Part shown: in pieces, positions 1 to 64,000 of the stretch
Layout of the letters: the number at the start of each line of letters is the position of its first letter
Numbering within the stretch: position 1 is the stretch's first letter
Source of the DNA: Microthyrium microscopicum
Taxonomy: Eukaryota
Length of the DNA stretch: 64,000 nucleotides
Direction of reading: 5' to 3'
NCBI GenBank assembly: GCA_010405405.1
Contig: MU004243.1
Location: 739,340-803,339 of the forward strand
Program-made: the position numbers and the translations under genes
The notes under the pieces: generated by a model
Database searches by the model: none
Seen by the model: only the letters and a program-made list of their open reading frames with translations
What the model was told of the DNA's origin: nothing

Positions 1-1119
1 AACTTGAGCGATGGCGCAGAAGGCTCACTGCAGGATTCGAGACGAGGTTAGTTGAAGATGATGATGGGGGATCGTGGAGGGGTACGCGAGTACAGAAAGC
101 TAAGGAGGTTGCAGGAACTGGAATGTGTAAGAGAACTAAATATATAGCTTGTGCAGCGTAAGTTTCTATAGACCTGTCGCTCGAGTGAAGTGACGGCTTG
201 CTTCGGTGACTATTTTAGAACGAGGTTGTAGAGCGAAGCAGAAGCCGATAAGCAAGTCAGTGACCGAGCTATACGTTAGTGCAAGAGCATTCCAAACCTT
301 GGCTGATAGCGATGAGGCTGGGTCTCACCTGGACGAGTTCTATCCGATTGAGGGGAGGAGCTTGAACGAGCCAATTTGGGGAATGAGAGGTTACATCGGG
401 CATCGCTGACAAAATAGCTAACACAAGTCGGTACGATCAGCTAGGCTGCCAGCTGGTAAGAGTTTAGATAGGAAAATTAGGTCACTGAAGTGATCAGGAT
501 AGAGTGATAAAATTGTCTACCTCTATATATTGTCAGCTATAAGGCTGGGGAGCATTCTGATTGGCCAATATTACCTTCCAATGCTACAATTGTACTGTAC
601 AGTACAATGTTGAAGGCCAACTCGTTAAATCCTAACTTGGCAGGCACTACTTATTACTTCAACTAGAGATAATAGCGGCGACTTGGTAACATCGTTTCAG
701 TGAGCTACTCTTCCCGTCCTATATGAATCTTTGGAGTGCAATTGCCATTTTCAACCCCGGATTTTGCAAAACTCTAGAATTATATCGCAAATAAAGCTGG
801 TTACTTGCAAGCAAGTCAACTGATTTACTGAACCCAAGGTAGATTATCAGACTCTGTAGAATCAATTGTCTCTCTTAAACGACAAGCACCCGTAGTTATC
901 CTACTCCAGAGTATCGTTGACGTTGAAAACTGTGGCGACAGGTTTTGCACAGCCACAATTCTAAATATAGATTCTATCTCGACCCCTTTTCCAGCATGTT
1001 AAGCTTCATTTTATTCTCCAACTGCAACCGAACATTTCCCAGCTCAGCGAAAGTGAACCGGCCTCATCATTGCAGAGTTTGCCTTTCACCCAGCATGGGT
1101 TTCCTAATCATCAATTATC

Positions 1120-3954
1120 ATGGCGACACACATCACCGCGCATCAAAACTTGCTGATACACTTCGCGTCCTCGCGCCTACGACTGGATCCCTGGATCCCG
1201 TCTGTTTATGCATGGACGCTTGAGGTGCTCGGCTTTTATCTACGGATGTGCAGCTTCCAGTCTCCTGTTGCAATGGCAAATGGTCCACTATCTCGTCCTA
1301 TGCTCCCAATGCTTCTCGTCGCTACCAAGCCAATCCGAACTCACATAATGTCAAACAAAGGCCGATTGAGCAATAACCAGGCATATAACGAGTCTATCAA
1401 CAGATTCTATTGTCTAATATTATGGCACATGCTCATACTAGCGCTTCATCATCAGTCATCGCCAATTGTTTCGATCCGACTCAACAGCTTTATAGACTGG
1501 CCTTACAAATCCACGATCGTATACTTCGTCATCAAAGTTTCTATTGTATCAGAGCTTGGTATCGCTTGGAAATATGAGCCAGTGGAGTCTGCTTTAAGAT
1601 TGTTTCACCGAACATATCGCTTGGTTCCATTTATGCTCAGACTTGTGTTTGGGGACATTGTTTGGTCCACTCCAGGTCATCTAGGCCCGCTCCTCGCGAA
1701 GGCAGCCACGATGACCGCTTTCTTCTATCTCAGCAGTTTTCTCTTCGAGGCGATTGGCAATTGCTTATCCATGTTATATCGAGGAGCGATTTACTTCGAC
1801 AGAAGAGAGTGGTACTGGCCAGTTTGGGAATTCGCAGTTTGCTTGAGCTGGTACGTTGGGCAGCAACTGAAGCCGTCGGAACTGTCGGAACATCTCGATA
1901 ATAGGACTCGGGCTTGTTCGAAACAATTCGAATACACGACTTTGCCAGCTGATAAAGACACCATTCGGTTACTGCTAATTCACCCAAGACCTCCCACGAG
2001 TCCGTTGAAATGCACGCTATTCGAGACAACCATTTCTTCTCTACCACAGTACGAGGCCATATCCTACTGCTGGGGAAAGCCGGAGCGTAATTCAGAAATA
2101 GTGGTAAACGACAGGCTGCTCAAAGTTCCTGCAAACGCGTTGGAAGTCCTGAAAAACCGAAGCTCAGTATGGGAGCCAAAACTGGTCTGGCTGGACTCGG
2201 TCTGCATCAACCAGCGCGACAGCGTGGAAAAAGGCCGGCAGGTTTTGTTGATGACGGAGATCTACGAGAAAGCATCGACCGTGTCTGTCGAGCTTTTGGG
2301 TACTCCAGATGAAGAAGCAATCATGAATGCGATGACCTATAAAGCAAGTCAGCTTGGCGTTTCACCAGATTGCATCGAATCAATATGGCAAATGGAGAGT
2401 GGAGTTAAACCACATAAGACGGCAGTCCTGAAAAGATTTATGGCGAATATAGCAGCAGACGTCTTTGAAGAGCTTTATCAATCTTACTGGCGATGCGAAA
2501 CGACACATGAACGCGATATGTACGATCGTTTTGCTCCATATCGATTGTCACTATCTTTTGACATATTTCGTCAAGTGCTATCCAATCCCTGGTTTGAGCG
2601 CATGTGGATTGTGCAAGAAGTCGCTCTGGCTAGAGGCATTCGAGTTCGATATGAAGGTATTGAAATTCCGTGGGATCACTTTATTGCTGTGTTCGATTTA
2701 ATAAACACTAAACATCGCACGACAAGCTTGCTTCTCATGGACGGCCTTGACATAAGCCCAGAAGGAGAGTTCACCACGGACAAGACGCATCGCCCTATTG
2801 CATCTGCTACTTTTGACGCAATAGCCGAGATACGGAGGAGGATTCAGAGCAAGGAAGAGCTTCGTCTCGTGGAGCTGCTCGAAAGATTGCGCATGTTCAA
2901 GGCTACCAATGACAGAGATAAGATTTTCGCAATTCATGGTCTCTGCTCCACAAAACCGAATCATCTCCTCGAACCTGATTACAGTAATTCCAGAACCGAT
3001 GAGAGCATTTTTATCAATGTAGCGGAGTGTCTCGTTGAGGAGGGCGACGCATCTAGAATGCTTGCGGCAGCTGGAACCCCATGTAGATCAAAAGCCAGCC
3101 CAAAAAGTCCAATGCTTATGTCAGGACACCTTGACCTCGTTCAATCGAGTACAGTCTCGGGGCCAAACGCTTATCTCCTGACGAAAGATCTAGTGCTCCC
3201 GTCATGGGTGCCAGACTGGACGAGAATGCCTGCGGCTGCTCAGCTGTCTTTTGTCGAAGAGTCTATCGACTATCGAGCAGGAGGCATAAGAAAAATGAAA
3301 GCTAAAGTCAAGAATGGAGTTCTACACCTTGAAGACGGGCATATATTTGATAACATTGTTGAGCTTTGCGATACTTGGGAATATCACACTATACTTGACG
3401 AAGCATGGGAACAATCTAGAATTGACAAAGCCTCGGATACGATCAGGTTATCCATCACTAAAATACTTGAATCTCCACTAGCCAAATCCCGGTATCAGGG
3501 GGACAAGCCATTGGAAGAAGCTTTCTGGAGAACTGCCGTCGGCAATCGAGTCTTCGAAACGAATGGGAGCCCGGCTCCACCCAACCTCTCCGATGGCTTC
3601 AACCAGTTTAAAAAATCTGTGTATGGCCCGGTCAAAGAATTGGCAGAAGCATGGGGCTGGAAGAATGACAGAGATCTTCACATGTCTTCTATGGCGTCCT
3701 TTCAGCGCGCTGTGCTTAAATGTTGGGGTGGTAGGAGGCTCTGCATTACATCACTGGGTTTCATTGGAGCTGTTCCTCCATCATCCGAGCTTGGTGATCA
3801 AATTGTCATTTTCGCTGGCATGCAGACTCCATCAGTTTTGCGAGGCATGGCAAAACATCAGCATCGATATCTGGGCGAATGCTACATTCATGGGATTATG
3901 AACGGCGAAATGCTGGGTCCTGTGTGCGACGGCCGTCATTTTGAAATAATATAA
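1120..3954 (+). CDS. HET-domain (heterokaryon incompatibility, het-6-like) protein with long hydrophobic N-terminal extension
   Basis: 944-aa ORF with YEAISYCWG, WLDSVCINQ..EKGRQV.LM.EIYEKA, WFERMWIVQE, ATNDRDKIFA, LPSWVPDW, C-terminal GECYIHGIMNGE. True start uncertain. Confidence 0.9.
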   Translation: MATHITAHQNLLIHFASSRLRLDPWIPSVYAWTLEVLGFYLRMCSFQSPVAMANGPLSRPMLPMLLVATKPIRTHIMSNKGRLSNNQAYNESINRFYCLILWHMLILALHHQSSPIVSIRLNSFIDWPYKSTIVYFVIKVSIVSELGIAWKYEPVESALRLFHRTYRLVPFMLRLVFGDIVWSTPGHLGPLLAKAATMTAFFYLSSFLFEAIGNCLSMLYRGAIYFDRREWYWPVWEFAVCLSWYVGQQLKPSELSEHLDNRTRACSKQFEYTTLPADKDTIRLLLIHPRPPTSPLKCTLFETTISSLPQYEAISYCWGKPERNSEIVVNDRLLKVPANALEVLKNRSSVWEPKLVWLDSVCINQRDSVEKGRQVLLMTEIYEKASTVSVELLGTPDEEAIMNAMTYKASQLGVSPDCIESIWQMESGVKPHKTAVLKRFMANIAADVFEELYQSYWRCETTHERDMYDRFAPYRLSLSFDIFRQVLSNPWFERMWIVQEVALARGIRVRYEGIEIPWDHFIAVFDLINTKHRTTSLLLMDGLDISPEGEFTTDKTHRPIASATFDAIAEIRRRIQSKEELRLVELLERLRMFKATNDRDKIFAIHGLCSTKPNHLLEPDYSNSRTDESIFINVAECLVEEGDASRMLAAAGTPCRSKASPKSPMLMSGHLDLVQSSTVSGPNAYLLTKDLVLPSWVPDWTRMPAAAQLSFVEESIDYRAGGIRKMKAKVKNGVLHLEDGHIFDNIVELCDTWEYHTILDEAWEQSRIDKASDTIRLSITKILESPLAKSRYQGDKPLEEAFWRTAVGNRVFETNGSPAPPNLSDGFNQFKKSVYGPVKELAEAWGWKNDRDLHMSSMASFQRAVLKCWGGRRLCITSLGFIGAVPPSSELGDQIVIFAGMQTPSVLRGMAKHQHRYLGECYIHGIMNGEMLGPVCDGRHFEII

Positions 3955-4274
3955 AAAGGCTGCGCACGCTAATGTCAGCACTACTAGCCAAAATTACTCA
4001 ATCTTTATATTAATACAACCGTAGAAAGACGCGAAATCAGGTGATGTGTCAATCGTTTAGCTCTGAAACAAACGAAGCCGCTACAGAGATAAGGCACTTG
4101 AAACAAAGCTCTATACAACTTGAGGCAAACAAATCGCTAACTCCATCTCTCAAATTCAACCAGTACCAAAGAATTTCAAAGTCAGTAGGAATACCACGAT
4201 CCTGTTTTATGCCATCAATAAACAAATAACCACGAAACTGTACTACCCAACAACACCGGCATCCATAGCTCACA

Positions 4275-4641
4275 ATGAAGGCCAGCTTCGTCATCTTCGC
4301 CGTCCTCCTCCAACTGGTCATAGTCTCAGCCGAGCACCAATGCGAGCAAGTTGCAAGGACTATTCCCCAATGCGCAGTAAGTTTACTTCAAATTGCCGCC
4401 TTTCACTGCTGACTACAAGGTGTTTCAGATTGATTGCATGGATCAGAATGCTCTGGATTCAGTTGGCTGCAAATCAGTCGACGACTACGAGTGTCTTTGT
4501 GATCAAGCTGGATGGCGGATAAAAAATGCGATTCAAGGTTGTGCGATTAGCAAATGTGGGATGGCTACGGCAAGTGGACTGTCGGATAAGGCGACGGAGT
4601 TATGCGACTGTGTCAAGCAGGCGAGGAAAGATGAGTTGTAA
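4275..4641 (+). CDS. Small signal-peptide CFEM-domain protein ending in KDEL
   Basis: ATG 4275; intron 4377-4428 (GTAAGT..GCTGAC..CAG). Spliced: MKASFVIFAVLLQLVIVSA-EHQCEQVARTIPQCAIDC..GCKSVDDYECLC..GCAISKC..ELCDCVKQARKDEL, matching CFEM Cys spacing. Confidence 0.85.
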
Positions 4642-5110
4642 AATTTGACTAGTTCTTAAATCGGTATTGATTTGATTTGACAAAGATTTGGAAAAGAAAA
4701 TACTGTTATTTTTGACATACAGTTGCTTGACATTATATCGTATGTTTGCAGGACAACGGCACTGCAAAGTGATTTTGGGAGGAAGCAAGGGTGCATGAGT
4801 ACCTAAGATAACTCTTTCTTTCAAGTTTTCTCCTTGGTGAAATAAACAATCACTCAATGTACATTTTCAGATGGGAAGAAGGCACGATGTTAGAATTTCT
4901 AATTGCCTAAGAGCTCATTGTTCATATTTCGGTTCCATCAAGTATAACATATTCGTGCTAAGAAGAGTGCACCCGGTAAATACAAAACATAGCAGCACGA
5001 TACCATTCTGAAATTCCTATTACTCAAGTCAGCTTCGACCAATCCCATGTGTGATTGGGCAGACTACCTGATGTTCTCGATATGAGATGGCAACTCTGGT
5101 GATGAGTCTA

Positions 5111-6192
5111 TCACTTTAGATGTTTCTGAATCACTCCCCGAAGGTTGTCCAGCGCCTCTTCCAGGCCCAAGTCCTCAAGTTCGCCGACTTGAGCGTAGAT
5201 AAGCATTTCGTGATACACGACCTTAGTCCGGTGTTGCCGTAGCTCTGTTCTAGCCCGTTTCACGTCATGAATCGCTTCGCTTTTGGGGGAAGCCAGAATT
5301 GATTGAAAACTCGGGTGCTTGCATTCACTCATGCCTTCCTATCTTTCTGTTAGTTTTGTTGTAGACTCCAGGATTCCTAATGACTTACCAACAATTGCAA
5401 CTGTGAACACAATTTGTGTTCCATATCTTCACTCTTGACTCGACTTTGGCGCAATACGTTATAGGCTACAAGCAAGCTTTTGAGCGCCTCCAGTCGAAGC
5501 CGGTCGGTCTCACTCATCTGTCGCTGGGGCTGTGACTGCTCATTGTCGGTCAATACTTGGGCTGCATTTCGTTCGCGTGAAGAAGTAGTGAGAGGTGGGC
5601 TTATTAGGTAGGACTCTGGACTCATTCTAATGCGCTTTGCTGGAGTTCTGTCTGAAGAGTCTCCTTCTTCATGGCCACCGGGTCCAAAACGGCGTTTAGC
5701 CTCACTTTCGTTTTCCAGGCTGTCGTATTTCTTCTGTTTCAAAGCTTTGATACGGGTTGTCCATGCTTTGATAGTGTACCGGACGCGGTTGCGCCTTGTA
5801 AGTTCATTTTCTGGTTCGTTCAACATTCTGGGGTCTTTATGTAGGCCAGTGAGATCCTCGACCTGAACTAGCTCAAAGCCTGGAAACCAAGTGACTTGGT
5901 CCCAAAACTTAGAGTTCAACTTGGAGCAAGTGTCAAAGCCATGTGGATGATTCACTGTCCACGGTCCGTCGTATCCTTCCAAGTACAGTCCAGGGTTGCG
6001 ACGCGCTGCGGTCGACGAACTTGGGTCACCCACATGGTCTTGCATCAGGACATAGCGGCCCCTCATTCTTTCGTGCGGATAGTTTTCGTTGAGATATCCA
6101 ATGGCCCAAAGCTCTGGGCGTTTTGCTTCTTGTCCTTGGAATTCAAAAACATCGCTTTGCATGTCTCGACCAAGATACCTGACGGACGTCAT
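5111..6192 (-). CDS. Hypothetical protein, basic NLS-like motifs and helical C-terminus
   Basis: ORFs 5377-6339 and 5111-5332 join in frame via intron 5339-5388 (GTAAGT..CTAAC..TAG); first ATG 6192; AKRRF, PAKRIR. Confidence 0.6.
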
Positions 6193-6862
6193 TGTGGAGA
6201 GTGAGAGACAAATGGATGCAAAGGCGTAGCTAGTTCGATCAAGAAGCTTGAAGTATTGTAAGGCACAGCAGGGTAAGCAAGGAGACCGCTGTTCGTCGAG
6301 CAGAGGCTGAGAAGGTGAAACTACTGAGATGTTCACCAATCGAGCGCAGGCTACCAGTAAGATAAGGAAATAGCAGCAATGCTGTTATCTCAGAGCAGAA
6401 TGAAGAGATGAGAAATGGAGGTAGAAATGCTGATCTGCTTTGATATTACGATGTACTTATAGGCACCAACTCATTCCAAGACAACACATGATCTGAATCC
6501 TGTGTGTGAAGTTGCTACCCGTCATCTGCCGTCGGCTGAGTGAGGTTTGTTTGTTCATGTGTAGAAGGGGCGACTGCATATGAGACAACTCGGCTGCTTG
6601 CAACTGCCAAAATTCCTATGAATAAAAGGGAGGGGCCTACAAACCCAATCTGGCCAGATCATCATCTCTACATCAACTTCACCGTATACGAGACACCAGC
6701 ACTTCTCACTTCATTTTTTCGGAGCTGCTACGCGATCTGTATCTACCTCCTGGGCATACGAGTTGGCATACGACAGGTAAAGTCGCCTGCAAAGGATTTT
6801 CCCATGTCAGTAACTTACCTTCTACGCAGCCGACCATCATTACCCAAGTCTGCTGCCCTTCG

Positions 6863-7281
6863 ATGATGCTCCCGCAACCCTCGTCAATGCTGAGCCACGC
6901 TCTTGACCAGTCTTTAGTGGCACTTGATCAACTGAACAAAAAGAGAAGACGAGATCACGACAACGAGGCTTCCCTTGAAGATGTAACAATCATCGACCAC
7001 CAGCGAGTTGAATGAAGCTGACCAGCATATAGGATGGTGAAGAGAATGCTTTCGGAAAGAAAGAGGCATACAAAAATATTATCGCCTTTGCGACCGATAT
7101 GAAAAGATTGCCGGAACTGAGCCAGAAAATTCACGAGCAGATCCTAGAATTCGACAAGAGAATTGAAAGCCTGGAAAAACTCCTGGAAGCCGAAAAGGGA
7201 TTTTACGAATCCTTTTATGAAGATTCCAGGGTGCCAGACGAAACAAAAGATTGTCAGTCGGGAAGCAACAACACCAGCTAG
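6863..7281 (+). CDS. Small hypothetical coiled-coil protein
   Basis: MMLPQ..KKRRRD exon, putative intron ~6983-7032 (GTAACA..CTGAC..TAG) in frame with ORF 7099-7281 (heptad-like ILEFDKRIESLEKLLE). Confidence 0.4.
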
Positions 7282-7599
7282 ATTTCGCCAAACAGTTCGA
7301 GACAGATGACTGTAAAATTTATTCTTTTCCATGCAAGGAAGGTGAGCGACAACGAGCTACCAGTCAGATCTTTCCCTCCTTCATGGAACAGTGGGAAAGC
7401 AGCACTAGCAAAACTATATCATGACTTGACGCATTTACGAATTATACACATATTGAGCAGAGGTCACTGTGAGAAAAAGGAATAGACTAGCCAACAAATA
7501 AAATCTCATTCGGATGGGAAACTATTCGCTTGCCCGGTACATCTATTAATCATGATCTACAAGCGCAATTCTCAAATTACTACCATGCAGGTTTCGATA

Positions 7600-8529
7600 T
7601 CAGAGAGTCGATGCAGTCGGCACTGCTTTATTGCCAGAGCCTTTCTTGTTACCAAGACTCTTCAAGATATCATCTACACTTAACGATCCGCCATTGTAAG
7701 GTAGTACATCTTTACTATCCAGTGAATAGTTCAATAGCGAGCCCTTGCCAGGAGTACCAGTACAATATGCCACGCCAGACTTGAGCTTGCAGTCAGAAGA
7801 TGGGTCGAGAGAACTACCAATTGTCATATATGTTAGTGCAGTATACAAAAAATTAGATATGATGGAGAAACATACGGATTCCAGGCCATAAAATCAGTCA
7901 TTTGTACCTGGAAAGTCCTGGCAATACCAGCACATCCACTGGCTCCACGAGACGCGAACCAATTCGTACAATCATTCGGTGCTCCCTTGCTCGTTTCGAA
8001 TCCCTTTCCTGGAGGAGGTATTGGCTTGAGGTGGAAGTTTATGTTGTCTACATCTGCGGGAGGTGCGACTTTGGCAGAAGGGTTTACGCCCATACAATAC
8101 CATTCGCCAGTGCCAGGGTGGAAACCGGAACAATCAACCTTGACAGATGGGTTCTTGAAGAATATGTTAGCTGCTGCGCGACATAAACTGGGAAGGAACT
8201 CTACCCAGGCGTAAAATTCCCGAGGTGATACTACGATATCCGGCTCTGATGTGATGATTGTTTCGCACGTTTCAACTTAGTAAAAATTAGCAGTAGTGAC
8301 CTTGACATTGGTAGCTGTCCGTTTTCGTGGTACTCACGACGAAATGGTTGGGCATAGTGAGCACATTCTTTCGTAGTATCCTTGGCATGATAGATGAATT
8401 CGCCAACTTGACGTTCTGTTGATATATTAGCGGGAACTGATAAGTAGTGGGATAAGTATGAAACCTACTTCCGATCGTGGTAGCGAGGCTTGCTCCACAA
8501 AGTAGAAAGCTACTCAATAACAACTTCAT
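7600..8529 (-). CDS. Secreted protein with two fungal-type LysM domains
   Basis: Four introns (8416-8468, 8276-8337, 8154-8204, 7814-7875) give signal peptide + KR + ETCETII..EFYAWNPSVKVDCSG..YC and GCAGIA..DFMAWNPSLDPSSDC..YC. Confidence 0.85.
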
Positions 8530-9238
8530 GCTTGCGAAGGACTCAGAGAATAGCTTTCTAATTTCCGTATCTTCTCAAAGAAATTGTTTTTGAAATAAGT
8601 ACTCGATGAGCCTTAAGCTCACAAGCTCTCCATAGCGATCAAGTAGGCTGATAGTTGGCTGATCGTAATTTCGTTATGTGCAGAGGTTTAGATTACACTC
8701 ATAAAAATCATGAAGCTAGTGCTATAGATTCTGATATTACGCACGGAGTATTCCGCATGCTTCATTGCAGTTACCCCGAAACTTTCAGGAATAGGGCTGA
8801 ATCGGTGTCGATCAGTGCTATCTTGAGCCAAAACTGCCTATTTTGTTCAGAATCTACCTAAATTGGCTGGACTGTCCAGATTGTATTTATTCGCCCCAAA
8901 GAATGGCAAACTCTGAGAATCGCAAACGTTGAATGGAGCATTGGTCTTTACACTGCTACGGGAGCGTTAACGTTGGAAAAACTATGTTCCAACGAGCCTG
9001 AATGCTTTACACATTACTTCCAGGACTGGGAGAACTTAAAAAGCAACTCCAAGGCTAGATACGCCCCTAGCTGTGTACTTGGTAGGTAAGATAATGGTAA
9101 TTCTGATTCCTATGGAGCTGTAGACTTGCGAAACCTTTTCTATATCATCTATCTGAAATACATGGTAGTAAACAATAAACTGACACAAAAATCCATCGTC
9201 GACCAGACACAAAGTACAAGTGAATTTTATTGGGTGTT

Positions 9239-9742
9239 CTAATTTTCAACGTAAACAGTTGTAGCATGCACTCTCCAGGTTGTACTTGGAGAAAACTTTT
9301 CCCAGTCCGTCGGTTTTCCTGTTCTAGTGAACTCCATATAAAGAGTAGAAGTCACCACTGGCATTTCAGAGGAGGCCGATGAGCTGAGCGTTATAATACT
9401 CCGAGTCGAGGTCGGCGTGGATGTCGATCCCCAACTTGGTTCGCTGCGGGTAGGGCGACCATCTTGACCCATTGTGTAGGTTTGAGTTATTGTTGGAGTG
9501 GGTTTGGTTCGCCAGGTCCAGCCATCTGCATCCACAGTAACTGTCTCAGTTTCATCCCGACGTCTTATCGCGGCTGGGGAGGACTGACTCTTTGGCCATC
9601 CGGTGAGTTGTCTGGCTTTAAAAGGATTTTGTTAGAACTGATTAGGTAGAAGCGTAAGCTTTGCTTGTTTACCTTGAACTTGACCAGCCTCTATTGCAGC
9701 GACCGCGATGCCACATAGGGGCAGTAGAAGAGATAGATGCAT
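9239..9742 (-). CDS. Small secreted Thr/Ser-rich protein
   Basis: MHLSLLLPLCGIAVAA signal; intron 9616-9672; in frame with T/S/P-rich ORF 9239-9535. Confidence 0.65.
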
Positions 9743-11922
9743 TTTTTGGAATAGACCACAATAGTCGCAATAGAAAGGAATTCCTACGCTCGCAGATAAA
9801 ACAGGAGTAAATTTGAACCTAGAAGTAGAGATTACAAAGGCGGAAATTGTATGAAATGGAAAGAAGCGAGAACTCGTCTGGTATCATTGCGCTCTCCCTG
9901 CTTAAATACCTAGACACCCCCGAAATGATTACAATTCGAGCAGAACAAGGCCATCATACTACCGACACTGTGCTCAATAGTGATATTGAATTTATGTCCG
10001 AGTCTTGGGGGCCAATCTTGCAAAGAACGGATAGATATTCTTTCGAAGGATTCATGCAAAGTTTCCATCTGTGGAACGCAGAGGTACGATGAGGTACGAT
10101 AGTATGTGAATCCTTCCGAAATATAAACAACATTACTCGTTGATTGTATCTGGCCAGGGAGACTTCAGAGCTTGACTCTGAGATTGATATGATTACCCGG
10201 CCATTTGAGTAAGCCAATGATAGCCTACTAGTGTTTTTGAACCTAAGTTTTCTTAATACGAACCCCTACTTCATGGATCTATACTGCGATCGTTGATATT
10301 GAAAGCATGGCGGATTGCCAGGGGTTTTCCTTTTTTTCCTCTACATGACAAGGCTATAGTTGCCGTGCAGGAAATTGTACTGCTATTCAATGTTCTTCGA
10401 GACTTACCCTGGATTCTAGAAGCAATATAATGAGTAGATAGTGGCTACTAAGTTATATTCGATAGTTGTCAGATAACCGGTCAATTTTGCACAAAGTTAC
10501 TGTTTGCTACCCGCAATTAGTGAATGTTTTGAATCCTCGATATCGTGGCCTCAACTTCTAACGAACTTGTACCTCGCACAAACTCTTGAGCTTTTTAATT
10601 TGGAACAGCAGTTTCAAAGCTTTGCCAACGATTTTGAGATTGGAGTATCAAGTAATGATCTCGCATTTTTCACTCAATTCTGTTGCAGCGTGCTTATGCG
10701 TATGTCGCTGTTCAAAATCTGCGCGCGAATCAAACCCATTTGGGAGCGAGGAAAACATCGTGGAATAGAAGTCAGCAAGCGCAGAACAGCAGGAAGGCCA
10801 GAAACCTGAACATCGTTGTCAACGTGCCATTGCTGTTAAGGAAGATAGAAATCTTCACATCAATCAGTACCCAATTCGCCAGATTGATCGGAAATAGACG
10901 TGCATATTGTAGAATTGAAAAGCAAGACACATTTCAGGCTGGAAGTTAGGAGAATTCGCAGTCTAGTCTAGTTCTATTCAGGTTAGCGGCCGTAGATCGG
11001 CTAGAATTGCTGTAACTTCAACTGTTCTCGCTCATATCAACCACTCTTTTTTAGCTTGAGGCTCTGCATCAACAAGAAACAGAATCCTTATTCTTTTCAC
11101 CAGAAATAAGGATAGATCGGCCTTCAATTAGCTCTGAGTGTCCATCGTGCCAAGATTGATATGGACAAACCGGGCAGCAAGATTGCGGTTTGTTGCTTCC
11201 CAACGTGGCTACAGTACTTTTGCATCGCGCCAAGAACTCATGGCTTGCATATTCTTACTTTATCCGGCCTCTTTTCGCTTAATATCCAAGGCGGGCCAAT
11301 TGACGAAAAGGCTCGGCGCGGGTGATGCAAGCTTTGGGACTGAATTTGAACGTTGCTTGTATCCTGCAGCGAGGCTCACGAAAAGTACTCAATCCGTGTC
11401 CCTTCTGATTCGACGGTTACGTTGAACTTGGACGTTCTATGATGCGTAAATTGGCCAAATGACACGGTAAATGAGTCCTGAAAAAGACGTCGCAAAAAGA
11501 AACTACACGCCAATGCTTCAACCTGAAGACTTGTTAACTCTCTCTCCGAATTCGACTACTAAAAGGTCTAGAAATGCTCCCACGTCTCTCATCAGGCTGA
11601 AGATAAGCTAGTCCTGCACCGACAGCAAGTGCAAAGCTTAGCTTTGGCTTCAAGGGTTCTAAGCCACCTTTTGCTTCTTCTTCCATTGCTTCATCCTTTC
11701 CCCGCCTCTTTGAAGCTCTTTTACAGGTCACTCTTCAAGAGTCGAATGCCGGATCGGTCATCGGGGTGGTTGGATACCATTAGGACAGTTTGGTGCCTGA
11801 CGCACATACAATCAGTCAATCGGCAGCAATGTACTATCATGTAGAACCCCATGCGCTCTTGTTCGTAGAATCTTTTTTAACTTTCTTCCTTCGCGTTTCC
11901 TCGCTGTCGATTCGGCACGCAA

Positions 11923-14262
11923 ATGTCTATCTTATTCTCCCGGGCCAGGTCAAGCTTCGGCTATGTTATGATTCTCATAGCAGGCCTACTGTTTCAGCAT
12001 ACACTCGGTTTGTCTCTCTTTAACCCAGAGTTGGTGGAGAGACGCAGCTCAGACAACGTCTCCGCCAATGGACAGTTACTAGAACTAGACAACGTCTTTT
12101 TATTGCACCCACAAGCAGTCGCCGCAGAACCATCGCCAAATCACCAAAGCACCTGGAAATTCTCACCACGCAACTTATTTGCTCGCGATACAGGCTGCTG
12201 TAGCGGAACATGCTTCACTGGCACCAATCTAGTCTGCTGTCCCACATCAGCAACCCCGTTAGCATGTAACAATGGTATAGGCTGCTGTACTGGTGGTGGA
12301 AGTTCCGAATGCTGCGGTCATGCCGATGATATTTGTTGCCTTGGAACCTGTTGTCTTGCAGGCTATGTATGCGCTGGTACTAATAACGACCAATGTGGAT
12401 ACAGAACGTACGTACAGAATCGATAAGCTTTTGTTGCTTGGGCATCGCTGCTCGTACTATCAAATCGAGGCACGCAAGCTAACTTTACCAGGGTGACCGC
12501 GACCAACTATTATACGACCTTTGGAACGACAACTATAGTAGTCACAAGCACGAGTACAAACACCTTCACTGCGACTTCTACGTATACATCCACTTCCACT
12601 GTCCTTGAAACAGTGTCGAATGTAAAAACTGCGACGGCCGTTGACACTACAGTTATTATATCCAAGAGAGGCATATTCACTACTCCAATTTCGAGCACAA
12701 GGCTTACCAGCACAACCGCTACTAGCACAGAAACAACGAGTACAGAGGAGACGGTACCACCCAAGGCCACAGAGTCTCCAACTCATTCTTTGTTGGCGCC
12801 AGAAACTATTGACAGCCAAGCACTTCTGGCCCGAAAGGGACGCATCGGAAAGAGAACCGTCGATCCCATTACCGTAACAACCACGCAAGTGGTCAACGGA
12901 GGCACTTATACTCAAACATCAACATATGTGGCCGGAGCGTCAGTCACAACCACTTTAGTTGTTACAGCTTATGCTACAGTCACATCAACAGTTGTAGTTG
13001 GTGCTCAAACAACTGTGCATGTAAAAACCACATCTACTACGACCACTTCGGCGAAAGCCACCGCGGCTGCAAAATCTACTTCAGGCAACGCACAAGCAGC
13101 TGGCGGGCAATCAAATAGCGGTCAGACAACAAACCCATTTACAGTTACGGGCCCTGTCGCGCCAGCTTTATCAACTCTCCGCGCTCTTGTTCCAGCCAGC
13201 GCTCAGACAGATCCTACTGCTGCCTGCTTCATCCAATCCTCTTACTCCGCCTGCTACGCCACCCCTACCTGGTGGTCATCTCTCCCCGGCGACTCTCAAA
13301 CTTACTTTTCATCCGTCAACTCAGCCAACAATGCTGCTTGTACATCGTGTCCTGCTAGCGGTGGCTCCGCTGGTCTTTCCACTGGCGCCAAAGCCGGAAT
13401 TGGTGTCGGCGCCGTGGCTGGTGTCGCAGGAATCGCCGCACTGGTCGCTTTTCTCATTAAAGCCGGCGTTTTCTCCTCTGTAGCCGGTGGCGGAGCGGCA
13501 GCGAACTCAGCAGCCATGACTGCAAATGTATCTTCATCCGCGGCACAGGCTGGTAATGGCCAGGCCGCGATGAACAGCATGTCAGCTGGCCAGGCGGGTC
13601 AGGCAGGACAAGCACAGATGGCTCAAGGCGCGATGGGCACTCAAGGAGCTGGATGGAGTGGAGTTACAGGGCAGTCCGGCGCACACGCTGGCTGGTCTGG
13701 GGCGATGGGTCAACCCGGTGCACAGGCAGGATGGACTGGAGCGATGGGCGCTCCTGGAGCTCATGGAATGCCTGCGGGTGAAATAGCTGGACTTACAGCA
13801 GCTGGTGTTGCAGGCGGTGTCGCGGGTGGTGCACTGCTGGGTCGAAGAAGAGAGAGTGAGCAGTCAGTATCTCGACGGCCTGTAGCGGGCAGTACGATCA
13901 GCCATGATTCTGGACTTTACACTGCTTCGCCTACTATGTCCTCTTCACAACCTGAGGGCTACACGGATTATGACCATCCGCAAGTATATCAGAACCAGCA
14001 GCCATATCAACAACCACACCAACAGCCATACCAGCAGCCATATCAACAGCAATACCAGCAACCTCCACAGTACCAAGCTTATCAGCAGCCTCAGCAGCAG
14101 CAATATCCTGGTGGACGCCAGAACATGACTCGCTCGATTCCAGAAATGGGTCCTGTGCCTGTTAGTCCGCCGCTATCTAGTAATGGAGGCCAGGGACACC
14201 ACGAGATGGCAGGGAATCAGATTTATGAGAGTGATGCTGCGGAAAGAAGAGGGTACCCTTGA
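11923..14262 (+). CDS. Type I membrane mucin-like protein: CC-repeat Cys-rich head, Thr/Ser stalk, TM helix, low-complexity cytoplasmic tail
   Basis: ORFs 11923-12426 and 12493-14262 joined by intron 12408-12491; repeated CC doublets; LSTGAKAGIGVGAVAGVAGIAALVAFLI TM; QQPY repeats. Confidence 0.8.
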
Positions 14263-14484
14263 TTGCTTGCGATTTCATAACCTAGACAAACTCTGAAGAG
14301 ACCACACATCACTTTGTTTCAACCCATAGTAATGAGATATAATATGGTTGTTATGCATGAACTTTATTCATTAAACCTCTGTATATCACTATGGCTATAT
14401 GCTCCATAGGTGACTCCGAGGAAGTTACCTGTGCTCGACGCTCACAGCGTAAACAGCACACAAGATATACAAGACTCTAGGTAA

Positions 14485-17400
14485 TCAAGTCTTTCCGCAT
14501 GTCTTCAGAATCTTTTGTACAAGATCATCGTTTCGTCTGAAAGACTGGGGAAACTTTGCCAGATCAGAATCTTTCAAACCCCGACGGGCAGCACTAGCTT
14601 CAGTAAGAATGTCCTCATCCAGCTTCGCAACCTTGCCACCACCGCCGATGCCCGCCAAAAGGCCTATAATGGCAAATGGGGCAGATTCTGGATCGCTGAC
14701 GATGTCTTCAATGGTCAAAGCAGCATTTCCAGCCTGGTCGATTACCAGTGCAATTCGAGAGACTGCGACTGCGCCACCGAAGGCTGCACCCAGTGCTTCA
14801 CCTGCAAATGGAAGGACCATAAGAACGATGCTCAATATCATCAAGATTAACTGCTTCTTTTTTTCATCGTGCACCTTTTGCCCGATGTCTTTGATGTTCT
14901 TCATGCTTGCGACGGCCTCTTGCAGCATAAGTATCGGCATGGACACTCCTGTAACAGCATCTTTCTCATCGCCTTGCAAAACACTCATACCCAAATCTGT
15001 AGACACTGCAAGTATGCCGATCTGAAGGTCGGTAATGTTCGGCATGACCTTTTGAATGATATCTTTCGGATTCGGCACATCCACCTTATCTGATTTCTGC
15101 GGAAAAGAGTGCCTTAAGTGTTGTAGCTTTTGGCATGGTTGAGATCCGCCTCCCGGTCGAGATTCCGGATTCAGTGCACAGGTGTATCCATCGTTAACAT
15201 CTCCAAACTTCACCCAGTCTTTAGGCATCCCAAGGTCCTTGGATATGGCATCATAGAAACCATTAGCGTCATTCAGCTCATACGTTATGTCGTAACGTTG
15301 ATCTAGCTGCCAGAACTTGTTAGGAGGAGGACATTGGTCAGTGCCTTTTTTGTTCCCAGCTTCCCAATGGCAAATAAAGTATTTATTGCCAGGCCCTTTG
15401 TCCAGGTCCATGTAGTCCTTCAGGCGGGGGCTGATACTGTCTTTGACCCAGTCCACATAGTAACCGAACTTGTCGTCATAACCCGCAGCTGCATCGGCAT
15501 AATCACTGCTGAAATTTTCCATGGACTCGGAGAGAATTTCCATTGTAAATTGAGCAGTGCAGTGAGAAGGGACACTGTCAAGAGCGGCCGCAAGGCCTTC
15601 CAAGTTTCCCGGGTTCTGACTTGGGTGACAAGCAAGATCCGGCATGACAAATTCAGTGTCATTACCTCCTCCAACAGAGCCTTGCCAGTCTTCTAAATCT
15701 ATTGCCCAATCGGTTGTCCCAGCAAAGTTCAGGCTCTTAATCCAGTCGGTTCGCCGAGCTTTGACATCGCGATCCATCCAAGCCACCCAGTCAGCTGCGG
15801 CGGCATCCCCATACACAAGAATGTTGGAGTCAGACTCGACATCTACGTAATTGGTGAAAATTGTGTAGTTGGCCGGGTTCTCAATATTGTCCCTGATCTC
15901 AGCATCGGCAATGTAACCAGCTGTCTCTGTGCATAAGCCGGGATATGCATCGGAATGAGCTCTAGAGCCTGTGTATGTGCACATTGGGCCGTCACATTTC
16001 CAATCTGACATTCGAAAGCTTCGACCATAACTCGAAACTCCGACCATGATTTTGCTAGCGGAGACTCCTGCTTTGGTTATCATAGAAAGAACGTTGGAGG
16101 TCTCAGTTTTATTGACATGAGATCGTAAACAATTCCCCCCTGGGCAACCGGGAATGGCATTTTTGTTGCCGTAATCTGTTTCAAGCGTTAGATTATTATT
16201 ACAAACATCCAATAGACCTACTCACCCCATTGTCCGTGGAGATCGTAAGTCATGTAGATGAAATAATCTACATATTTCTGCATGTCATTGACAGGAAAAG
16301 CTCGCAAGTACCAGAAAGAGGCCGGCAGAGCGATTGAGAGAGACGAAATAGCTGGCATTTTTGATCGAACGGACTTCAAAAAGTTGAGATAGTTTTGGCC
16401 TTCTTCTGCGCCACCTGGAGGAATACCAGGAATATCCGGTACTCCTGGGTACTCCCAGTCAAAGTCTAAGCCATCCAGGCCATACTTGTTCAGAAAGGAA
16501 ACAACATTATGGGCAGTGGCTTCCACATTGGCTGGTGCGGTGGCCTGTCGGAATATCATGTAAGTCGCTGGTTCTGTAGAAAATGCCCAACCTCCGAAAG
16601 ACATGATTTTTTTGATGCCCTTCATTTGAACGAATTTGGCAAACTGATCTTCCATTCCTGTTATGTTTACTTGAAAGTTTGGTGTTAGAGTGGCGAAGGA
16701 AAAGTGTATGTGAGTGAAGTTGTTTTGGTTAATCTGGGTGACATCCATGTTAAGGCATCTTCGATCTTGGTTCCACGCGGTAAAATATCCAACACGAGAG
16801 AAGCTTGAAGGTTGGTTTTTGTTATTTACTATATCCATGCCGCAGGAGCCTGCGCAGCCATTCTGTTGTGTGGAGGTGCCTGGTGCACCGGTGTCTGCTA
16901 GATGCTTCGTACAAAAGTCGTCAGTTGTTCCACAGTAGCCCCAGATACTGCAGCATGCATTCAGCGGGCATAGATTGAGATCTTCTAGCTTGGTCCCATT
17001 TGTAGGCTTCTGTGTTCCTTGGACTTGCGGGCCGCACACCAATCCTGCCGACTGAGCAGGCATTGGCGGATCCCCGGGACTTAAGCATAGTAGTTGACCT
17101 GGCTTGAGTTTGCTACAACCTGCCCAGCCCCAAGTATTCTGATTGTTGTTTGTGATATCACCTTGTTTTATGCCGTTTTTGTTTGCAATGGCCCAACACC
17201 CTTCACCTGCAAGTACCTGGTACGTGAAGCAAGTTCCATCCGGACCCGGTGAGACTGTTGGAACGGCGATCAACGTTCTGGTAGAGTTCCAATTGAAGCC
17301 AGTGGCGTTCACATTGATAGATGAAGCACCCGAGAACGAGCTGTGCACACCTATCTCTATTTCTCCACCGGACTTGGGAAGATCTAAACACTCAGAATTG

Positions 17401-18143
17401 GACCACGTGCTAACTGCTTCCTGAATCTTGGCCAAGTCGGGGATTCCGCCACCAAATGCTCCAAATATCCAAGATTCGGAAGATCTAGGAGTGCAAAGTT
17501 GAAAGACCTGATTGCTGGGATCTGTATGTTTCGCGAAAATATCGAGAAGATCGGCTCCTGCAGATTGTTGAAGACCGAAACCAGCATAGCTGCCAACAAT
17601 GGCACCTCCCGACTTGGCGAAGAGGAGCCTCTGACCGCATGACGGGGTGCTCTTGAAGTAGTGTGCTAGATGCTTTGCTGCAGCTGAAATATCGGGCACA
17701 GTCGCCGGAATAATGCTGGCACTGCTTCCCCAGCGAGACATGATTCCAACTTTTTCGATCCTGGTGTTACATTCAGAACTGTTGGGAGCGGTATCCAGAA
17801 CTGTGCCGTTTGTCGTCGTATTTGTCTCTTTGTATTGGGGTGTGATTGATGCTGATGAGGAGTAGTCTTCCGCGCCGCCAGACACGCAAACCCGAAGAAC
17901 TGTTTCAGCATTTGAATCTTTGTCCGAATAAGGAACATTTATGTCGAATAGCAGTGTCCCCATGCAGTCGATTAAGACCTCTAGTGAGTGATAAGTTGTC
18001 CACTGAGATGGATCGGGTCCGGCTTCATTGCATAAGCGCGGACAAATGTCAACATAAATCCCAAAACGACCTCCAGTTACGCCCTCAGAGGTATGGAGGT
18101 TGCAAAGAATCAAGGAGACGAGGAAATGGTATCGGATTTTCAT
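14485..18143 (-). CDS. Subgroup C GH18 chitinase (LysM + CBM18 + GH18 + hydrophobic C-terminal region), killer-toxin alpha/beta-like, ~1200 aa
   Basis: Signal peptide; LysM (YQVLAGEGCWAIA..WGWAGC..LCLS); hevein-type CPLNACCSIWGYCGTTDDFC; SFGGW and catalytic DGLDFDWEYP; MTYDLHGQW; intron 16176-16225. Confidence 0.93.
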
Positions 18144-18486
18144 GCTGAAAATGAAATGTAGTTTACTGGCAACCTGCGTCTTGAAGAAAACTTAAAGCAA
18201 AAGGAAGGATAAGCTAGAAACACTGGAGGATCTCTTATCTATATGCCTAAATCCTTTTTGTTTCAAGTCAGCAATGTTAGAAGAAATTTGATAATTGGGC
18301 GGCGATGCTAGCTCTTCGCCGCATAAAGTGTTGCGAAAGGACTGATTGAGCAGGTAGCAAGCCTAGGATTTAGAATATAAATTGAGGATTCAGCACACAG
18401 TTTACGGGACAGTTCAGAATCCAGAACTTTTAGAGATGACATCTTAATTAATTCTACCTGGTCAATGAAGAAGGCGATCTGTTCCT

Positions 18487-20100
18487 TCAGGAAGAATGCT
18501 CGCCTTCTTGCAAATTACCAAAATTGACATCGCCTTTGTAAAGTCCCATCCAACCACCTTCCCAATTAGAGGCCTTTTCTCTCAGCTCCTCCGACGCACA
18601 TACGAAAAGTTTGATCATATTTGCATTTACTTGAATGCCTCTGCACCCGTAGATTCCTTCATCAAAAATCTGATCTAGATGACCTGCTGAGATACTCCCC
18701 TGTAACCAAGTCGTGGTCGGCTCTTTGTCACGAATAACCGTATTTTCATTGAGCCTCTGAACGAAATTACCCACTTTCGTGAGATCGATGTCCATAGCAG
18801 CAGCACGTCGCTTCAAATCTTCAGCGTAGTGCTTGTTGTGGCTTAATTGAGCCTCCTGAAGCAGAACATTGTGAGGTACAACGTCCAGGGAGTCGTAAGT
18901 GCTCTGATAATCGGCTACAATACAAGCGTGTGCAATTTGCTGCTTCATAGAGGGCCTCCGATGAGCGAGCTCCTGAAGTGTCGTTTGCTGTGGCCACGCA
19001 GGATACCATATCAGATAAGGTAAAACATAATCTGGAGTCTCGTCTGTTATTGAAGATATATCGTTGTCCATGATGAAGCGCGCATTGATGGCCGCTTCGA
19101 TATCCCCTATGTCGCCTCTTCCTTTTAGTGAACGCTTTCGCTCCTGGAACCACCATTTGGCAAACATGGTGCTATGGTATATTCCTCGGATCACGCAGAA
19201 AGTCTCGAGTTGCATAGATTCTGGGCGACGAAGGCGAGCATATCGATCAACATTGCCGTCATAAGCAGCCATCAAGATGAGTAAATCTTTATTTACGGTA
19301 GGAAGATCGAGTGGTAAGGGATTGTAAAGGAGAGGAACATGTTGAGATTCTAGATTCCAGGTTTGTTCGAAAGACCACTTGTATCCTTCTTCGTCCACAC
19401 AACGATCCTCTGTGATGTCGAAATAGTGACCTGACCAGTTATCCAGCCTGCGCTTTTGGTCGAGTGATTTCCGGACAGCAGTATCGCCGTTTAGAAAGGC
19501 GCCAGCCCTGGGATTTTCGATGTTGATAGATCGAGTATAATCGTCCATAATGGAATATCTAACAGTCTGACTGATGATATCTTCGAATATTATATGCCCA
19601 TTTTCCGTACCCTCTCGGGCTTCCTCTGCTATTGATACATCGGGGAGCAGTCCAAGCTCACGGTACAGGTCGACATATCCTGCTGCTGCACATGCTCGAC
19701 CAACGCTGTAGCGCATGTTGGGATAGCGCTGCGCTAGAGTGCGATATGTTCTTTCGGAAGCGAATTCTGGATGCCAGATGCAGTACGGAAAATGTTCTGA
19801 TTGATCGATTTCTGGTATAATGTTGCTCATGATGAATCTGGCGTTACATGCCCGAACAAACTGAGGAAATGCTCCGTCTCGGCAGAGTTTGTTTATCTGA
19901 GAAGACCTCGCAAAAGAATAGTGGTATCGGATGCCGCGAACAATGGCCAATTGGGCTCTAGTATCACTGGCCGCCACCGGACTGTCTAGAGGAAGAGACT
20001 TCCCTTGAAGGGCCAGTATGCATTGCTCTGAATCAAATCTCTTAGGTTCAGTTTCCGATTCCGATGTTGACGACCAATCGCTTGTAATGCTATCCGGCAT
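18487..20100 (-). CDS. Non-secreted hypothetical protein with internal two-fold repeat
   Basis: Intronless ORF, first ATG 20100, no signal peptide; duplicated unit RGI..H..FA / NARFIM.N / PY.IW.P / L..R.P.M..AC..A.Y / EA. Confidence 0.8.
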   Translation of the reverse strand: MPDSITSDWSSTSESETEPKRFDSEQCILALQGKSLPLDSPVAASDTRAQLAIVRGIRYHYSFARSSQINKLCRDGAFPQFVRACNARFIMSNIIPEIDQSEHFPYCIWHPEFASERTYRTLAQRYPNMRYSVGRACAAAGYVDLYRELGLLPDVSIAEEAREGTENGHIIFEDIISQTVRYSIMDDYTRSINIENPRAGAFLNGDTAVRKSLDQKRRLDNWSGHYFDITEDRCVDEEGYKWSFEQTWNLESQHVPLLYNPLPLDLPTVNKDLLILMAAYDGNVDRYARLRRPESMQLETFCVIRGIYHSTMFAKWWFQERKRSLKGRGDIGDIEAAINARFIMDNDISSITDETPDYVLPYLIWYPAWPQQTTLQELAHRRPSMKQQIAHACIVADYQSTYDSLDVVPHNVLLQEAQLSHNKHYAEDLKRRAAAMDIDLTKVGNFVQRLNENTVIRDKEPTTTWLQGSISAGHLDQIFDEGIYGCRGIQVNANMIKLFVCASEELREKASNWEGGWMGLYKGDVNFGNLQEGEHSS

Positions 20101-20958
20101 GACTTGGTTGTAGACTACGAGAAACAACTGTATTGGGCTGTTTTAGTGTTGACTTAAGCCAAAGATTATTTCAAAAATGAAGAAGAGAACAGAAGTTGCG
20201 GTTTGAAACACAGAGGACTTGTGCAAGCAAGGTGGAGTATCGAATATAATGGATCAGGTAAGAAGAGGGCTACGTCCCGTATTCAGACCTTTTATGTTGT
20301 TCTCCCTTGTCGTTAATCGAATCCTGCAGCCCCGTTGATCCTTCCTTGGTCGATGATGTATCTATCAGAAAGGGCATACCTTAGGGCTCATTTCCTTATA
20401 TCCCGTCTCGCCTTCGACATGAAGGCATGAAGGCATGAAGGCAGGCTTCCTACCCTAAACCCCTACTTTAAGAGGAGGTATCTACCATAACCTAGAGGGA
20501 GTAGTTGTAGAAATAGTGTATGAAGCTTTTATGCATGAGATTGTAATTTTTCGCCCTCTCGTGATTGAGTCTAAAAGAACATCGTGATTACCATAATAAA
20601 ATAATTCTCGCCATTGGGTCTTTCCTAAGATTCCCATTCGGTCTTGTCAGTTACCCCCCGCGTAGAAGACCAACTCCATCGACCTAGATTGCTGCCTACC
20701 TAGGTAGGTACCTACCTGTTGCTACTTCTTTGATGTTTTGTGTTGCTTTACCGATACTCAAGTCCAGCATACCCGGGGTAGGTAAGGATCATTGCAGCGA
20801 AAAAATACGAACATGCACATTGATAAGCGTCAGACAAGAGACGACACATGAATAGCGACTTCATTCTTACTGGCATAACAGAGTAAACCTTCAGGGGCAT
20901 TACATACTAATTCTGTCTTTAGATTTCGGCAAAACTTGTGTTTGGGAGGTGAGCCGTC

Positions 20959-21993
20959 TTACTTGCATACTCCACCTTCGTTGTGCTTTACCATTGCTTG
21001 CCAAGATATTTTCCAGGCTTCTTTTACCTCATAATGAGATATTGTGGCAGGCTGGTATTTGGGAAAATACTTCTCTTCCCATTTCCCCTCGCCATAGCCT
21101 TTGACCCATTTCCTAAACAAGTTTCTTTTCGTACGGCTGTCGAACACGTCGGGGTTTGCTTTGATAGTAGTGTCGGTATTAACTTTGTTAAACGGATCCT
21201 CTGGATCGAGTTTATTATCCTCTGGAATTGTTTTAATATTGTCTTCAGGAAGTCCAAATCCATTTTGTGCCTCCTCTCTTGTGAGATCATTGCGCATGTA
21301 GGAATAGAATTCTCCGTTTCGCAGGTATTTAATGGCTTTACCGCAGTCCTGCATATTTTTGGCTTTCTCAGCAACATCATAGTTAATGTTCTGGGCTGGA
21401 CCTTTCCATTCGCTTTGTGGAGTTTGCAACGCTTTTTCCATACTCTGATGCACTAACTCTACCTATTGAGAATTAGTTTGCGTAGAAAATATTCTTCAAA
21501 TCACTCATGTCGATCGTGTCGGTACCTTTCAGTGGGACAACCACATCTAGACCAATCATGAAAAATAGAAGTTTCCAGAGAAGAATTAACCTACCAATTT
21601 AAGATACACGTTCCCAGTTTTCAGCAACCGATAGTTGATTTTCCTCGGTTTGAAAAGATTCACGTAGCCGGCGGCTTTCAATTCATTCGCCACGACTTCG
21701 ACATCCCGTCCCTCGCGTGGTCCTTCAATCTGGCATCTATAAGGATACACATCCGAGACATTGTCAATGCATTCTTGAAATGTGAAAGTGTTCCCAGGCC
21801 CTGAACGCGAAGGCTGCAGCCCTCCTCTTTGCTGTGGTATCGGCAATATCACGTTTTGGGTGTTTCCCTCGATTGTATTGAGGATCAGATATGCCTCACA
21901 GAAATATACTCTTTCGTAGGAACCTGAGAGACCTTTTGCAAAAGCAGTGGATGTGAGGCACGAAAGGCCGATGAAAGCTGTTTGAAAAAACAT
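20959..21993 (-). CDS. Secreted ~300-aa protein, candidate gamma-toxin (anticodon nuclease-like) subunit
   Basis: Signal MFFQTAFIGLSCLTSTAFA; intron 21463-21594 joins the two ORFs in frame; mature N-terminus KGLSGSYERVY; ends SHYEVKEAW..GGVCK. Gene model is solid; function is inferred. Confidence 0.7.
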
Positions 21994-23268
21994 CTAGACC
22001 AAGTCTTTCTCGTAAGAGATGAACTTCTGGTCATAAACTGAATTTGAGCACTTGTTTTGTCAGTTTACAAACAACTTTGGAGCAGTAGAAGCATACATAC
22101 AGCGACTGTAGAGATACCAAATTGGTTGGTAAAGAACGAATAATCTTGCAAGCTGGGACACGACCGCTTTCCATAGATGGTGCATTTCTACATAAAGACA
22201 TTTCAGAACTCTCTACGCCGCAATTCAAGAGAGAAGAAACAAACGATGCGTATATCGTTCCTTAAGGATTCATTTTCACATCCCTAGCACGCAAGGATGA
22301 GATAAAGCTGATAGTCAGATTGTGTTACAAGACGGTGCTTCAAACATCCTAGTGCCTATCAGCCACTAAGACCAGGAATCAGTCCGGAAGGAATACTAGA
22401 GTAAAATCAATGGTAAGAACATGATATACCCTTGTACGTAGGTGAAATTACCTTTTACTACCATGGGAAATGTAGCATATTGTCTAGCAAAACCGACTTC
22501 GCCGCTCAAATCATACAACGTTGTGGGAAGGTAGTGCACTCCAGCTTTTGATGTCAGTCAGGGCACGTAGGATGCATATAGATATGATGGAGTTAATTGT
22601 TGACCCATAATGAAGTGCGAGAAGAAGGCTTTTACTAATAGGCAACAATGTTGCATTGCATTTCTTATCTGGCTTATACTGGATATCGTCGGTGCGAGGA
22701 TATTCATAAAGTAATCTGCCTCGTCATTAGTTATATCTAAGAACCTGAAGAAAGTTTGACGTCGCCATAAAATAATTTGCAAAGTAAACTACTGTGCCTC
22801 CTTATTCCTGGAAATCCAATGTGTTTGAACTACTTTGGAGGGTTCATTACTGAATCCTGTCAAGATCGTAGTGGGCATCACTCCCAACTTTACCGCCTCA
22901 ATGACACAAACAGAAGGTTACATTGGCCATTATATACCTATAGCACATCACTTGGACAGTCTCGATCTGTGCAAGGAAAATACTGGGCCTCGAAGGAATG
23001 TATGTAGTAGTCAATTTGGCTGTAATTGTACAAGGTGAGCAACTGAGAAATTGATTGTTGTGAAAGTAACTTCCGTGACGGAAGCAGATATCTAGCAAGT
23101 TTGACAAGGTAAATATCATGCGCCTCGACCAGTCGGCTCACGCCTAAGATCTCTCACTTCGGTACATGAATCTTATGACGGACAAACTCTCAATTCATTC
23201 CTTCAACAAACACACGTTATCCTATACTGTGCAACTTGAAAGACCGAAGACATCCCCAATACCAGAAT

Positions 23269-24226
23269 ATGACAATGTCTAGACTTAATGTAGCTATACA
23301 TCTTTTTCTACAGGCATCTACTCTCAGGACGACGATAGCTCAGGACAATCTTCTTGCCCCCCTCTACATCGACAACGTTGAGTTCTTGGCAGCTTCATCA
23401 AATCTTGCGAACGTTTCGTTCCCAATCCTCCAGACTGCGTTGAAGTCTCCAAATGCAACGAACGAGTCTTTCTTCACTGGTTATGATTGGACGAAGCCTT
23501 TTCCTGGTTCTGCTATCGATGGCCACGGAGCCCATCTTCGTGTCGCGTTCGACATTCCCATTCCCGATAACATTTTGGAAAATGCAACAACAGCTGTAAG
23601 CTCCCTCACTTTCAGTATCCCGAATAAAATGTCAGGGAATGACGGTGCTCCTACAGCCATGGACCCCTCCTGGTACATTTGCCGACACATTTTTGTTACC
23701 GACAAGGTGAATCATACCACTGTTGGCAAGGGAGGCGACTCTTGTGGTTTTCTCACCTCTGAATGTAAAGAAGACTTGAAGGGCAACCTCACCCAAGGTT
23801 GGATGAAAACAGACGACAGTACTCCTTGCTCCGGTCTGGCGCTTGATCCTATACCGCAAAGTTGCATTGGCTCATTTGGGTTCGCTCGCGCTGACGTGAT
23901 TGGTAAGTGTTGGCTAAAAAGTGAAAGCTGCCGGAACAACACTTCTAACATTTACTGCAGCTTTCGACTCGAGCTATATGGCGGACGCGGCACAGGCGAA
24001 GCTTTTAGCTGTGGATGAGCAGAATCAGAATAATTGGAGGATTGGAACCGGTTATCACGACAAAGGGAGTCAAGCTGCCTATGACACGGCCAATAACCGA
24101 ACATTTCTTCTTGTTAATGTTTGGGGTTATAGCGAGAAGCTTCCTCAAGGAAACCGAAAAACTCCAGATGCCACACTCTCATGTTTGTCTACGAAAACCA
24201 ATGCTACAAATCCGAAAGATGAATAA
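23269..24226 (+). CDS. Secreted Cys-containing hypothetical protein
   Basis: Signal-like N-terminus, many N-glycosylation sequons, several Cys; intron 23903-23960 joins ORFs 23236 and 23921. Confidence 0.75.
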
Positions 24227-24738
24227 CTTTAGATTTCAGTCGCTGAATGGTTGTTTTTTTTATCTATGACTGTACTGAGTCGAGAAGCACTGGTGTGTAA
24301 AGTAGGAAATTGGAATGAAAACTTCTAGTGAGGAACGAATCAGCTCTTCATTTGTAATATAGAGTAAGCATGGGGCAAACTTTCCATCATCGAATTAGGA
24401 ATCAAAACGTCATTGACGTGTAAAAAGGTTAAAGAGTTTACCTGGCAGCGCTGGACTCTGGAGGCCCATTTCGAAGACAACCTTGAATTTTTCATCGTGC
24501 GGTAGTAGCCACTGTTTGGCTCGCATTTGTACTTCGGAAAGCTTTAGTATCACAGGAGGCAACCTCAAGAAAATCACTGTCTGGCTGGTTTCTCGACAAG
24601 ATCCTCACGCAAAGATGATTGCGAAGATTAAGAAAAATTGGCAAATATGATGAGAATAATATGATGTTTCCAAAAATTTAGTGAGCAGTAGTATAAGCCA
24701 GCCAGTAGATTCGGACCACAAATTAACCAAGACCGAAT

Positions 24739-25349
24739 TTACATTATTCGAGAACGCTTGTGGGCCCTGTCGGGTGACACAACGTAGACACCTATATTTC
24801 CATTTCCTCCAGCAGCTTGGTATCCTACATTCCAAAGTTAGATGGTCAAGAAATGTTGGAGGTGCTTATCAACTTACCTCCAACTCGTCCATTATTGTTG
24901 CAGTTGTCAATGACCCATCTTACGGCACTGGCCACATCTCTACAGTAGGACCTCTCGGCCTTCCGATCACGGCTCATGCCCATCACTACTGCATCTCCTA
25001 CTTGGCAGAATATGGAGTGGGATGTTGCGTCTGGCACCTCACAAGCTGTCGTGCCTTTGCTCAGAAGAAAATGGTAACAATTCTCTGCGTTCCCGGCATC
25101 TACAGTAGTACCGTAAAGGCAGGAGGAATCAAGTTGCGTTGTCACATTCCAACCATTAGTTTGTACTAGCACATTTGTAGATACCGGTGCTTGCGAGCTT
25201 GCGATCGAAGACGCCGCTGCATAAGTTGACATTGTATCTGCATGCGCCACTGTAAAGGGGGAGGCAGCCACCGAATTTGCAGTCACTGTGGCTAGTGTAA
25301 AGATTGTATAAACCCAGGCCTTGGTGCGAACAGCTTTTTGGAATGCCAT
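24739..25349 (-). CDS. Small secreted Cys-rich protein (possible KP4/Ecp2-like fold)
   Basis: Hydrophobic leader; 6 Cys; SYCRDVASAVRWVIDNC..GRVGG; intron 24825-24877; last exon YQAAGGNGNIGVYVV..RIM*. Confidence 0.75.
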
Positions 25350-26183
25350 TTTCGACAAATTGAAGTGATTACGAAATGAGAAAAGATAGCTTTTATTTTT
25401 TATGATACTTGAAAACCTTCTCTACCTTACTGGGCCACTTATAGCAGCTCCTGTGCAGGAGAGTGGGATAACTACTGTCTGGGTTAACGTAACGCTTACA
25501 ATGATCTACAGAATTAGCTTTGATTAAGAAATCTAATGCTGTTCCAACTCAGGATCAGTACCGCTTCAGGCTTAACATGTGGTACGTGATGCTATACCGG
25601 CTTCAAGGTGTTGTTAGCTTGCAAGCGGCGATGGAAAGTATTGCGTCCAAAATACATGTACTAGGATTTATACTGTGCCGCCCACACCTACACGCCGCTC
25701 ATACTGCTCCAGGCGACGTTTCTCTATCCTTACTTTCCAGCAATCTTCTTAGCCTACTTTCTCAATCCTATTCAAATCCCAATGTACTTTACGACAGATC
25801 AAGTTTGTGTCATATCTCAAGCACAGGATTATAGCCTTGCTAAGATCATTGACTTCCCAAATACCGTGCGGAGCTTCTTCAGAAGCCTCTCATACATTGG
25901 CTGCAATTTGAGAGGCATCACCTATCAATCAGGCAGGTAGTAATTAACAGGATCACTGAGTGAGAGGACTGCCAGCTGTATAGGATTTCATGAGACGAGT
26001 CGAAATATGTCAAGACTTCAAATTTATAAATTATCCTAGACATATCACGCGATCTTCCAAAACCGTTGTGTATAAAAAGGGAATCTCCATTGAGTTTCAA
26101 GTAATCATTCAGCAACAACTTTCCACCTCAACGATCAATCCAACCGTTTTACATTTCGACCTCCTAACCAAGAAAACTACAAA

Positions 26184-26467
26184 ATGCACGCTTCCATTAT
26201 TTCCGCATTCTTTCTGTCACTTATGGCTTCGGTGAGCTCCTTTCTCAGCACACTTTTATCATCTGGACTCTAATCATATAGTAGGCTGCGCCAACCGGTT
26301 GTACGCAGTACACCGTAAAGGACGGCGACTATTGTTCAGGCATTGCCAACGCAAATGGCATCACTCTCCAGCAATTTTATGACTACAACGGCGGAAATGG
26401 CAAGTTTGGAGGCGCCGATTGCCCTTCTCTTTGGGTTGGCACCGTTGTTTGCGTCTCCGCTCCCTAG
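26184..26467 (+). CDS. Minimal secreted single-LysM protein (76 aa), absent from the ORF track
   Basis: Intron 26232-26284; MHASIISAFFLSLMASA-APTGCTQYTVKDGDYCSGIANANGITLQQFYDYN..DCPSLWVGTVVCVSAP; TATAAAA ~110 nt upstream. Confidence 0.9.
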
Positions 26468-27435
26468 AGTAACACTATAACGAGAATTCGCTAGTAATAT
26501 AGGTGGACATGTACTTTTGAGACACTCTACGAATTAGGTCTTGCTTACTGGCTCAAGAATCTCTATCAATCAAGTTATTCTCTATCTATATGTTGCTAGT
26601 CTACAGAATACCATGCAAGGTTTTGAACTTTGGAGTGCCTGCACGGATACCTACCTAGTAATATGTAGCTTACACCATATTGTGTTCACGATGATAATGA
26701 GGCTTGCGTTGTCTGGATATACTCAAATTCTTTGTAGCCTCTAGAGAGCTCTAGTGTAATCTCATCTTGACACTGTTTCGGTAAGCCTAGATAAGTTGCT
26801 CATATCGACGGTTATAAGTACTGAACTCAATGGCATGGCAAAATAAATGGCGTACTCCCATCGGTTCTAATGGCTACCACCAGCGCTGCTAACCAAAAGG
26901 TGCTTTAATCCCCATCGTATCTGATAAATATTCCCAATGCGAACGCCCTTTATGGCAAATAAAGCACTTGATAATAGACCGTAGCGTCTAGGCGCCATCA
27001 GAGTTGATGGGAGTACGCCATTTATTTTGCCATGCCATTGTGAACTGTCTGCAAAGCTAAGCTGGAGCCGTGAACAGATCGCGATGACATGATAAAAGAG
27101 CTCATTCAACAAATTTCCAAATCAGTAAGAGCATTCGCTATCTCTAGGCTCATAGACGATACGCTCTGACCAGATGGCTTTATATATGTTACATAAAGGC
27201 GAACCCTGAGGATTCAACGCAGAGAGGGCTTGTTCGTCATGGAGTGAGCCTCTTTTCGTAGGAATGCTCACGTACAGGCTGTGAAAAGTTTCCTATTCAT
27301 CCCAATCCTCGGTCTCACTTTCATCGCCTCTATAAGAACTTTCAACATACCCACCTACGACCTTCTGTCTTTTATAAGTATTTGGTCTCTGCGTCGAACA
27401 ATTAGCCATAAAACCACAAAAACCATTCAATAGTT

Positions 27436-29828
27436 TCAACTTACAGGCCCAACATTGCCATCCGTATTCTTCAACTCCTTCATCTTATAACACTTCTCCA
27501 TCACCTCCTCACCCGTCCCGTTAGGCAACGTCAAGATCCCGAACTCAATGATGCCCTGGAACCCACTCGAATACTCACTCGAGCCATAAAACCCAATGAT
27601 CTCCTCATCTGGGCCACCCTCCAGAGCATGGACTTGAACATCGTCACCCCATCCCCTATTCTGGTTCAATTCGCCCCAAGACGAGCCATCGGAAGCATGC
27701 ATGCGCATACCTAGTAGTTCATGACCTTGAGATGTAATCTCAACTTTGGTGATTTTGGTATTGGCATCGATACTGTGACTTTCGCTTGCGTGGCCGCCAA
27801 AATGGTGGTCATGTCCATGGCGATTCCAACGAGGACCACATGGAACTACGGTGCCGTCTGAGTAGGTCACTGTAGCGCCGTCAAGGATTATGCCCACTCG
27901 ACAGTCTATGGACTTTGCGAAGACGGCTGTGGGTTGACTTGTTAGTGAGCGTTCGCCTTGGTTTCACACCCCACCTTGTGGTAAATGGTAGTGAATGAAA
28001 GGAAAAACTTACTTTCGCCATTTTTCTTCTTGTCCTTGAGCAATACTGCCCACTCCCATTTTTGAATGTTGTCAACTTCAGCTTTCTCACAAGAGACGCT
28101 CTTCTTGGAGATGGTGACGTTTGTTCCTGGAATGCGAATGTAGGAGACACTAGAGAACTGTTTCCAGACGTCTTTGATGGTCTTTTCTTTGCCATTCATG
28201 CCCAAAATATGCATCTTGAGATTTTCTGTACGATCGAAACGTGCCTCCAATTCGGCAAGAGAAAATGAGACTGATTCTGCGGGGTTAGTCACAGTTGGAG
28301 CTTGCTCATCAGCATCTCCAAATTGAATTCTTGCAATGCCAAGAGAACCACAGCTGACAGTAAATCGAGGACTTTCTGAGTTCTCGGCGTCAATTATCAA
28401 ACTCGGCAGAGCTTCTCTGTCTTTTCGGCTTAGGAGTGGATCACCAGGTAATCGGAAATGAGATTGATGCTTAAAGGACAAAGCATCCAGAAGATTCCAG
28501 CGAGCTGTGTTGTCAGTATCATTGTTTACGACTTCGAGGCCAGGGGTTTTCCTGGAAGTACAGTACTGGGTGAACGGCAAGAAGTTGCGTGGCCAGTGAA
28601 CGGGGTATCCACGTTCCATAATACCCTCTCTGTGAGGAAAGCCGAATGCGTGGCCGACTTCATGTAGAAATGCTCCTTGGCCGACAGAGCAGGCTTCCCA
28701 CATGCTTGTACACTCACCTGCATCGTTGCACACCATACTTCCTGGAGCGCGCCCGTCTGTCAAACAACCTGCAACTTCCTCCAGGAATCGCGGCCATGAA
28801 TATGTCAAATGGCTTCCCATCATGCCAAGGGATATACCCTGAGCATTATGGGCACCAAGTGCAGCATGTGCAAGAAGCAGGTCCTGATCCACGGAATAGT
28901 GAGAGTCCAAGATCAGACCGGCGACAATCGGATGAGCCTCTGGGTCAAATGCGCCGCCTTGATTCTGGAGGGCGGCAGTGAAGTATTGGTGCAGAGCCTG
29001 GTCGTTGCGAGCATGGGGATTTTGCTGTGCAACATTGGGATCGCGTAGTTCTTTAGTGGTCTTGTCTGATCGTACCACATTGACTTTCGCCGTGGATCGC
29101 ATAGCGGAGCTCGTGCTGTCATCGTGGGACAAGCGGCCATCGGCAGCAGCGCTCAAGAACTCGCGAGACACAGTGTCTAGAGCCCATTCTTCGTCGAACC
29201 GGAAGGATCGTCGGCCAAGTCCTTTCAATCGCATGTCTTCAGCTGTGAGGGCTTGCCACATGTAAGCAGTCATACGGAACTTGGCAATTGCGGCTTGAAA
29301 GTCGCTATGTGTTGTCGAGAGACCACCGGCTTTGGATGGCGGACAGTCGATGATGAGCGGAGAGTCTTTGGCGACCATTATGGCAAGGTGCAATGGTGGT
29401 GTTTGGAGAAGAGGAATGTAGTTTAGACGCACAACCAGATCAAGGACTTTGAAAGCAGACGAATCGGGACTGTCAGCTGTTGAGCCGAGAGACAAGGTGA
29501 ATTCATTGCATCCTGGAGACAGAAACACTAGAGCTTTGAAATGGTTGCAAGCCAGCGGGTATGACTGAGATGGGAAAAGTTCTTCGCCTGAAGTTGAAGT
29601 GGTTTTGATGGCAATGAAGTTCTCAACGGAGTCATTCGCAATGGCTTGAACATTTTCAATATGTCCGACTAATAGAAGGCAACGCTATGGAATCGAATCA
29701 GCTTGAGATATCACAAGGAATCGAGTTGTGAAAGTTACTTGGTAAATTGTCTCATCATGTTCAACATTGTCGAGCTTTAATTCTGCTTGCTTTGCCTCAG
29801 CTGAGTTTCGATACAGAGATAATTTCAT
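27436..29828 (-). CDS. Putative zinc metallopeptidase with C-terminal jacalin-like domain (YIL108W-like)
   Basis: GAFLHEVGHAFG zincin motif, AYMWQALTAE, LGRRSFRFDEEW; C-terminal IIGFYG beta-prism-like motifs; introns 29685-29738 and 27927-28012. Confidence 0.85.
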
Positions 29829-30701
29829 GGTGATTTCGTGATTGGAGAACTTGAAGGTTGTGAATTAGCAGCTCGAAAGCTCCAAAGATATTGTTCTACG
29901 TTTGAAGAAGAGAGATATAGTGCGAAACTGATTGTCAAAGGCTAACTCAGTACTCTGCGGTTGATGAATTGTCAAATGGAAATGCGATGTATCAAAGGAC
30001 TTTATACATGTTCAGCGCGTTGGCAATTCATGAAATTAATGGGTTAATAGGGGTTGATGCCTGTTAGTTGTCAATATTGATCCATAAAAGGAGGTTGGAA
30101 GCCTGCACTAGATCGCTCCTTCTCTAGGCACGCATGGTATTACAATCGCATGACAAAATAAGTGACGTTCTCCCATCAACTTCGCTGGCTTCCACGAAAG
30201 CTTTTAATTAAGAGGTGTTATACTTTCCATCGCATTTGATAAACTATTCAAGTCTGGACGCTATATATGATAAATTAAGTACTCGATACCAAAGCGTGTT
30301 GTGTAGGAGCTCTCGAAGTCGATGAGGGCACGCCATTTATTTTGTCCATCGGTTGGTATTAATAGTCCCGATGCAGATCATCACCATTCTGGGCCTAGCG
30401 TGTCAAGTCGGGTCTGTTGTTTTTACAGCAACTTCATGTCTTCATTATCTTCCAATTGAATGACCCCACCTTGGAAAGCCAGGAAAAGTAGCTGATGAGG
30501 GTTCTTGAAAGCATCATCAGCTGCTAGCCTGGACTGTCTACCTAGGTTGATGACCACATCTCTAATCATCAGCTTCATATCCTTCTACGAGACCTGCCCC
30601 CATAGCTTTGTGCTGATCTCTAGATAATCGAAACCTTTTTATCCTGTATTTGCATACCTGCGTGGACTTCGAAGGGGCAATTGCCTGCTCCGATAGGCCC
30701 A

Positions 30702-31784
30702 ATGGTTCAATTGCGGCTCATTTGGCTTATTTGGCTGGCGTCCCTGTTCTTTTCAAGTCCTTCATTTGCAGTCAAGCGAACTAAATTCCAACACTGGTTC
30801 CCAGAGTATGAACAACGCTGGACCAAAGCTGTGAATGGTCCTTGCCAACAGAAAGTGACCAACTATATTCTCAATGATCGAACAAACTGCAGCGCTCCCT
30901 GCGCGTGTGCTGCCGATTGCATTCTGCAAAACACCACAGCTTCTATGCAATCTCAATTTGCTTTAGCTCAAGTACTCCTTGGTCTTGTACCAGTCATTCT
31001 AGCTTTCATTGGCCCAACTATCGCAGAGGTGGCAGTCTTATCAACATATCGACCGGTGCTGGCGATTCTGCTTGGGATAGGATCCCCAGCTGTGAACATA
31101 CTAAGAGCAGTGAAGAATGTTGATGTACGCGAGCCGTTGGAAGGATCACAGTCAGCTATCTCTCAGGCTTGGTCAAAGTGGCTTGCGAATCAGACCGTGG
31201 CTGCTCAACTCTGTATGAAAACTGTGACATACTTGTTGGCACTTGGTGCCGTTTACAACAACATCCGAACATCTATCTATACAGATTTGCGAATTATCTC
31301 TGGCTGGAGGTGCGGGGCGGTTTATATGCCACTTGCTTGGAGTATGCTCGCTGTCATCGTTCATGGCTGGGGTATGATAGCAATTCGCGTTCGACTAGGG
31401 ACATTGTCGTTGCCATCACTGAAATCAGCCATGCAATCGGATGCCTTCAAGCTGATAAGTACGACAGAGGACAACAGTATCTCAGAAGCTTTGTTTTGGG
31501 TAGCTTCCGTTTGCGCGGTCGTCCATATGACCTATGGTGTGCTAGTCCTGTCTTCTCTGATCTTTATTGGCGCTCTAGAGGCTTTGCAAGTTCTTGTACT
31601 ATACGCCGTCTCTGCTGTTGTGTGTCAGTTTATTCTCCTCTCGGAAATCGCCACTATGAAAAACGACTTGCTCGAGAATCCAGTCACGTCTGGCACTACC
31701 GGTCAAACGCGGGTTCCTAAAACTAGCCAAACTTCACCTCGCGATGCTTTCCGGAACGAACTTATAAGACCGCATTCACTATGA
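30702..31784 (+). CDS. Multi-pass membrane protein with signal peptide and short Cys-containing N-terminal domain
   Basis: ~360-aa ORF; leader peptide, CSAPCACAADCIL, about six hydrophobic segments. Confidence 0.75.
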   Translation: MVQLRLIWLIWLASLFFSSPSFAVKRTKFQHWFPEYEQRWTKAVNGPCQQKVTNYILNDRTNCSAPCACAADCILQNTTASMQSQFALAQVLLGLVPVILAFIGPTIAEVAVLSTYRPVLAILLGIGSPAVNILRAVKNVDVREPLEGSQSAISQAWSKWLANQTVAAQLCMKTVTYLLALGAVYNNIRTSIYTDLRIISGWRCGAVYMPLAWSMLAVIVHGWGMIAIRVRLGTLSLPSLKSAMQSDAFKLISTTEDNSISEALFWVASVCAVVHMTYGVLVLSSLIFIGALEALQVLVLYAVSAVVCQFILLSEIATMKNDLLENPVTSGTTGQTRVPKTSQTSPRDAFRNELIRPHSL

Positions 31785-32664
31785 TCTAGGAGTCATTCTG
31801 TATCTCAAATCCCATGATTTCAAGGAGAGAAAATCCAATCTTGTGAAGTTATCACACAGTTGAATAAATTGTCGCCCTCCCAGCGATTGCGATGGCTCCC
31901 ATCTGACACGTAACTGAGCAAATTTCGTGAATGATAAGGAATTCGCAACCAGTCGCTCCCACATCCTTGCTCTCGATGCCTCCCCGAGACAGCCTCCCAG
32001 GTATCTTGAAAATTTGAGGTATACATTGATCGTCTTGAAAGGGATGTTATTTCAAGAAGAACAATGCCATTGTCATTGCTCTCGTGCTTCGTTGCCGTCG
32101 AGTCTAAGGATTTGTTTGAGTAGCTTTGCAATGGATTGGAAAGCATCATGATGTTCATGCCACCTCGATGTCTTTAAGGACCTGTACGTCGGAGAGACAG
32201 ACCTATCAGGTAGCTTGACTTATTATTTGCTTGTCATAGTTGCCTCTACTGAATTTGAGATTAGCAGCCGCTCTTTGAGCCCAAAGTTTCTTTCCAATAT
32301 TAAAATGACATACCATTCTCCATCCATATGGCTTTGTCTCGATTGATTGTGCATAAAGAGGAATGCCTGAAGTGCTGCTATGTCATCCATGTCGTATTCT
32401 AAGCGAGCTAACAAAGGATCACTACATGTTTTTCGAGCCTTTGTCCCAACGTGCAAAGGCCCTGGAGCACGAGTCTTTTGGTACATCACCGACTCTTCAC
32501 TTTCCGAGTCTATTTATTCCATCAACTTTTGCGACATCCAAAGACAGTATCAAGATTTCTTCCACTATCCGCCCCAAACCATACTAAGAAACTTTGGTAA
32601 GCTCTTTGAAGAAAACACAAACACATAGAACCTGCAAATACATACCTCAAGTTCAAAGCCTGCA

Positions 32665-33549
32665 ATGTCTGACGACGATTCAGCCTTTACCATACGGGGC
32701 TATCGTATCACGGAAGTCAATCCCCGAACAGAGCGTATCACTCTACATAATGGTAACAGCGGCCTTTTTCTACTGCCAGCAGAAGTCCGCGTCCAGATTT
32801 GGGAACTGCTGGAAATTGATTCGGAGCACACTGGCCGCCAAAACACGAGAACTATCGTGGGTCAGGATTTGACGCGACTCAGCCTAGTTTGTCGAGCTTT
32901 GTTCATTGATTTCCGCATACATCGTATCCCTAGAACATTTCAAGACGTAAGGGTTCCGCTTCATCGGCTATTAGTGCCTGGTGACGCCTTAAATACTCTG
33001 GCAAACAATCTCAGAAGGTTTCAGACACCACCTGCCTACTTTGAAGCAATCACCCACATGTCCCTCCGCCTGACTCCAGATCCCGAATATTCAGTACGTC
33101 AGTCGCGACACCATCTTCATGCTCGGCACTTTGGTGAAAACGTATCTGCAATGGTACGCTTGTTAGTGAACACTTTACCAAATCTGCGTGACCTCGTTGT
33201 TCTCCCATACTGTCTTCCATTCAATAGGAACTTACATGTCGAGCAGCAGGACCACTACATGCCAACAACCGCCATTCTTGGACGTGTACTTCAAGATCTG
33301 CGACGTTTGGTTATGGGCGGACGCCATATCATGGTTCGGAATATGCAGGTTCGAGTATATCATCCCACCGGCAACAATCGGCCACGACCAGCAGGTGCCC
33401 TCCGTTTCCGGCCAGAAGAGCATATTATTGGGGCCACTACGTGGAACCATCCTGAGCTTCTAACTATCACTATAATGGTGGATGCTGACCAAATTACTGA
33501 TCCTGCACTTAGCGTTTGGGGAGAAACAATACTTAGGTATACTCGGTAA
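32665..33549 (+). CDS. Hypothetical protein with F-box/2EXR-like N-terminal motif
   Basis: 294-aa ORF; LFLLPAEVRVQIWELL..LSLVCRAL; LPNLRDL. Confidence 0.6.
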   Translation: MSDDDSAFTIRGYRITEVNPRTERITLHNGNSGLFLLPAEVRVQIWELLEIDSEHTGRQNTRTIVGQDLTRLSLVCRALFIDFRIHRIPRTFQDVRVPLHRLLVPGDALNTLANNLRRFQTPPAYFEAITHMSLRLTPDPEYSVRQSRHHLHARHFGENVSAMVRLLVNTLPNLRDLVVLPYCLPFNRNLHVEQQDHYMPTTAILGRVLQDLRRLVMGGRHIMVRNMQVRVYHPTGNNRPRPAGALRFRPEEHIIGATTWNHPELLTITIMVDADQITDPALSVWGETILRYTR

Positions 33550-33886
33550 GCAGGATGGTAATGGATATGGGAGGACGAGGCTTATAGCTTGGTATGTATC
33601 TCCTCAACGCCCTCCTTCGTCCCCTTTCCAGCCCAGAATAAGATGGGAATAGGGGATAACAACGGCGTTGCTGGTCCGGAGAGTATTTGAGTAGATTTTG
33701 CAATAGAAAATGCTGTTATGAAGAAAACGATCATACTTCCTAAGATCATCATCTTCATCGAGTGATTCGAAAGTTGCACGCCTGAAATCGATATTAACAC
33801 CCCGTTCATAAAAACATTCAAATGGAGACCAATTCGGGTCGACGTCCACATAACATACCCCCATACCTAGCACATCTCTCGCAGCT

Positions 33887-36209
33887 TCAAACACCATACT
33901 CTCTCCCAAAAGCATTCCCACTGACCTCTCTTCCCAAGAAGCTCTTTAAGGTGTCAGCCGGCGCCTGCCTTCCACCAACCCCCAACACTAATTCGCGAAA
34001 TCTCATCCCCGTTGCACGGTTCTCTCCACCGCCGACTTCTTTGCTATCTTTCTCCCCTCCACCAACAAAGCCGGCAAACCCAACATCAAAAAGATCATGC
34101 GCAATGACCTGTGACAGCATATACGTATAATAACCTGCTCCATATCCAGCCACAATGGCCCTGAAACCCGTATATGCATGCTCATATCCCCACCGGTCTA
34201 TATTCTGGCCCCCATTTCCCGACGGTGGAGTAGGGGATAGCGTAAGATTAGCGAGCCCTGTGATGGCACTATGACTTTCCGTAAAGAACCTCACAAGGTT
34301 TTCATGGTGTAGAGATTCAGGGGTCTCAGGCATATGTATCGCCATATCAAACTTGGCATGCCAAATCCTCGTCAACTGGTTGAACACATCATGTTTACCC
34401 CCATCTCCCTCTAACCATTTGATTGGTATTTGTCTCTCCGGCTGTGTCTTACCGTGATGACTCGCCAACCAAGCAGCTTTGTAATCCTCATTAAGGTAGC
34501 TGTAGTGGCAAGAAATAGCTCGCATATGCTTGGGACTAGACAGGAAGCTCTCGAACATCATACCAATCGCTTCCGTGAAATCGCGGTCCCAGCTTGGCAT
34601 GTGTAGTGCCGCAGTTTTTGTGAGTGAGAGGAGACTGTGCATGGCGTGACCTAGTTCGTGGAAGAGTCGTTGGACGTGGCGATGAATCAGCAGGCTGGGT
34701 GTTGTGGTGGATGGGGATTGCATGTTCATCATTATGACAGATGCTGGATGGAGACGGGCGCCGGTAGGGCCAATGCTGCCCTGGAGATTTCGTTAGTAAT
34801 GCGGGGAACAGCAGAGAAGTGGATGGGAATAGAAGGAGAGGGGATGATGGAAGTGATGATGACTCAAGGCTGGAAAGGGGATAATAGAGGAGGAGTGTAC
34901 GTACTGGATTGAGGGCATAATGACCAAAGTGCTGATATTTGCCAGTACGTGGATACGGATCGATATATAACCATCCTATGAAGCTGTTGGTGCTATTTTG
35001 GGCATCCCATACAGTGTACATGGAGACTTCTGGATGCCATGTTTCGTTGAGCCGTGGCTGATAACGCTCAATGCGGATGGAGAAGAGACGTTGGAAAGTC
35101 TTGAAGTGCTCGGCGATGATGTGGTCGAGGGGAAAGTACTCCATGAGATCTTCCTGTCGGTATCCCTTGTCGGCATCCGTCATAATTCGGTCATAATACG
35201 CCTGATCCCATGCGTAGATAGTGCTACGCTCTTCGGGAGAGAGACATTCGGTCTGGGGGTCCACTTTCTTTAGTGCTAGATACTTGGTTCGCAGGTCTTG
35301 CATCTTAGGGGTGAACTTCTTTTGGAGGTTGTCAAGCATGCTGAGTACATTTTCCGGAGACTTCGTGGTTTTGTAATGCGTCTCAAGTGCAGCATGGTTA
35401 CGATGTCTGAGCAGTTTTGCTGCTTCATCGCGGAGGGCAAATATTCTTGGATACAGGTCGATATTTCCCGGCGCCCGCTGTCCTTTGAGAATAGAGGCAT
35501 GCTTTCTGGTCTCTGGACTTGTTGCAAACTTCTTGATCGGCAGTAAGTCGGGTTCTTTCGCAGTCACCCAGTACTTCGGGTCGACTTTCCCAACAGCTTC
35601 GTCCTGCTCCTTGGTAACTCTGGCCTCAAAGTAGCTAGCGGGAAGACCATCCAGTTGCTGTCGAGTAAACCAAGTTCCAGTGGTATCGGCGTCATGGTTT
35701 GCCATTGCTTCAGATATAAGCTCTTTGAGATCCTTGGAGATCTCAAAAAATCGGGCTTGTTTCTCCTTGTCGACGATAGTGAGTCCATTTTTCTCGAAAT
35801 TCTCGCGCAGACGGTTCATATAGAACTGATATTCCGGGTCCAGTAACTCTTTTTCTTTCTGCACGGCGCAGAATGCAGCGTAGAATTCCTTCTCTTGAAA
35901 TAAGTCACCTTCAATCTTTTCCATTGTTTTGCTTGCTTTTCGAGATTCATCCCGAAGAGCACTATTGGCTGATGACGTAGCATAAAATCCAAGGACTCGT
36001 TGCTCGCGAAGTCCGATTTTCTCCCATTCGATGAAAGGAAGAATGGTATTGTCGAAAGTATGATTCTCCGTTCGCTGGCATATCTGATCCACAATGGCCA
36101 CGAGGCGTGCAGTCCATTGTTCACAATGAGAAGCTATTTGTTGTGGCTCAGTGTGGAACTGGATGGGAGAGCATGGTGGGTCTGGCATATTAGCATTGAT
36201 ATCGACCAT
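33887..36209 (-). CDS. Peptidase family M3 (thimet oligopeptidase/saccharolysin-like)
   Basis: LFHELGHAMH, DFTEA, GYGAGYYTYM, YPRTGKY; intron 34781-34904. Confidence 0.92.
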
Positions 36210-36931
36210 GATGAATGAAACTTGGCTGAGAACATGGAGATTGTTCAAGCAAATACGCGGCGGATAGCACTCAATTTATAGGACACCAGCAGGTGCGGAG
36301 AAAGTTACTTCGCTAATACTACTGTCCTATGATTGAGCGTATGAGGATTTGGATGCTTTCGTAAGGTCGTTTAGATGCTTTGGTAATGGTGATCTTAACA
36401 GGGGTGGTTCATCCTTCGTGTTTTGAGCGAATCAGACCAACAAGAGGACTGACGACACGAGCTTTTTATCTGCTGATAAAAGTTGAATGCTGTCCGCGAG
36501 CAATCGTTGAGCGATAGGATTGATGTGATTCTGAACTTCCGGTAGAGAAATTGAGACGCGTAATATCCTTGCAGTCCGAGCTGTAGGCCTCCAAAAGCAG
36601 GGTTATTCGCAGATTTGAAGTGCTGATTTCCTGTAAATCAAGTCAACGGAATTCACTGAACCACAGAATCCCTAGAGTGGTATCACAGAAATCAAGAGTG
36701 TCGTAAATATTGTATATCTTAATTACTGACCAAATGCCAGCTTTTGAAATTGATGGCTCGCCATAACGCCTTTTCAGTCATGCACAATATTTATTCCAAG
36801 GCAGCGGTCATCGTGACAGTAGCACTTCCTATGAGTTCTTCCACCTATCGAATTCACATCCCACTTGCTGCTATACAGCATCAAGTCTACTGACAGACGG
36901 GGGGCGGTCTGTCTTTCTCCGAGGTCACCTT

Positions 36932-37267
36932 CTACGTGCCTGCCGCCATGATATCATCCGCCGAGCTATCTCCAGTTGGTTTTGGTTGTAGCCTTCGTCG
37001 CTTCTCCAGTAATTGTTCTTTTCGTTCGAGTAATATGCGGTCTTGACGTTTCGACACTCCTTCTAGCCAATATCCGAAGCTGGCTCCCACACTGGCGTAT
37101 AAGGGGTAGACCCAGAGGCGATCGCGTGCGAGGACGGGGACCATTTCAATTCCGAGTTGCCATAGCCGCACTGCAACTCCTATTCTGGTATTAGAGGCAT
37201 GTCTGATGCAAAAAAAGCGCTAGAGCTTACCGAAGCCGCCCCAAAAGAGGACCTTGCCCATAGGCAT
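36932..37267 (-). CDS. NADH:ubiquinone oxidoreductase 14 kDa accessory subunit (NDUFC2/B14.5b-like)
   Basis: MPMGKVLFWGGF, intron 37180-37230, GVAVRLWQLGIEM..WVYPLYASVGASFGYWL..LLEKRRR. Confidence 0.85.
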
Positions 37268-37656
37268 TGTAACGTTGATTGAAGAGACGCGAAGCTCGTG
37301 GTAGTGTCTCAGGAAACTCAAGAGGAGACTTTGAGGCCTGAATGACGCGTTAAAAGGTAATTGAGTGGTTGTTATAGGGGCGGAGTGGAGTGAAGTTGGT
37401 AATAGTATGTATCTCTTGGGCGATTGGTGTGCCTGTATTTGGTATTGCTTTCTCCAGTGGTGCTAGGCCTAATACTGCCTAGCTCGAGTAGCTCTCGGAT
37501 CATTCTCGGCTCAGCTCCCTCGACAATCTAATCTGTCATCTAATCAGCAAACCCCTGTTTAGCTCGTTTGGCTTGTCCATCTTTCGACTCCAAAAGTCGT
37601 GTTGCCAACTTCATCCTTCACGCGCTCCATACATCCTTCCTCTTCACACGTCCAAT

Positions 37657-39674
37657 ATGGCGGTCGCTTCGTCAAAGCAGGGGCGTATGCCTCAGCCCAA
37701 GGTCAAACCCCCGGAGCACCCTGAATTCGTGCGCAAACCTATCAGACTTTCCGACCTCCCCATACCCTCAAGCAAGCGCAAGGAGATTGACCAACTTGTC
37801 ACCACCTTCAAGAAAAAAGGAGACTTTGATAAATTGCGCAAACAAATTTACAATGAATTCGTCAACAGCGTATGCACGTCTCGCCTTATTCTCAATCAAA
37901 TGCTAATTGTATATAGGATGCCCATGCGACAATGCTCAAGCAACTCGAGGAGATGACCACTGCCGAGATCGATCGAGACCCTACACTTCTGGGCAAGAAG
38001 CGCCAGCTGTCTACAGCTCTTATAAATGGCGCTGCAGAGCGAAGCGATATATACAAAACTGCGAAAGCACATGTGGCGTTACTCATGGCCAATTATGCCC
38101 CCACTGCGGCTCTCACTATGCGTGACTTTCGTATTCAACAAGTTGGTGAAGACAAGGCTGCCGAGGAGGCACTGCTCGGTGTAAAGAATGACGAAGATTA
38201 TGTCCGGGAAGCGGCGGAACGAAAGGCGGAACGTGCTCAAGTTCGAGAGGAAGCGAAGGAGGTTATAAGACGGAAAGAACACGAGGCAAAGAAAAAAGCG
38301 GATGAAGAGAGACGTCGCCGTCGGAAAGAAGAGGAGGATCGCGAACGTGAGCGTGAAGAGATTGATGCTCAACGTAGACGGGAACGCGAAGCAGAGTATG
38401 AGCGAGAGCGAGAGGAACGCCAACGCCGGTTTGAGCAACATGATAGGTACCGTGGCCGTCCGGATGATCGTTATCGGGACCATCGTGATAGAGACCGAGA
38501 TCATGGCCGAGACCGTGATCGAGCTCGAAGCAAATCACCAGCACGACGGGATCATCGATCAAGTGTAGAACCAGATTCGCGGGCTGCTCCTATTCTTGCC
38601 ACGGATAAGGATCTGGAGGAGGCTGCACTGGAAGAGCTTCTTAGGGAAGGCCAAATGGCAGCTAAATCTCGACAACGCCCAGAATTGGAGAAAGATGTAG
38701 GACTGGAACCCCCACCACGCAAGGCACAACCTCCAAAATCCATCGTACCTCGAGATCCTACTGCAGCTCGACTTGCGAAACTGGAGGACAAAGCATCACC
38801 ACTGGCAAGTGGCTCTCACTCTCCTGCAGTCAAGGTTGTTGAAGACAAGTCTATGGCCGATGTTCCTTCAGGATCTATCAGTCGTCGTGAATCTATACCT
38901 GTTGACGAGATCAAGGAATCTCACCGTCCATTCCGCGACTCCGATCGCCGCTCCAGCCGATTCGAGTCGGGCCGGCCTGAGTCTGACCGCTATGTTCCAG
39001 GAGCATCATCGCGCTCAAATGCTAATGACCGCCGCCGCCGACGTAGCCCTTCAGCTCGAAGTCGCAGCCGCTCTCGAGACAATGCCAAACGAGCCCGCAC
39101 ATCTCGTCGTGAGTCTAGAAGTCCTTCACGGCAACGCGAGCGCCGAGAACGTAGCCGTGATACAGCTGCCCGCCGCCGCTCTCGTGATCGTTCACCATCG
39201 GGTATCGATCGATACATGCCTCCCAGTCGACTCAATGGCGCCAAGAAGGATGAGAAACCAGAGCCTGAGCGTGAGCGCTCTAAAGATCGCACTGATACTC
39301 GTGACAGAGGTCGTGATAGGGATCGCGATCGCTCTCGCGACCGCGGTGATCGTGGAGACCGTGTTGACCGTGACAGAGGCACTCGGCAATATGAGCGCTA
39401 TCGCCCTGATCGGTCTGATCGCTCAGAACGCCCGTCACGCACTGATCCGATCGACCGGTACATGCCGCCAACATCTTCGCGTCGAGACGATAAGTCTGAA
39501 CGCGACGACCGTGATCGATCTCCCAAGCGGGACCGTGAGCGCGATAGAGACTCATCCCGCACTCGATATCGCGACCGCCGAGCCAGATCGAGATCCCCAG
39601 ACCGCCGAGATCGCAGCCATCGAGAACGTTCACGAGAGCGACGAGATAGTGACCGAAGACGCGAGCGCGACTAG
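37657..39674 (+). CDS. Shg1/BOD1-domain (COMPASS-associated) protein with long RD/RS-rich tail
   Basis: FKKKGDFDKLRKQIYNEF motif; intron 37870-37916; RD/RS repeats. Divergent from the complex I gene. Confidence 0.8.
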
Positions 39675-40748
39675 AAGTCATCCTCCGTTCCTCCCAAGCA
39701 AGAATTGCACACTATCGTTGAGCCGGACCAGCTCTCCTTGCCTCAAGGCCAAGGTGGGACGTATGTGCCTCATCATTCACGCACTTCTCAGAAGCAGTCT
39801 GCTCACCTGCCTCTACAGAGTCGGTTGAAAGTTAAGCAGCTTTCAACCCAACCTTCGGAGCAGGTTCACCCGCCGGATAGTCCATTAGACTACGATACTC
39901 CTAAATCGCCGCCAAGAACTAGTCCTCTTCTGGTGCCCTCAGATGGCCAATTCGATAGCGAACCATGTCCTAAGAGAATTCGCACCGAGATTGAGCGTTA
40001 TGTTGTTGGTCGCAAGCATATCTCATATGCTGAAGTAAGCTCTTTCAGTCCCAGCACTTTGCCTGAGACTAAAAGCTCTCAGCGGCCATCCTCTCGATCA
40101 GACACTAGAATCAAAAACCCCAGCTGGATCCGTCCAGGTTATGTGCCAGAGCTCTCGCTTCCCGCCCGTCCCAGAAAACGCCCGGCCAAACTGCCAGTCC
40201 GTTCGCTTCGGAAGTGAGCAGACTATGTTGCCAATATATGCGGTTTGTTTAAGTTACATGTTCTTGTATCAGGGAAAGCGTTGTCGGAAAGTGTGTATTT
40301 TTTGCATTGGCGATGGTGCTGGGTTAAATGAATGAACTTGTATACCACATTGATGTCCCACATTCGTGTATGATGGGCAATTCTATGGTTCGATTTGTAT
40401 CAGTAGAAGAATGAGATGTTGGAAGTTGGAGCGCTGGATGGATTAGATATCAATCCTAGTCTTTCGATCAAGGTCGTGGGGCCTCGTTGATGATGTAAAA
40501 TTAGGACACGGATTTCACTTGGTAGCGACGCACCAATCACTCGCCTGTCCATATATTAAGCAGCATGGAAGTCTGACCAGGTTTTTCCTTCGTGCTGCAG
40601 GACATCTGCACAGCCTCCCCGCTTCCTTTTTCGATGCAGTATGCGGCCTCATTTCTTCGACTCATGTTGGAGTATTAGGAGGCTCTTGCCTTAGGTATCA
40701 ACTCTGTCTTGTGCATTACTCACGCAACACTACAGAATTTCAGCAACG

Positions 40749-42824
40749 ATGCGATTGTTACACACGACAAATCTTCGCGTCCAGGAGTTTGTTGATGCTG
40801 ATATCCCATCATATGCCATCTTGTCGCACACTTGGGGAGAAGAAGAGGTATGATTCTCAGCACTTCATGGCTATCAAGCGGTGACAATGTACATGTCATG
40901 CTTATTTATGTCCTCAATTTGTACTGACTTTCAGCTAGATTTCACTTCAAGATATACAGTCTGGCTCCTTCAGTAAGCGCAAAAGCTTTCCCAAACTACA
41001 AGGTGCGTGTCAACGAGCAGTTCAAGATAGTTTGGAATGGATCTGGATCGACACCTGTACCATCGACAAGACAAGCTCCGCGGACTTAAGCGAAGCAATC
41101 AATTCCATGTATACATACTATGCCGAGTCCAAAATTTGCTATGCTCATCTTGCTGATATTGACGGTAACACTATTCCCTACCATTATGACACCGAGAACT
41201 ATCTGAAGACAAGCCGTTGGTTTACCCGTGGTTGGACCCTTCAAGAGTTGATTGCCCCGCGAGATTTAATCTTTTTCGACCAGAAATGGGTTGAATTGGA
41301 AAGGAGATGGGGTCTTTCTAGAATTCTCACAAAAATCACGGGTATTCCTGAAAAAGTACTATGTGGAGAATCACCGTTTCAGTGTAATGTAGCTCAGAGA
41401 ATGTCGTGGGCAGCGAATCGAGTAACCACGCGCAAGGAGGATGTGGCTTATTGTCTAATGGGACTTTTTGAAGTGAGCATGGTAAGTTCTCCACCGAAAA
41501 TTCTGGATGTTGCTACCTTCCGGTTCTGTCGTAGAGCAATATGTGCTGCTGCGCTGAAGACAGCATTTGGTCTTATCACACGCATTCGCTTAGTAACAAA
41601 GTTTTGTACTCTTATACTAACCACCATCAGCCACCACTATACGGTGAAGGTGCTGAAGAAGCATTCTTAAGACTTCAAGAAGAAATCTTGAAGCGCAGTG
41701 CTGATCAGACTATTTTCTTATGGACTGCAGCACATGAACCTCTCAATTCAGGACTATTGGCATCGTCTCCTCAGGCATTCTGTTCGCACCCCAAATGTTT
41801 CCGATGGGCGTATGAGCCATTTGGAATTATGGATGACCGGGACTTCTATTCCGACTTGCGGCCGCTCTCTTTTTGGCCTGTTGGAGTTTTTATCGGCCCG
41901 GACTACCAACTGGCGGAGACAGTACCCACTGCACGATTACAAGCACCTTTGTTAGCCGGCATTGGGTCTCATGGCCTCCAGATGTCCCTCCTCGCCCAGA
42001 TCGTCTCCAGTCATGCCGAGGAGTCAGTACATACGTCAACTACAGTCTGTCTCGACGTGGTTTTCCAAACCGAGGCTTTTGGTGGTGTCTTCACTCGTCT
42101 CAGGTACGAAGTCAAGCGCCGAATTTTTATCAAGCTCGAACCAGAAGCTAGCATTGGCCGTAAAGAACTCCGCCTGAACAGACTAGGCGACCTCAGACGA
42201 TACTCTCACGTGCAACCTCAGTCAAACTATTTCCTTGATCTACAATCGGTTCGCTTTCATCGCCAGATTCTCTATCTATCCCAAACTCGGGTTGTGCAAC
42301 GCGGTAACTTCGCTTGTTTCCGTCTCCGGTACCAGCTGTATGAGTTCACTGTACATAACTCGTATCTCATTGGTAGAAATGATCAGACACAAACTCAAAC
42401 TCATGGCCTGCATTCCATCCTACCCGATCGTATTTTCTGTACGTCTGGTGGCCTCATTTACTTCTCTCATCGCTGTGATGAATGCAGCGATAATCGAGTT
42501 TTGGTGCTCGCATTTGGCACTCACCGCTCGAAAATCAATCATGATGCGTGGTGCACGATCAAGTTAGGGGCTGGGGTTGCTGATGACCTGAGGCCAAACG
42601 CCAACTTAGACCAGCAGTATATGCAAATGGAGATGTTGAGTGGGCGATATACTGGAATAGCCGAATATTCATTTCCTGGCTGTCGCCGGCGACTGCGAGT
42701 TGACGTAGTACTTATGAAGCGCACTGGGTATGACATATGTATTGATTATTGGCCGGATGACATCTTGTCATGTGTATCAAAGGATTCGATGAACCTTGAG
42801 TTCTTGCGAAGCCGAGACCAATGA
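40749..42824 (+). CDS. HET-domain protein (HET-E N-terminal type)
   Basis: MRLLHT..YAILSHTWGEEE, WIDTCTIDKTSSADLSEAINSM, WFTRGWTLQELIAP, RMSWAA.R.TTR.ED.AYCL, PLYGEG; introns 40848-40938 and 41482-41630. Confidence 0.92.
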
Positions 42825-43048
42825 TGACGAGAACAGAGAATACATTTCAGAGTGCTGTCCATGATTGAGACAATGAAAAGTCCGCCAGTCATTAGCTTTT
42901 TACATTGAGTGATTCACTGAGCATGAACTGCGCATTTTGGTCTATGCTCATTTATTACGATGGACGATCTGGCTTATGTTGCTTATAATAATGATAACCA
43001 CGGGTCATGATGAAGCAGTGGTGTTCATCTGACCCCTCCATAGCGAAA

Positions 43049-43649
43049 TCATGATAGAAAAGAATCGCGATTGCCAGCTTGTTGCCATTCCTGCCATTCC
43101 TGCACTCCTCCATCCAAGTCAGTGGCGTGCCACAGACCCAGTCTCTGCAACTCTCTGGCCGCAAGCGAACTCGTATATCCCTGCGAGCATACAACCACAA
43201 TTCTGGTTCTGTATTCATATGGGTCGATCTGGTACCTGTCAGCGAACAAGTCATTGAGAGATGAGAGCCAAAAGGCTGCTGGAGCTATCGCGAATAGAAA
43301 TTTGCCTTCAAGTGGACAGCACAGGAATCCAACTTACAATTTCTTGGGCTCTTGAATCACTCAGGGGATCCAGACGCCATTCTAGCACGTTGCGTTCAAT
43401 GACATGGATTTTGTGACCCTTGGGATGATCGCCGTCGATGTTGAATTTGAACGCGCCTTCACTCTGTCTCTGGGCTTCGGGGCGGATGTCGATGACATGG
43501 ATAGGTCCTAGTGTAAAGTCGGAATCCGGTGAATCGAGTATTGCCTGGAGTTCATACACTTTCATTCGGAAGATGTGTTTGCGGGCTTCCTCGAGGATTT
43601 GATCTATGCTTGCGGATCCTGGGGGCGGGTACAACACTCGGGAGGACAT
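43049..43649 (-). CDS. Single-domain rhodanese-like protein
   Basis: DIRPEAQR, IERNVLEWRLDP, VVCSQGYTSSLAA..L..LG..ATDLDGG; intron 43229-43337. Confidence 0.85.
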
Positions 43650-44020
43650 TGCGGGCGTTGGTGCGCAAATGCAGATATTGACGGAAATTGTGCAACTGGC
43701 TTTGTTTAGGCTTTTGGGATGAGGGGAGGTTTTTATTTTGGGTAAACAGATGTAGTTGAGCGACCCTGAAACAAGGGGAGGGAAGGGGCAAATCCGATGA
43801 CGGAAATGCTTCATTGAGTGATGTGCTTGCCATTTTCTTACCTCCTTCTTGCCCAGATCACAATGCTGCAATTTCCTAGGACCGTCACAGCCGCAGTCCA
43901 CTATCGGATTTTAATAGTCTTAACAGTTACAGTCGTTTGGTGCAGTTGCCGTGAGCACTCATTTAATACTATGTTTCTACTAGTACTCGAAATGCAAGCA
44001 GTGCTAAATCTACTATCCAA

Positions 44021-46000
44021 TCAATGGAACTCATTCTTCTCCTTGTTTACATCATTCTCCAGGTACACGTTGATTTCCGAATTCATCTTCTTGCTCGCAT
44101 CTGTTGTCAGGAGACACAGGATCAACCCCAGACCGCCCCAAGCGAGTGATGAGAGAATCATAATCTTCAAACCATGCGCATAGCTCCACTGGAAAGCAGT
44201 CGACGCCGCCGCAATTATATTGGCGTTTACGCCTGGAACAGCTGCGATTGCCTTGGCACCTAGTGGGAAGGCAGCAAGCAGTTTGGCGGCATTCTCAGAT
44301 GAGAGACCAGCAGCAATTGCTGCAGCTGGAAGCGTTTGAGCGGCACGCTTTGATTGCGCGTTGGTCAGAATCGTAGTGTAAATTGCTTGAGCAATTGAAC
44401 CACCTGCGAAACGGGAGGCACCGGCCAACCCGCCCGATGTTCCCAGATCGTGCTGATGGACACCAAGCTGAGTAAACATGACGGATTCATACTGAGCCCA
44501 TCCGAAAAATGTCTGCTGGAGGAAGGTGAGTGCGATCATGAGGCCTCTGTTGTATGGTGTGACGAGAGCCATGAGAGAGCCGAAAACCATCATTCCGGTC
44601 CAGGCTACGGTGAGAGTTGTTCGCCAGCGCTTGATGACAGCCCCGAAACTGATCAAAAGCATCGAGCCGAAGACCTGGAGAAATTAGCACTTGCGAATGT
44701 ATGATTTCGACATCAGACTTACCAATCCAAGATTTGGTGGGAGAGTAAGAAGTAGTACTTCAGATCGGCTTGTAGTAGGTGTGATGTAGAAGACAGATAC
44801 CATGGTTGGATACGCAATGTTGATGACTGGTAATTTTGTTAGTCAAGTCAAGGTAGGATCAACTGTCTGATACTTACAATAGTAGTACATGGTGACAATG
44901 AAGGCCAAAATGAACGGTGCGGTAAATTCTCGGCCATAGTTGACGCGGAATATCTCTGGAGGGCATAGCTTATACTTGACGTTGGAAAGGGTTTCCCAAA
45001 CGCCGAAGATGGCAACTAATCCTAAGCCAACAGCAAGAGGAGCGACAACCTTGACATCGGAGCTCTTCAAGAACGTGGTGTTGATGATGCCGACAAGAGA
45101 GATACATGTACCGGACACGATGAGGAAGGCTCCGACATAGTCGAGGCCACGAAGACCTTCGCCCCATGGCACACCTTTGGGATGCTTGGGTGGAAAGTAG
45201 AAACAGGCAATGCCAGCAAGTGAGACAAACTGGGCGCCAAATCCAGCGTAGTAGATGGCTCTCCATGCACCCTCTCCAGCATCGTTGGCATAACGTCCAA
45301 CAACAGGACCAATGACAACGATGAGGAAGACGAAGCCGTCCGAGATCGTGATTCCGATATGGCGATATTTGTTGGGCATCAGCTCAGGTATAGAACACAT
45401 GCTCACTAAAGCCGGTTAGTACGACACCAAGTGAATTGATCGCCTCGACTAACTTTGACAGAAACCTGCACCGAACCCAGTAATAGCAAGACCGGCAGTA
45501 CTGGAAAATGGTTAGCATATCGTTTTATGTGGTGAAGAGAACACGGTACAATTGAGTTGGACCTTTAGCAGTTCCGATAACCAAGAATCCAACACAGCAC
45601 ATAGCGTTACCGAACAGTAGGAACAATCTACGACCAAAAAGATCGCTATGTGATCCAGCAAGAAGAAACCCGAGGGCGCAAGCAGTAGTGAAAGCAGGAA
45701 CTGAGCACGAAATTAGCCAAATATCATGCGGTGAAAGAGCTCAAACTTACTAAACCAGTATGTCGCGTTTGGAGCCGCCCATTCAGCGCCGAGAGTACTT
45801 TGCATAGCAGCAGTAGTAGGAACAGGCCAAAATGATAGACCGAAGGTTGAGCTTAGTATGAAGATAACGAACCACGTCTTTGCGGTCATCTTTGCATCTC
45901 CAGCACTGAGCGAGTGCTCTTGTGGAGTGCTAACAGGAGTTTCCTCATGATGGGTCACAGCACCTTTCTCAATTTCTGGAACACCCGTTTCTACTGCCAT
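44021..46000 (-). CDS. MFS transporter, fungal trichothecene efflux (TRI12)-like family
   Basis: Multi-exon hydrophobic protein; SDLFGRR, WRAIYY, YFPP..P, LDYVG, GGSIAQAIY. Confidence 0.85.
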
Positions 46001-46517
46001 GATGAAGTTGGCAATTGAGTAAGATGGAACAATTGCAAACTTCGAAGCTAATGAATATATTATGTAGATCTTTCACAGCTATTTGTACATTTGAGATTCA
46101 TACCATCCAGCCTCCCTCGGACTTTCTAGCCCATCGCCACCATGCTGGTAATTTGTCTAGGAAACCGAACTAGTGTTCTTCAAATGACCGGGATAGTTCG
46201 TACATTTGCCTGGGGTAAACTACTGTAGTTCGTGGAGAAGCTTGCATCTCTTTGTCTGGGGAAAAGACTAGCTCAGAAGTCGGGTTTGATTATCCACCAC
46301 CACAACCAGTCAACCACCATGAACATCGCCAACGAATGCGATTCATATTCTAACTGGTTTTTTATTGATTCTAGCGATCGAAGTTCCAAGTCTTAAACTA
46401 ATCTTCATTCTCACTTTGCTAGACAAGCTCACGTACGGACTCACGCGCCATCCTTTCCGCCAAATCTAGGCCTTGCGGAGCACAACCCGCAGACATGCAG
46501 ATCTTGGATTATCTCTA

Positions 46518-47228
46518 TCAATGAAACTGAATACCATCACTGCCACCTTCGCTAGGAACTGCTTTCCCGTAGATCAGATTGTCCATGCCAGCCATTACTT
46601 TGATTGTGGATCCCATGAAGTTCTTGCAGTCGGGTCCAAGAGCCTTTGCATATTCAGGAGACTAGACGATATCAGTAATAGTGTCTTTGAAATTCAACAA
46701 CCGATCAACCCACTCACGTTTAAGAATCTCTCCCTGGGCTTTGTTAGTATCTCAATTTCGGCATCGGACAAGGTGAGTTAAGTGGATCTCAAAACATACC
46801 ACGAATCCCAGTCTTTAACCCATATTTCGGAGCATCCATCAACATCCATAAGATCCATGCCCATGGACTTTACTTTCTCTTTTGACTCCTGGGTTTGATG
46901 GAACTAGTCCTTTGTAAGCTGACCGCTATGCACCGGGCTTTGAGAAGGGAGGTTGGATCACCTGTACATAACGCCGAAGATCATTCACGCGAAAGTCTTT
47001 GCTTGCGACTGTCAAATCAGCGTGAACAGTCTCCCAGTGTCTGTGGAACTGTAAATCCGTCAACATCTTTGTACCAAACTTCCACTCATCGAAACCAACC
47101 TGTTCATCAGAGATATTGGAACCTTTCGAAAAGAAGAATGTCAATTTGACGTATGGCTGGTAGTTTGGTTTTGCGTCGTATGACAATTGCTCATTGCCAA
47201 ATCTGTGGTCTAGCTTCGTGAGGGTCAT
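46518..47228 (-). CDS. EthD-like dimeric alpha-beta barrel protein
   Basis: Spliced with four introns (incl. 16-nt exon 46718-46733): KLTFFFSK..SDEQFHRHWETVHA..RRYVQFHQ..DGCSEIWVKDWDSWERFLNSPEY..L.PD..NF. Confidence 0.75.
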
Positions 47229-47743
47229 AATTTCGGTACGGGTAATGTAGACTTGAACTTCAAAGAATTTGAGTGGTATGGTGTATTGAACAATCTGTGG
47301 GGGAAAATTCGTGGATTGAAATGTTGTCTACGTAGGTACGTATCTATTGCGAGGCATTACTCGATAGTTATAATTTCTACATATCCCATGCAGATACTGT
47401 ACCTTCAAGTTTGATTGATCTGGTGTCTGAGTACCGCTTCAAGCGGGCAGGTTTTGGATTGCTATGTCGTCTCTTCGATAATCTACCCCGGAAACCAAAC
47501 TCCACATTTCGCCACGGGCACTATTTGTAGCGTGGTGCGGAGTTGGGGATTTAGGGTGGAGCTATCTGAAAATGCGGAGTAGACGCTAACAGGTGGATGA
47601 CCGATTTGTCGGCGCTGCAATGGCATTGTGAGGCGCAAGTCATGGGGACATGTAATGGTGAGGAAGAGTAGCAGACTAAAATTCGCATCACTTGATGATA
47701 TGTGGATGTCGAGTAAATTGGACATTTCTATGGACGAAAATCT

Positions 47744-47771
47744 AGTTCAAAGTTCAAAGTTCAAAGTTCAA
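47744..47771 (+). repeat. Short tandem repeat (AGTTCAA)x4
   Basis: agttcaaagttcaaagttcaaagttcaa just downstream of the ADH stop. Confidence 0.7.
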
Positions 47772-47780
47772 TCTAAGGCT

Positions 47781-48937
47781 CTATTCGAATGCAACAACCA
47801 TCCTCTTGGTGGCTTTGCCTGCCTGCATCTCAGCAATCATATCAGAAATCTCATCTAACTTTCTGAACTCGACTTCGGGAAGAATGTTGTGTTTGATCGT
47901 GAAATCCACGGCCTTTTGCATACGTGAGGGAATCGATGTCGACTCCCCCTTGACGCGAATGGTACCACAGCAAAGATCGATTACAGGAATTGAAATTGGG
48001 TCCTTCGGTAGTCCAACGCACATCAATAGGCCGCCAACTCGAAGAACAGATGGCGCTGAAGCATATGCAGCGTTGGCATCAGAGAAGACTGCAACGGCGT
48101 GAGCTCCTCCACCAGTGAGCTTCTTGAGTTCTTCGACATAGTTGGCATTTGAGCGAGAATTAAAGACGGCATCGCCTCCTTGCTTCTTGAAAACATCCAG
48201 TGTCGCGTCGTTGATATCAATTCCAACCACTTTGAATCCCATTGCTTTTGCATATTGTGCTGCCAATTGTCCAAGACCTCCGCAACCAACGACTGCGAAC
48301 CAGTCACCTTCTTTAAGTTCGCAAGAATCCACGGCATGGTACGCTGTACGCTAGATCAATTATCAATCTTTGACCGGTTTGGATGGACTGACCTGTAATT
48401 CCAGCGCAGAAAATAGGAGAGTATTTATTGAGCTGTATGGAATCCGGCAAATGAGCCAAATTCTGCCAGTCAACTAACGTATATTCCCCAAAGAACCCGT
48501 CGGCTGACATGCCCATAAGCTTCCAATCCGCAGAGCAATGTAATTGATGGATCTTGCAGCCATCGCATTTGTAACAGTTTCCGTTGAAGTATAGAGCGCC
48601 GACTTTATCGCCAACTTTAAAGCCTTTGCCCTCGGCAGACGGATGGATTTTATCTATGATGCCCACGCCTTCATGACTGCCACATTGTTAGTCAGGCTCG
48701 AGCTGAGTTTAGTTCCACGTTACCCTAGGGTGAAAAGTCCATCCGGGCGCAGATTTTGCATCAAGTCTGAGTGGCATAGCGAAGCGCCCACAACTTTCAT
48801 CAAGACTTGACCGGGTCCTGGCTCAGGGATTGGAATATCGTGTACCACGACCTTCTGATGAGCCTTTGCTTTCTTAGCCCATCGTTCTCGGGGTCTTTGA
48901 AATGAGAGCTTACCTTGTCCCATTGAGCAGCACGCAT
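47781..48937 (-). CDS. Zinc-dependent (MDR) alcohol dehydrogenase
   Basis: MRAAQWDK first exon; SLCHSD, GHEG, CYKCDGC..HC, CAGIT, GCGGLGQ; three introns. Confidence 0.9.
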
Positions 48938-50001
48938 TTTGAGTGGTTGTTCTAGTGAAAGATGAAATCGCCGCTATTTGTTGTGTGTCTTCGTAAAGAT
49001 ATTTTCACAGAGCAGGTAAAAATAATAACGTTGTCTTAAAGAAGGTGTCTTCCATTTTCAAGAAGTTTTTTAATGAAGTTTTCCATTGCTTCTCTGTCAC
49101 AAGCTCGAGTGGATACCCTCTGCCATCATTAACCAATTCCATGGTCTTGTTGCTGATGGACGGATAATGACGACCGCGATTGAAACCGCCATAATGGAAA
49201 AAGTCCGACTCTCTTTGAATCGTTAAATGTAAACCCAGCGCTATCATACAGCATGAATATTATATCCACTCCTAACTCAGATAGAACCGGGCGGATTTAA
49301 GTCATATCCGACTTTGATTACTATTTTGTTCTAGTCTCAAAAAATGCGGCTCATTCTCTCCGGAATCAATAATTGCTATTGTACACCACCAAACACGGCA
49401 ATGAAATTGTATGCTAGAAACTTATTTTTCAAACTGCGCTCCAGAGTATTTATTGAGTTTTTATGTTTCGTTTGATCTATTACACTTGAAAGGATCTGCG
49501 TGCCGTCTAGTACTGTACAGCGTCGGGAGTTCTTCATCAATGAGACATCACTTGAGCCATCTTGAAATAGGTACACGTCAAATTTATCTTTTGCTAAAAG
49601 AAATTCACCATCAATATACTTTCAAATATTATCCCTCATTTCGCCCGAAAACGTTTCTGGCAATGTGTCCGCCTGACATTAGAAGGAATTAGGAAGGACG
49701 AATTGCTCTGACGACTGCATCGCATTGCACCTGCCCAAACTGTCCATTCTATTGATCAAAATGGCAATGTCGAGGGGAATAAATCGCTATCACTCTGAGC
49801 TATCGTTTGAGGAATTCATTCGAGGTCACTTCTCAAGGTGTGAAGTTGATGTGTAACGCGACCAGATTGGCCTCGACATCGCGAGTCGTGACCTGTCTTC
49901 AACAATAGTAACTTCATCCCCCTCACATCAAGACACGTAAACCGTTGGCATAAGATTCAAGCCCTCGCAGATTCTGACAAGAACTGTCCTACTACTATAC
50001 A

Positions 50002-51569
50002 ATGACATCTCCCAACTCCTATATTACCATGGATTTAGCAACATCTTCCTTGGCCCCTGGCGACAACGCCAATTCCATTCCCCGCCCTATCACGCCCCCC
50101 GAGAAAACTGGTGTCGTCGTTTTTTCGGGAGGCAGCGCAGCCAATAGTCTGGTGGACATCTTTAGAAGCATTGTTCATCAGAAGAAATGCCAGCTGAGTT
50201 ATGTTATTCCGATAAGCGACAATGGTGGAAGCTCCTCGGAGCTTATCAGAGTGTTTGGTGGTCCTGGTTAGTGCCATCCCTTGATTGCCATGATAGACTT
50301 GAATAATATGCTAACAATCTCTAGGTATTGGTGATATTCGAAGTAAGACAAGATCGAATTGACTTGGGCTTTATCTAACTAGATGACCCAGGTCGCCTTG
50401 TTCGACTCATTCCAGAAGACGACTCCACAAGTGAAAAAGCATCAATAAGACATTTTTTCAACTATCGCCTCCCGGATGATCCTGATGCCGCGCGACTTGA
50501 ATGGCTAAACATCGTGGAAGCGCGACATGAGTTGTGGAATGCCATCTCGAGCTCGCGCAAAGAGCTCATTCGGCCATTTCTCAATATGCTCAACCTTGAG
50601 ATCGTGAAACGAGCGCGGCCGAGCTCTGTCTTCACTTTTTCGCGCGCCAGCATTGGCAATATGTTTCTCACAGGCGCTAGACTCTTTACAGGGAGCCTAG
50701 AGAGCAGCATCGAGCTACTCACATTGATTTGCCACGTCCCTGAAAGTACGAAGGTCTTACCAGCGGTGAACACCAACTTCACCCATCACATCTCGGCTGG
50801 ACTCGCAGACGGGACCATTATCACCGGCCAAAATTCGATATCCCACCCCTCTGCTCCAACTGCTGTGCCAGATGTGCTTTCAGCCGAAAGCGAGGTCGTG
50901 GATGAGACTGAAATACACGATGCAATTGAAGACGCCAATCTACCCGGTACGCTTCCCAGCCTCCGAAAGCAAAACATATCATTTAGCAAAGAGCATGAGG
51001 CGGATCTACCAGCGCGCATCGAGCGAATATGGTACATCAACCCATATGGCCAAGAAATCCGACTAAAAGCCAACCCAAAAGTGTTGGAATCATTGCAGAA
51101 TGCGAATTGCGTTATCTATAGCATTGGCTCACTGTACACTTCTCTTATCCCAAACTTGATTCTTCGTGGCGTTGGAGAAGCCATACTCTCGCCATCAATT
51201 CGAAGCAAGGTCCTCATTCTAAACTCTACCACCGACCGAGAGACTGGGCCATCCTCGAAACCATTCAGCGCCACTGATTTCGTGGCAGCCATTGCACAAG
51301 CCTGCTGGGAGAGTCGAGGGATGAAAGGGCTTCCGCCGCGCACCGAGTACCGCCAATACGTGACACATATCTTCCATCTTGAAGGAGCAGGAACTCCGGT
51401 GGTCGACAAAGCCGAGATGATAGAGCTGGGCATAGAGACTAATCGTCTCTACGGCCGCGCAGGAAGCGGTGGTTGGATGAGATACGATGACGCAGCACTC
51501 GAACAGGCCATAGCCGCCAAAGTAGGTCCTCGCGTAGGACGAAGCAGACGAAATACACTCAAGCAATAG
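50002..51569 (+). CDS. UPF0052 / CofD-YvcK-like protein (YNL011C-like)
   Basis: FSGGSAAN, ISDNGGSSSE, GGPGIGDIRSRL (introns 50267-50324, 50343-50391), ISHPS, YSIGSLYTSLIP, DRET. Confidence 0.9.
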
Positions 51570-51771
51570 AATGTGCTCTGAGTGATGTGCGATACATGCT
51601 GCGAAAGTTGGATAGCCTTTAGAATATATAATCAAGCTCACGCTGTGCGAATGAACTCATCATAAATGCATCATAATTTCATGCCAGGGTATCATAAAAT
51701 CTTCTTACTTCCCACTCACTGTCTCAATAACGCACTCAAATTCGTCGCTCCCACCGCCCTCATCCCCGTCC

Positions 51772-52383
51772 TCACGCCCACCGGCACACCAACACCACCC
51801 TGTGTCGGCCCAACGACCGGCTGTCCACTCTGCGCGCCCGCTGCTGCACCTCGTCCATCGACCCGCGACGCGCTGTCCGCCAGAGATTGTTCAGCACCGC
51901 TTCCGGTCGATGGCCCGGCACCCGTGGTGGTGGCAAGCAGTTCGAAAAGCCGCAGGTCGCGCCACCCAGGTTCGCGTTGATCGCGTGTGGCTTTGTTGAT
52001 GCCGAAGGCGGCGTGTTGATCTGGAACAACGTCATCTTCGTCTTCGGGGTTGATGGGCTGATGGTTTGGCGCAAGATAGATATTGTCGGGGGCGAGGGGG
52101 AAGCGGGTGAAGTCTTCGAAGAGGTCAGCGTGGTGGGAGGCGTGGAGATGGAGATGGGTGCGGGAGGAGTCGCGAGACTGGGAGAGATTAGCTTGAACAT
52201 GGCGGATGGAAATTGGGCTAGCTTACCATTGCAAGTCGTGCTTGGAGAGAGATGTTTTGTTTGACCTTGAGGTTGTTTGAAAAAGTTGGAGATGTCTTTG
52301 TTGTTGAGGAACGGAGACTGCAAGACGGAAGCGACAGTAGCGCCACGAAAATAGTCCTGAGCGCTGATTGGTCGAATGCTCAT
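51772..52383 (-). CDS. Pro/Ser/Thr-rich hypothetical protein, possibly 5'-truncated
   Basis: ~203-codon GC-rich ORF, first ATG 24 nt from the transposon end; no recognisable domain. Confidence 0.4.
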   Translation of the reverse strand: MSIRPISAQDYFRGATVASVLQSPFLNNKDISNFFKQPQGQTKHLSPSTTCNGKLAQFPSAMFKLISPSLATPPAPISISTPPTTLTSSKTSPASPSPPTISILRQTISPSTPKTKMTLFQINTPPSASTKPHAINANLGGATCGFSNCLPPPRVPGHRPEAVLNNLWRTARRGSMDEVQQRARRVDSRSLGRHRVVLVCRWA

Positions 52384-52407
52384 ATCCACTTAACTCCAAT
52401 TGTTTAT

Positions 52408-55301
52408 CCCTTTGCATCCTGATGTTCTGTGCACCCTTGGAGGCGTCGTTTAAGCTATATTCTTCTAACCTAAAAAGGCAATATTCTAAGCGATTAAAAG
52501 CTATAATTAATATAGGGGCATAAGTTAAGGGGTCTTCTAGTTACTAAGCTAAAATATACGCATCTAAATATAATTATTAAAGTTAAATTACCTTCGTTAA
52601 GCCCTTCTTATCGTATAGTATAATCTCATAATCTTTATGTCTAATATACTAATCCTATAGGATGCCTATCCCTACTAATTTATTAGCAAACTAGATATTA
52701 AAATAGCTAGATATTAGTATATACTATCTTCGTAGTAATTAATAAAATAAGTATTATAAAGAGGTATAGCTTTTATATATTCCTTATAGTACTAAAATAT
52801 TATTCTTATCTTTAAGTACGTATTATCTACTTAATAATATTTCTATTAATAATAAGTATATTATTTATGCTTTAAAGGTAGTTAGACTATTTTATAGCGC
52901 CCTAAGTAAAATCTTATAAGAGAGAGTAAAGAACTATAAATAATATATTTTAAGCTATAGCTATCTCGTATTTTAAGGTTTTTATAATATAAGCCTATTA
53001 CTATTAGAAAGCGCTACTTTCTATATATCTTCTAATATACTTTAAAGTATAAACTCTATACTAGATATAAGTAAAATTATTATAAAGAAAGTACGTTATT
53101 TTTATTATACCTAGTTATAGTAGGGTATATACGTATCTAAGGCTTTAGTACTAAAAGGTACGTATTTATAACGATAGTATTAATTAACTATAGAAAAAGT
53201 AGTATCTACGTTCTAATGTCTATAATTAATATTAGTAAAGAGCTAAGAATAAAATAAATTAAATAGTAGTACTTTTAAGTTAATTAGATTTAAAACTAAA
53301 AAGTTATACTATTAATCTAAAAATATAAAAGATTTCTTACCTCTATAGTAGACTATATAGTAGGATTATTATTAGTTAGTAATATTAATACTACTTATAA
53401 ACTAGTTATACTTAATAGCTACTATAGGCTAGAGATATTAAATTACTACGTAATTACTCTAGATTTAAGTTACCTACTATTTATTATATACTAATTATAT
53501 ATTTAGCCTCTTTCTAAATACGTAAAGCATCTTAAAAGATAAGTAATAGGTCGTTAGGAATCTTATAAGAATATAATTGCACTATAGAATACTAAGTACT
53601 CTATAAATACTTTTAGTATCTATTCTACCCTATAGCTAATTATTAGATTCTTCTAATTCTAAGGCGTATTAATAAGGATAATCTTTAGATTTTATATAAG
53701 TTATTCTAGAGTATTTAAAGCTATAATTCCTTAGGATCTAAAGAAGATATATATTATTAAAGAAGTTATTAATAAAGATTAGGAAGTATTTAAGTATAAA
53801 TAGTAAGGTAAGCACTATTATAAGAACTACCTAAGATATTATATTTATATTACTCTAAAAGCTTAGAGTACTTAAAGAAGGACTCTAAGAATAGATATAG
53901 GTAAGTATATCTATATTACTATCTAATAATAAGAAACTACTAGGAATTATATAAAGATAATCTTATAAGTAGCCTAAAAAGTAAGTAGTAAGTACTTTAA
54001 AGTCTTTAAGAATTAGTTTCTCTTTTATATAGAGTTTTATACTAGTTCTACTAGTAAATTTTACTATTATCTTATTAATTAAGACGTAGTTTATAAGAAT
54101 TATAATATCTTTAAAGCGCTAAAAGAAAGTAGAAGATAAGGGATCTAGCTTCTTAAATAAGGCTTCTCTTTTTTATATAAAGGTCTTTAGTACTTCTATC
54201 TTATTAAGAGCTTTTAAATAGATATTCCTTTTAATAAGCTACTAGTAATCTTATATAATAAAGCTTAAGATATTATTTAATAGTATAGTAGTATTAGAGC
54301 TTTAAAGATCTATTATATCTTATACTAAGTATACCCTAAGATATATAATAATACTAAGGAATATCTAGATTTCTTCTACTAAAATAAGTATAATTAAATC
54401 TATATCCTTTTCTATAGTAAGAAGATTAGATTATAGATATAAATTAGTATTAATAGTAATTAAATTAAAGTCTTAGTCTTTCTATAGTATATTAAAAAAG
54501 ATTAGTAGTATATTATAGTAAGTATAGAGTACCTCTAAATTTTATAGTTTACGTTCTTTAATTAAGGAAGCTAGATCTACTAATCTTCTAGGTAATTAAT
54601 ATAGAATTTAATATTATAATACTAGCTCTTTACTATATAAATTATCTAGTAGCTTTATAGAGAATTTATAATATTATAGACGTTAAAGAGAGATAAAATC
54701 TATCTCTAGTTAATCTTCTATAACTACTTAACGTCTACTTCTTAAAGTATAAATAATATCTTTATCTATAGCATCTACTAAGACGTAAGCCTAAGTTAAA
54801 ATTAGGTAGAGGAACTTTAGAATATAATAGTAATAGTAATTTACTAAATTCTAAGAATAAAAGTATATTATAGTTAATATAAGAAGAGAGAGCTTTAAAA
54901 AGAATACCTTTATCTTCTTCCTTAATATCTACTTATAAAACTATAGATAGAAACGTATTAATATAGTTTAGCATCTTAGTTAGTAGACTAATACTAGAGG
55001 ATAAGATTAAGCTAATTTTAAAGGGATAATAAGTACCTAGATTAGAAGATTAGTAAATTTAGTTACTATAGTATTGTTTTACTAATTCTTATCTAATTAA
55101 TACTAAAATTTTAAAAGTTATAGAGTTAAATTATAGCTTACTAACGTATATATTTTTATTAAGGGTAGACTTTAGGTATATCTAGAGGGAAATAGAAGAG
55201 TAGTGGTCTGTTTGTATATTTTGGGTTTAGCGTTAGTCCTAAAGTGGTTATCTTCTGGCTGATGTGGTGGATGTTGATAATTTAGTATAGGATGCAAAGG
55301 G
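52408..55301 (-). mobile_element. RIP-inactivated piggyBac DNA transposon (~2.9 kb)
   Basis: 13-bp TIRs CCCTTTGCATCCT (52408-52420) / AGGATGCAAAGGG (55289-55301); very AT- and TpA-rich interior; minus-strand relics revert by undoing C>T/G>A changes to SIDEMMVKFTGR..KPIPEGFK (~54075), DNFF..LR..G..GT (~53770), YNQFMGGVDIADQ (~53400). Confidence 0.9.
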
Positions 55302-56851
55302 ATAACTTTATTAAATATAATCGGAAATTCGGAATTATGATGTCTTTTGTCAAATAGCATTGGTCGCAGCTATGAAACTTGATGGGAGCCTGCTAGTTGT
55401 TATGCCATTCCGTTGGGCGAGCACGATTCAATATCTTCGTCATCTTCATGGTTATATCTCTTAAATTTACATCGCGAATAACAGAGAGTCCGAAAAGGAA
55501 CCAGGCTGCATGTAGGAGCATCATTCTTGACCAATTTCAATTGCTAAGGTAAGGCAGGTAGCTGCTGGCACGGAATATTGGGCTGAGTAGATTTGCTTCA
55601 TCTCGCTGATGTGGGTGGCATGACCAGCGAATGCAAACGACAACAGTACGAAATCCAAATCGAAGGCACAAAAGTATCATTTTCAACTCCTATTAGCGAC
55701 GACAGCATGCTGCTGACAAGCGGCTGATGTTATGCAATAGGTCATATTTGCTTGGGCAAATACTTCTCAAATTGTCTTATGAATCCATAAGCCCTTTGAG
55801 AACTACTAGCAAGAAGCTAACCAATGTTCTGATGGATGTGGAAAGCATATATTCGTAGTTTATCCTCTTTAGGTATCGCAAGGGTTCAAGTCTAACGGTT
55901 CAGAGCTTTAATAGGCCCAAAATCTCGCCAATGGCTACGAAGTCAGAACAAGCAGTACATATACCTTGTCTAGGTACCCACATTAGCATGTGCGAAGGAC
56001 CGGTCATATCACGTATCATTACCTTTGTGAAAGTATACGCAGATCGTGTTGATATTGATTTGAAATGGGTTGACTGCATTTGCTGACTGGCAAGCTGTTC
56101 ATGCAACTTTTGATCTTGACCGCCTTGAGACACGAGGTATAAAAGATGCGAACTTCGAGGAAAACTTGAAGCCATGCTTAGATGAGCGAACACCGAGTGA
56201 TTGAGCAGTCTATGTCTAGATCCATACACATAGAAGACATGAGTGATGCAACTTTCGTAGTCCGCCGACCACATGTTCACAAGTCACCGCTACCTTTTTC
56301 CATGGTATGAGAGTACAAGACACTTATATAGATCATGAAAACACCTTAGGACAGTCGGTTTCATCATAGAACGCAGATCCTGTGGATATGAACCAGCATG
56401 GTGTTCGCACAAAGCAGCCTCACATCACAGGCAGCGTTATCAGTTGGTCATTATGCGGTAAGATAGTTGGGCTTGGGATCAATCACTTAGCGGCCATTGA
56501 TCTCTCGGCGTGAAGATTTCGCGTTGCTATGGGCCGCGTCTCTTGCCATATTACAACTACTCAGGCACCTCAAGAAAGCAACATACAGTCTCCTTAAGCG
56601 CGTCTGGGCCTCTTCTAAAGTGCACTGTGATCGATAACCACAATCAACACTGCGCGATTGACGTGATCCAGCGTACTGAAGCTATCTGGAAAAGCTCCGA
56701 TATATCATTCTATCGCTTGCAGTGGCATTGAACTCTCGAGAGATCTCTAGGGCGCGTAGCGATTCCTTAGTATCCCTCTACGGCGGTCGCGTTGGTGTTT
56801 AGTTTTGCGTATCAATCGCGTCCACATCACGTTGACGCTCACGCGGAGCAT

Positions 56852-56880
56852 TGTCACTGCCCACCTAACTGCATAGCAAC
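56852..56880 (+). promoter_or_regulatory. Conserved upstream motif of paralog A
   Basis: TGTCACTGCCCACCTAACTGCATAGCAAC, 25/29 identical to 61477-61505, similar distance to the ATG. Confidence 0.6.
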
Positions 56881-57064
56881 ATTAGCCGACATTGGTCTTC
56901 GAATCGGCCTTGGAGTAAAACATTGTTCTTCCGCCATCCACCAAAATTGGTCTTCCAATTCTCGGCAACACCACTATTTCATCAACTCCATCACATCAAA
57001 CTATCTCCATCAAATCGTCTTGCTTACAAACTTGCCTTACCTTCGATCAAAGCACAACAGCTCA

Positions 57065-58791
57065 ATGGCTCTTAAGAAGGTTACTTTAACATATCCGCGT
57101 CCTCTAGATGTACTAACTATTGACAGAGCCGGGTCTCAAAGAAGACTGCGCCGTTGCCAACTCCCAGCAACACTGCTACACCATCGCCTCCCATGTCCAC
57201 AACAAAGCTAACCACAAAGCCTACGCCGCAAAAACGTGCCCGACGATCAAAGGAGACTGATGCTGCCACTAAAAATAGTCTCACGCCAGCAAATTTAGTT
57301 ACCTCGCCTGTCAAAACTGATGCAACTGCAAATCCTTCACGCAAGCGTGCTCTACCAATAGACGCCACTGGTGATCAAGTCTGGGGTTCATCTGAACCCT
57401 CTGCCAAAAAGACAAAGAAAGTCCAGGACCCTGCGCCTATTACGACGTATGGTCAACATCAAAACGCCATCACCGAAGTCGCTGAGCCTGCAGCAATCAA
57501 GCCGATTAGCGATGACACAGATAGAATTGTTCTATTGATGTCCGCTGCTGATTTTCCACAGCCAAAAGAAGTTGCGAACAATGCTGTTCAACCCACCTCA
57601 ACCGAACCGGCTCAGGACAACAACAACACCACTACTCCTTCGAAGAAGAAACGTGGTCAAGCAGACGACTTTGATTATGGTGCTGTGACTCCTGCACCGA
57701 AGAAAGTGAAGATCACTATTACAGTCAAGGCTACTGAAGTCTCTGGCACAGCCCCCGCGGGAACACTGCCTGTCTACTATCGCCATCCAGACTTCGATCG
57801 CTCAGGAGTCATTGTTGGCTCACAACAATATCACCCAAACAAGCTGCGCCTACCTGAATATGCTGATCAGATTCAACCAACCTTGAAAACCAAAATTCGT
57901 GAAGCTCACAGCAAGCGCGTGCCACCAAAAAGCAGCTGGATTACCTATCCAAAAGAGTGCATAGAATGGGCTATTCAGTGCAACTTGCGTATAGCACAAG
58001 ACGCTGGTGAGAACATAGAGGGACTCACGGTGGCACATTGTCTAGCACTTCTCGCTGAAGACTATTGCAAAGCTCACCGTGTCATCGTAAGACCCGGAGG
58101 TCGAAATTCCACACCAAACTTCTTTCCAGACTCAGACGTAAAGTGGACTTGGGCAGCGATCGATAAGATTGGAACAACTCCAAATGACGAGAACGAGGAC
58201 GATGTCCAGGACGACGCTTCTGGATCAAAAGAACCAAAAGAGGAAAGCAAGGCCAAGAATGCTTCTCGATCAGAGAAGGAGAAAACCCAGTACTACTGGC
58301 GCCCTGTTGTCTATGACTATCTGGCACAGGCCTCTGGCTACACTGCCCTCCGGGAGATCCAGCCCAATCTCGCCAACTTAATCAAGATGGAAAAAGCGTT
58401 GGACAGCCCATATATCGGCACTGACCGTGCTCTGGTGGAACTATTACCAGTCAGCACAAAACAACAAACCGAATCAGACACAAACATCACCAATTTTGGA
58501 GCCAAGAAAATCAACTCGCGCTACCGACAATACCTTCGCAACAAGTCCATAGTTGAAGCCTGGGACCGCATGATGAAGGCTCGTAAACTTGCTGCAGGTG
58601 ATTCGGACTCCGACTATTCTGACGATCATTTTGAGAGTGATGAGTCCGATGTTGATGCTGAAGATACCCGCATGGAGAAGAACCAGAAAATGGTTCCAGT
58701 TGAACTCGAACTCGAGACTTCTAGCCACCATCTGGCCAGCGGACAACCTCAATTGAATTCTGAAGATTCTGGTTGCGAGTCTGACTACTAG
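57065..58791 (+). CDS. Hypothetical nuclear-type protein, paralog A
   Basis: 5-codon first exon MALKK, intron 57080-57126 (weak GTTACT donor), 545-aa ORF; K/R clusters, acidic tail; shares motifs with 61685-63231. Confidence 0.75.
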
Positions 58792-59790
58792 TCAGAGGTC
58801 AAGACTGTTTGAGATGGCAATTATGGATATATGCGAGACGTCGAATGAGAAAGACATTTATTTGTTCCTGGATCTTAGCATCAGCAACTCATACTCGGGT
58901 TGTTCTATCATGATCTTTGTGAGGCTCGACCTTTGGTATCGAAGCCTTGTTATATAGAAATTAGAGTGCTGATAATGTTATCTGCTTCTTCAATCAAGCT
59001 CTCAAGTGCTCTTCCATCCAGGCATAAGTCCCCGAATCCGTTCAATTTGATGCTTCGCGCGAGATCGCGCTTGCGGTGACAAACTTATTAGAGCTGTATA
59101 ATCACTGCCGGCAACTATACCTATAGCAATGCCAACTAATTCCCACTATCCACTCTGCAGGTGTATCTCAGATTAGATAGGTTCGCTGCCTCTCAGCATT
59201 ATGAACCAGCACTTCTGCACTAGCCGCACGTTACTATAAGCCACAAAGATGATCCTGTTTTTGGTCTTCCGTAAGTTCTTATTGGCTAAGCTCTGACAGC
59301 AAGTACTGCATCACTGAAAGCATATAACAAAATTATCGTAAGACCCTTCATGACATTCTTCCTAAAGAGATTAACACTAGGTACCCAGAGAAGCCTATAG
59401 AACCTGAAAAGACCTACAGCTTGATTAGCGACATGTAGAAACAACCGAAGCTTTCACAGGGCCATCTAGACTCTGGGATGAGTTAGCAACGGATACACTG
59501 TTGAATCTAACAAAGAGACAAGGTCGTACAATATCCAAGAAAGTTAACAAAGAGCTAGAGAAACGGCGTTCTAATGACAGCATGATACTTTCAAGCGCTG
59601 ATGATACGGAGCTGGCATAAATGGAGACTAAAAATGGAAAAGGGCATGTAATAGAAGCTACGGCAGCAATGATAACCAGACCCCGGTTGGGCGCAACACG
59701 AGACTAGGAGCACTGCTTTAAGACTGAATCTCGAGATGGGAACAGTCTCAGTGTTGATGGTTACCTACCTTAGGTACCATAGCGCGCGAG

Positions 59791-60382
59791 GGGGGGGTTA
59801 TAGAATTGGTGTTGAGAGCATCGTTTCATGATTTCTATACGTTTTTAGCCAAAAAATACTACTTATCAACAAAGGGGAAGAATTAGTAAATTTATCAAGA
59901 AGTGGTATTTTCTAAAGAAGGCCTATTTTTAGGCTAAAAATAGTGTTTCTAAGTAAACGTAGTTTCTAACACCAAAAAAATTGGTGATAGAGGCCAAAAC
60001 CGTCATCCCTTTTTTTTTTTTTTTTTTTTTTTTACATTTGATACATTCGAACTACGGTTTGGGCTAGCTTAATACGTTACGAAGGATGAGATTTACGAGT
60101 CTACAATTCTACTACGATCGTGATTTACTAATCAAAATTCCCTACATATGAATATATAGCAAGTACGATGAAGCCTTGGCAGCTGCTATATTTACTCCTT
60201 CTAAAAGTCCTATCGTGACTTCTCCCTTTTTAGCGAAAGATGCTTAAAATAGAAGAAGATAGACTTCTACTATAGATAATGTAACATACTACTAAAATAG
60301 GAAAACGATCCTATTATAATATCTCTAAAACAACTCCGCAGTCTTGCAAAACATCGCTGGCAATGATTTCTATAACCCCCCC
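59791..60382. mobile_element. Small non-autonomous TIR element (MITE-like) containing a poly(T) tract
   Basis: 15-bp inverted ends GGGGGGGTTATAGAA / TTCTATAACCCCCCC; AT-rich non-coding interior; T24 at 60010-60033; no clear TSD. Confidence 0.55.
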
Positions 60383-61476
60383 TACCTACCTAGTAGGTAG
60401 GTACCTACTTACGTTCTGCATTTACTCATAGACGATAAAACTGAAAATATTTGTCCCAATCTCGATTGCGCAAAGGTCCAGTGATGCCCGCAGGTTAAGA
60501 GTGGGAACTTGACTAACAATCAAGCAATTCGCCTTTAAGAGTCGAGTACCCGAACAGAACGCTCTCCTTCCGAATCCAATTTATCACCAGCGCCTCAGCT
60601 GTTGGCTGATTGTTATGGGATTTCTAGTGACGTTCTCATGATTTGATTCATTGCAATTGATCATGACAAGCAGACCAAGTCATATCTCGATCCTGGGACA
60701 GTTTTTCGGTGGCACATGGACAGATCTTGCGCCAGTTTTGATTTCAAATGAATTGAGAGTGTTTGAGAGCTAGCAATAATCTGTCCCGTAGCAACGCTCC
60801 ATGGCACCAGTCATTTAAGGACGCGATGGTTGCAAGAGTGCATTGGAAGGCTGTACTTAGAGTCATTGAAGTATCAAAACTCCCAACTTCTTCGGGGTTT
60901 AATTGCAACCCCATCGATGTCATTGCTTCTACAAAATGTGATGTAATTACAGACTCGAACTTCATACTATCGAATAACTTCCTACGACGACACAGCCAGA
61001 TTCTTATATAGATTTCAAGCACACCAGGAGCTGATCAAATTTTACCATATATACATCTATTGTGAAGGGCAACCGGCATGAGATCATCTGCAAAAGCGTA
61101 TGCGTACTACCGCTGACGCTATCAATCAGCAGGTTGATCGCAAGTAACCTCATATTTGACTTGAATGATTCTGTTATTAAATCCAACGTGTGTAAGGTCA
61201 CTATTGCGATGGGGCACGCCTATGAATATAGCGCGATGGGTCGCTCTGAACCGCACTAAAACAGGCTCTCACTGCGCAATAGTCTTGTCCCGGCCCGTTG
61301 AAACTGCTCGAAATTCTTCTTAGCAAGTCAACCGGAACAATATCAATGTAAAAGTTTTGTCAACTAATCTAACAAACACTTCCCTAGCTGGTATCAGCCT
61401 TGGACCGACAACGAAAACCACATTGCTCTTGCGAAAAAGTCAGATCCACAACACGTATGAGGCTCGAGCTGGCCAA

Positions 61477-61505
61477 TGTCACTGTCCACCTATACGCATA
61501 GCAAC
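61477..61505 (+). promoter_or_regulatory. Conserved upstream motif of paralog B
   Basis: TGTCACTGTCCACCTATACGCATAGCAAC; matches 56852-56880. Confidence 0.6.
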
Positions 61506-61684
61506 GCTTTGCCTTTCACTTTGCACTATTAGCTACACCCAAAGCCATCCCCACCGTTCTCACTTCTCACAGCAGGACCCTTGCACCCTCTACCAATTGT
61601 GACCATCAATTATCACGCCACGTTGCCTCCATATACCCATCATCAACATCGTCCCCTTTCCAATCACACTATACCATTGTGAAA

Positions 61685-63231
61685 ATGCCCTCAACACAGG
61701 TAATTTCTGATACTAAAAGCTCTAGTAAATCACTAACAATGTTTAGACCCAGCTCCCATCTCCCGCCGACTCGCAGTTGTCCCAAGAACAGGATATTAAG
61801 CCAACATCTCCTCCACAGGCATCCAGTACGCCCGCTGTTATCGTCACTCGAAAACGATTACAGTCTGCAGACCCCATTGATGAGCCACACTCTAAGAAGG
61901 TCAAACCGACGCCCCAGCGTCGAGCTACCACGAATAAACCGGTCAAAGCCGCCACAGATTCCGAAGCGTCTAGCCCGTCAGCCACAGCGTCTCGGAAGCG
62001 TACTCGAGAGCCTGATGAGACTGATGAGCCAGCCACTAAAAAGACGAAGGCGATCCAACCAGTCATATTGACTCCAGAGGAGACTGCAGCCCTTTGCGCT
62101 CAACTTCCTCTGGAGCAGCCAGTCACCATGCGCCATGAAGACCAAGAGGCTGTCATCCAAGCCTTCAAACTCAAAGCTTCAAGACCCCATGATGACATCA
62201 GAAAACCTCGTCTTGATAGCCTTGACATCGACTATTCTCATGTCGAGGCAACCGAATTTACACATTACTACCAGCATGCACGGGTTGCCGACAAGCTACA
62301 AGAAACGGGAGCTGGCCCTCGCTACCATCCGAACCAACTGCGTCTCCCAAGAAACTTCAATCGGGTCAAGGCTGAGTCTTCAGCTCAATACAGACCTCCG
62401 TACAACAAACCTGCTCCGAAAGGAGACTACCATTCAAAGCTTGTTAAGTGCCCCCGCAACTTAGTCGAATGGGCAATCAAGCGAAATCTTCGGGACGCTG
62501 AAAATGCGGGCATGGATGTCTATGGTCAGAACTTGACAACATGCCTACAGCAAATTGGTGAAGACTACCTTGAGTCAGCCAAGCTGGACCGACCTGTCTT
62601 TGGCTGTAATCCCAAGGAGGTCTGGCGCTGGTTGAAGTTCAACAAAATCAATAGTGACAACGACTCGGAAGACGACGATGATGAGGCAGTCCTTGGATGG
62701 GACGAAATGTCAAACTCAAAGAAGTGGGCTGCGATTGGGCAAGACTACTTCGCTCAAGCCTCGGGATATGTCGACTTCCGGGCGAGTTATGACCCAGTGG
62801 AAATTGAGCAGCTTGAGATGCTGGCTGAGAAGGATGAGGATTTCGTGATCTGCGATTCAAGCGATTCTGATGATTCCACAGATGCTGAGAGCGATGAGGA
62901 CAGCGTCGAAGAAGTTGCACCCCCCAAGCCTAAGAAGGTTTCGGTCCGAGAGTCGCTCTGGAAGTATCGCCCAGCCGAGCGAAGAGAACTGGTTAAAGTC
63001 AATAGGGCAAAACAACTGTCCAATAGCCTTGCTCGTTCTCGTGCAATAGATGCATTTTTAACTGCTCAGCGTCGGGTCGCGAGAGGCGGGCAGCAGTCGG
63101 ATTCAGAATCAGAATATTCTGATGACCATTTCATTGATTGCTCTGAAGATTCTTGCAATGAGGACTCTCATACTTCCGATAGCAACCCTCATCTTGTCGA
63201 CAACGACTCCGAGCACGAATCGGACCTCTGA
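61685..63231 (+). CDS. Hypothetical nuclear-type protein, paralog B
   Basis: 5-codon first exon MPSTQ, intron 61700-61746, 484-aa ORF; YHPNQLRLP, EWAIKRNLR, DYFAQASGY, EYSDDHF. Confidence 0.8.
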
Positions 63232-64000
63232 ACAATGACATGCATCACTCAGGAGTCAGATGCATTAATTTTCTACGAGGCTGTTTAGTTGAACCTTTTC
63301 AAGGAGACTGCTCCATACGTTGGCATGCCAGGTCATACTCTTACGTTACCCGAGGAGATGCCCCCCATTTTCAAATCTCTCTGGCTTCATAACATATTTT
63401 GCGATGCTGCAAGCTCGAAGTGTTGGAAACGGATAACGTTGGTCGTCGAGTCTTGTAAGGGGTGCAGGGACCTCTTAGCGCTCCATGCGCCACCTGTTTG
63501 GAGCAGGGGCTGATTTACTCTAACTTCCTCTTTTCTTTGTGCAGGCTTTCTTGCTCTTTCCCCCTGTTTTGTCCGCTTTTTAATGTTAGGATAATGAATA
63601 CACGCTATTGTCCCATACAACATCCTTTGTTTCCTGATATCAAGGTGTAAATTTGATCAAGATGTACCGCCCCCAGTTGGGCTTCCTGATGCCTGGGCGA
63701 AAAATATCTACAGCAGCGCTCAATACATACAGGCTTGAAGCATGTCTCCAATGGATGTCTCCAATGGATGTGAGCCCTGGGTCTTTGACCTTTCGAAGTT
63801 GGGATCATCATTATGATCATAGGACCATTGGTGTCTTGCTTGCCATTGAGCTCTTTCGAATAAACAGTCCCTATCTTAAAACCCATTTTCCATAACGTTT
63901 CTGTCTTTTTGATTACTTTCCACAAACGGCTTATTTCAGCACATTCCAGAGCGACTGATATTTGTGTAGATTCTCATCTACATTATTGAAGTATGGTTAG

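Follow-up and report, generated by a model that had tools for sequence, protein, structure and literature searches.

Positions 14485-21993 of the window, by which we mean the whole 64-kb stretch of Microthyrium microscopicum DNA that was analyzed, carry three genes, all co-oriented on the minus strand according to the open reading frames and our reading of the splice sites. They encode a candidate gamma-toxin, an immunity-family protein and a killer-toxin-like chitinase of the alpha/beta carrier type (Table 1). All three reading frames are intact, splice sites are canonical, and introns interrupt two of the three genes, those for the toxin and the chitinase. The cluster lies on a 1.14-Mb contig among ordinary nuclear genes, and its GC content (0.43-0.48) equals that of its flanks. 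A preliminary description had read this region as three adjacent, co-oriented minus-strand genes for a secreted protein of about 300 aa, a non-secreted 537-aa repeat protein and a LysM-CBM18-GH18 chitinase with a hydrophobic tail, both secreted products having a Cys near the C-terminus. Each of these elements was recovered at the same position, with the LysM module barely over its cut-off.

Table 1. Genes and features of the M. microscopicum cluster (window positions; aa, residues of the encoded protein)
Feature	Position	Strand	Remarks
Candidate gamma-toxin gene	20959..21993	-	ORFs and GT..AG intron; encodes 300 aa
Toxin exon 1	21595-21993	-	
Toxin intron	21463-21594	-	GT..AG
Toxin exon 2, including stop	20959-21462	-	coding part 20962-21462
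Predicted toxin signal peptide	21937..21993	-	aa 1-19, cleavage after ..AFA; by eye, -3/-1 rule
Toxin Glu27, candidate catalytic Glu	21913..21915	-	motif YER; mature Glu-8 if cleavage follows Ala19
Toxin His276, candidate catalytic His	21034..21036	-	23 residues before terminal Cys; counterpart of PaT His-287
Toxin Cys299, candidate disulfide partner of chitinase C-terminus	20965..20967	-	..GGVCK
Immunity (Imm / YKP1-family) gene	18487..20100	-	537 aa; intronless; predicted not secreted; PF28449.1
Imm internal repeat 1	19594..19851	-	aa 84-169
Imm internal repeat 2	18829..19092	-	aa 337-424
Killer-toxin-like chitinase gene, alpha/beta-type carrier	14485..18143	-	ORFs, splice sites, Pfam; 1202 aa
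Chitinase exon 1	16226-18143	-	
Chitinase intron, 50 nt	16176-16225	-	GT..AG
Chitinase exon 2, including stop	14485-16175	-	coding part 14488-16175
LysM (CBM50) module	17082..17222	-	aa 308-354; Pfam E 2.2e-4, 21.5 bits, cut-off 20.9
CBM18 (Chitin_bind_1) module	16905..16976	-	aa 390-413; Pfam E 1.4e-9
GH18 catalytic domain	15697..16793	-	from aa 451, across intron; Pfam E 9.6e-32 (exon 1), 6.3e-7 (exon 2)
DGLDFDWE motif	16452-16475	-	aa 557; catalytic DxxDxDxE intact
Hydrophobic C-terminal region, beta-like	14620..14862	-	aa 1078-1158
Chitinase Cys1199 of 1202, candidate disulfide partner of toxin Cys299	14497..14499	-	..KTCGKT

The spliced toxin gene encodes a product letter-for-letter identical to a database protein of M. 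microscopicum (P0001, BT63DRAFT_418411). Its N-terminus is hydrophobic with small residues at -3 and -1, its C-terminal end reads ..GGVCK, and the term secreted, for this protein as for the chitinase, denotes a by-eye reading of the N-termini. At 300 aa and with a predicted signal peptide, it would fit the size expected of a toxin encoded beside such a chitinase, namely a small secreted protein of 200-300 aa. A full HMMER scan of 1.84 billion representatives placed it in a family of 16 proteins, query included. When these were aligned, 14 of the 15 members with an N-terminus had the Glu of their Y/F-E-R motif at mature position 8, the remaining one having it at position 9; the His corresponding to His276 is present in all 16 members reaching that column, and 14 of the 16 with a C-terminal part keep a Cys close to the end. 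A mature Glu-8 and a terminal Cys are the criteria given for zymocin-like gamma-toxins (bioRxiv 10.1101/2024.10.25.620242 and the PNAS paper, both cited here from excerpts), with His-287 and Cys-317 of PaT as the reference for the conserved C-terminal His and near-terminal Cys (PNAS paper). Judged by its sequence, the 300-aa protein appears to keep all three of these literature-defined features.

The chitinase combines a GH18 domain with two carbohydrate-binding modules and a beta-like hydrophobic tail, the latter defined by 19-mers with Kyte-Doolittle values of at least 1.4 at aa 1078-1119 and 1138-1158. The LysM, described as the mark separating C-II from C-I chitinases in the available text of bioRxiv 10.1101/2024.10.25.620242, scores only 0.6 bits over the Pfam cut-off and is accompanied by CBM18 and GH18. 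The protein has a Cys near its C-terminus (Cys1199); of the 9 linked metagenomic chitinases that were examined, 7 likewise carry one, placed 3-7 residues before the end.

The product of the middle gene (P0002, 537 aa) contains no hydrophobic 19-mer, and its two internal repeats align with each other at a BLASTP E of 8e-18. Its homologues number 752 proteins at E <= 0.001 among 8000 scored candidates; PF28449.1 was found on P0002 itself and on all 120 homologues among the matches listed. The Atlas name of this Pfam family is YKP1_C, and ORF1/YKP1 of pGKL2 belongs to the Imm family of canonical immunity genes (PNAS paper, in the excerpts available). Precomputed Pfam labels thus mark the middle gene as a probable member of the killer-plasmid immunity (Imm) family. 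The role of the intervening gene had initially been singled out as the likeliest source of novelty, a view we abandon: because PF28449 is the killer-plasmid Imm family, a known family of immunity proteins, the role of this gene is not new.

Gene neighborhoods were compared in metagenomic fungal contigs, where 74 Imm loci fell into 49 distinct groups, 31 of them with at least 5 kb of flank on at least one side. A chitinase like that of the window (E < 1e-10) is present at 10 of these 31 flanked groups. Five of the 10 also have a match to the toxin-family HMM at E < 1e-3, and two more, which share the signal peptide and YER start, have weak matches (E 0.003-0.02). In all seven loci with the full trio, the toxin gene is directly upstream of Imm. 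Since the chitinase is absent from the remaining 21 flanked loci, Imm genes are often solitary. The neighborhood check proposed at the outset is thereby answered with repeated co-occurrence of the families, and the three-gene adjacency, seen again in metagenomic contigs of unrelated fungi, goes beyond chance. Some C-II chitinases do stand outside toxin clusters, as the excerpted text of bioRxiv 10.1101/2024.10.25.620242 states, so an ordinary subgroup C chitinase could in principle have two unrelated genes as chance neighbors. The recurrent linkage, with a chitinase at 10 of 31 distinct Imm loci and a toxin-family gene as well at seven, already contradicts this explanation, and no further match to any of the three genes was found elsewhere in the 64-kb window; we consider it scarcely credible.

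Sequence and profile searches from the toxin family reached no solved structure. An AF2 model of the toxin (pLDDT 84.4, pTM 0.85) was scanned against 48,161 PDB chains, and the best structural match was 4o88_A ('C-tagged Nuclease', 316 aa) at Z 8.5, with an rmsd of 4.5 A over 183 aligned residues, model residues 20-289 on chain residues 3-299 and 12% identity; the runner-up had Z 5.5. For a largely helical model, Z 8.5 lies in the range where the scan tool warns of common arrangements, and Foldseek gave no PDB match at E <= 0.001. By arithmetic from the range ends rather than by residue alignment, Glu27 would fall at about chain residue 10 and His276 at about 286. We take 4o88 to be PaT, the Pichia acaciae toxin, a nuclease. 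The match is moderate and suggests a common fold for the modeled toxin candidate and a zymocin-like toxin of solved structure. That the 300-aa protein is instead a non-ribonuclease effector merely accompanying the chitinase, or cuts rRNA rather than tRNA, is in our estimate highly improbable. Such roles would agree with the moderate structural match and with the finding that the protein has no sequence similarity to any characterized toxin, and PiT, a zymocin-like toxin, has rRNA as its target (mGem). Against another type of effector stand the conserved Glu-8, His and terminal-Cys pattern, the first rank of 4o88 among all chains scanned and the toxin-family gene always adjoining an Imm gene.

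We propose, with a probability of about 80%, that the three genes form a zymocin-like killer-toxin cluster, nuclear and intron-bearing, such as those described in 2024 for Pezizomycotina. The preliminary description had arrived at an intron-containing nuclear cassette of toxin, immunity and carrier, to which the Imm family, the toxin residues, the 4o88 match and the recurrent co-occurrence all conform. In such a cluster, the chitinase and the toxin precursor would both be exported, and the mature toxin (about 281 aa) would be joined through Cys299 to Cys1199 of the chitinase by a disulfide. On a competitor fungus, the chitinase would attach to cell-wall chitin and its hydrophobic C-terminal part might aid toxin entry. 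Inside the target, the toxin would cleave an RNA of translation, either in the tRNA anticodon loop or in rRNA, presumably using Glu27 and His276. The cytosolic Imm protein would bind and block toxin molecules that are retained by the producer or find their way back into it.

An unlikely variant is that the trio is truly homologous to a killer cluster but silent, functionally decayed or repurposed, for example with the chitinase alone serving nutrition or antagonism, or with Imm acting only as a defense against foreign toxins. The trio is known here from its genes alone, solitary Imm genes are common, and two linked metagenomic chitinases (L032 and L070) are without a normal C-terminus. The PNAS authors, in the excerpts available, propose Imm as a defense against exogenous toxins, and one of the three Pezizomycotina candidates tested lacked toxicity in S. 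cerevisiae (bioRxiv 10.1101/2024.10.25.620242, available text). Against this variant stand the intact frames, the canonical splice sites, the retention of the GH18 catalytic motif and of the toxin Glu, His and Cys, and the recurrence of the trio in seven divergent loci.

Zymocin-like clusters of this kind are not without precedent. The preliminary description had allowed that chitinase-plus-toxin clusters of moulds might already be described, and indeed they are: Heneghan, Salzberg & Wolfe 2024 (bioRxiv 10.1101/2024.10.25.620242, available text) reported nuclear zymocin-like clusters in Pezizomycotina, presumed weapons of moulds against other fungi that have been suggested as starting points for biocontrol. 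Clusters of the Tox-P1 type (Colletotrichum siamense, Fusarium oxysporum FOVG_08799) have the same three genes as ours: the secreted toxin has Glu-8, the chitinase is of LysM-GH18 composition, both of these proteins have a Cys close to the C-terminus, and the third gene encodes an Imm homologue. They are likewise nuclear and contain introns. The surveyed clusters differ in their hosts, which belong to other classes, and in including two toxins of demonstrated toxicity, whereas the Microthyrium toxin is a candidate by homology. A Tox-P3 cluster, in which an Hce2 effector domain is fused to the chitinase, was rejected as neither chitinase exon has an Hce2 match at E <= 0.1.

The novelty is modest and lies in the host, a Dothideomycete of the order Microthyriales, a class for which the accessible text of the 2024 survey reports no cluster (bioRxiv 10.1101/2024.10.25.620242). 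A complete and intact cluster fills this gap stated in the founding survey and bears on the age and spread of the system. Ours could be the first toxin/Imm/chitinase cluster in Dothideomycetes, with a toxin family (16 proteins in 1.84 billion and seven metagenomic loci) outside Tox-P1 to Tox-P9 yet paired with a classical Imm, a claim that we put forward tentatively, as possible rather than probable. If true, it would broaden the taxonomic range of the clusters as well as the set of toxins thought to be neutralized by Imm proteins. Environmental contigs, in which toxin and Imm genes are repeatedly adjacent, also offer several natural toxin/antidote pairs for specificity tests. Beyond this, the cluster extends published work in an expected way.

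With Kluyveromyces lactis zymocin, encoded on pGKL1 (alpha/beta chitinase, gamma-toxin, ORF3 immunity), the cluster has in common the three functions and the proposed disulfide-linked delivery, while the two gamma-toxins have no detectable sequence similarity. Zymocin resides on an intronless cytosolic linear plasmid that needs a helper plasmid; in contrast, two of the three Microthyrium genes have introns, their GC content is that of the flanks and their neighbors are ordinary. A Saccharomycotina killer plasmid (VLE), being cytosolic, linear, intron-free, very A+T-rich and bounded by terminal inverted repeats, is ruled out by the introns, the GC content, the long contig and those neighbors. 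The likeness to PaT, borne by pPac1-2 of Pichia (Millerozyma) acaciae, runs through 4o88_A, the best structural match, which we take to be PaT; identity in the structural alignment is only 12%. Unlike ImmPaT, the Microthyrium immunity protein is 537 aa long with an internal repeat.

The stretch is fungal nuclear DNA of Microthyrium microscopicum, a Dothideomycete of the order Microthyriales. Reading of open reading frames and splice sites revealed three head-to-tail genes, all on the minus strand, between 14485 and 21993: a toxin candidate, a candidate immunity (Imm) gene and a chitinase, listed with their surroundings in the table below. The module is real, intact and conserved, and the preliminary description proved accurate on every checkable point. 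A recent plasmid remnant is excluded as the origin of the locus, since the genes carry introns, GC content equals that of the flanks and the neighbours are ordinary.

Features of the window, with positions and strand
Feature	Position	Strand	Remarks
Large ORF with HET domain	1108-3951	+	
611-aa Ser/Thr-rich protein	12427-14259	+	
Chitinase, 1202 aa	18143-16226 + 16175-14488	-	two exons, 50-nt intron
Imm gene, 537 aa	20100-18490	-	ORF, no hydrophobic segment
Toxin candidate	21993-21595 + 21462-20962	-	two exons, 132-nt GT..AG intron
Divergent gene upstream of toxin	23179-24226	+	
'Metallopep' family peptidase	27945-29684	-	ordinary neighbour
M3 peptidase	33890-36275	-	ordinary neighbour; split across two ORFs, intron likely
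CofD-family protein	50379-51566	+	ordinary neighbour
AT-rich block	52001-56000		~4 kb

The middle gene encodes a protein with two internal repeats (BLASTP E 8e-18). Of 8000 candidates scored in a word-indexed search, 752 proteins reached E <= 0.001, and the 120 matches listed were all from Pezizomycotina or metagenomes. All 120 carry the precomputed Pfam label PF28449.1, a family named YKP1_C in Pfam 38.1 (ESM Atlas), and the middle gene is by this label a predicted member of a known immunity family. According to the available text of Heneghan et al. (PNAS 2025, PMC11848437), ORF1/YKP1 of K. lactis pGKL2 belongs to the killer-plasmid Imm family, as do the immunity genes proven for zymocin, PaT and DrT. 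The role of this gene had been put forward as the part of the module most likely to be new; this was not borne out, as PF28449.1 (YKP1_C) points to the expected Imm role. Our literature search found no paper on PF28449. Complex prediction of Imm with the mature toxin scored 0.00, a value obtained without control runs and uninformative in either direction.

The 300-aa toxin candidate is identical to database protein BT63DRAFT_418411 of M. microscopicum, located on a 1.14-Mb contig. Its N-terminus is hydrophobic, with cleavage likely after Ala19 (-3/-1 rule, read by eye), and it ends in ..GGVCK. A Pfam search of both exons found no family. When 1.84 billion representatives were scanned with HMMER in filter-only mode, a family of 16 proteins including the query emerged, and a profile search added four further proteins. 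Three residues stand out across this family. Counted from the cleavage site given by the -3/-1 rule, the Glu of a Y/F-E-R motif is residue 8 of the mature chain in 14 of 15 N-termini and residue 9 in the remaining one. A His is kept in every sequence reaching that column (16/16), followed 19-27 residues later (23 in the window's protein) by a near-terminal Cys kept in 14/16 members, but not in P0140 or in P0130, whose sequence stops at the His; these C-terminal counts omit the N-terminal fragments P0124, P0125, P0131 and P0136. In the available text of PMC11848437, zymocin-like toxins are defined by these three residues, Glu-8, His and near-terminal Cys, and the accessible part of the Pezizomycotina cluster paper (10.1101/2024.10.25.620242) also gives Glu-8 and the Cys.

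An AlphaFold2 model built from a 20-row family alignment was confident (pLDDT 84.4, pTM 0.85). When it was compared with 48,161 representative chains in an exhaustive VIA-align scan, the PDB chain 4o88_A ranked first, with 183 residues aligned at an rmsd of 4.5 A and a Z of 8.5, a size that can reflect a common helical arrangement; the runner-up chain reached Z 5.5. The two are collinear, residues 20-289 of the model following 3-299 of 4o88_A. This entry, released in 2014 with 316 residues under the title 'Crystal structure of a C-tagged Nuclease', we take to be the Pichia acaciae toxin PaT, the structure of which is reportedly the work of Chakravarty et al. in 2014. The match carries weight because the single chain predicted by the hypothesis came first. 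Foldseek of the model against the PDB returned no match at E <= 0.001, and re-examination of its 402 chains (399 aligned), from which 4o88 was absent, gave no Z >= 5. PDB sequence and profile searches with the toxin candidate (P0001), the Imm protein (P0002), A1 and A3 yielded chance-level rows only, and an ESM Atlas search for P0001 gave no usable match, the Atlas's own model of this protein being poor. Judged by its motifs and predicted fold, the secreted 300-aa protein looks like a gamma-toxin.

The third gene encodes a chitinase with LysM, CBM18 and GH18 domains (Pfam), an intact DGLDFDWE motif, hydrophobic stretches at aa 1078-1119 and 1138-1158, and Cys1199 within the terminal ..KTCGKT. 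The ~300-aa N-terminal part preceding LysM (17100-18080, aa ~29-360) has no Pfam family and is kept, at 25-28% identity over ~360 aa, in the Imm-linked chitinases of four metagenomic loci (L010, L024, L030 and L067). By this conservation, the region is a putative unnamed domain of cluster chitinases. In run X1, the kind of which is presumed, a contig at 14400-16719 runs unspliced through the chitinase intron, accompanied by two small pieces, and is a sign of neither splicing nor expression.

Co-occurrence of homologues, proposed as a check in the preliminary description, was assessed in 74 metagenomic loci fetched by Imm alignment, forming 49 distinct groups at 95% identity. A chitinase matching that of the window at E < 1e-10 was present in 10 of the 31 groups with one flank of at least 5 kb and in none of the 18 short ones. 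The toxin-family HMM matched five of these ten chitinase-linked groups at E < 1e-3 (L010, L024, L026, L030 and L067), with weaker matches in two more (L047, E 0.003; L034/L036, E 0.008-0.02). Translated toxin pieces at these loci share either the signal peptide with its YER start or the His...Cys C-terminus. In 7/7 loci the gene immediately upstream of Imm is that of the toxin, the same arrangement as in the window, while the chitinase is found on either side of Imm and in either orientation. The trio thus recurs in 7 metagenomic groups: the three gene families travel together. Equal lengths of the longest contig, 10223 for toxin P0134 and Imm P0031 and 37754 for toxin P0137 and Imm P0012, hint that each pair may lie on one contig.

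A Cys 3-7 residues from the chitinase end was seen in 7 of 9 linked groups examined, a count that leaves out L063, and was absent in L032 and L070. In these two, the Imm-adjoining chitinase genes (5264-8830 and 6237-7564, respectively) are without the usual Cys-bearing C-terminus and no toxin-family match was found; they may be decayed clusters or carriers of another toxin family. Imm stood alone, without chitinase, in 21/31 loci, which fits the published observation, in the accessible portions of 10.1101/2024.10.25.620242 and PMC11848437, that Imm genes occur outside clusters too.

The reading of the locus as a toxin, immunity and chitinase module is therefore upheld by the Imm family label, the toxin motifs and the recurrent co-occurrence. 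It belongs to an already known kind: nuclear, intron-bearing clusters of gamma-toxin, C-II chitinase and sometimes Imm are described in the available parts of 10.1101/2024.10.25.620242 and mGem 2026, and the window's trio fits the cluster type of Heneghan, Salzberg and Wolfe (bioRxiv 2024). The earlier guess that mould chitinase-plus-toxin clusters had been described was thus right, as far as the accessible text of that preprint goes. The same text reports that two Pezizomycotina toxins killed yeast when expressed inside it and one was non-toxic, and that the 2024 survey detected no such clusters among Leotiomycetes or Dothideomycetes. Our literature search on zymocin and Dothideomycetes found no report of such a cluster. 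The added value is modest: the host class is new, and the toxin family has no assigned Tox-P group. By homology, the module would act through secretion, disulfide formation, uptake, RNA cleavage and neutralisation.

Two neighbouring genes were considered as cluster parts and rejected, a single weak tblastn match (E 2e-5) being found, immediately next to Imm in L065, a short locus, and the other Imm loci giving none. That match came from the divergent gene, located upstream of the toxin gene at a distance of ~1.2 kb, which encodes a probably secreted protein with no Pfam family. The other encodes the 611-aa protein, with a hydrophobic segment, a Gln/Pro-rich tail and no Pfam family; an X1 contig of high mean depth (147) covers this gene together with the chitinase gene's 3' portion. 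Elsewhere, the AT-rich block (GC 0.29 versus about 0.46 in the rest of the window) resembles a repeat region, possibly RIP-degraded, and the ORF with a HET (heterokaryon incompatibility) domain (E 1.7e-23) is a second conflict-type gene of the window.

Follow-up and report, generated by a model that had tools for sequence, protein, structure and literature searches.

What is the role of an apparently cytosolic protein that is encoded between a candidate secreted toxin and a chitinase? This question is raised by an open reading frame in a 64-kb stretch of DNA from Microthyrium microscopicum, referred to here as the window. An earlier note on this DNA had described the product as a protein of two homologous units and had proposed that it might act as an antitoxin. 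Judging from its sequence and its gene neighbourhood, we consider it probable that this protein, P0001, is the cytosolic antitoxin of a nuclear zymocin-like cluster, in which a gamma-toxin would be encoded upstream and its chitinase carrier downstream, and that it binds and inhibits the toxin of its own cell. The features on which the analysis is based are the following.

14485..16175, minus strand: exon 2 of the chitinase, with the remainder of the GH18 domain, a long C-terminal region and a cysteine five residues from the end
16176..16225, minus strand: intron of the chitinase gene, 50 nt, GTGAGT ... AG, placed by eye
16226..18143, minus strand: exon 1 of the killer-toxin-like chitinase, with signal peptide, LysM, CBM18 and the first part of GH18, including the motif DGLDFDWE
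18487..20100, minus strand: gene for P0001, putative immunity protein of the Imm family (PF28449, YKP1_C), 537 amino acids, intronless, without signal peptide
18838..19209, minus strand: repeat unit 2 of P0001 (residues 298-421), a homologue of unit 1 with a column conservation of 0.54 on average
19606..19959, minus strand: repeat unit 1 of P0001 (residues 48-165), where conservation across the family is highest (mean per column 0.65)
20959..21462, minus strand: exon 2 of the gamma-toxin candidate, with a cysteine as second-last residue (299 of 300)
21463..21594, minus strand: intron of the toxin candidate gene, 132 nt, GTAGGT ... AG
21595..21993, minus strand: exon 1 of the gamma-toxin candidate, with a signal peptide (residues 1-19, cleavage site placed by eye) and Glu at mature position 8

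The three genes lie on the minus strand in the order toxin candidate (upstream), P0001 and chitinase (downstream). The stop codon of the toxin candidate is separated from the P0001 gene by 858 bp, and 343 bp lie between the P0001 gene and the chitinase gene. The placement given in the earlier note was thus confirmed, with a small secreted protein on one side and a chitinase with LysM, CBM18 and GH18 domains on the other. No further copy of an Imm gene was found within the 64-kb window. The reading frame of P0001 is unbroken from ATG to stop over its 537 codons (minus strand, 18487-20100). The gene was also said to be intronless, and we call it so because the best homologue among the matches listed covers 100% of P0001 at 66% identity, and because the AlphaFold2 model described below is confident over residues 18-524. 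Likewise, neither a signal peptide nor a membrane segment was detected by Kyte-Doolittle hydropathy, a heuristic of our own that was used in place of SignalP. The peak 9-residue mean over the first 40 residues is 1.0 in P0001 versus 1.9 in the toxin candidate and 2.5 in the chitinase, in agreement with the claim that P0001 lacks a signal peptide. The peak 19-residue mean across the entire protein is 0.92, and the N-terminus is acidic and polar.

Searches for relatives placed P0001 in a large fungal family. A word-indexed search, in which 8,000 candidates were scored, returned 752 proteins with E-values of 0.001 or less, and HMMER, run exhaustively against 1.84 billion representatives, returned 774 at this threshold, 588 at 1e-10 or less and 311 at 1e-30 or less. 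Precomputed Pfam annotation assigns PF28449.1 to P0001 and to all 120 homologues listed. This family is named YKP1_C in the Atlas, where the three nearest clusters have it in 88-94% of their members. Our local Pfam scan of P0001, for which the library copy did not include the PF28449 model, gave nothing significant; Apyrase and Mt_ATP-synt_D appeared in it with E-values of about 0.1 and were set aside as sub-threshold noise. With one exception, the named homologues among the 120 matches listed are from filamentous ascomycetes. They include Sordariomycetes (Colletotrichum, Diaporthe, Pestalotiopsis, Sporothrix), Eurotiomycetes (Penicillium, Aspergillus, Onygenales), Leotiomycetes (Botrytis, Sclerotinia, Pseudogymnoascus), a Dothideomycete (Coniosporium) and the lichen fungus Peltula. 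Only P0100 differs, being labelled as a tree, Carpinus fangiana. Several species recur among the matches listed, for example Colletotrichum truncatum with at least 4 entries. No relative of P0001 borne on a VLE was detected in a scan of viral_contigs. YKP1 is ORF1 of pGKL2, the helper plasmid of K. lactis, and it is a member of the Imm family, to which the proven immunity genes pGKL1 ORF3, pPac1-2 ORF4 and pWR1A ORF5 also belong (PMC11848437). The precomputed Pfam label and the gene context together support the assignment of P0001 to the Imm family as a putative immunity protein.

Systems of this composition are already known from other fungi, and the cluster around P0001 fits their description. 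The recognition of zymocin-like nuclear clusters in filamentous fungi dates only from 2024, when Heneghan, Salzberg and Wolfe reported that Pezizomycotina genomes contain a gamma-toxin gene together with a LysM/GH18 chitinase gene of subgroup C-II, some of the clusters having an Imm gene as well (bioRxiv 10.1101/2024.10.25.620242). This three-gene model is repeated in an mGem review (PMC13556262) and in a GBE paper (PMC13348850). According to the accessible parts of the preprint, Glu-8 of the mature toxin is absent from only 4 of 50 candidates and a near-terminal cysteine of the toxin from only 5, and 29 of 31 chitinases that adjoin a toxin gene likewise have a cysteine near their end; two of three Pezizomycotina toxins assayed arrested S. 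cerevisiae, the third being inactive. The Imm-P proteins of these clusters show weak but significant BLASTP similarity to the yeast immunity proteins (E-values of 1e-5 to 1e-10), and orphan Imm genes were reported by the same authors. The accessible parts of the literature searched contained no experimental demonstration of immunity for any Pezizomycotina Imm gene.

The present cluster resembles the Imm-P clusters in that a non-secreted protein is encoded in a nuclear genome, with the genes for a killer-type LysM/GH18 chitinase and for a small secreted toxin candidate with Glu-8 as its neighbours, and in that some of the cluster genes contain introns. In addition, homologues of P0001 occur in genera named by these authors, namely Colletotrichum (including C. 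siamense), Penicillium and Aspergillus. However, there are also differences. M. microscopicum, the source of P0001 and of its neighbour, is a Dothideomycete, whereas clusters were not found in Dothideomycetes or Leotiomycetes according to the preprint, the published version of which may differ. Furthermore, the toxin candidate has no matches in protein searches, the P0001 gene itself is intronless, and the accessible text of the preprint does not mention an internal duplication.

The upstream neighbour carries the hallmarks of a gamma-toxin. After splicing, it is identical to the database protein P0246 of 300 amino acids, the hydrophobic N-terminal signal of which ends in AFA (as judged heuristically, not with SignalP or TargetP). 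If the precursor were cut after residue 19, which is the predicted site, the Glu at residue 27 would be at mature position 8. The motif G[AS]YE[RK] occurs a single time in the 64-kb window, and this occurrence is in the toxin candidate. The near-terminal cysteine hallmark is found in both the toxin candidate and the chitinase. In a collection of 5.8 billion proteins, searches with exon 1 against longer proteins and with the full length against proteins of similar lengths retrieved only P0246 itself; distant relatives may escape such searches since these need shared 5-residue words. A phmmer comparison with the open reading frames of the metagenome loci described below gave no match, and BLASTP against a set of 9 sequences showed weak collinear similarity to frames adjacent to Imm genes, with a best E-value of 0.002. 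An AlphaFold2 model of the toxin candidate on an alignment of 8 rows had a pLDDT of 46 and was unusable. Because no homologue was detectable and the model could not be used, it is the hallmarks that point to a nuclease. When P0001 and the mature toxin candidate were modelled as a complex, the score was 0.00; the partner had an uncertain fold and no use was made of the alignment, and the outcome speaks neither for nor against binding.

The downstream neighbour has a length of about 1,202 codons and is a candidate alpha/beta precursor. It matches the Pfam families GH18 (E-value 5e-32), Chitin_bind_1 (1.5e-9) and LysM (2e-4), its catalytic DGLDFDWE motif is intact, and hydropathy reveals one strongly hydrophobic segment in its C-terminal region. 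In one sequencing run three contig pieces were encountered, one of them unspliced over the chitinase intron; these have no bearing on expression.

The co-location with chitinase genes extends to relatives of P0001 elsewhere. We collected 84 metagenome stretches with such a relative, corresponding to 79 loci and, after near-identical copies had been merged, to 54 groups. Of these, 32 groups in which the DNA extends for 5 kb or more on one side were regarded as informative, and a tblastn match to the chitinase of the window with an E-value of 1e-10 or less was counted as a chitinase. A chitinase was located 1.3-4.8 kb from the Imm gene in 10 of the 32 informative groups. The match included the GH18 part in 7 of these 10, the other three being represented by the LysM/CBM or the C-terminal region alone. 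Fungal genomes contain only some tens of GH18 genes, so that the chance of finding one within 5 kb should be about 1% or less. The 31% linkage of the Imm family to killer-type chitinases is therefore far above chance. The earlier note had held that a family mostly unlinked to chitinase or toxin genes would speak against its proposal; numerically the family is indeed mostly unlinked, since no chitinase was seen in the available flank of 22 of the 32 groups, but the 10 linked groups lie far beyond the chance level.

Signal-peptide-bearing, toxin-like open reading frames were also found by a heuristic scan to adjoin the Imm gene, within about 1.4 kb, at the six loci L020, L024, L031, L033, L038 and L051. 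In these six frames a Glu is present at or next to mature position 8 and is followed by [RK]-[VIL] and aromatic residues; those of L020 and L038 have a near-terminal cysteine as well. Degenerate toxin-like frames were observed at L041, where Gln replaces the Glu, and at L060, where the frame is broken by stop codons. In the six-frame translation of 567 kb of representative loci, G[AS]YE[RK] was matched 4 times, compared to a mean of 1.55 after base shuffling, and all four matches are located 0.7-1.4 kb from the start of the Imm gene, after a signal peptide. When 31 Imm sequences were placed on a tree, the linked members did not group apart from the unlinked ones but were interleaved with them: 8 label changes were counted, compared to a mean of 8.6 after shuffling, and 213 of 500 shuffles gave a number as low. 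This was a quick tree, for which 24 of the 54 groups were omitted because their contiguous open reading frame shared fewer than 1,000 bases with the match. The interleaving and the 22 unlinked groups fit a view in which clusters are easily gained, lost and moved, with orphan Imm genes residing elsewhere.

The claim that P0001 is built from two homologous units held up well. All the motifs that the earlier note had quoted are present in the translation. When residues 1-250 were compared with residues 251-537 by BLASTP, residues 53-210 aligned with residues 303-457 at 31% identity (E-value 3e-16). Alignment with hhalign of half-profiles built from 49 family members matched residues 48-165 to residues 298-421 over 118 columns with a probability of 99.9% and an E-value of 7.3e-31. 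This match of half-profiles indicates that the duplication is common to the whole family, that it is not due to chance, and that it is older than the radiation of the family. Column conservation, computed over the alignment A1 of the same 49 members, falls from the values given above for the two units to 0.35-0.39 in the region past unit 2 (residues 422-524). An AlphaFold2 model of P0001 on A1 is confident over residues 18-524, with a mean pLDDT of 90.2 and a pTM of 0.88; helices predominate in it, and short strands occur between the two units and toward the C-terminus. P0001 is thus a mostly helical fold that arose from an ancient tandem duplication of a module of about 120 residues, followed by a variable C-terminal part of about 110 residues. 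We suggest that toxin specificity may be carried, at least partly, by the variable C-terminal part. Internal duplication of Imm proteins is not mentioned in the accessible parts of the killer-plasmid immunity literature that was searched, and a term search of the accessible text of a 2026 review (PMC13442484) revealed neither duplication nor AlphaFold.

No credible solved structural relative of P0001 was found in the PDB with Foldseek (best E-value 0.2), and a PDB sequence search with the single P0001 sequence gave no match. A kinetochore protein came out on top of a profile search against PDB sequences, but with an E-value of 0.26 this was not a credible relative. In a wide, exhaustive VIA-align search Z did not exceed 5.6, and many ankyrin or DARPin rows had values of 4.5-5.3 over residues ~330-446; all of these are below the level at which this tool is to be trusted. 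No Pfam match to an Ank domain was found in P0001. The repeat unit may possibly be ankyrin-like, and we treat this as a lead only. A search of the Atlas beyond the PF28449 clusters returned nothing usable, the structural rows having TM values of at most 0.33.

Could P0001 be an unrelated cytosolic protein that came to lie between the two genes by chance? The absence of a match in the local Pfam library and of a solved structural relative, be it by Foldseek or by the profile search, would agree with this view. However, linkage in 10 of 32 groups where about 1% or less is expected, the recurrence of adjacent secreted Glu-8 frames in independent loci, and the PF28449 label all argue against coincidence, which we regard as extremely improbable. 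Co-location as such would equally suit a helper in toxin making, for example a folding, assembly or export chaperone or a regulator rather than an inhibitor, and the helical, repeat-like build of P0001 with its weak ankyrin-like rows (Z of about 5) is typical of scaffold proteins. Yet, without a signal peptide, P0001 would not meet the toxin and the chitinase in the secretory pathway, and the yeast relatives whose function has been assayed are inhibitors according to the accessible parts of three publications (PMC11848437, PMC13556262, 10.1101/2024.10.25.620242). An accessory function therefore appears very unlikely, though we would rate it slightly above mere coincidence.

A further view accepts P0001 as a member of the Imm family but not as the antidote to the adjacent toxin: it could be an orphan defence against the toxins of other fungi, or a decayed paralogue comparable to pGKL2 ORF1. 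The chitinase-free flanks of 22 of the 32 informative loci are in line with this, as are the several paralogues seen in several genomes, such as the at least 4 entries of C. truncatum. Moreover, defence against exogenous toxins has been proposed for Imm-C genes (PMC11848437), and pGKL2 ORF1 is stated in the accessible text of the mGem review to confer no zymocin resistance (PMC13556262). The latter protein belongs to the same Pfam family as P0001 by precomputed annotation; however, it is a helper-plasmid paralogue encoded away from any toxin gene. P0001, in contrast, is encoded 858 bp from an intact toxin candidate and 343 bp from a chitinase, which is the position expected of a cognate immunity gene, since canonical immunity genes immediately adjoin the toxin gene that they counteract (PMC11848437). 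There is also no second Imm copy in the window. Altogether, we consider an orphan or decayed state of P0001 unlikely.

We therefore favour the interpretation of P0001 as the probable antitoxin of its own cluster, and the immunity function proposed in the earlier note has gained support from the PF28449 label, the published three-gene clusters, the hallmarks of both neighbours and the linkage in 10 of 32 groups. As every hallmark that we checked is present in the cluster, this antitoxin interpretation amounts to the published reading of the gene family. What is in hand are the precomputed Pfam label, the gene order, the hallmark residues of both neighbours and the linkage across the family; from these data we infer an active nuclease in the neighbour, its binding by P0001 and, through this binding, immunity. 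A parallel is provided by the immunity proteins of yeast VLEs, namely K. lactis pGKL1 ORF3, M. acaciae pPac1-2 ORF4 (ImmPaT) and D. robertsiae pWR1A ORF5 (ImmDrT). These proteins are cytosolic, their genes adjoin that of the gamma-toxin on a shared element, and they bind and inhibit the toxin, as stated in the accessible parts of PMC11848437, PMC13556262 and 10.1101/2024.10.25.620242. Their genes reside on cytosolic linear plasmids, whereas the P0001 gene is nuclear. The PDB searches made with P0001 turned up no solved structure of a yeast VLE immunity protein. In the structure study of PaT and ImmPaT, reportedly only the toxin was crystallised.

The same logic is known from the bacterial anticodon-nuclease colicins E5 and D: these secreted toxins cleave tRNA, and the producer is protected by an immunity protein that is encoded alongside and neutralises the toxin by binding it. 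However, colicin immunity proteins are small and consist of a single domain, whereas P0001 is a duplicated helical protein of 537 amino acids, and a relation in sequence or fold between the two is not known, nor was one found.

The cluster most likely functions as its counterparts are described to do in yeast (PMC13556262, 10.1101/2024.10.25.620242, each in its accessible parts), what is seen here being the sequence prerequisites of such a function. In this scheme, a putative ribonuclease-type gamma-toxin and the chitinase precursor would be secreted and joined by a disulfide bond via their two near-terminal cysteines. The chitinase would then bind the chitin of the target cell wall and thereby carry the toxin, and the gamma subunit would enter the target cell and cut its tRNA or rRNA. 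P0001 would bind and inhibit any toxin that found its way back into the producer or was misrouted into its cytosol, and the producer would thereby be spared from its own weapon.

While the general system is known, some aspects of this locus may be new. Taken as a whole, and with a confidence that falls somewhat short of even, we tentatively propose that the Imm/YKP1_C family represents a tandem duplication of a helical and possibly ankyrin-like module of about 120 residues, that complete clusters exist in Dothideomycetes, and that the toxin of this cluster founds a further group without relatives. A practical gain would be in annotation, as three 'hypothetical proteins' can be given a name. 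Zymocin-like toxins serve fungi as weapons against one another and act by cleaving tRNA or rRNA, and an intact three-gene cluster in a class that was said to be devoid of them would widen the known range of these weapons. P0246 and P0001 furthermore constitute a clean candidate toxin/antidote pair for a first rescue test outside the yeasts. The confident model of P0001 (pLDDT 90), combined with the duplication, would offer a first structural frame for considering how antidotes recognise toxins that are very divergent. If the duplication has been read correctly, the immunity protein would present two pseudo-symmetric faces together with a fast-evolving C-terminal domain, and this duplicated architecture could explain how specificity shifts among fast-diverging toxins.

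The surroundings of the toxin cluster contain several further open reading frames, which are listed here by position and strand:

1120-3954 (+), a 944-residue ORF with a heterokaryon incompatibility (HET) domain (E-value of 1.7e-23)
13516-14262 (+), a 248-residue low-complexity ORF immediately downstream of the chitinase gene
23269-24018 (+), a 249-residue ORF with a hydrophobic N-terminus
24846-25349 (-), a 167-residue, Cys-rich ORF, also with a hydrophobic N-terminus
27942-29378 (-), an ordinary peptidase gene of the Metallopep family (E-value of 6.5e-100)
33887-36209 (-), an ordinary peptidase, seen as a split pair of Peptidase_M3 matches

The HET-domain ORF is a further self/non-self gene near the toxin cluster, from which it is separated by about 14 kb. 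The low-complexity ORF has Gln-, Gly-, Ala- and Pro-rich tracts, with QQPYQQ repeats. For neither of the two ORFs with hydrophobic N-termini, both located close past the toxin gene, was a Pfam family found. The Peptidase_M3 pair is probably a single intron-containing gene. Positions 52001-56000 have a G+C content of 29-30% over 4 kb, whereas the rest of the window has 43-55%; this stretch looks like an AT-rich repeat island, possibly degraded by RIP.

The secreted gamma-toxin candidate P0246 (300 residues; 20959-21993 (-)) had no relative in searches of a collection of 5.8 billion proteins. Its N-terminal motif around Glu-8, the hallmark glutamate of zymocin-like gamma-toxins, reads G-S-Y-E-R-V, and ORFs adjacent to putative immunity (Imm) genes on unrelated metagenome contigs repeat this motif as G-A-Y-E-R-[VIL]. 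P0246 may belong to one toxin group as a strongly diverged branch, or it may form a group that is new.

Toxin-like ORFs adjoining the immunity gene at two metagenome loci have a degenerate look. In L060 (5300-5400), in-frame stops immediately follow the Glu-8 motif, and in L041 (9046-9435) Glu-8 is replaced by Gln. In some clusters, the immunity gene may have been retained after decay of the toxin.

Follow-up and report, generated by a model that had tools for sequence, protein, structure and literature searches.

A candidate gamma-type subunit of a nuclear zymocin-like killer toxin in Microthyrium microscopicum

Does a small secreted protein encoded in the genome of the leaf fungus Microthyrium microscopicum (Dothideomycetes, Microthyriales) act as the cargo of a zymocin-like killer toxin? 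To our knowledge, zymocin-like toxins are the only secreted anticodon nucleases of eukaryotes, and each unrelated group of toxin sequences may have its own RNA target. Homology searches miss such toxins, which are found through a positional signature taken together with gene context. The gene considered here lies in a 64,000-nucleotide stretch of fungal nuclear DNA (hereafter the window). The original prediction had been made from the positions of a few residues, by comparison with zymocin gamma, where the residues in question are Glu9, Arg151, His209 and Cys231, and it proposed a divergent anticodon nuclease.

The first point concerned the gene itself, which the ORF track was said to cut in two. 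This is the case: two minus-strand ORFs are joined by a canonical intron (Table 1), and the spliced product (133 + 167 aa) is letter-for-letter identical to a 300-aa database protein, P0003, recorded as 'hypothetical protein BT63DRAFT_418411 [Microthyrium microscopicum]'. On the minus strand, the last codons of exon 1 are ...TAT CTT AAA TTG, followed by the donor GTAGGT; the intron, which contains stops in all three frames, has a CTAAT element 11 nt 5' of the acceptor AG and ends with ...CTAATTCTCAATAG, and exon 2 opens with GTA GAG TTA GTG. The initiating ATG is immediately preceded by an in-frame TAG. Codon usage was scored as log-odds, with nine ORFs of the window that have Pfam support as the training set (training range 0.07-0.25). 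Exon 2 reached +0.21 and exon 1 +0.052, a value that tops its six frames and stands at the low end of the training range, while the intron, read in the exon frame, gave -0.57; by this measure only the two exons look coding, which supports the spliced gene model. From these sequence features we infer that the intron is removed in vivo; in a run labelled with the same species, which was searched for RNA support of the splice, 0 contigs matched positions 20800-22200. Antisense to exon 2 lies a 157-aa ORF (20983..21456, plus strand), with a best antisense codon log-odds of +0.049 versus +0.21 in the sense direction; it is most likely a shadow ORF and no gene.

Table 1. Coordinates of the candidate toxin gene and of its two neighbours in the window
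Feature	Coordinates	Strand	Details
Candidate toxin gene	21993..21595 + 21462..20959	-	two exons, product 300 aa
ORF track, first ORF	21586..21993	-	135 aa
ORF track, second ORF	20959..21453	-	164 aa
Candidate toxin, exon 1	21595..21993	-	signal peptide and species-specific N-terminal part (residues 20-133)
Candidate toxin, signal-peptide codons 1-19	21993..21937	-	
Glu27 codon GAA (mature Glu-8)	21915..21913	-	
Candidate toxin, intron	21463..21594	-	132 nt, phase 0, GTAGGT...CTAAT...AG
Candidate toxin, exon 2	20959..21462	-	residues 134-300 and stop; conserved C-terminal domain
His276 codon	21036..21034	-	
Cys299 codon	20967..20965	-	
Immunity candidate P0010	18487..20100	-	537 aa, without signal peptide, internally duplicated
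Chitinase	14485..18143	-	1202 aa; exon 1 18143..16226, exon 2 16175..14485
Chitinase intron	16225..16176	-	50 nt, GTGAGT..CTAAC..CAG

With the reading frame in place, the residues on which the comparison had been built could be located in the product. The predicted signal peptide of 19 aa (MFFQTAFIGLSCLTSTAFA), judged by eye, has a hydrophobic core and an A-x-A motif (A-F-A) ahead of Lys20; if cleavage takes place after Ala19, the mature chain begins KGLSGSYER, as had been read, and Glu27 becomes mature residue 8. At the opposite end, the histidine of ISHYEV is His276, with 24 residues following it, and the penultimate residue is a cysteine, Cys299 of 300. The two arginines put forward as candidates were also recovered, YLRNG corresponding to R181 and YMRND to R190. 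The mature chain holds five cysteines (32, 75, 87, 173 and 299), an odd number, and three histidines (138, 276 and 293), of which His276 is the sole conserved one. In a random secreted protein, a Glu at one fixed position has a chance of ~6% and a Cys within the last five residues one of ~7-13%, which by our own arithmetic gives a joint chance of < 1%, neighbouring genes not counted.

An exhaustive phmmer search with the exon 2 product (167 aa) against 1.84 billion representatives (E <= 0.001) returned 6 proteins, namely the protein itself, three relatives and two repeat proteins, and a toxin annotation is carried by none of these 6 matches. The relatives are P0004 (165 aa, 54% identity), P0005 (165 aa, 47%) and P0007 (145 aa, 30%), the last being an uncharacterised protein of Penicillium canariense (N7482_005837). 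A further relative, the 210-aa fragment P0009, came from a profile search. P0004, P0005 and P0009 originate from short ENA or JGI contigs, and two metagenome scans (queries A2 and P0005) gave no locus for the relatives' DNA. Both repeat proteins were dropped as spurious: P0006 is a low-complexity repeat, and P0008 (411 aa) consists of ~50-aa repeats (…EEQK.ALLEGF.KQNTYTT…KANNV…W..RYG.PLG.HH), whose weak match (E 9e-4) to the T-x-KAN…W..YG stretch of the candidate toxin was judged to be due to chance or to lie at the level of a motif.

The window protein was aligned with P0004, P0005 and P0007, and 21 columns of this four-sequence alignment are invariant, including R181, T-x-K-A-N (232-236), R246, W252, Y256, G257, His276 and Cys299. 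The histidine and the terminal cysteine, for which conservation had been proposed as a check, are therefore present in 4/4 aligned sequences, the window protein included. For the arginines the outcome was mixed, in that R181 is invariant and R190 is found in only three of the four, with R246 as a further invariant Arg. P0005 and P0007 moreover contain no cysteine other than the terminal one, which fits an intermolecular bond.

The N-terminal part of the protein behaves differently. P0004, P0005, P0007 and P0009 all lack the 133 residues encoded by exon 1, and with them a signal peptide, and when exon 1 was searched for among longer proteins, the sole match out of 159 candidates was the protein itself. 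A Met-Val pair present in all 4 relatives aligns to Leu136-Val137, two residues past the intron acceptor. Either a 5' exon is missing from the relatives' records, or elsewhere the domain is a stand-alone intracellular protein. The annotation might even mis-fuse two genes, one for a 135-aa secreted protein (21993..21586) and one for an intracellular protein of ~160 aa beginning at Met141 (ATG at 21441); the second product would then match the stand-alone relatives of ~165 aa, which have Met-Val in all 4 and the N-terminal half in none, and exon 1 is the exon with the weakest coding score. We hold such a mis-fusion to be very improbable. Only ~145 nt separate the stop of the first ORF from the first ATG of the second, a distance that hardly accommodates both a terminator and a promoter, and the splice signals within this spacer (donor, branch site and acceptor, phase 0) are perfect; in addition, the window protein has a Leu (TTA) where its relatives start with Met. 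On short contigs, ORF callers take the first post-intron ATG as the start, and a conserved, lone cysteine at the extreme C-terminus suits a secreted, disulfide-linked subunit more than a cytosolic protein; both points speak against two separate genes and suggest that the relatives' records may be truncated at the 5' end.

A single spliced gene may still have arisen from two parts. A lineage-specific exon, bringing the signal peptide and the Glu-8 part, would then have been spliced onto an older domain of ~165 aa in a recent two-module invention, the domain itself being a stand-alone, non-secreted protein with a Met-Val start in Penicillium canariense and three uncultured fungi. We regard this origin as unlikely. 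If it were true, exon fusion could build gamma-toxins from intracellular proteins, and the His/Cys/TxKAN domain would represent an undescribed fungal family, possibly an RNase, older than its use in a chitinase-delivered weapon.

Beyond the positional residues, no other identity to gamma-toxins had been visible, and the searches bear this out: the protein has no sequence similarity to a known toxin, nuclease or Pfam family. Pfam returned 0 families for each exon product and for the whole protein, sequence searches of the PDB gave nothing below E 0.2, whether the query was either exon product, the C-domain profile or the immunity candidate, and the ESM Atlas offered no usable feature match for the candidate toxin, its structure rows having TM <= 0.36 with a model pLDDT of 0.30. 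The protein would be assigned, on sequence, to a new group, which is set apart from the groups Tox-P1 to Tox-P9 discussed below by the annotations of the phmmer matches.

AlphaFold2 modelled the whole chain, from a 4-row alignment, with a pLDDT of 47.5 (residues 1-170 < 50), and the C-domain alone with a pLDDT of 71.9 and a pTM of 0.63. The C-domain model is a long helical hairpin (domain helices 30-61 and 138-160) around a beta-hairpin and short helices, and His276 is placed in the last helix. Among gamma-type toxins, a structure has reportedly been solved for PaT (PaOrf2) of Millerozyma (Pichia) acaciae alone, by Chakravarty et al. in 2014. Foldseek and VIA-align searches with the toxin models gave generic helical matches only, with no PaT among the matches listed; models as weak as these suggest that the missing match should not be counted against a shared fold. 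These results could be read as pointing to a cargo that is delivered by a chitinase and is no RNA endonuclease, acting instead on another target (membrane, wall or an intracellular molecule), with Glu-8 and the His as coincidences, and a C-domain model made of a helical hairpin and a small beta-hairpin, without a nuclease-like match, is in line with this. We nevertheless consider it improbable: Glu-8, a C-terminal His and a C-terminal Cys co-occur here as they do in assayed toxins, His276 is invariant, and since the fold of PaT itself is described as unlike any known ribonuclease, the lack of a nuclease match is expected and says little.

The genes that follow the candidate toxin bear on the question too. 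Toxin, immunity candidate and chitinase form a trio on one strand, spanning 14485..21993 (7.5 kb), with intergenic gaps of 858 nt between the candidate toxin and the immunity candidate and of 343 nt between the latter and the chitinase. The chitinase has a signal peptide at its N-terminus (MKIRYHFLVSLILCNLHTSEG), and Pfam places LysM at residues 308-354, Chitin_bind_1 (CBM18) at 390-413 and Glyco_hydro_18 (GH18) from residue 451. The DxxDxDxE motif is intact (DGLDFDWE at residue 557), so that the domain features expected of the killer-toxin-like subgroup C-II of GH18 chitinases (signal peptide, LysM, CBM18 and GH18 with DxxDxDxE) are present in this candidate member. Its hydrophobicity peaks at about residues 1080-1120, and Cys1199 of 1202 stands four residues from the end (...ILKTCGKT).

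For the gene in between, P0010, the nearest ESM Atlas clusters are from Ascomycota, with PF28449 YKP1_C in 88-94% of their members; the feature scores are 0.97, 0.96 and 0.95, and come with no alignment statistic. The predicted structure of P0010 has a TM of 0.81 over 492 residues to YKP1_C-bearing clusters, and neither our local copy of Pfam (for PF28449 YKP1_C) nor the PDB gave a match. ORF1/YKP1 of the K. lactis plasmid pGKL2 belongs to the killer-plasmid Imm (immunity-related) family according to a recent study (PNAS 2025, PMC11848437). As a lead, then, the cluster membership and the modelled structure suggest that P0010 resembles the YKP1/Imm immunity family. Residues 51-162 and 301-418 of P0010 align with 32% identity (E 4e-16), revealing an internal tandem duplication. 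A complex prediction with the immunity candidate and residues 20-300 of the candidate toxin scored 0.00 in two runs and weighs neither way.

Further ORFs flank the trio. Just upstream of the candidate toxin gene, 23236..24226 (plus strand) and 24846..25358 (minus strand) encode proteins with signal-like N-termini, several cysteines and no Pfam family; they may belong to the cluster or be secreted proteins unrelated to it. Two plus-strand ORFs without a Pfam family lie directly downstream of the chitinase gene. One is Cys-rich and secreted, with 167 aa (11923..12426); the other, of 589 aa (12493..14262), is Thr/Ser-rich, ends in a Gln-rich tail and contains a hydrophobic segment, in the manner of a mucin-like wall or membrane protein.

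In the screen of Heneghan et al., candidate toxins of this kind are recognised by a secretion signal, a Glu at mature position 8 or 9, a C-terminal His equivalent to His-287 of PaT, a Cys near the chain's end with which the beta subunit can be disulfide-linked, a length of about 200-366 aa, and an adjoining chitin-binding GH18 gene with a terminal Cys. The Microthyrium protein has a signal peptide (by eye), Glu-8, His276 and Cys299, is 300 aa long, and its GH18 neighbour lies on the same strand, 2.8 kb away. The co-directional trio, the agreement with these screening criteria, and the invariance of His276 and the Cys strengthen the gamma-toxin-like reading. We therefore consider a gamma-type cargo subunit to be the likely product of this gene, as part of a nuclear zymocin-like killer toxin system whose cluster is made up of toxin, immunity and chitinase genes. 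As a gamma-toxin it would probably belong to a new sequence group, and a nuclease activity is suggested by analogy with the assayed toxins. The divergent gamma-toxin originally proposed is thus partly supported, through the gene trio and the screening criteria; the likeness of fold that was to accompany it was not found with the weak models at hand.

Heneghan, Salzberg and Wolfe (bioRxiv 10.1101/2024.10.25.620242) describe nuclear clusters in Pezizomycotina with mutually unrelated toxin groups, Tox-P1 to Tox-P9, examples being FOVG_08799 of Fusarium oxysporum and a toxin of Colletotrichum siamense. According to the preprint, only 4 of 50 Pezizomycotina candidates lack Glu-8 of the mature protein and only 5 of the 50 lack a C-terminal Cys, and of 31 chitinases encoded next to a toxin 29 have a terminal Cys; introns are common in the cluster genes, and an Imm-family gene is present in some clusters only. 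The sizes given for Pezizomycotina toxins range from 226 to 366 aa (GBE 2026). The Microthyrium locus resembles these clusters in being nuclear, in combining a small secreted protein carrying Glu-8 and a C-terminal Cys with a LysM-bearing GH18 chitinase that has a terminal Cys, in its candidate Imm-type gene, in the introns of both toxin and chitinase genes, and in a candidate toxin that falls within that size range; it differs from them in its host, which is a Dothideomycete, and in the duplicated, 537-aa form of its Imm-like protein. Of three candidates tested according to the same preprint, two abolished growth of S. cerevisiae and one was non-toxic, which means that the criteria do not guarantee activity.

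The candidate toxin might be an unrelated small secreted protein, an effector or an orphan, that merely happens to lie near a group C chitinase. Orphan secreted proteins are abundant in fungal genomes, this one has no homology to any toxin, and some C-II chitinases are stated to have no toxin neighbour (bioRxiv 10.1101/2024.10.25.620242). This account, however, needs Glu-8, a conserved His and a lone terminal Cys that is matched on the chitinase to coincide, and it also needs an Imm-like gene in between and a shared strand to have come about by chance; we attach little probability to it.

Zymocin of Kluyveromyces lactis is encoded on pGKL1 in the order ORF2 (the alpha/beta chitinase precursor), ORF3 (immunity) and ORF4 (gamma-toxin). 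In zymocin and at the Microthyrium locus alike, carrier, immunity gene (a candidate in Microthyrium) and cargo are neighbours, and the immunity gene takes the middle place. Both cargos also start with a secretion signal and share an N-terminal Glu as well as His and Cys towards the C-terminus, and both carriers combine chitin-binding and GH18 modules with a hydrophobic portion. Unlike zymocin, which resides on an AT-rich, cytosolic linear plasmid, the present locus is chromosomal and intron-bearing, has neither a DNA polymerase gene nor terminal repeats, and shows no sequence similarity to it. [quoted passage not shown]

By analogy with these systems, we infer secretion, disulfide linkage, uptake, RNA cleavage and immunity to proceed as follows. 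The 300-aa precursor would shed its 19-aa signal peptide in the secretory pathway, and Cys299 of the cargo would form a disulfide with Cys1199 of the chitinase. The LysM, CBM18 and GH18 modules may then dock the carrier on the chitin of a competing fungus, and the carrier's hydrophobic C-terminal segment could aid the cargo in crossing the membrane. Once in the target cell, the cargo would cleave a tRNA anticodon loop or an rRNA loop, with mature Glu-8 and His276 as the putative acid/base pair, together with one of the conserved arginines, R181 or R246. In the producer, the cytoplasmic 537-aa Imm-like protein would neutralise toxin that re-enters the cell; with its two modules, P0010 might bind a pair of toxins, or a single toxin through two sites.

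Chromosomal zymocin-like clusters in filamentous fungi were first described in 2024, and the Dothideomycetes are a large class rich in plant pathogens. The main text of the preprint states that no cluster was found in this class (bioRxiv 10.1101/2024.10.25.620242), and a survey of literature on Dothideomycetes and zymocin met with no report of such a cluster, either in that main text or in the available parts of a later review and the GBE paper, both of which omit the class. If our reading is correct, a complete trio in Microthyrium microscopicum widens the range of the system to a class without a reported cluster, adds a toxin group without detectable relatives among the known groups and possibly with a new RNA specificity, and provides a cognate immunity candidate of unusual, duplicated form.

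Two other features were observed elsewhere in the window. A 3-kb block at 52500..55500 has a GC content of 21-32%, compared with 44-56% elsewhere, and RIP-like indices of 1.41 for TpA/ApT (coding 0.6-0.65) and 0.57 for (CpA+TpG)/(ApC+GpT) (coding about 1.4); it is probably a RIP-degraded repeat or transposon. Two plus-strand ORFs encode HET domains (heterokaryon incompatibility, PF06985), at 1120..3954 (E 1.7e-23) and at 41032..41670 (E 3.6e-06), and these conflict-system genes share the window with the candidate toxin cluster.
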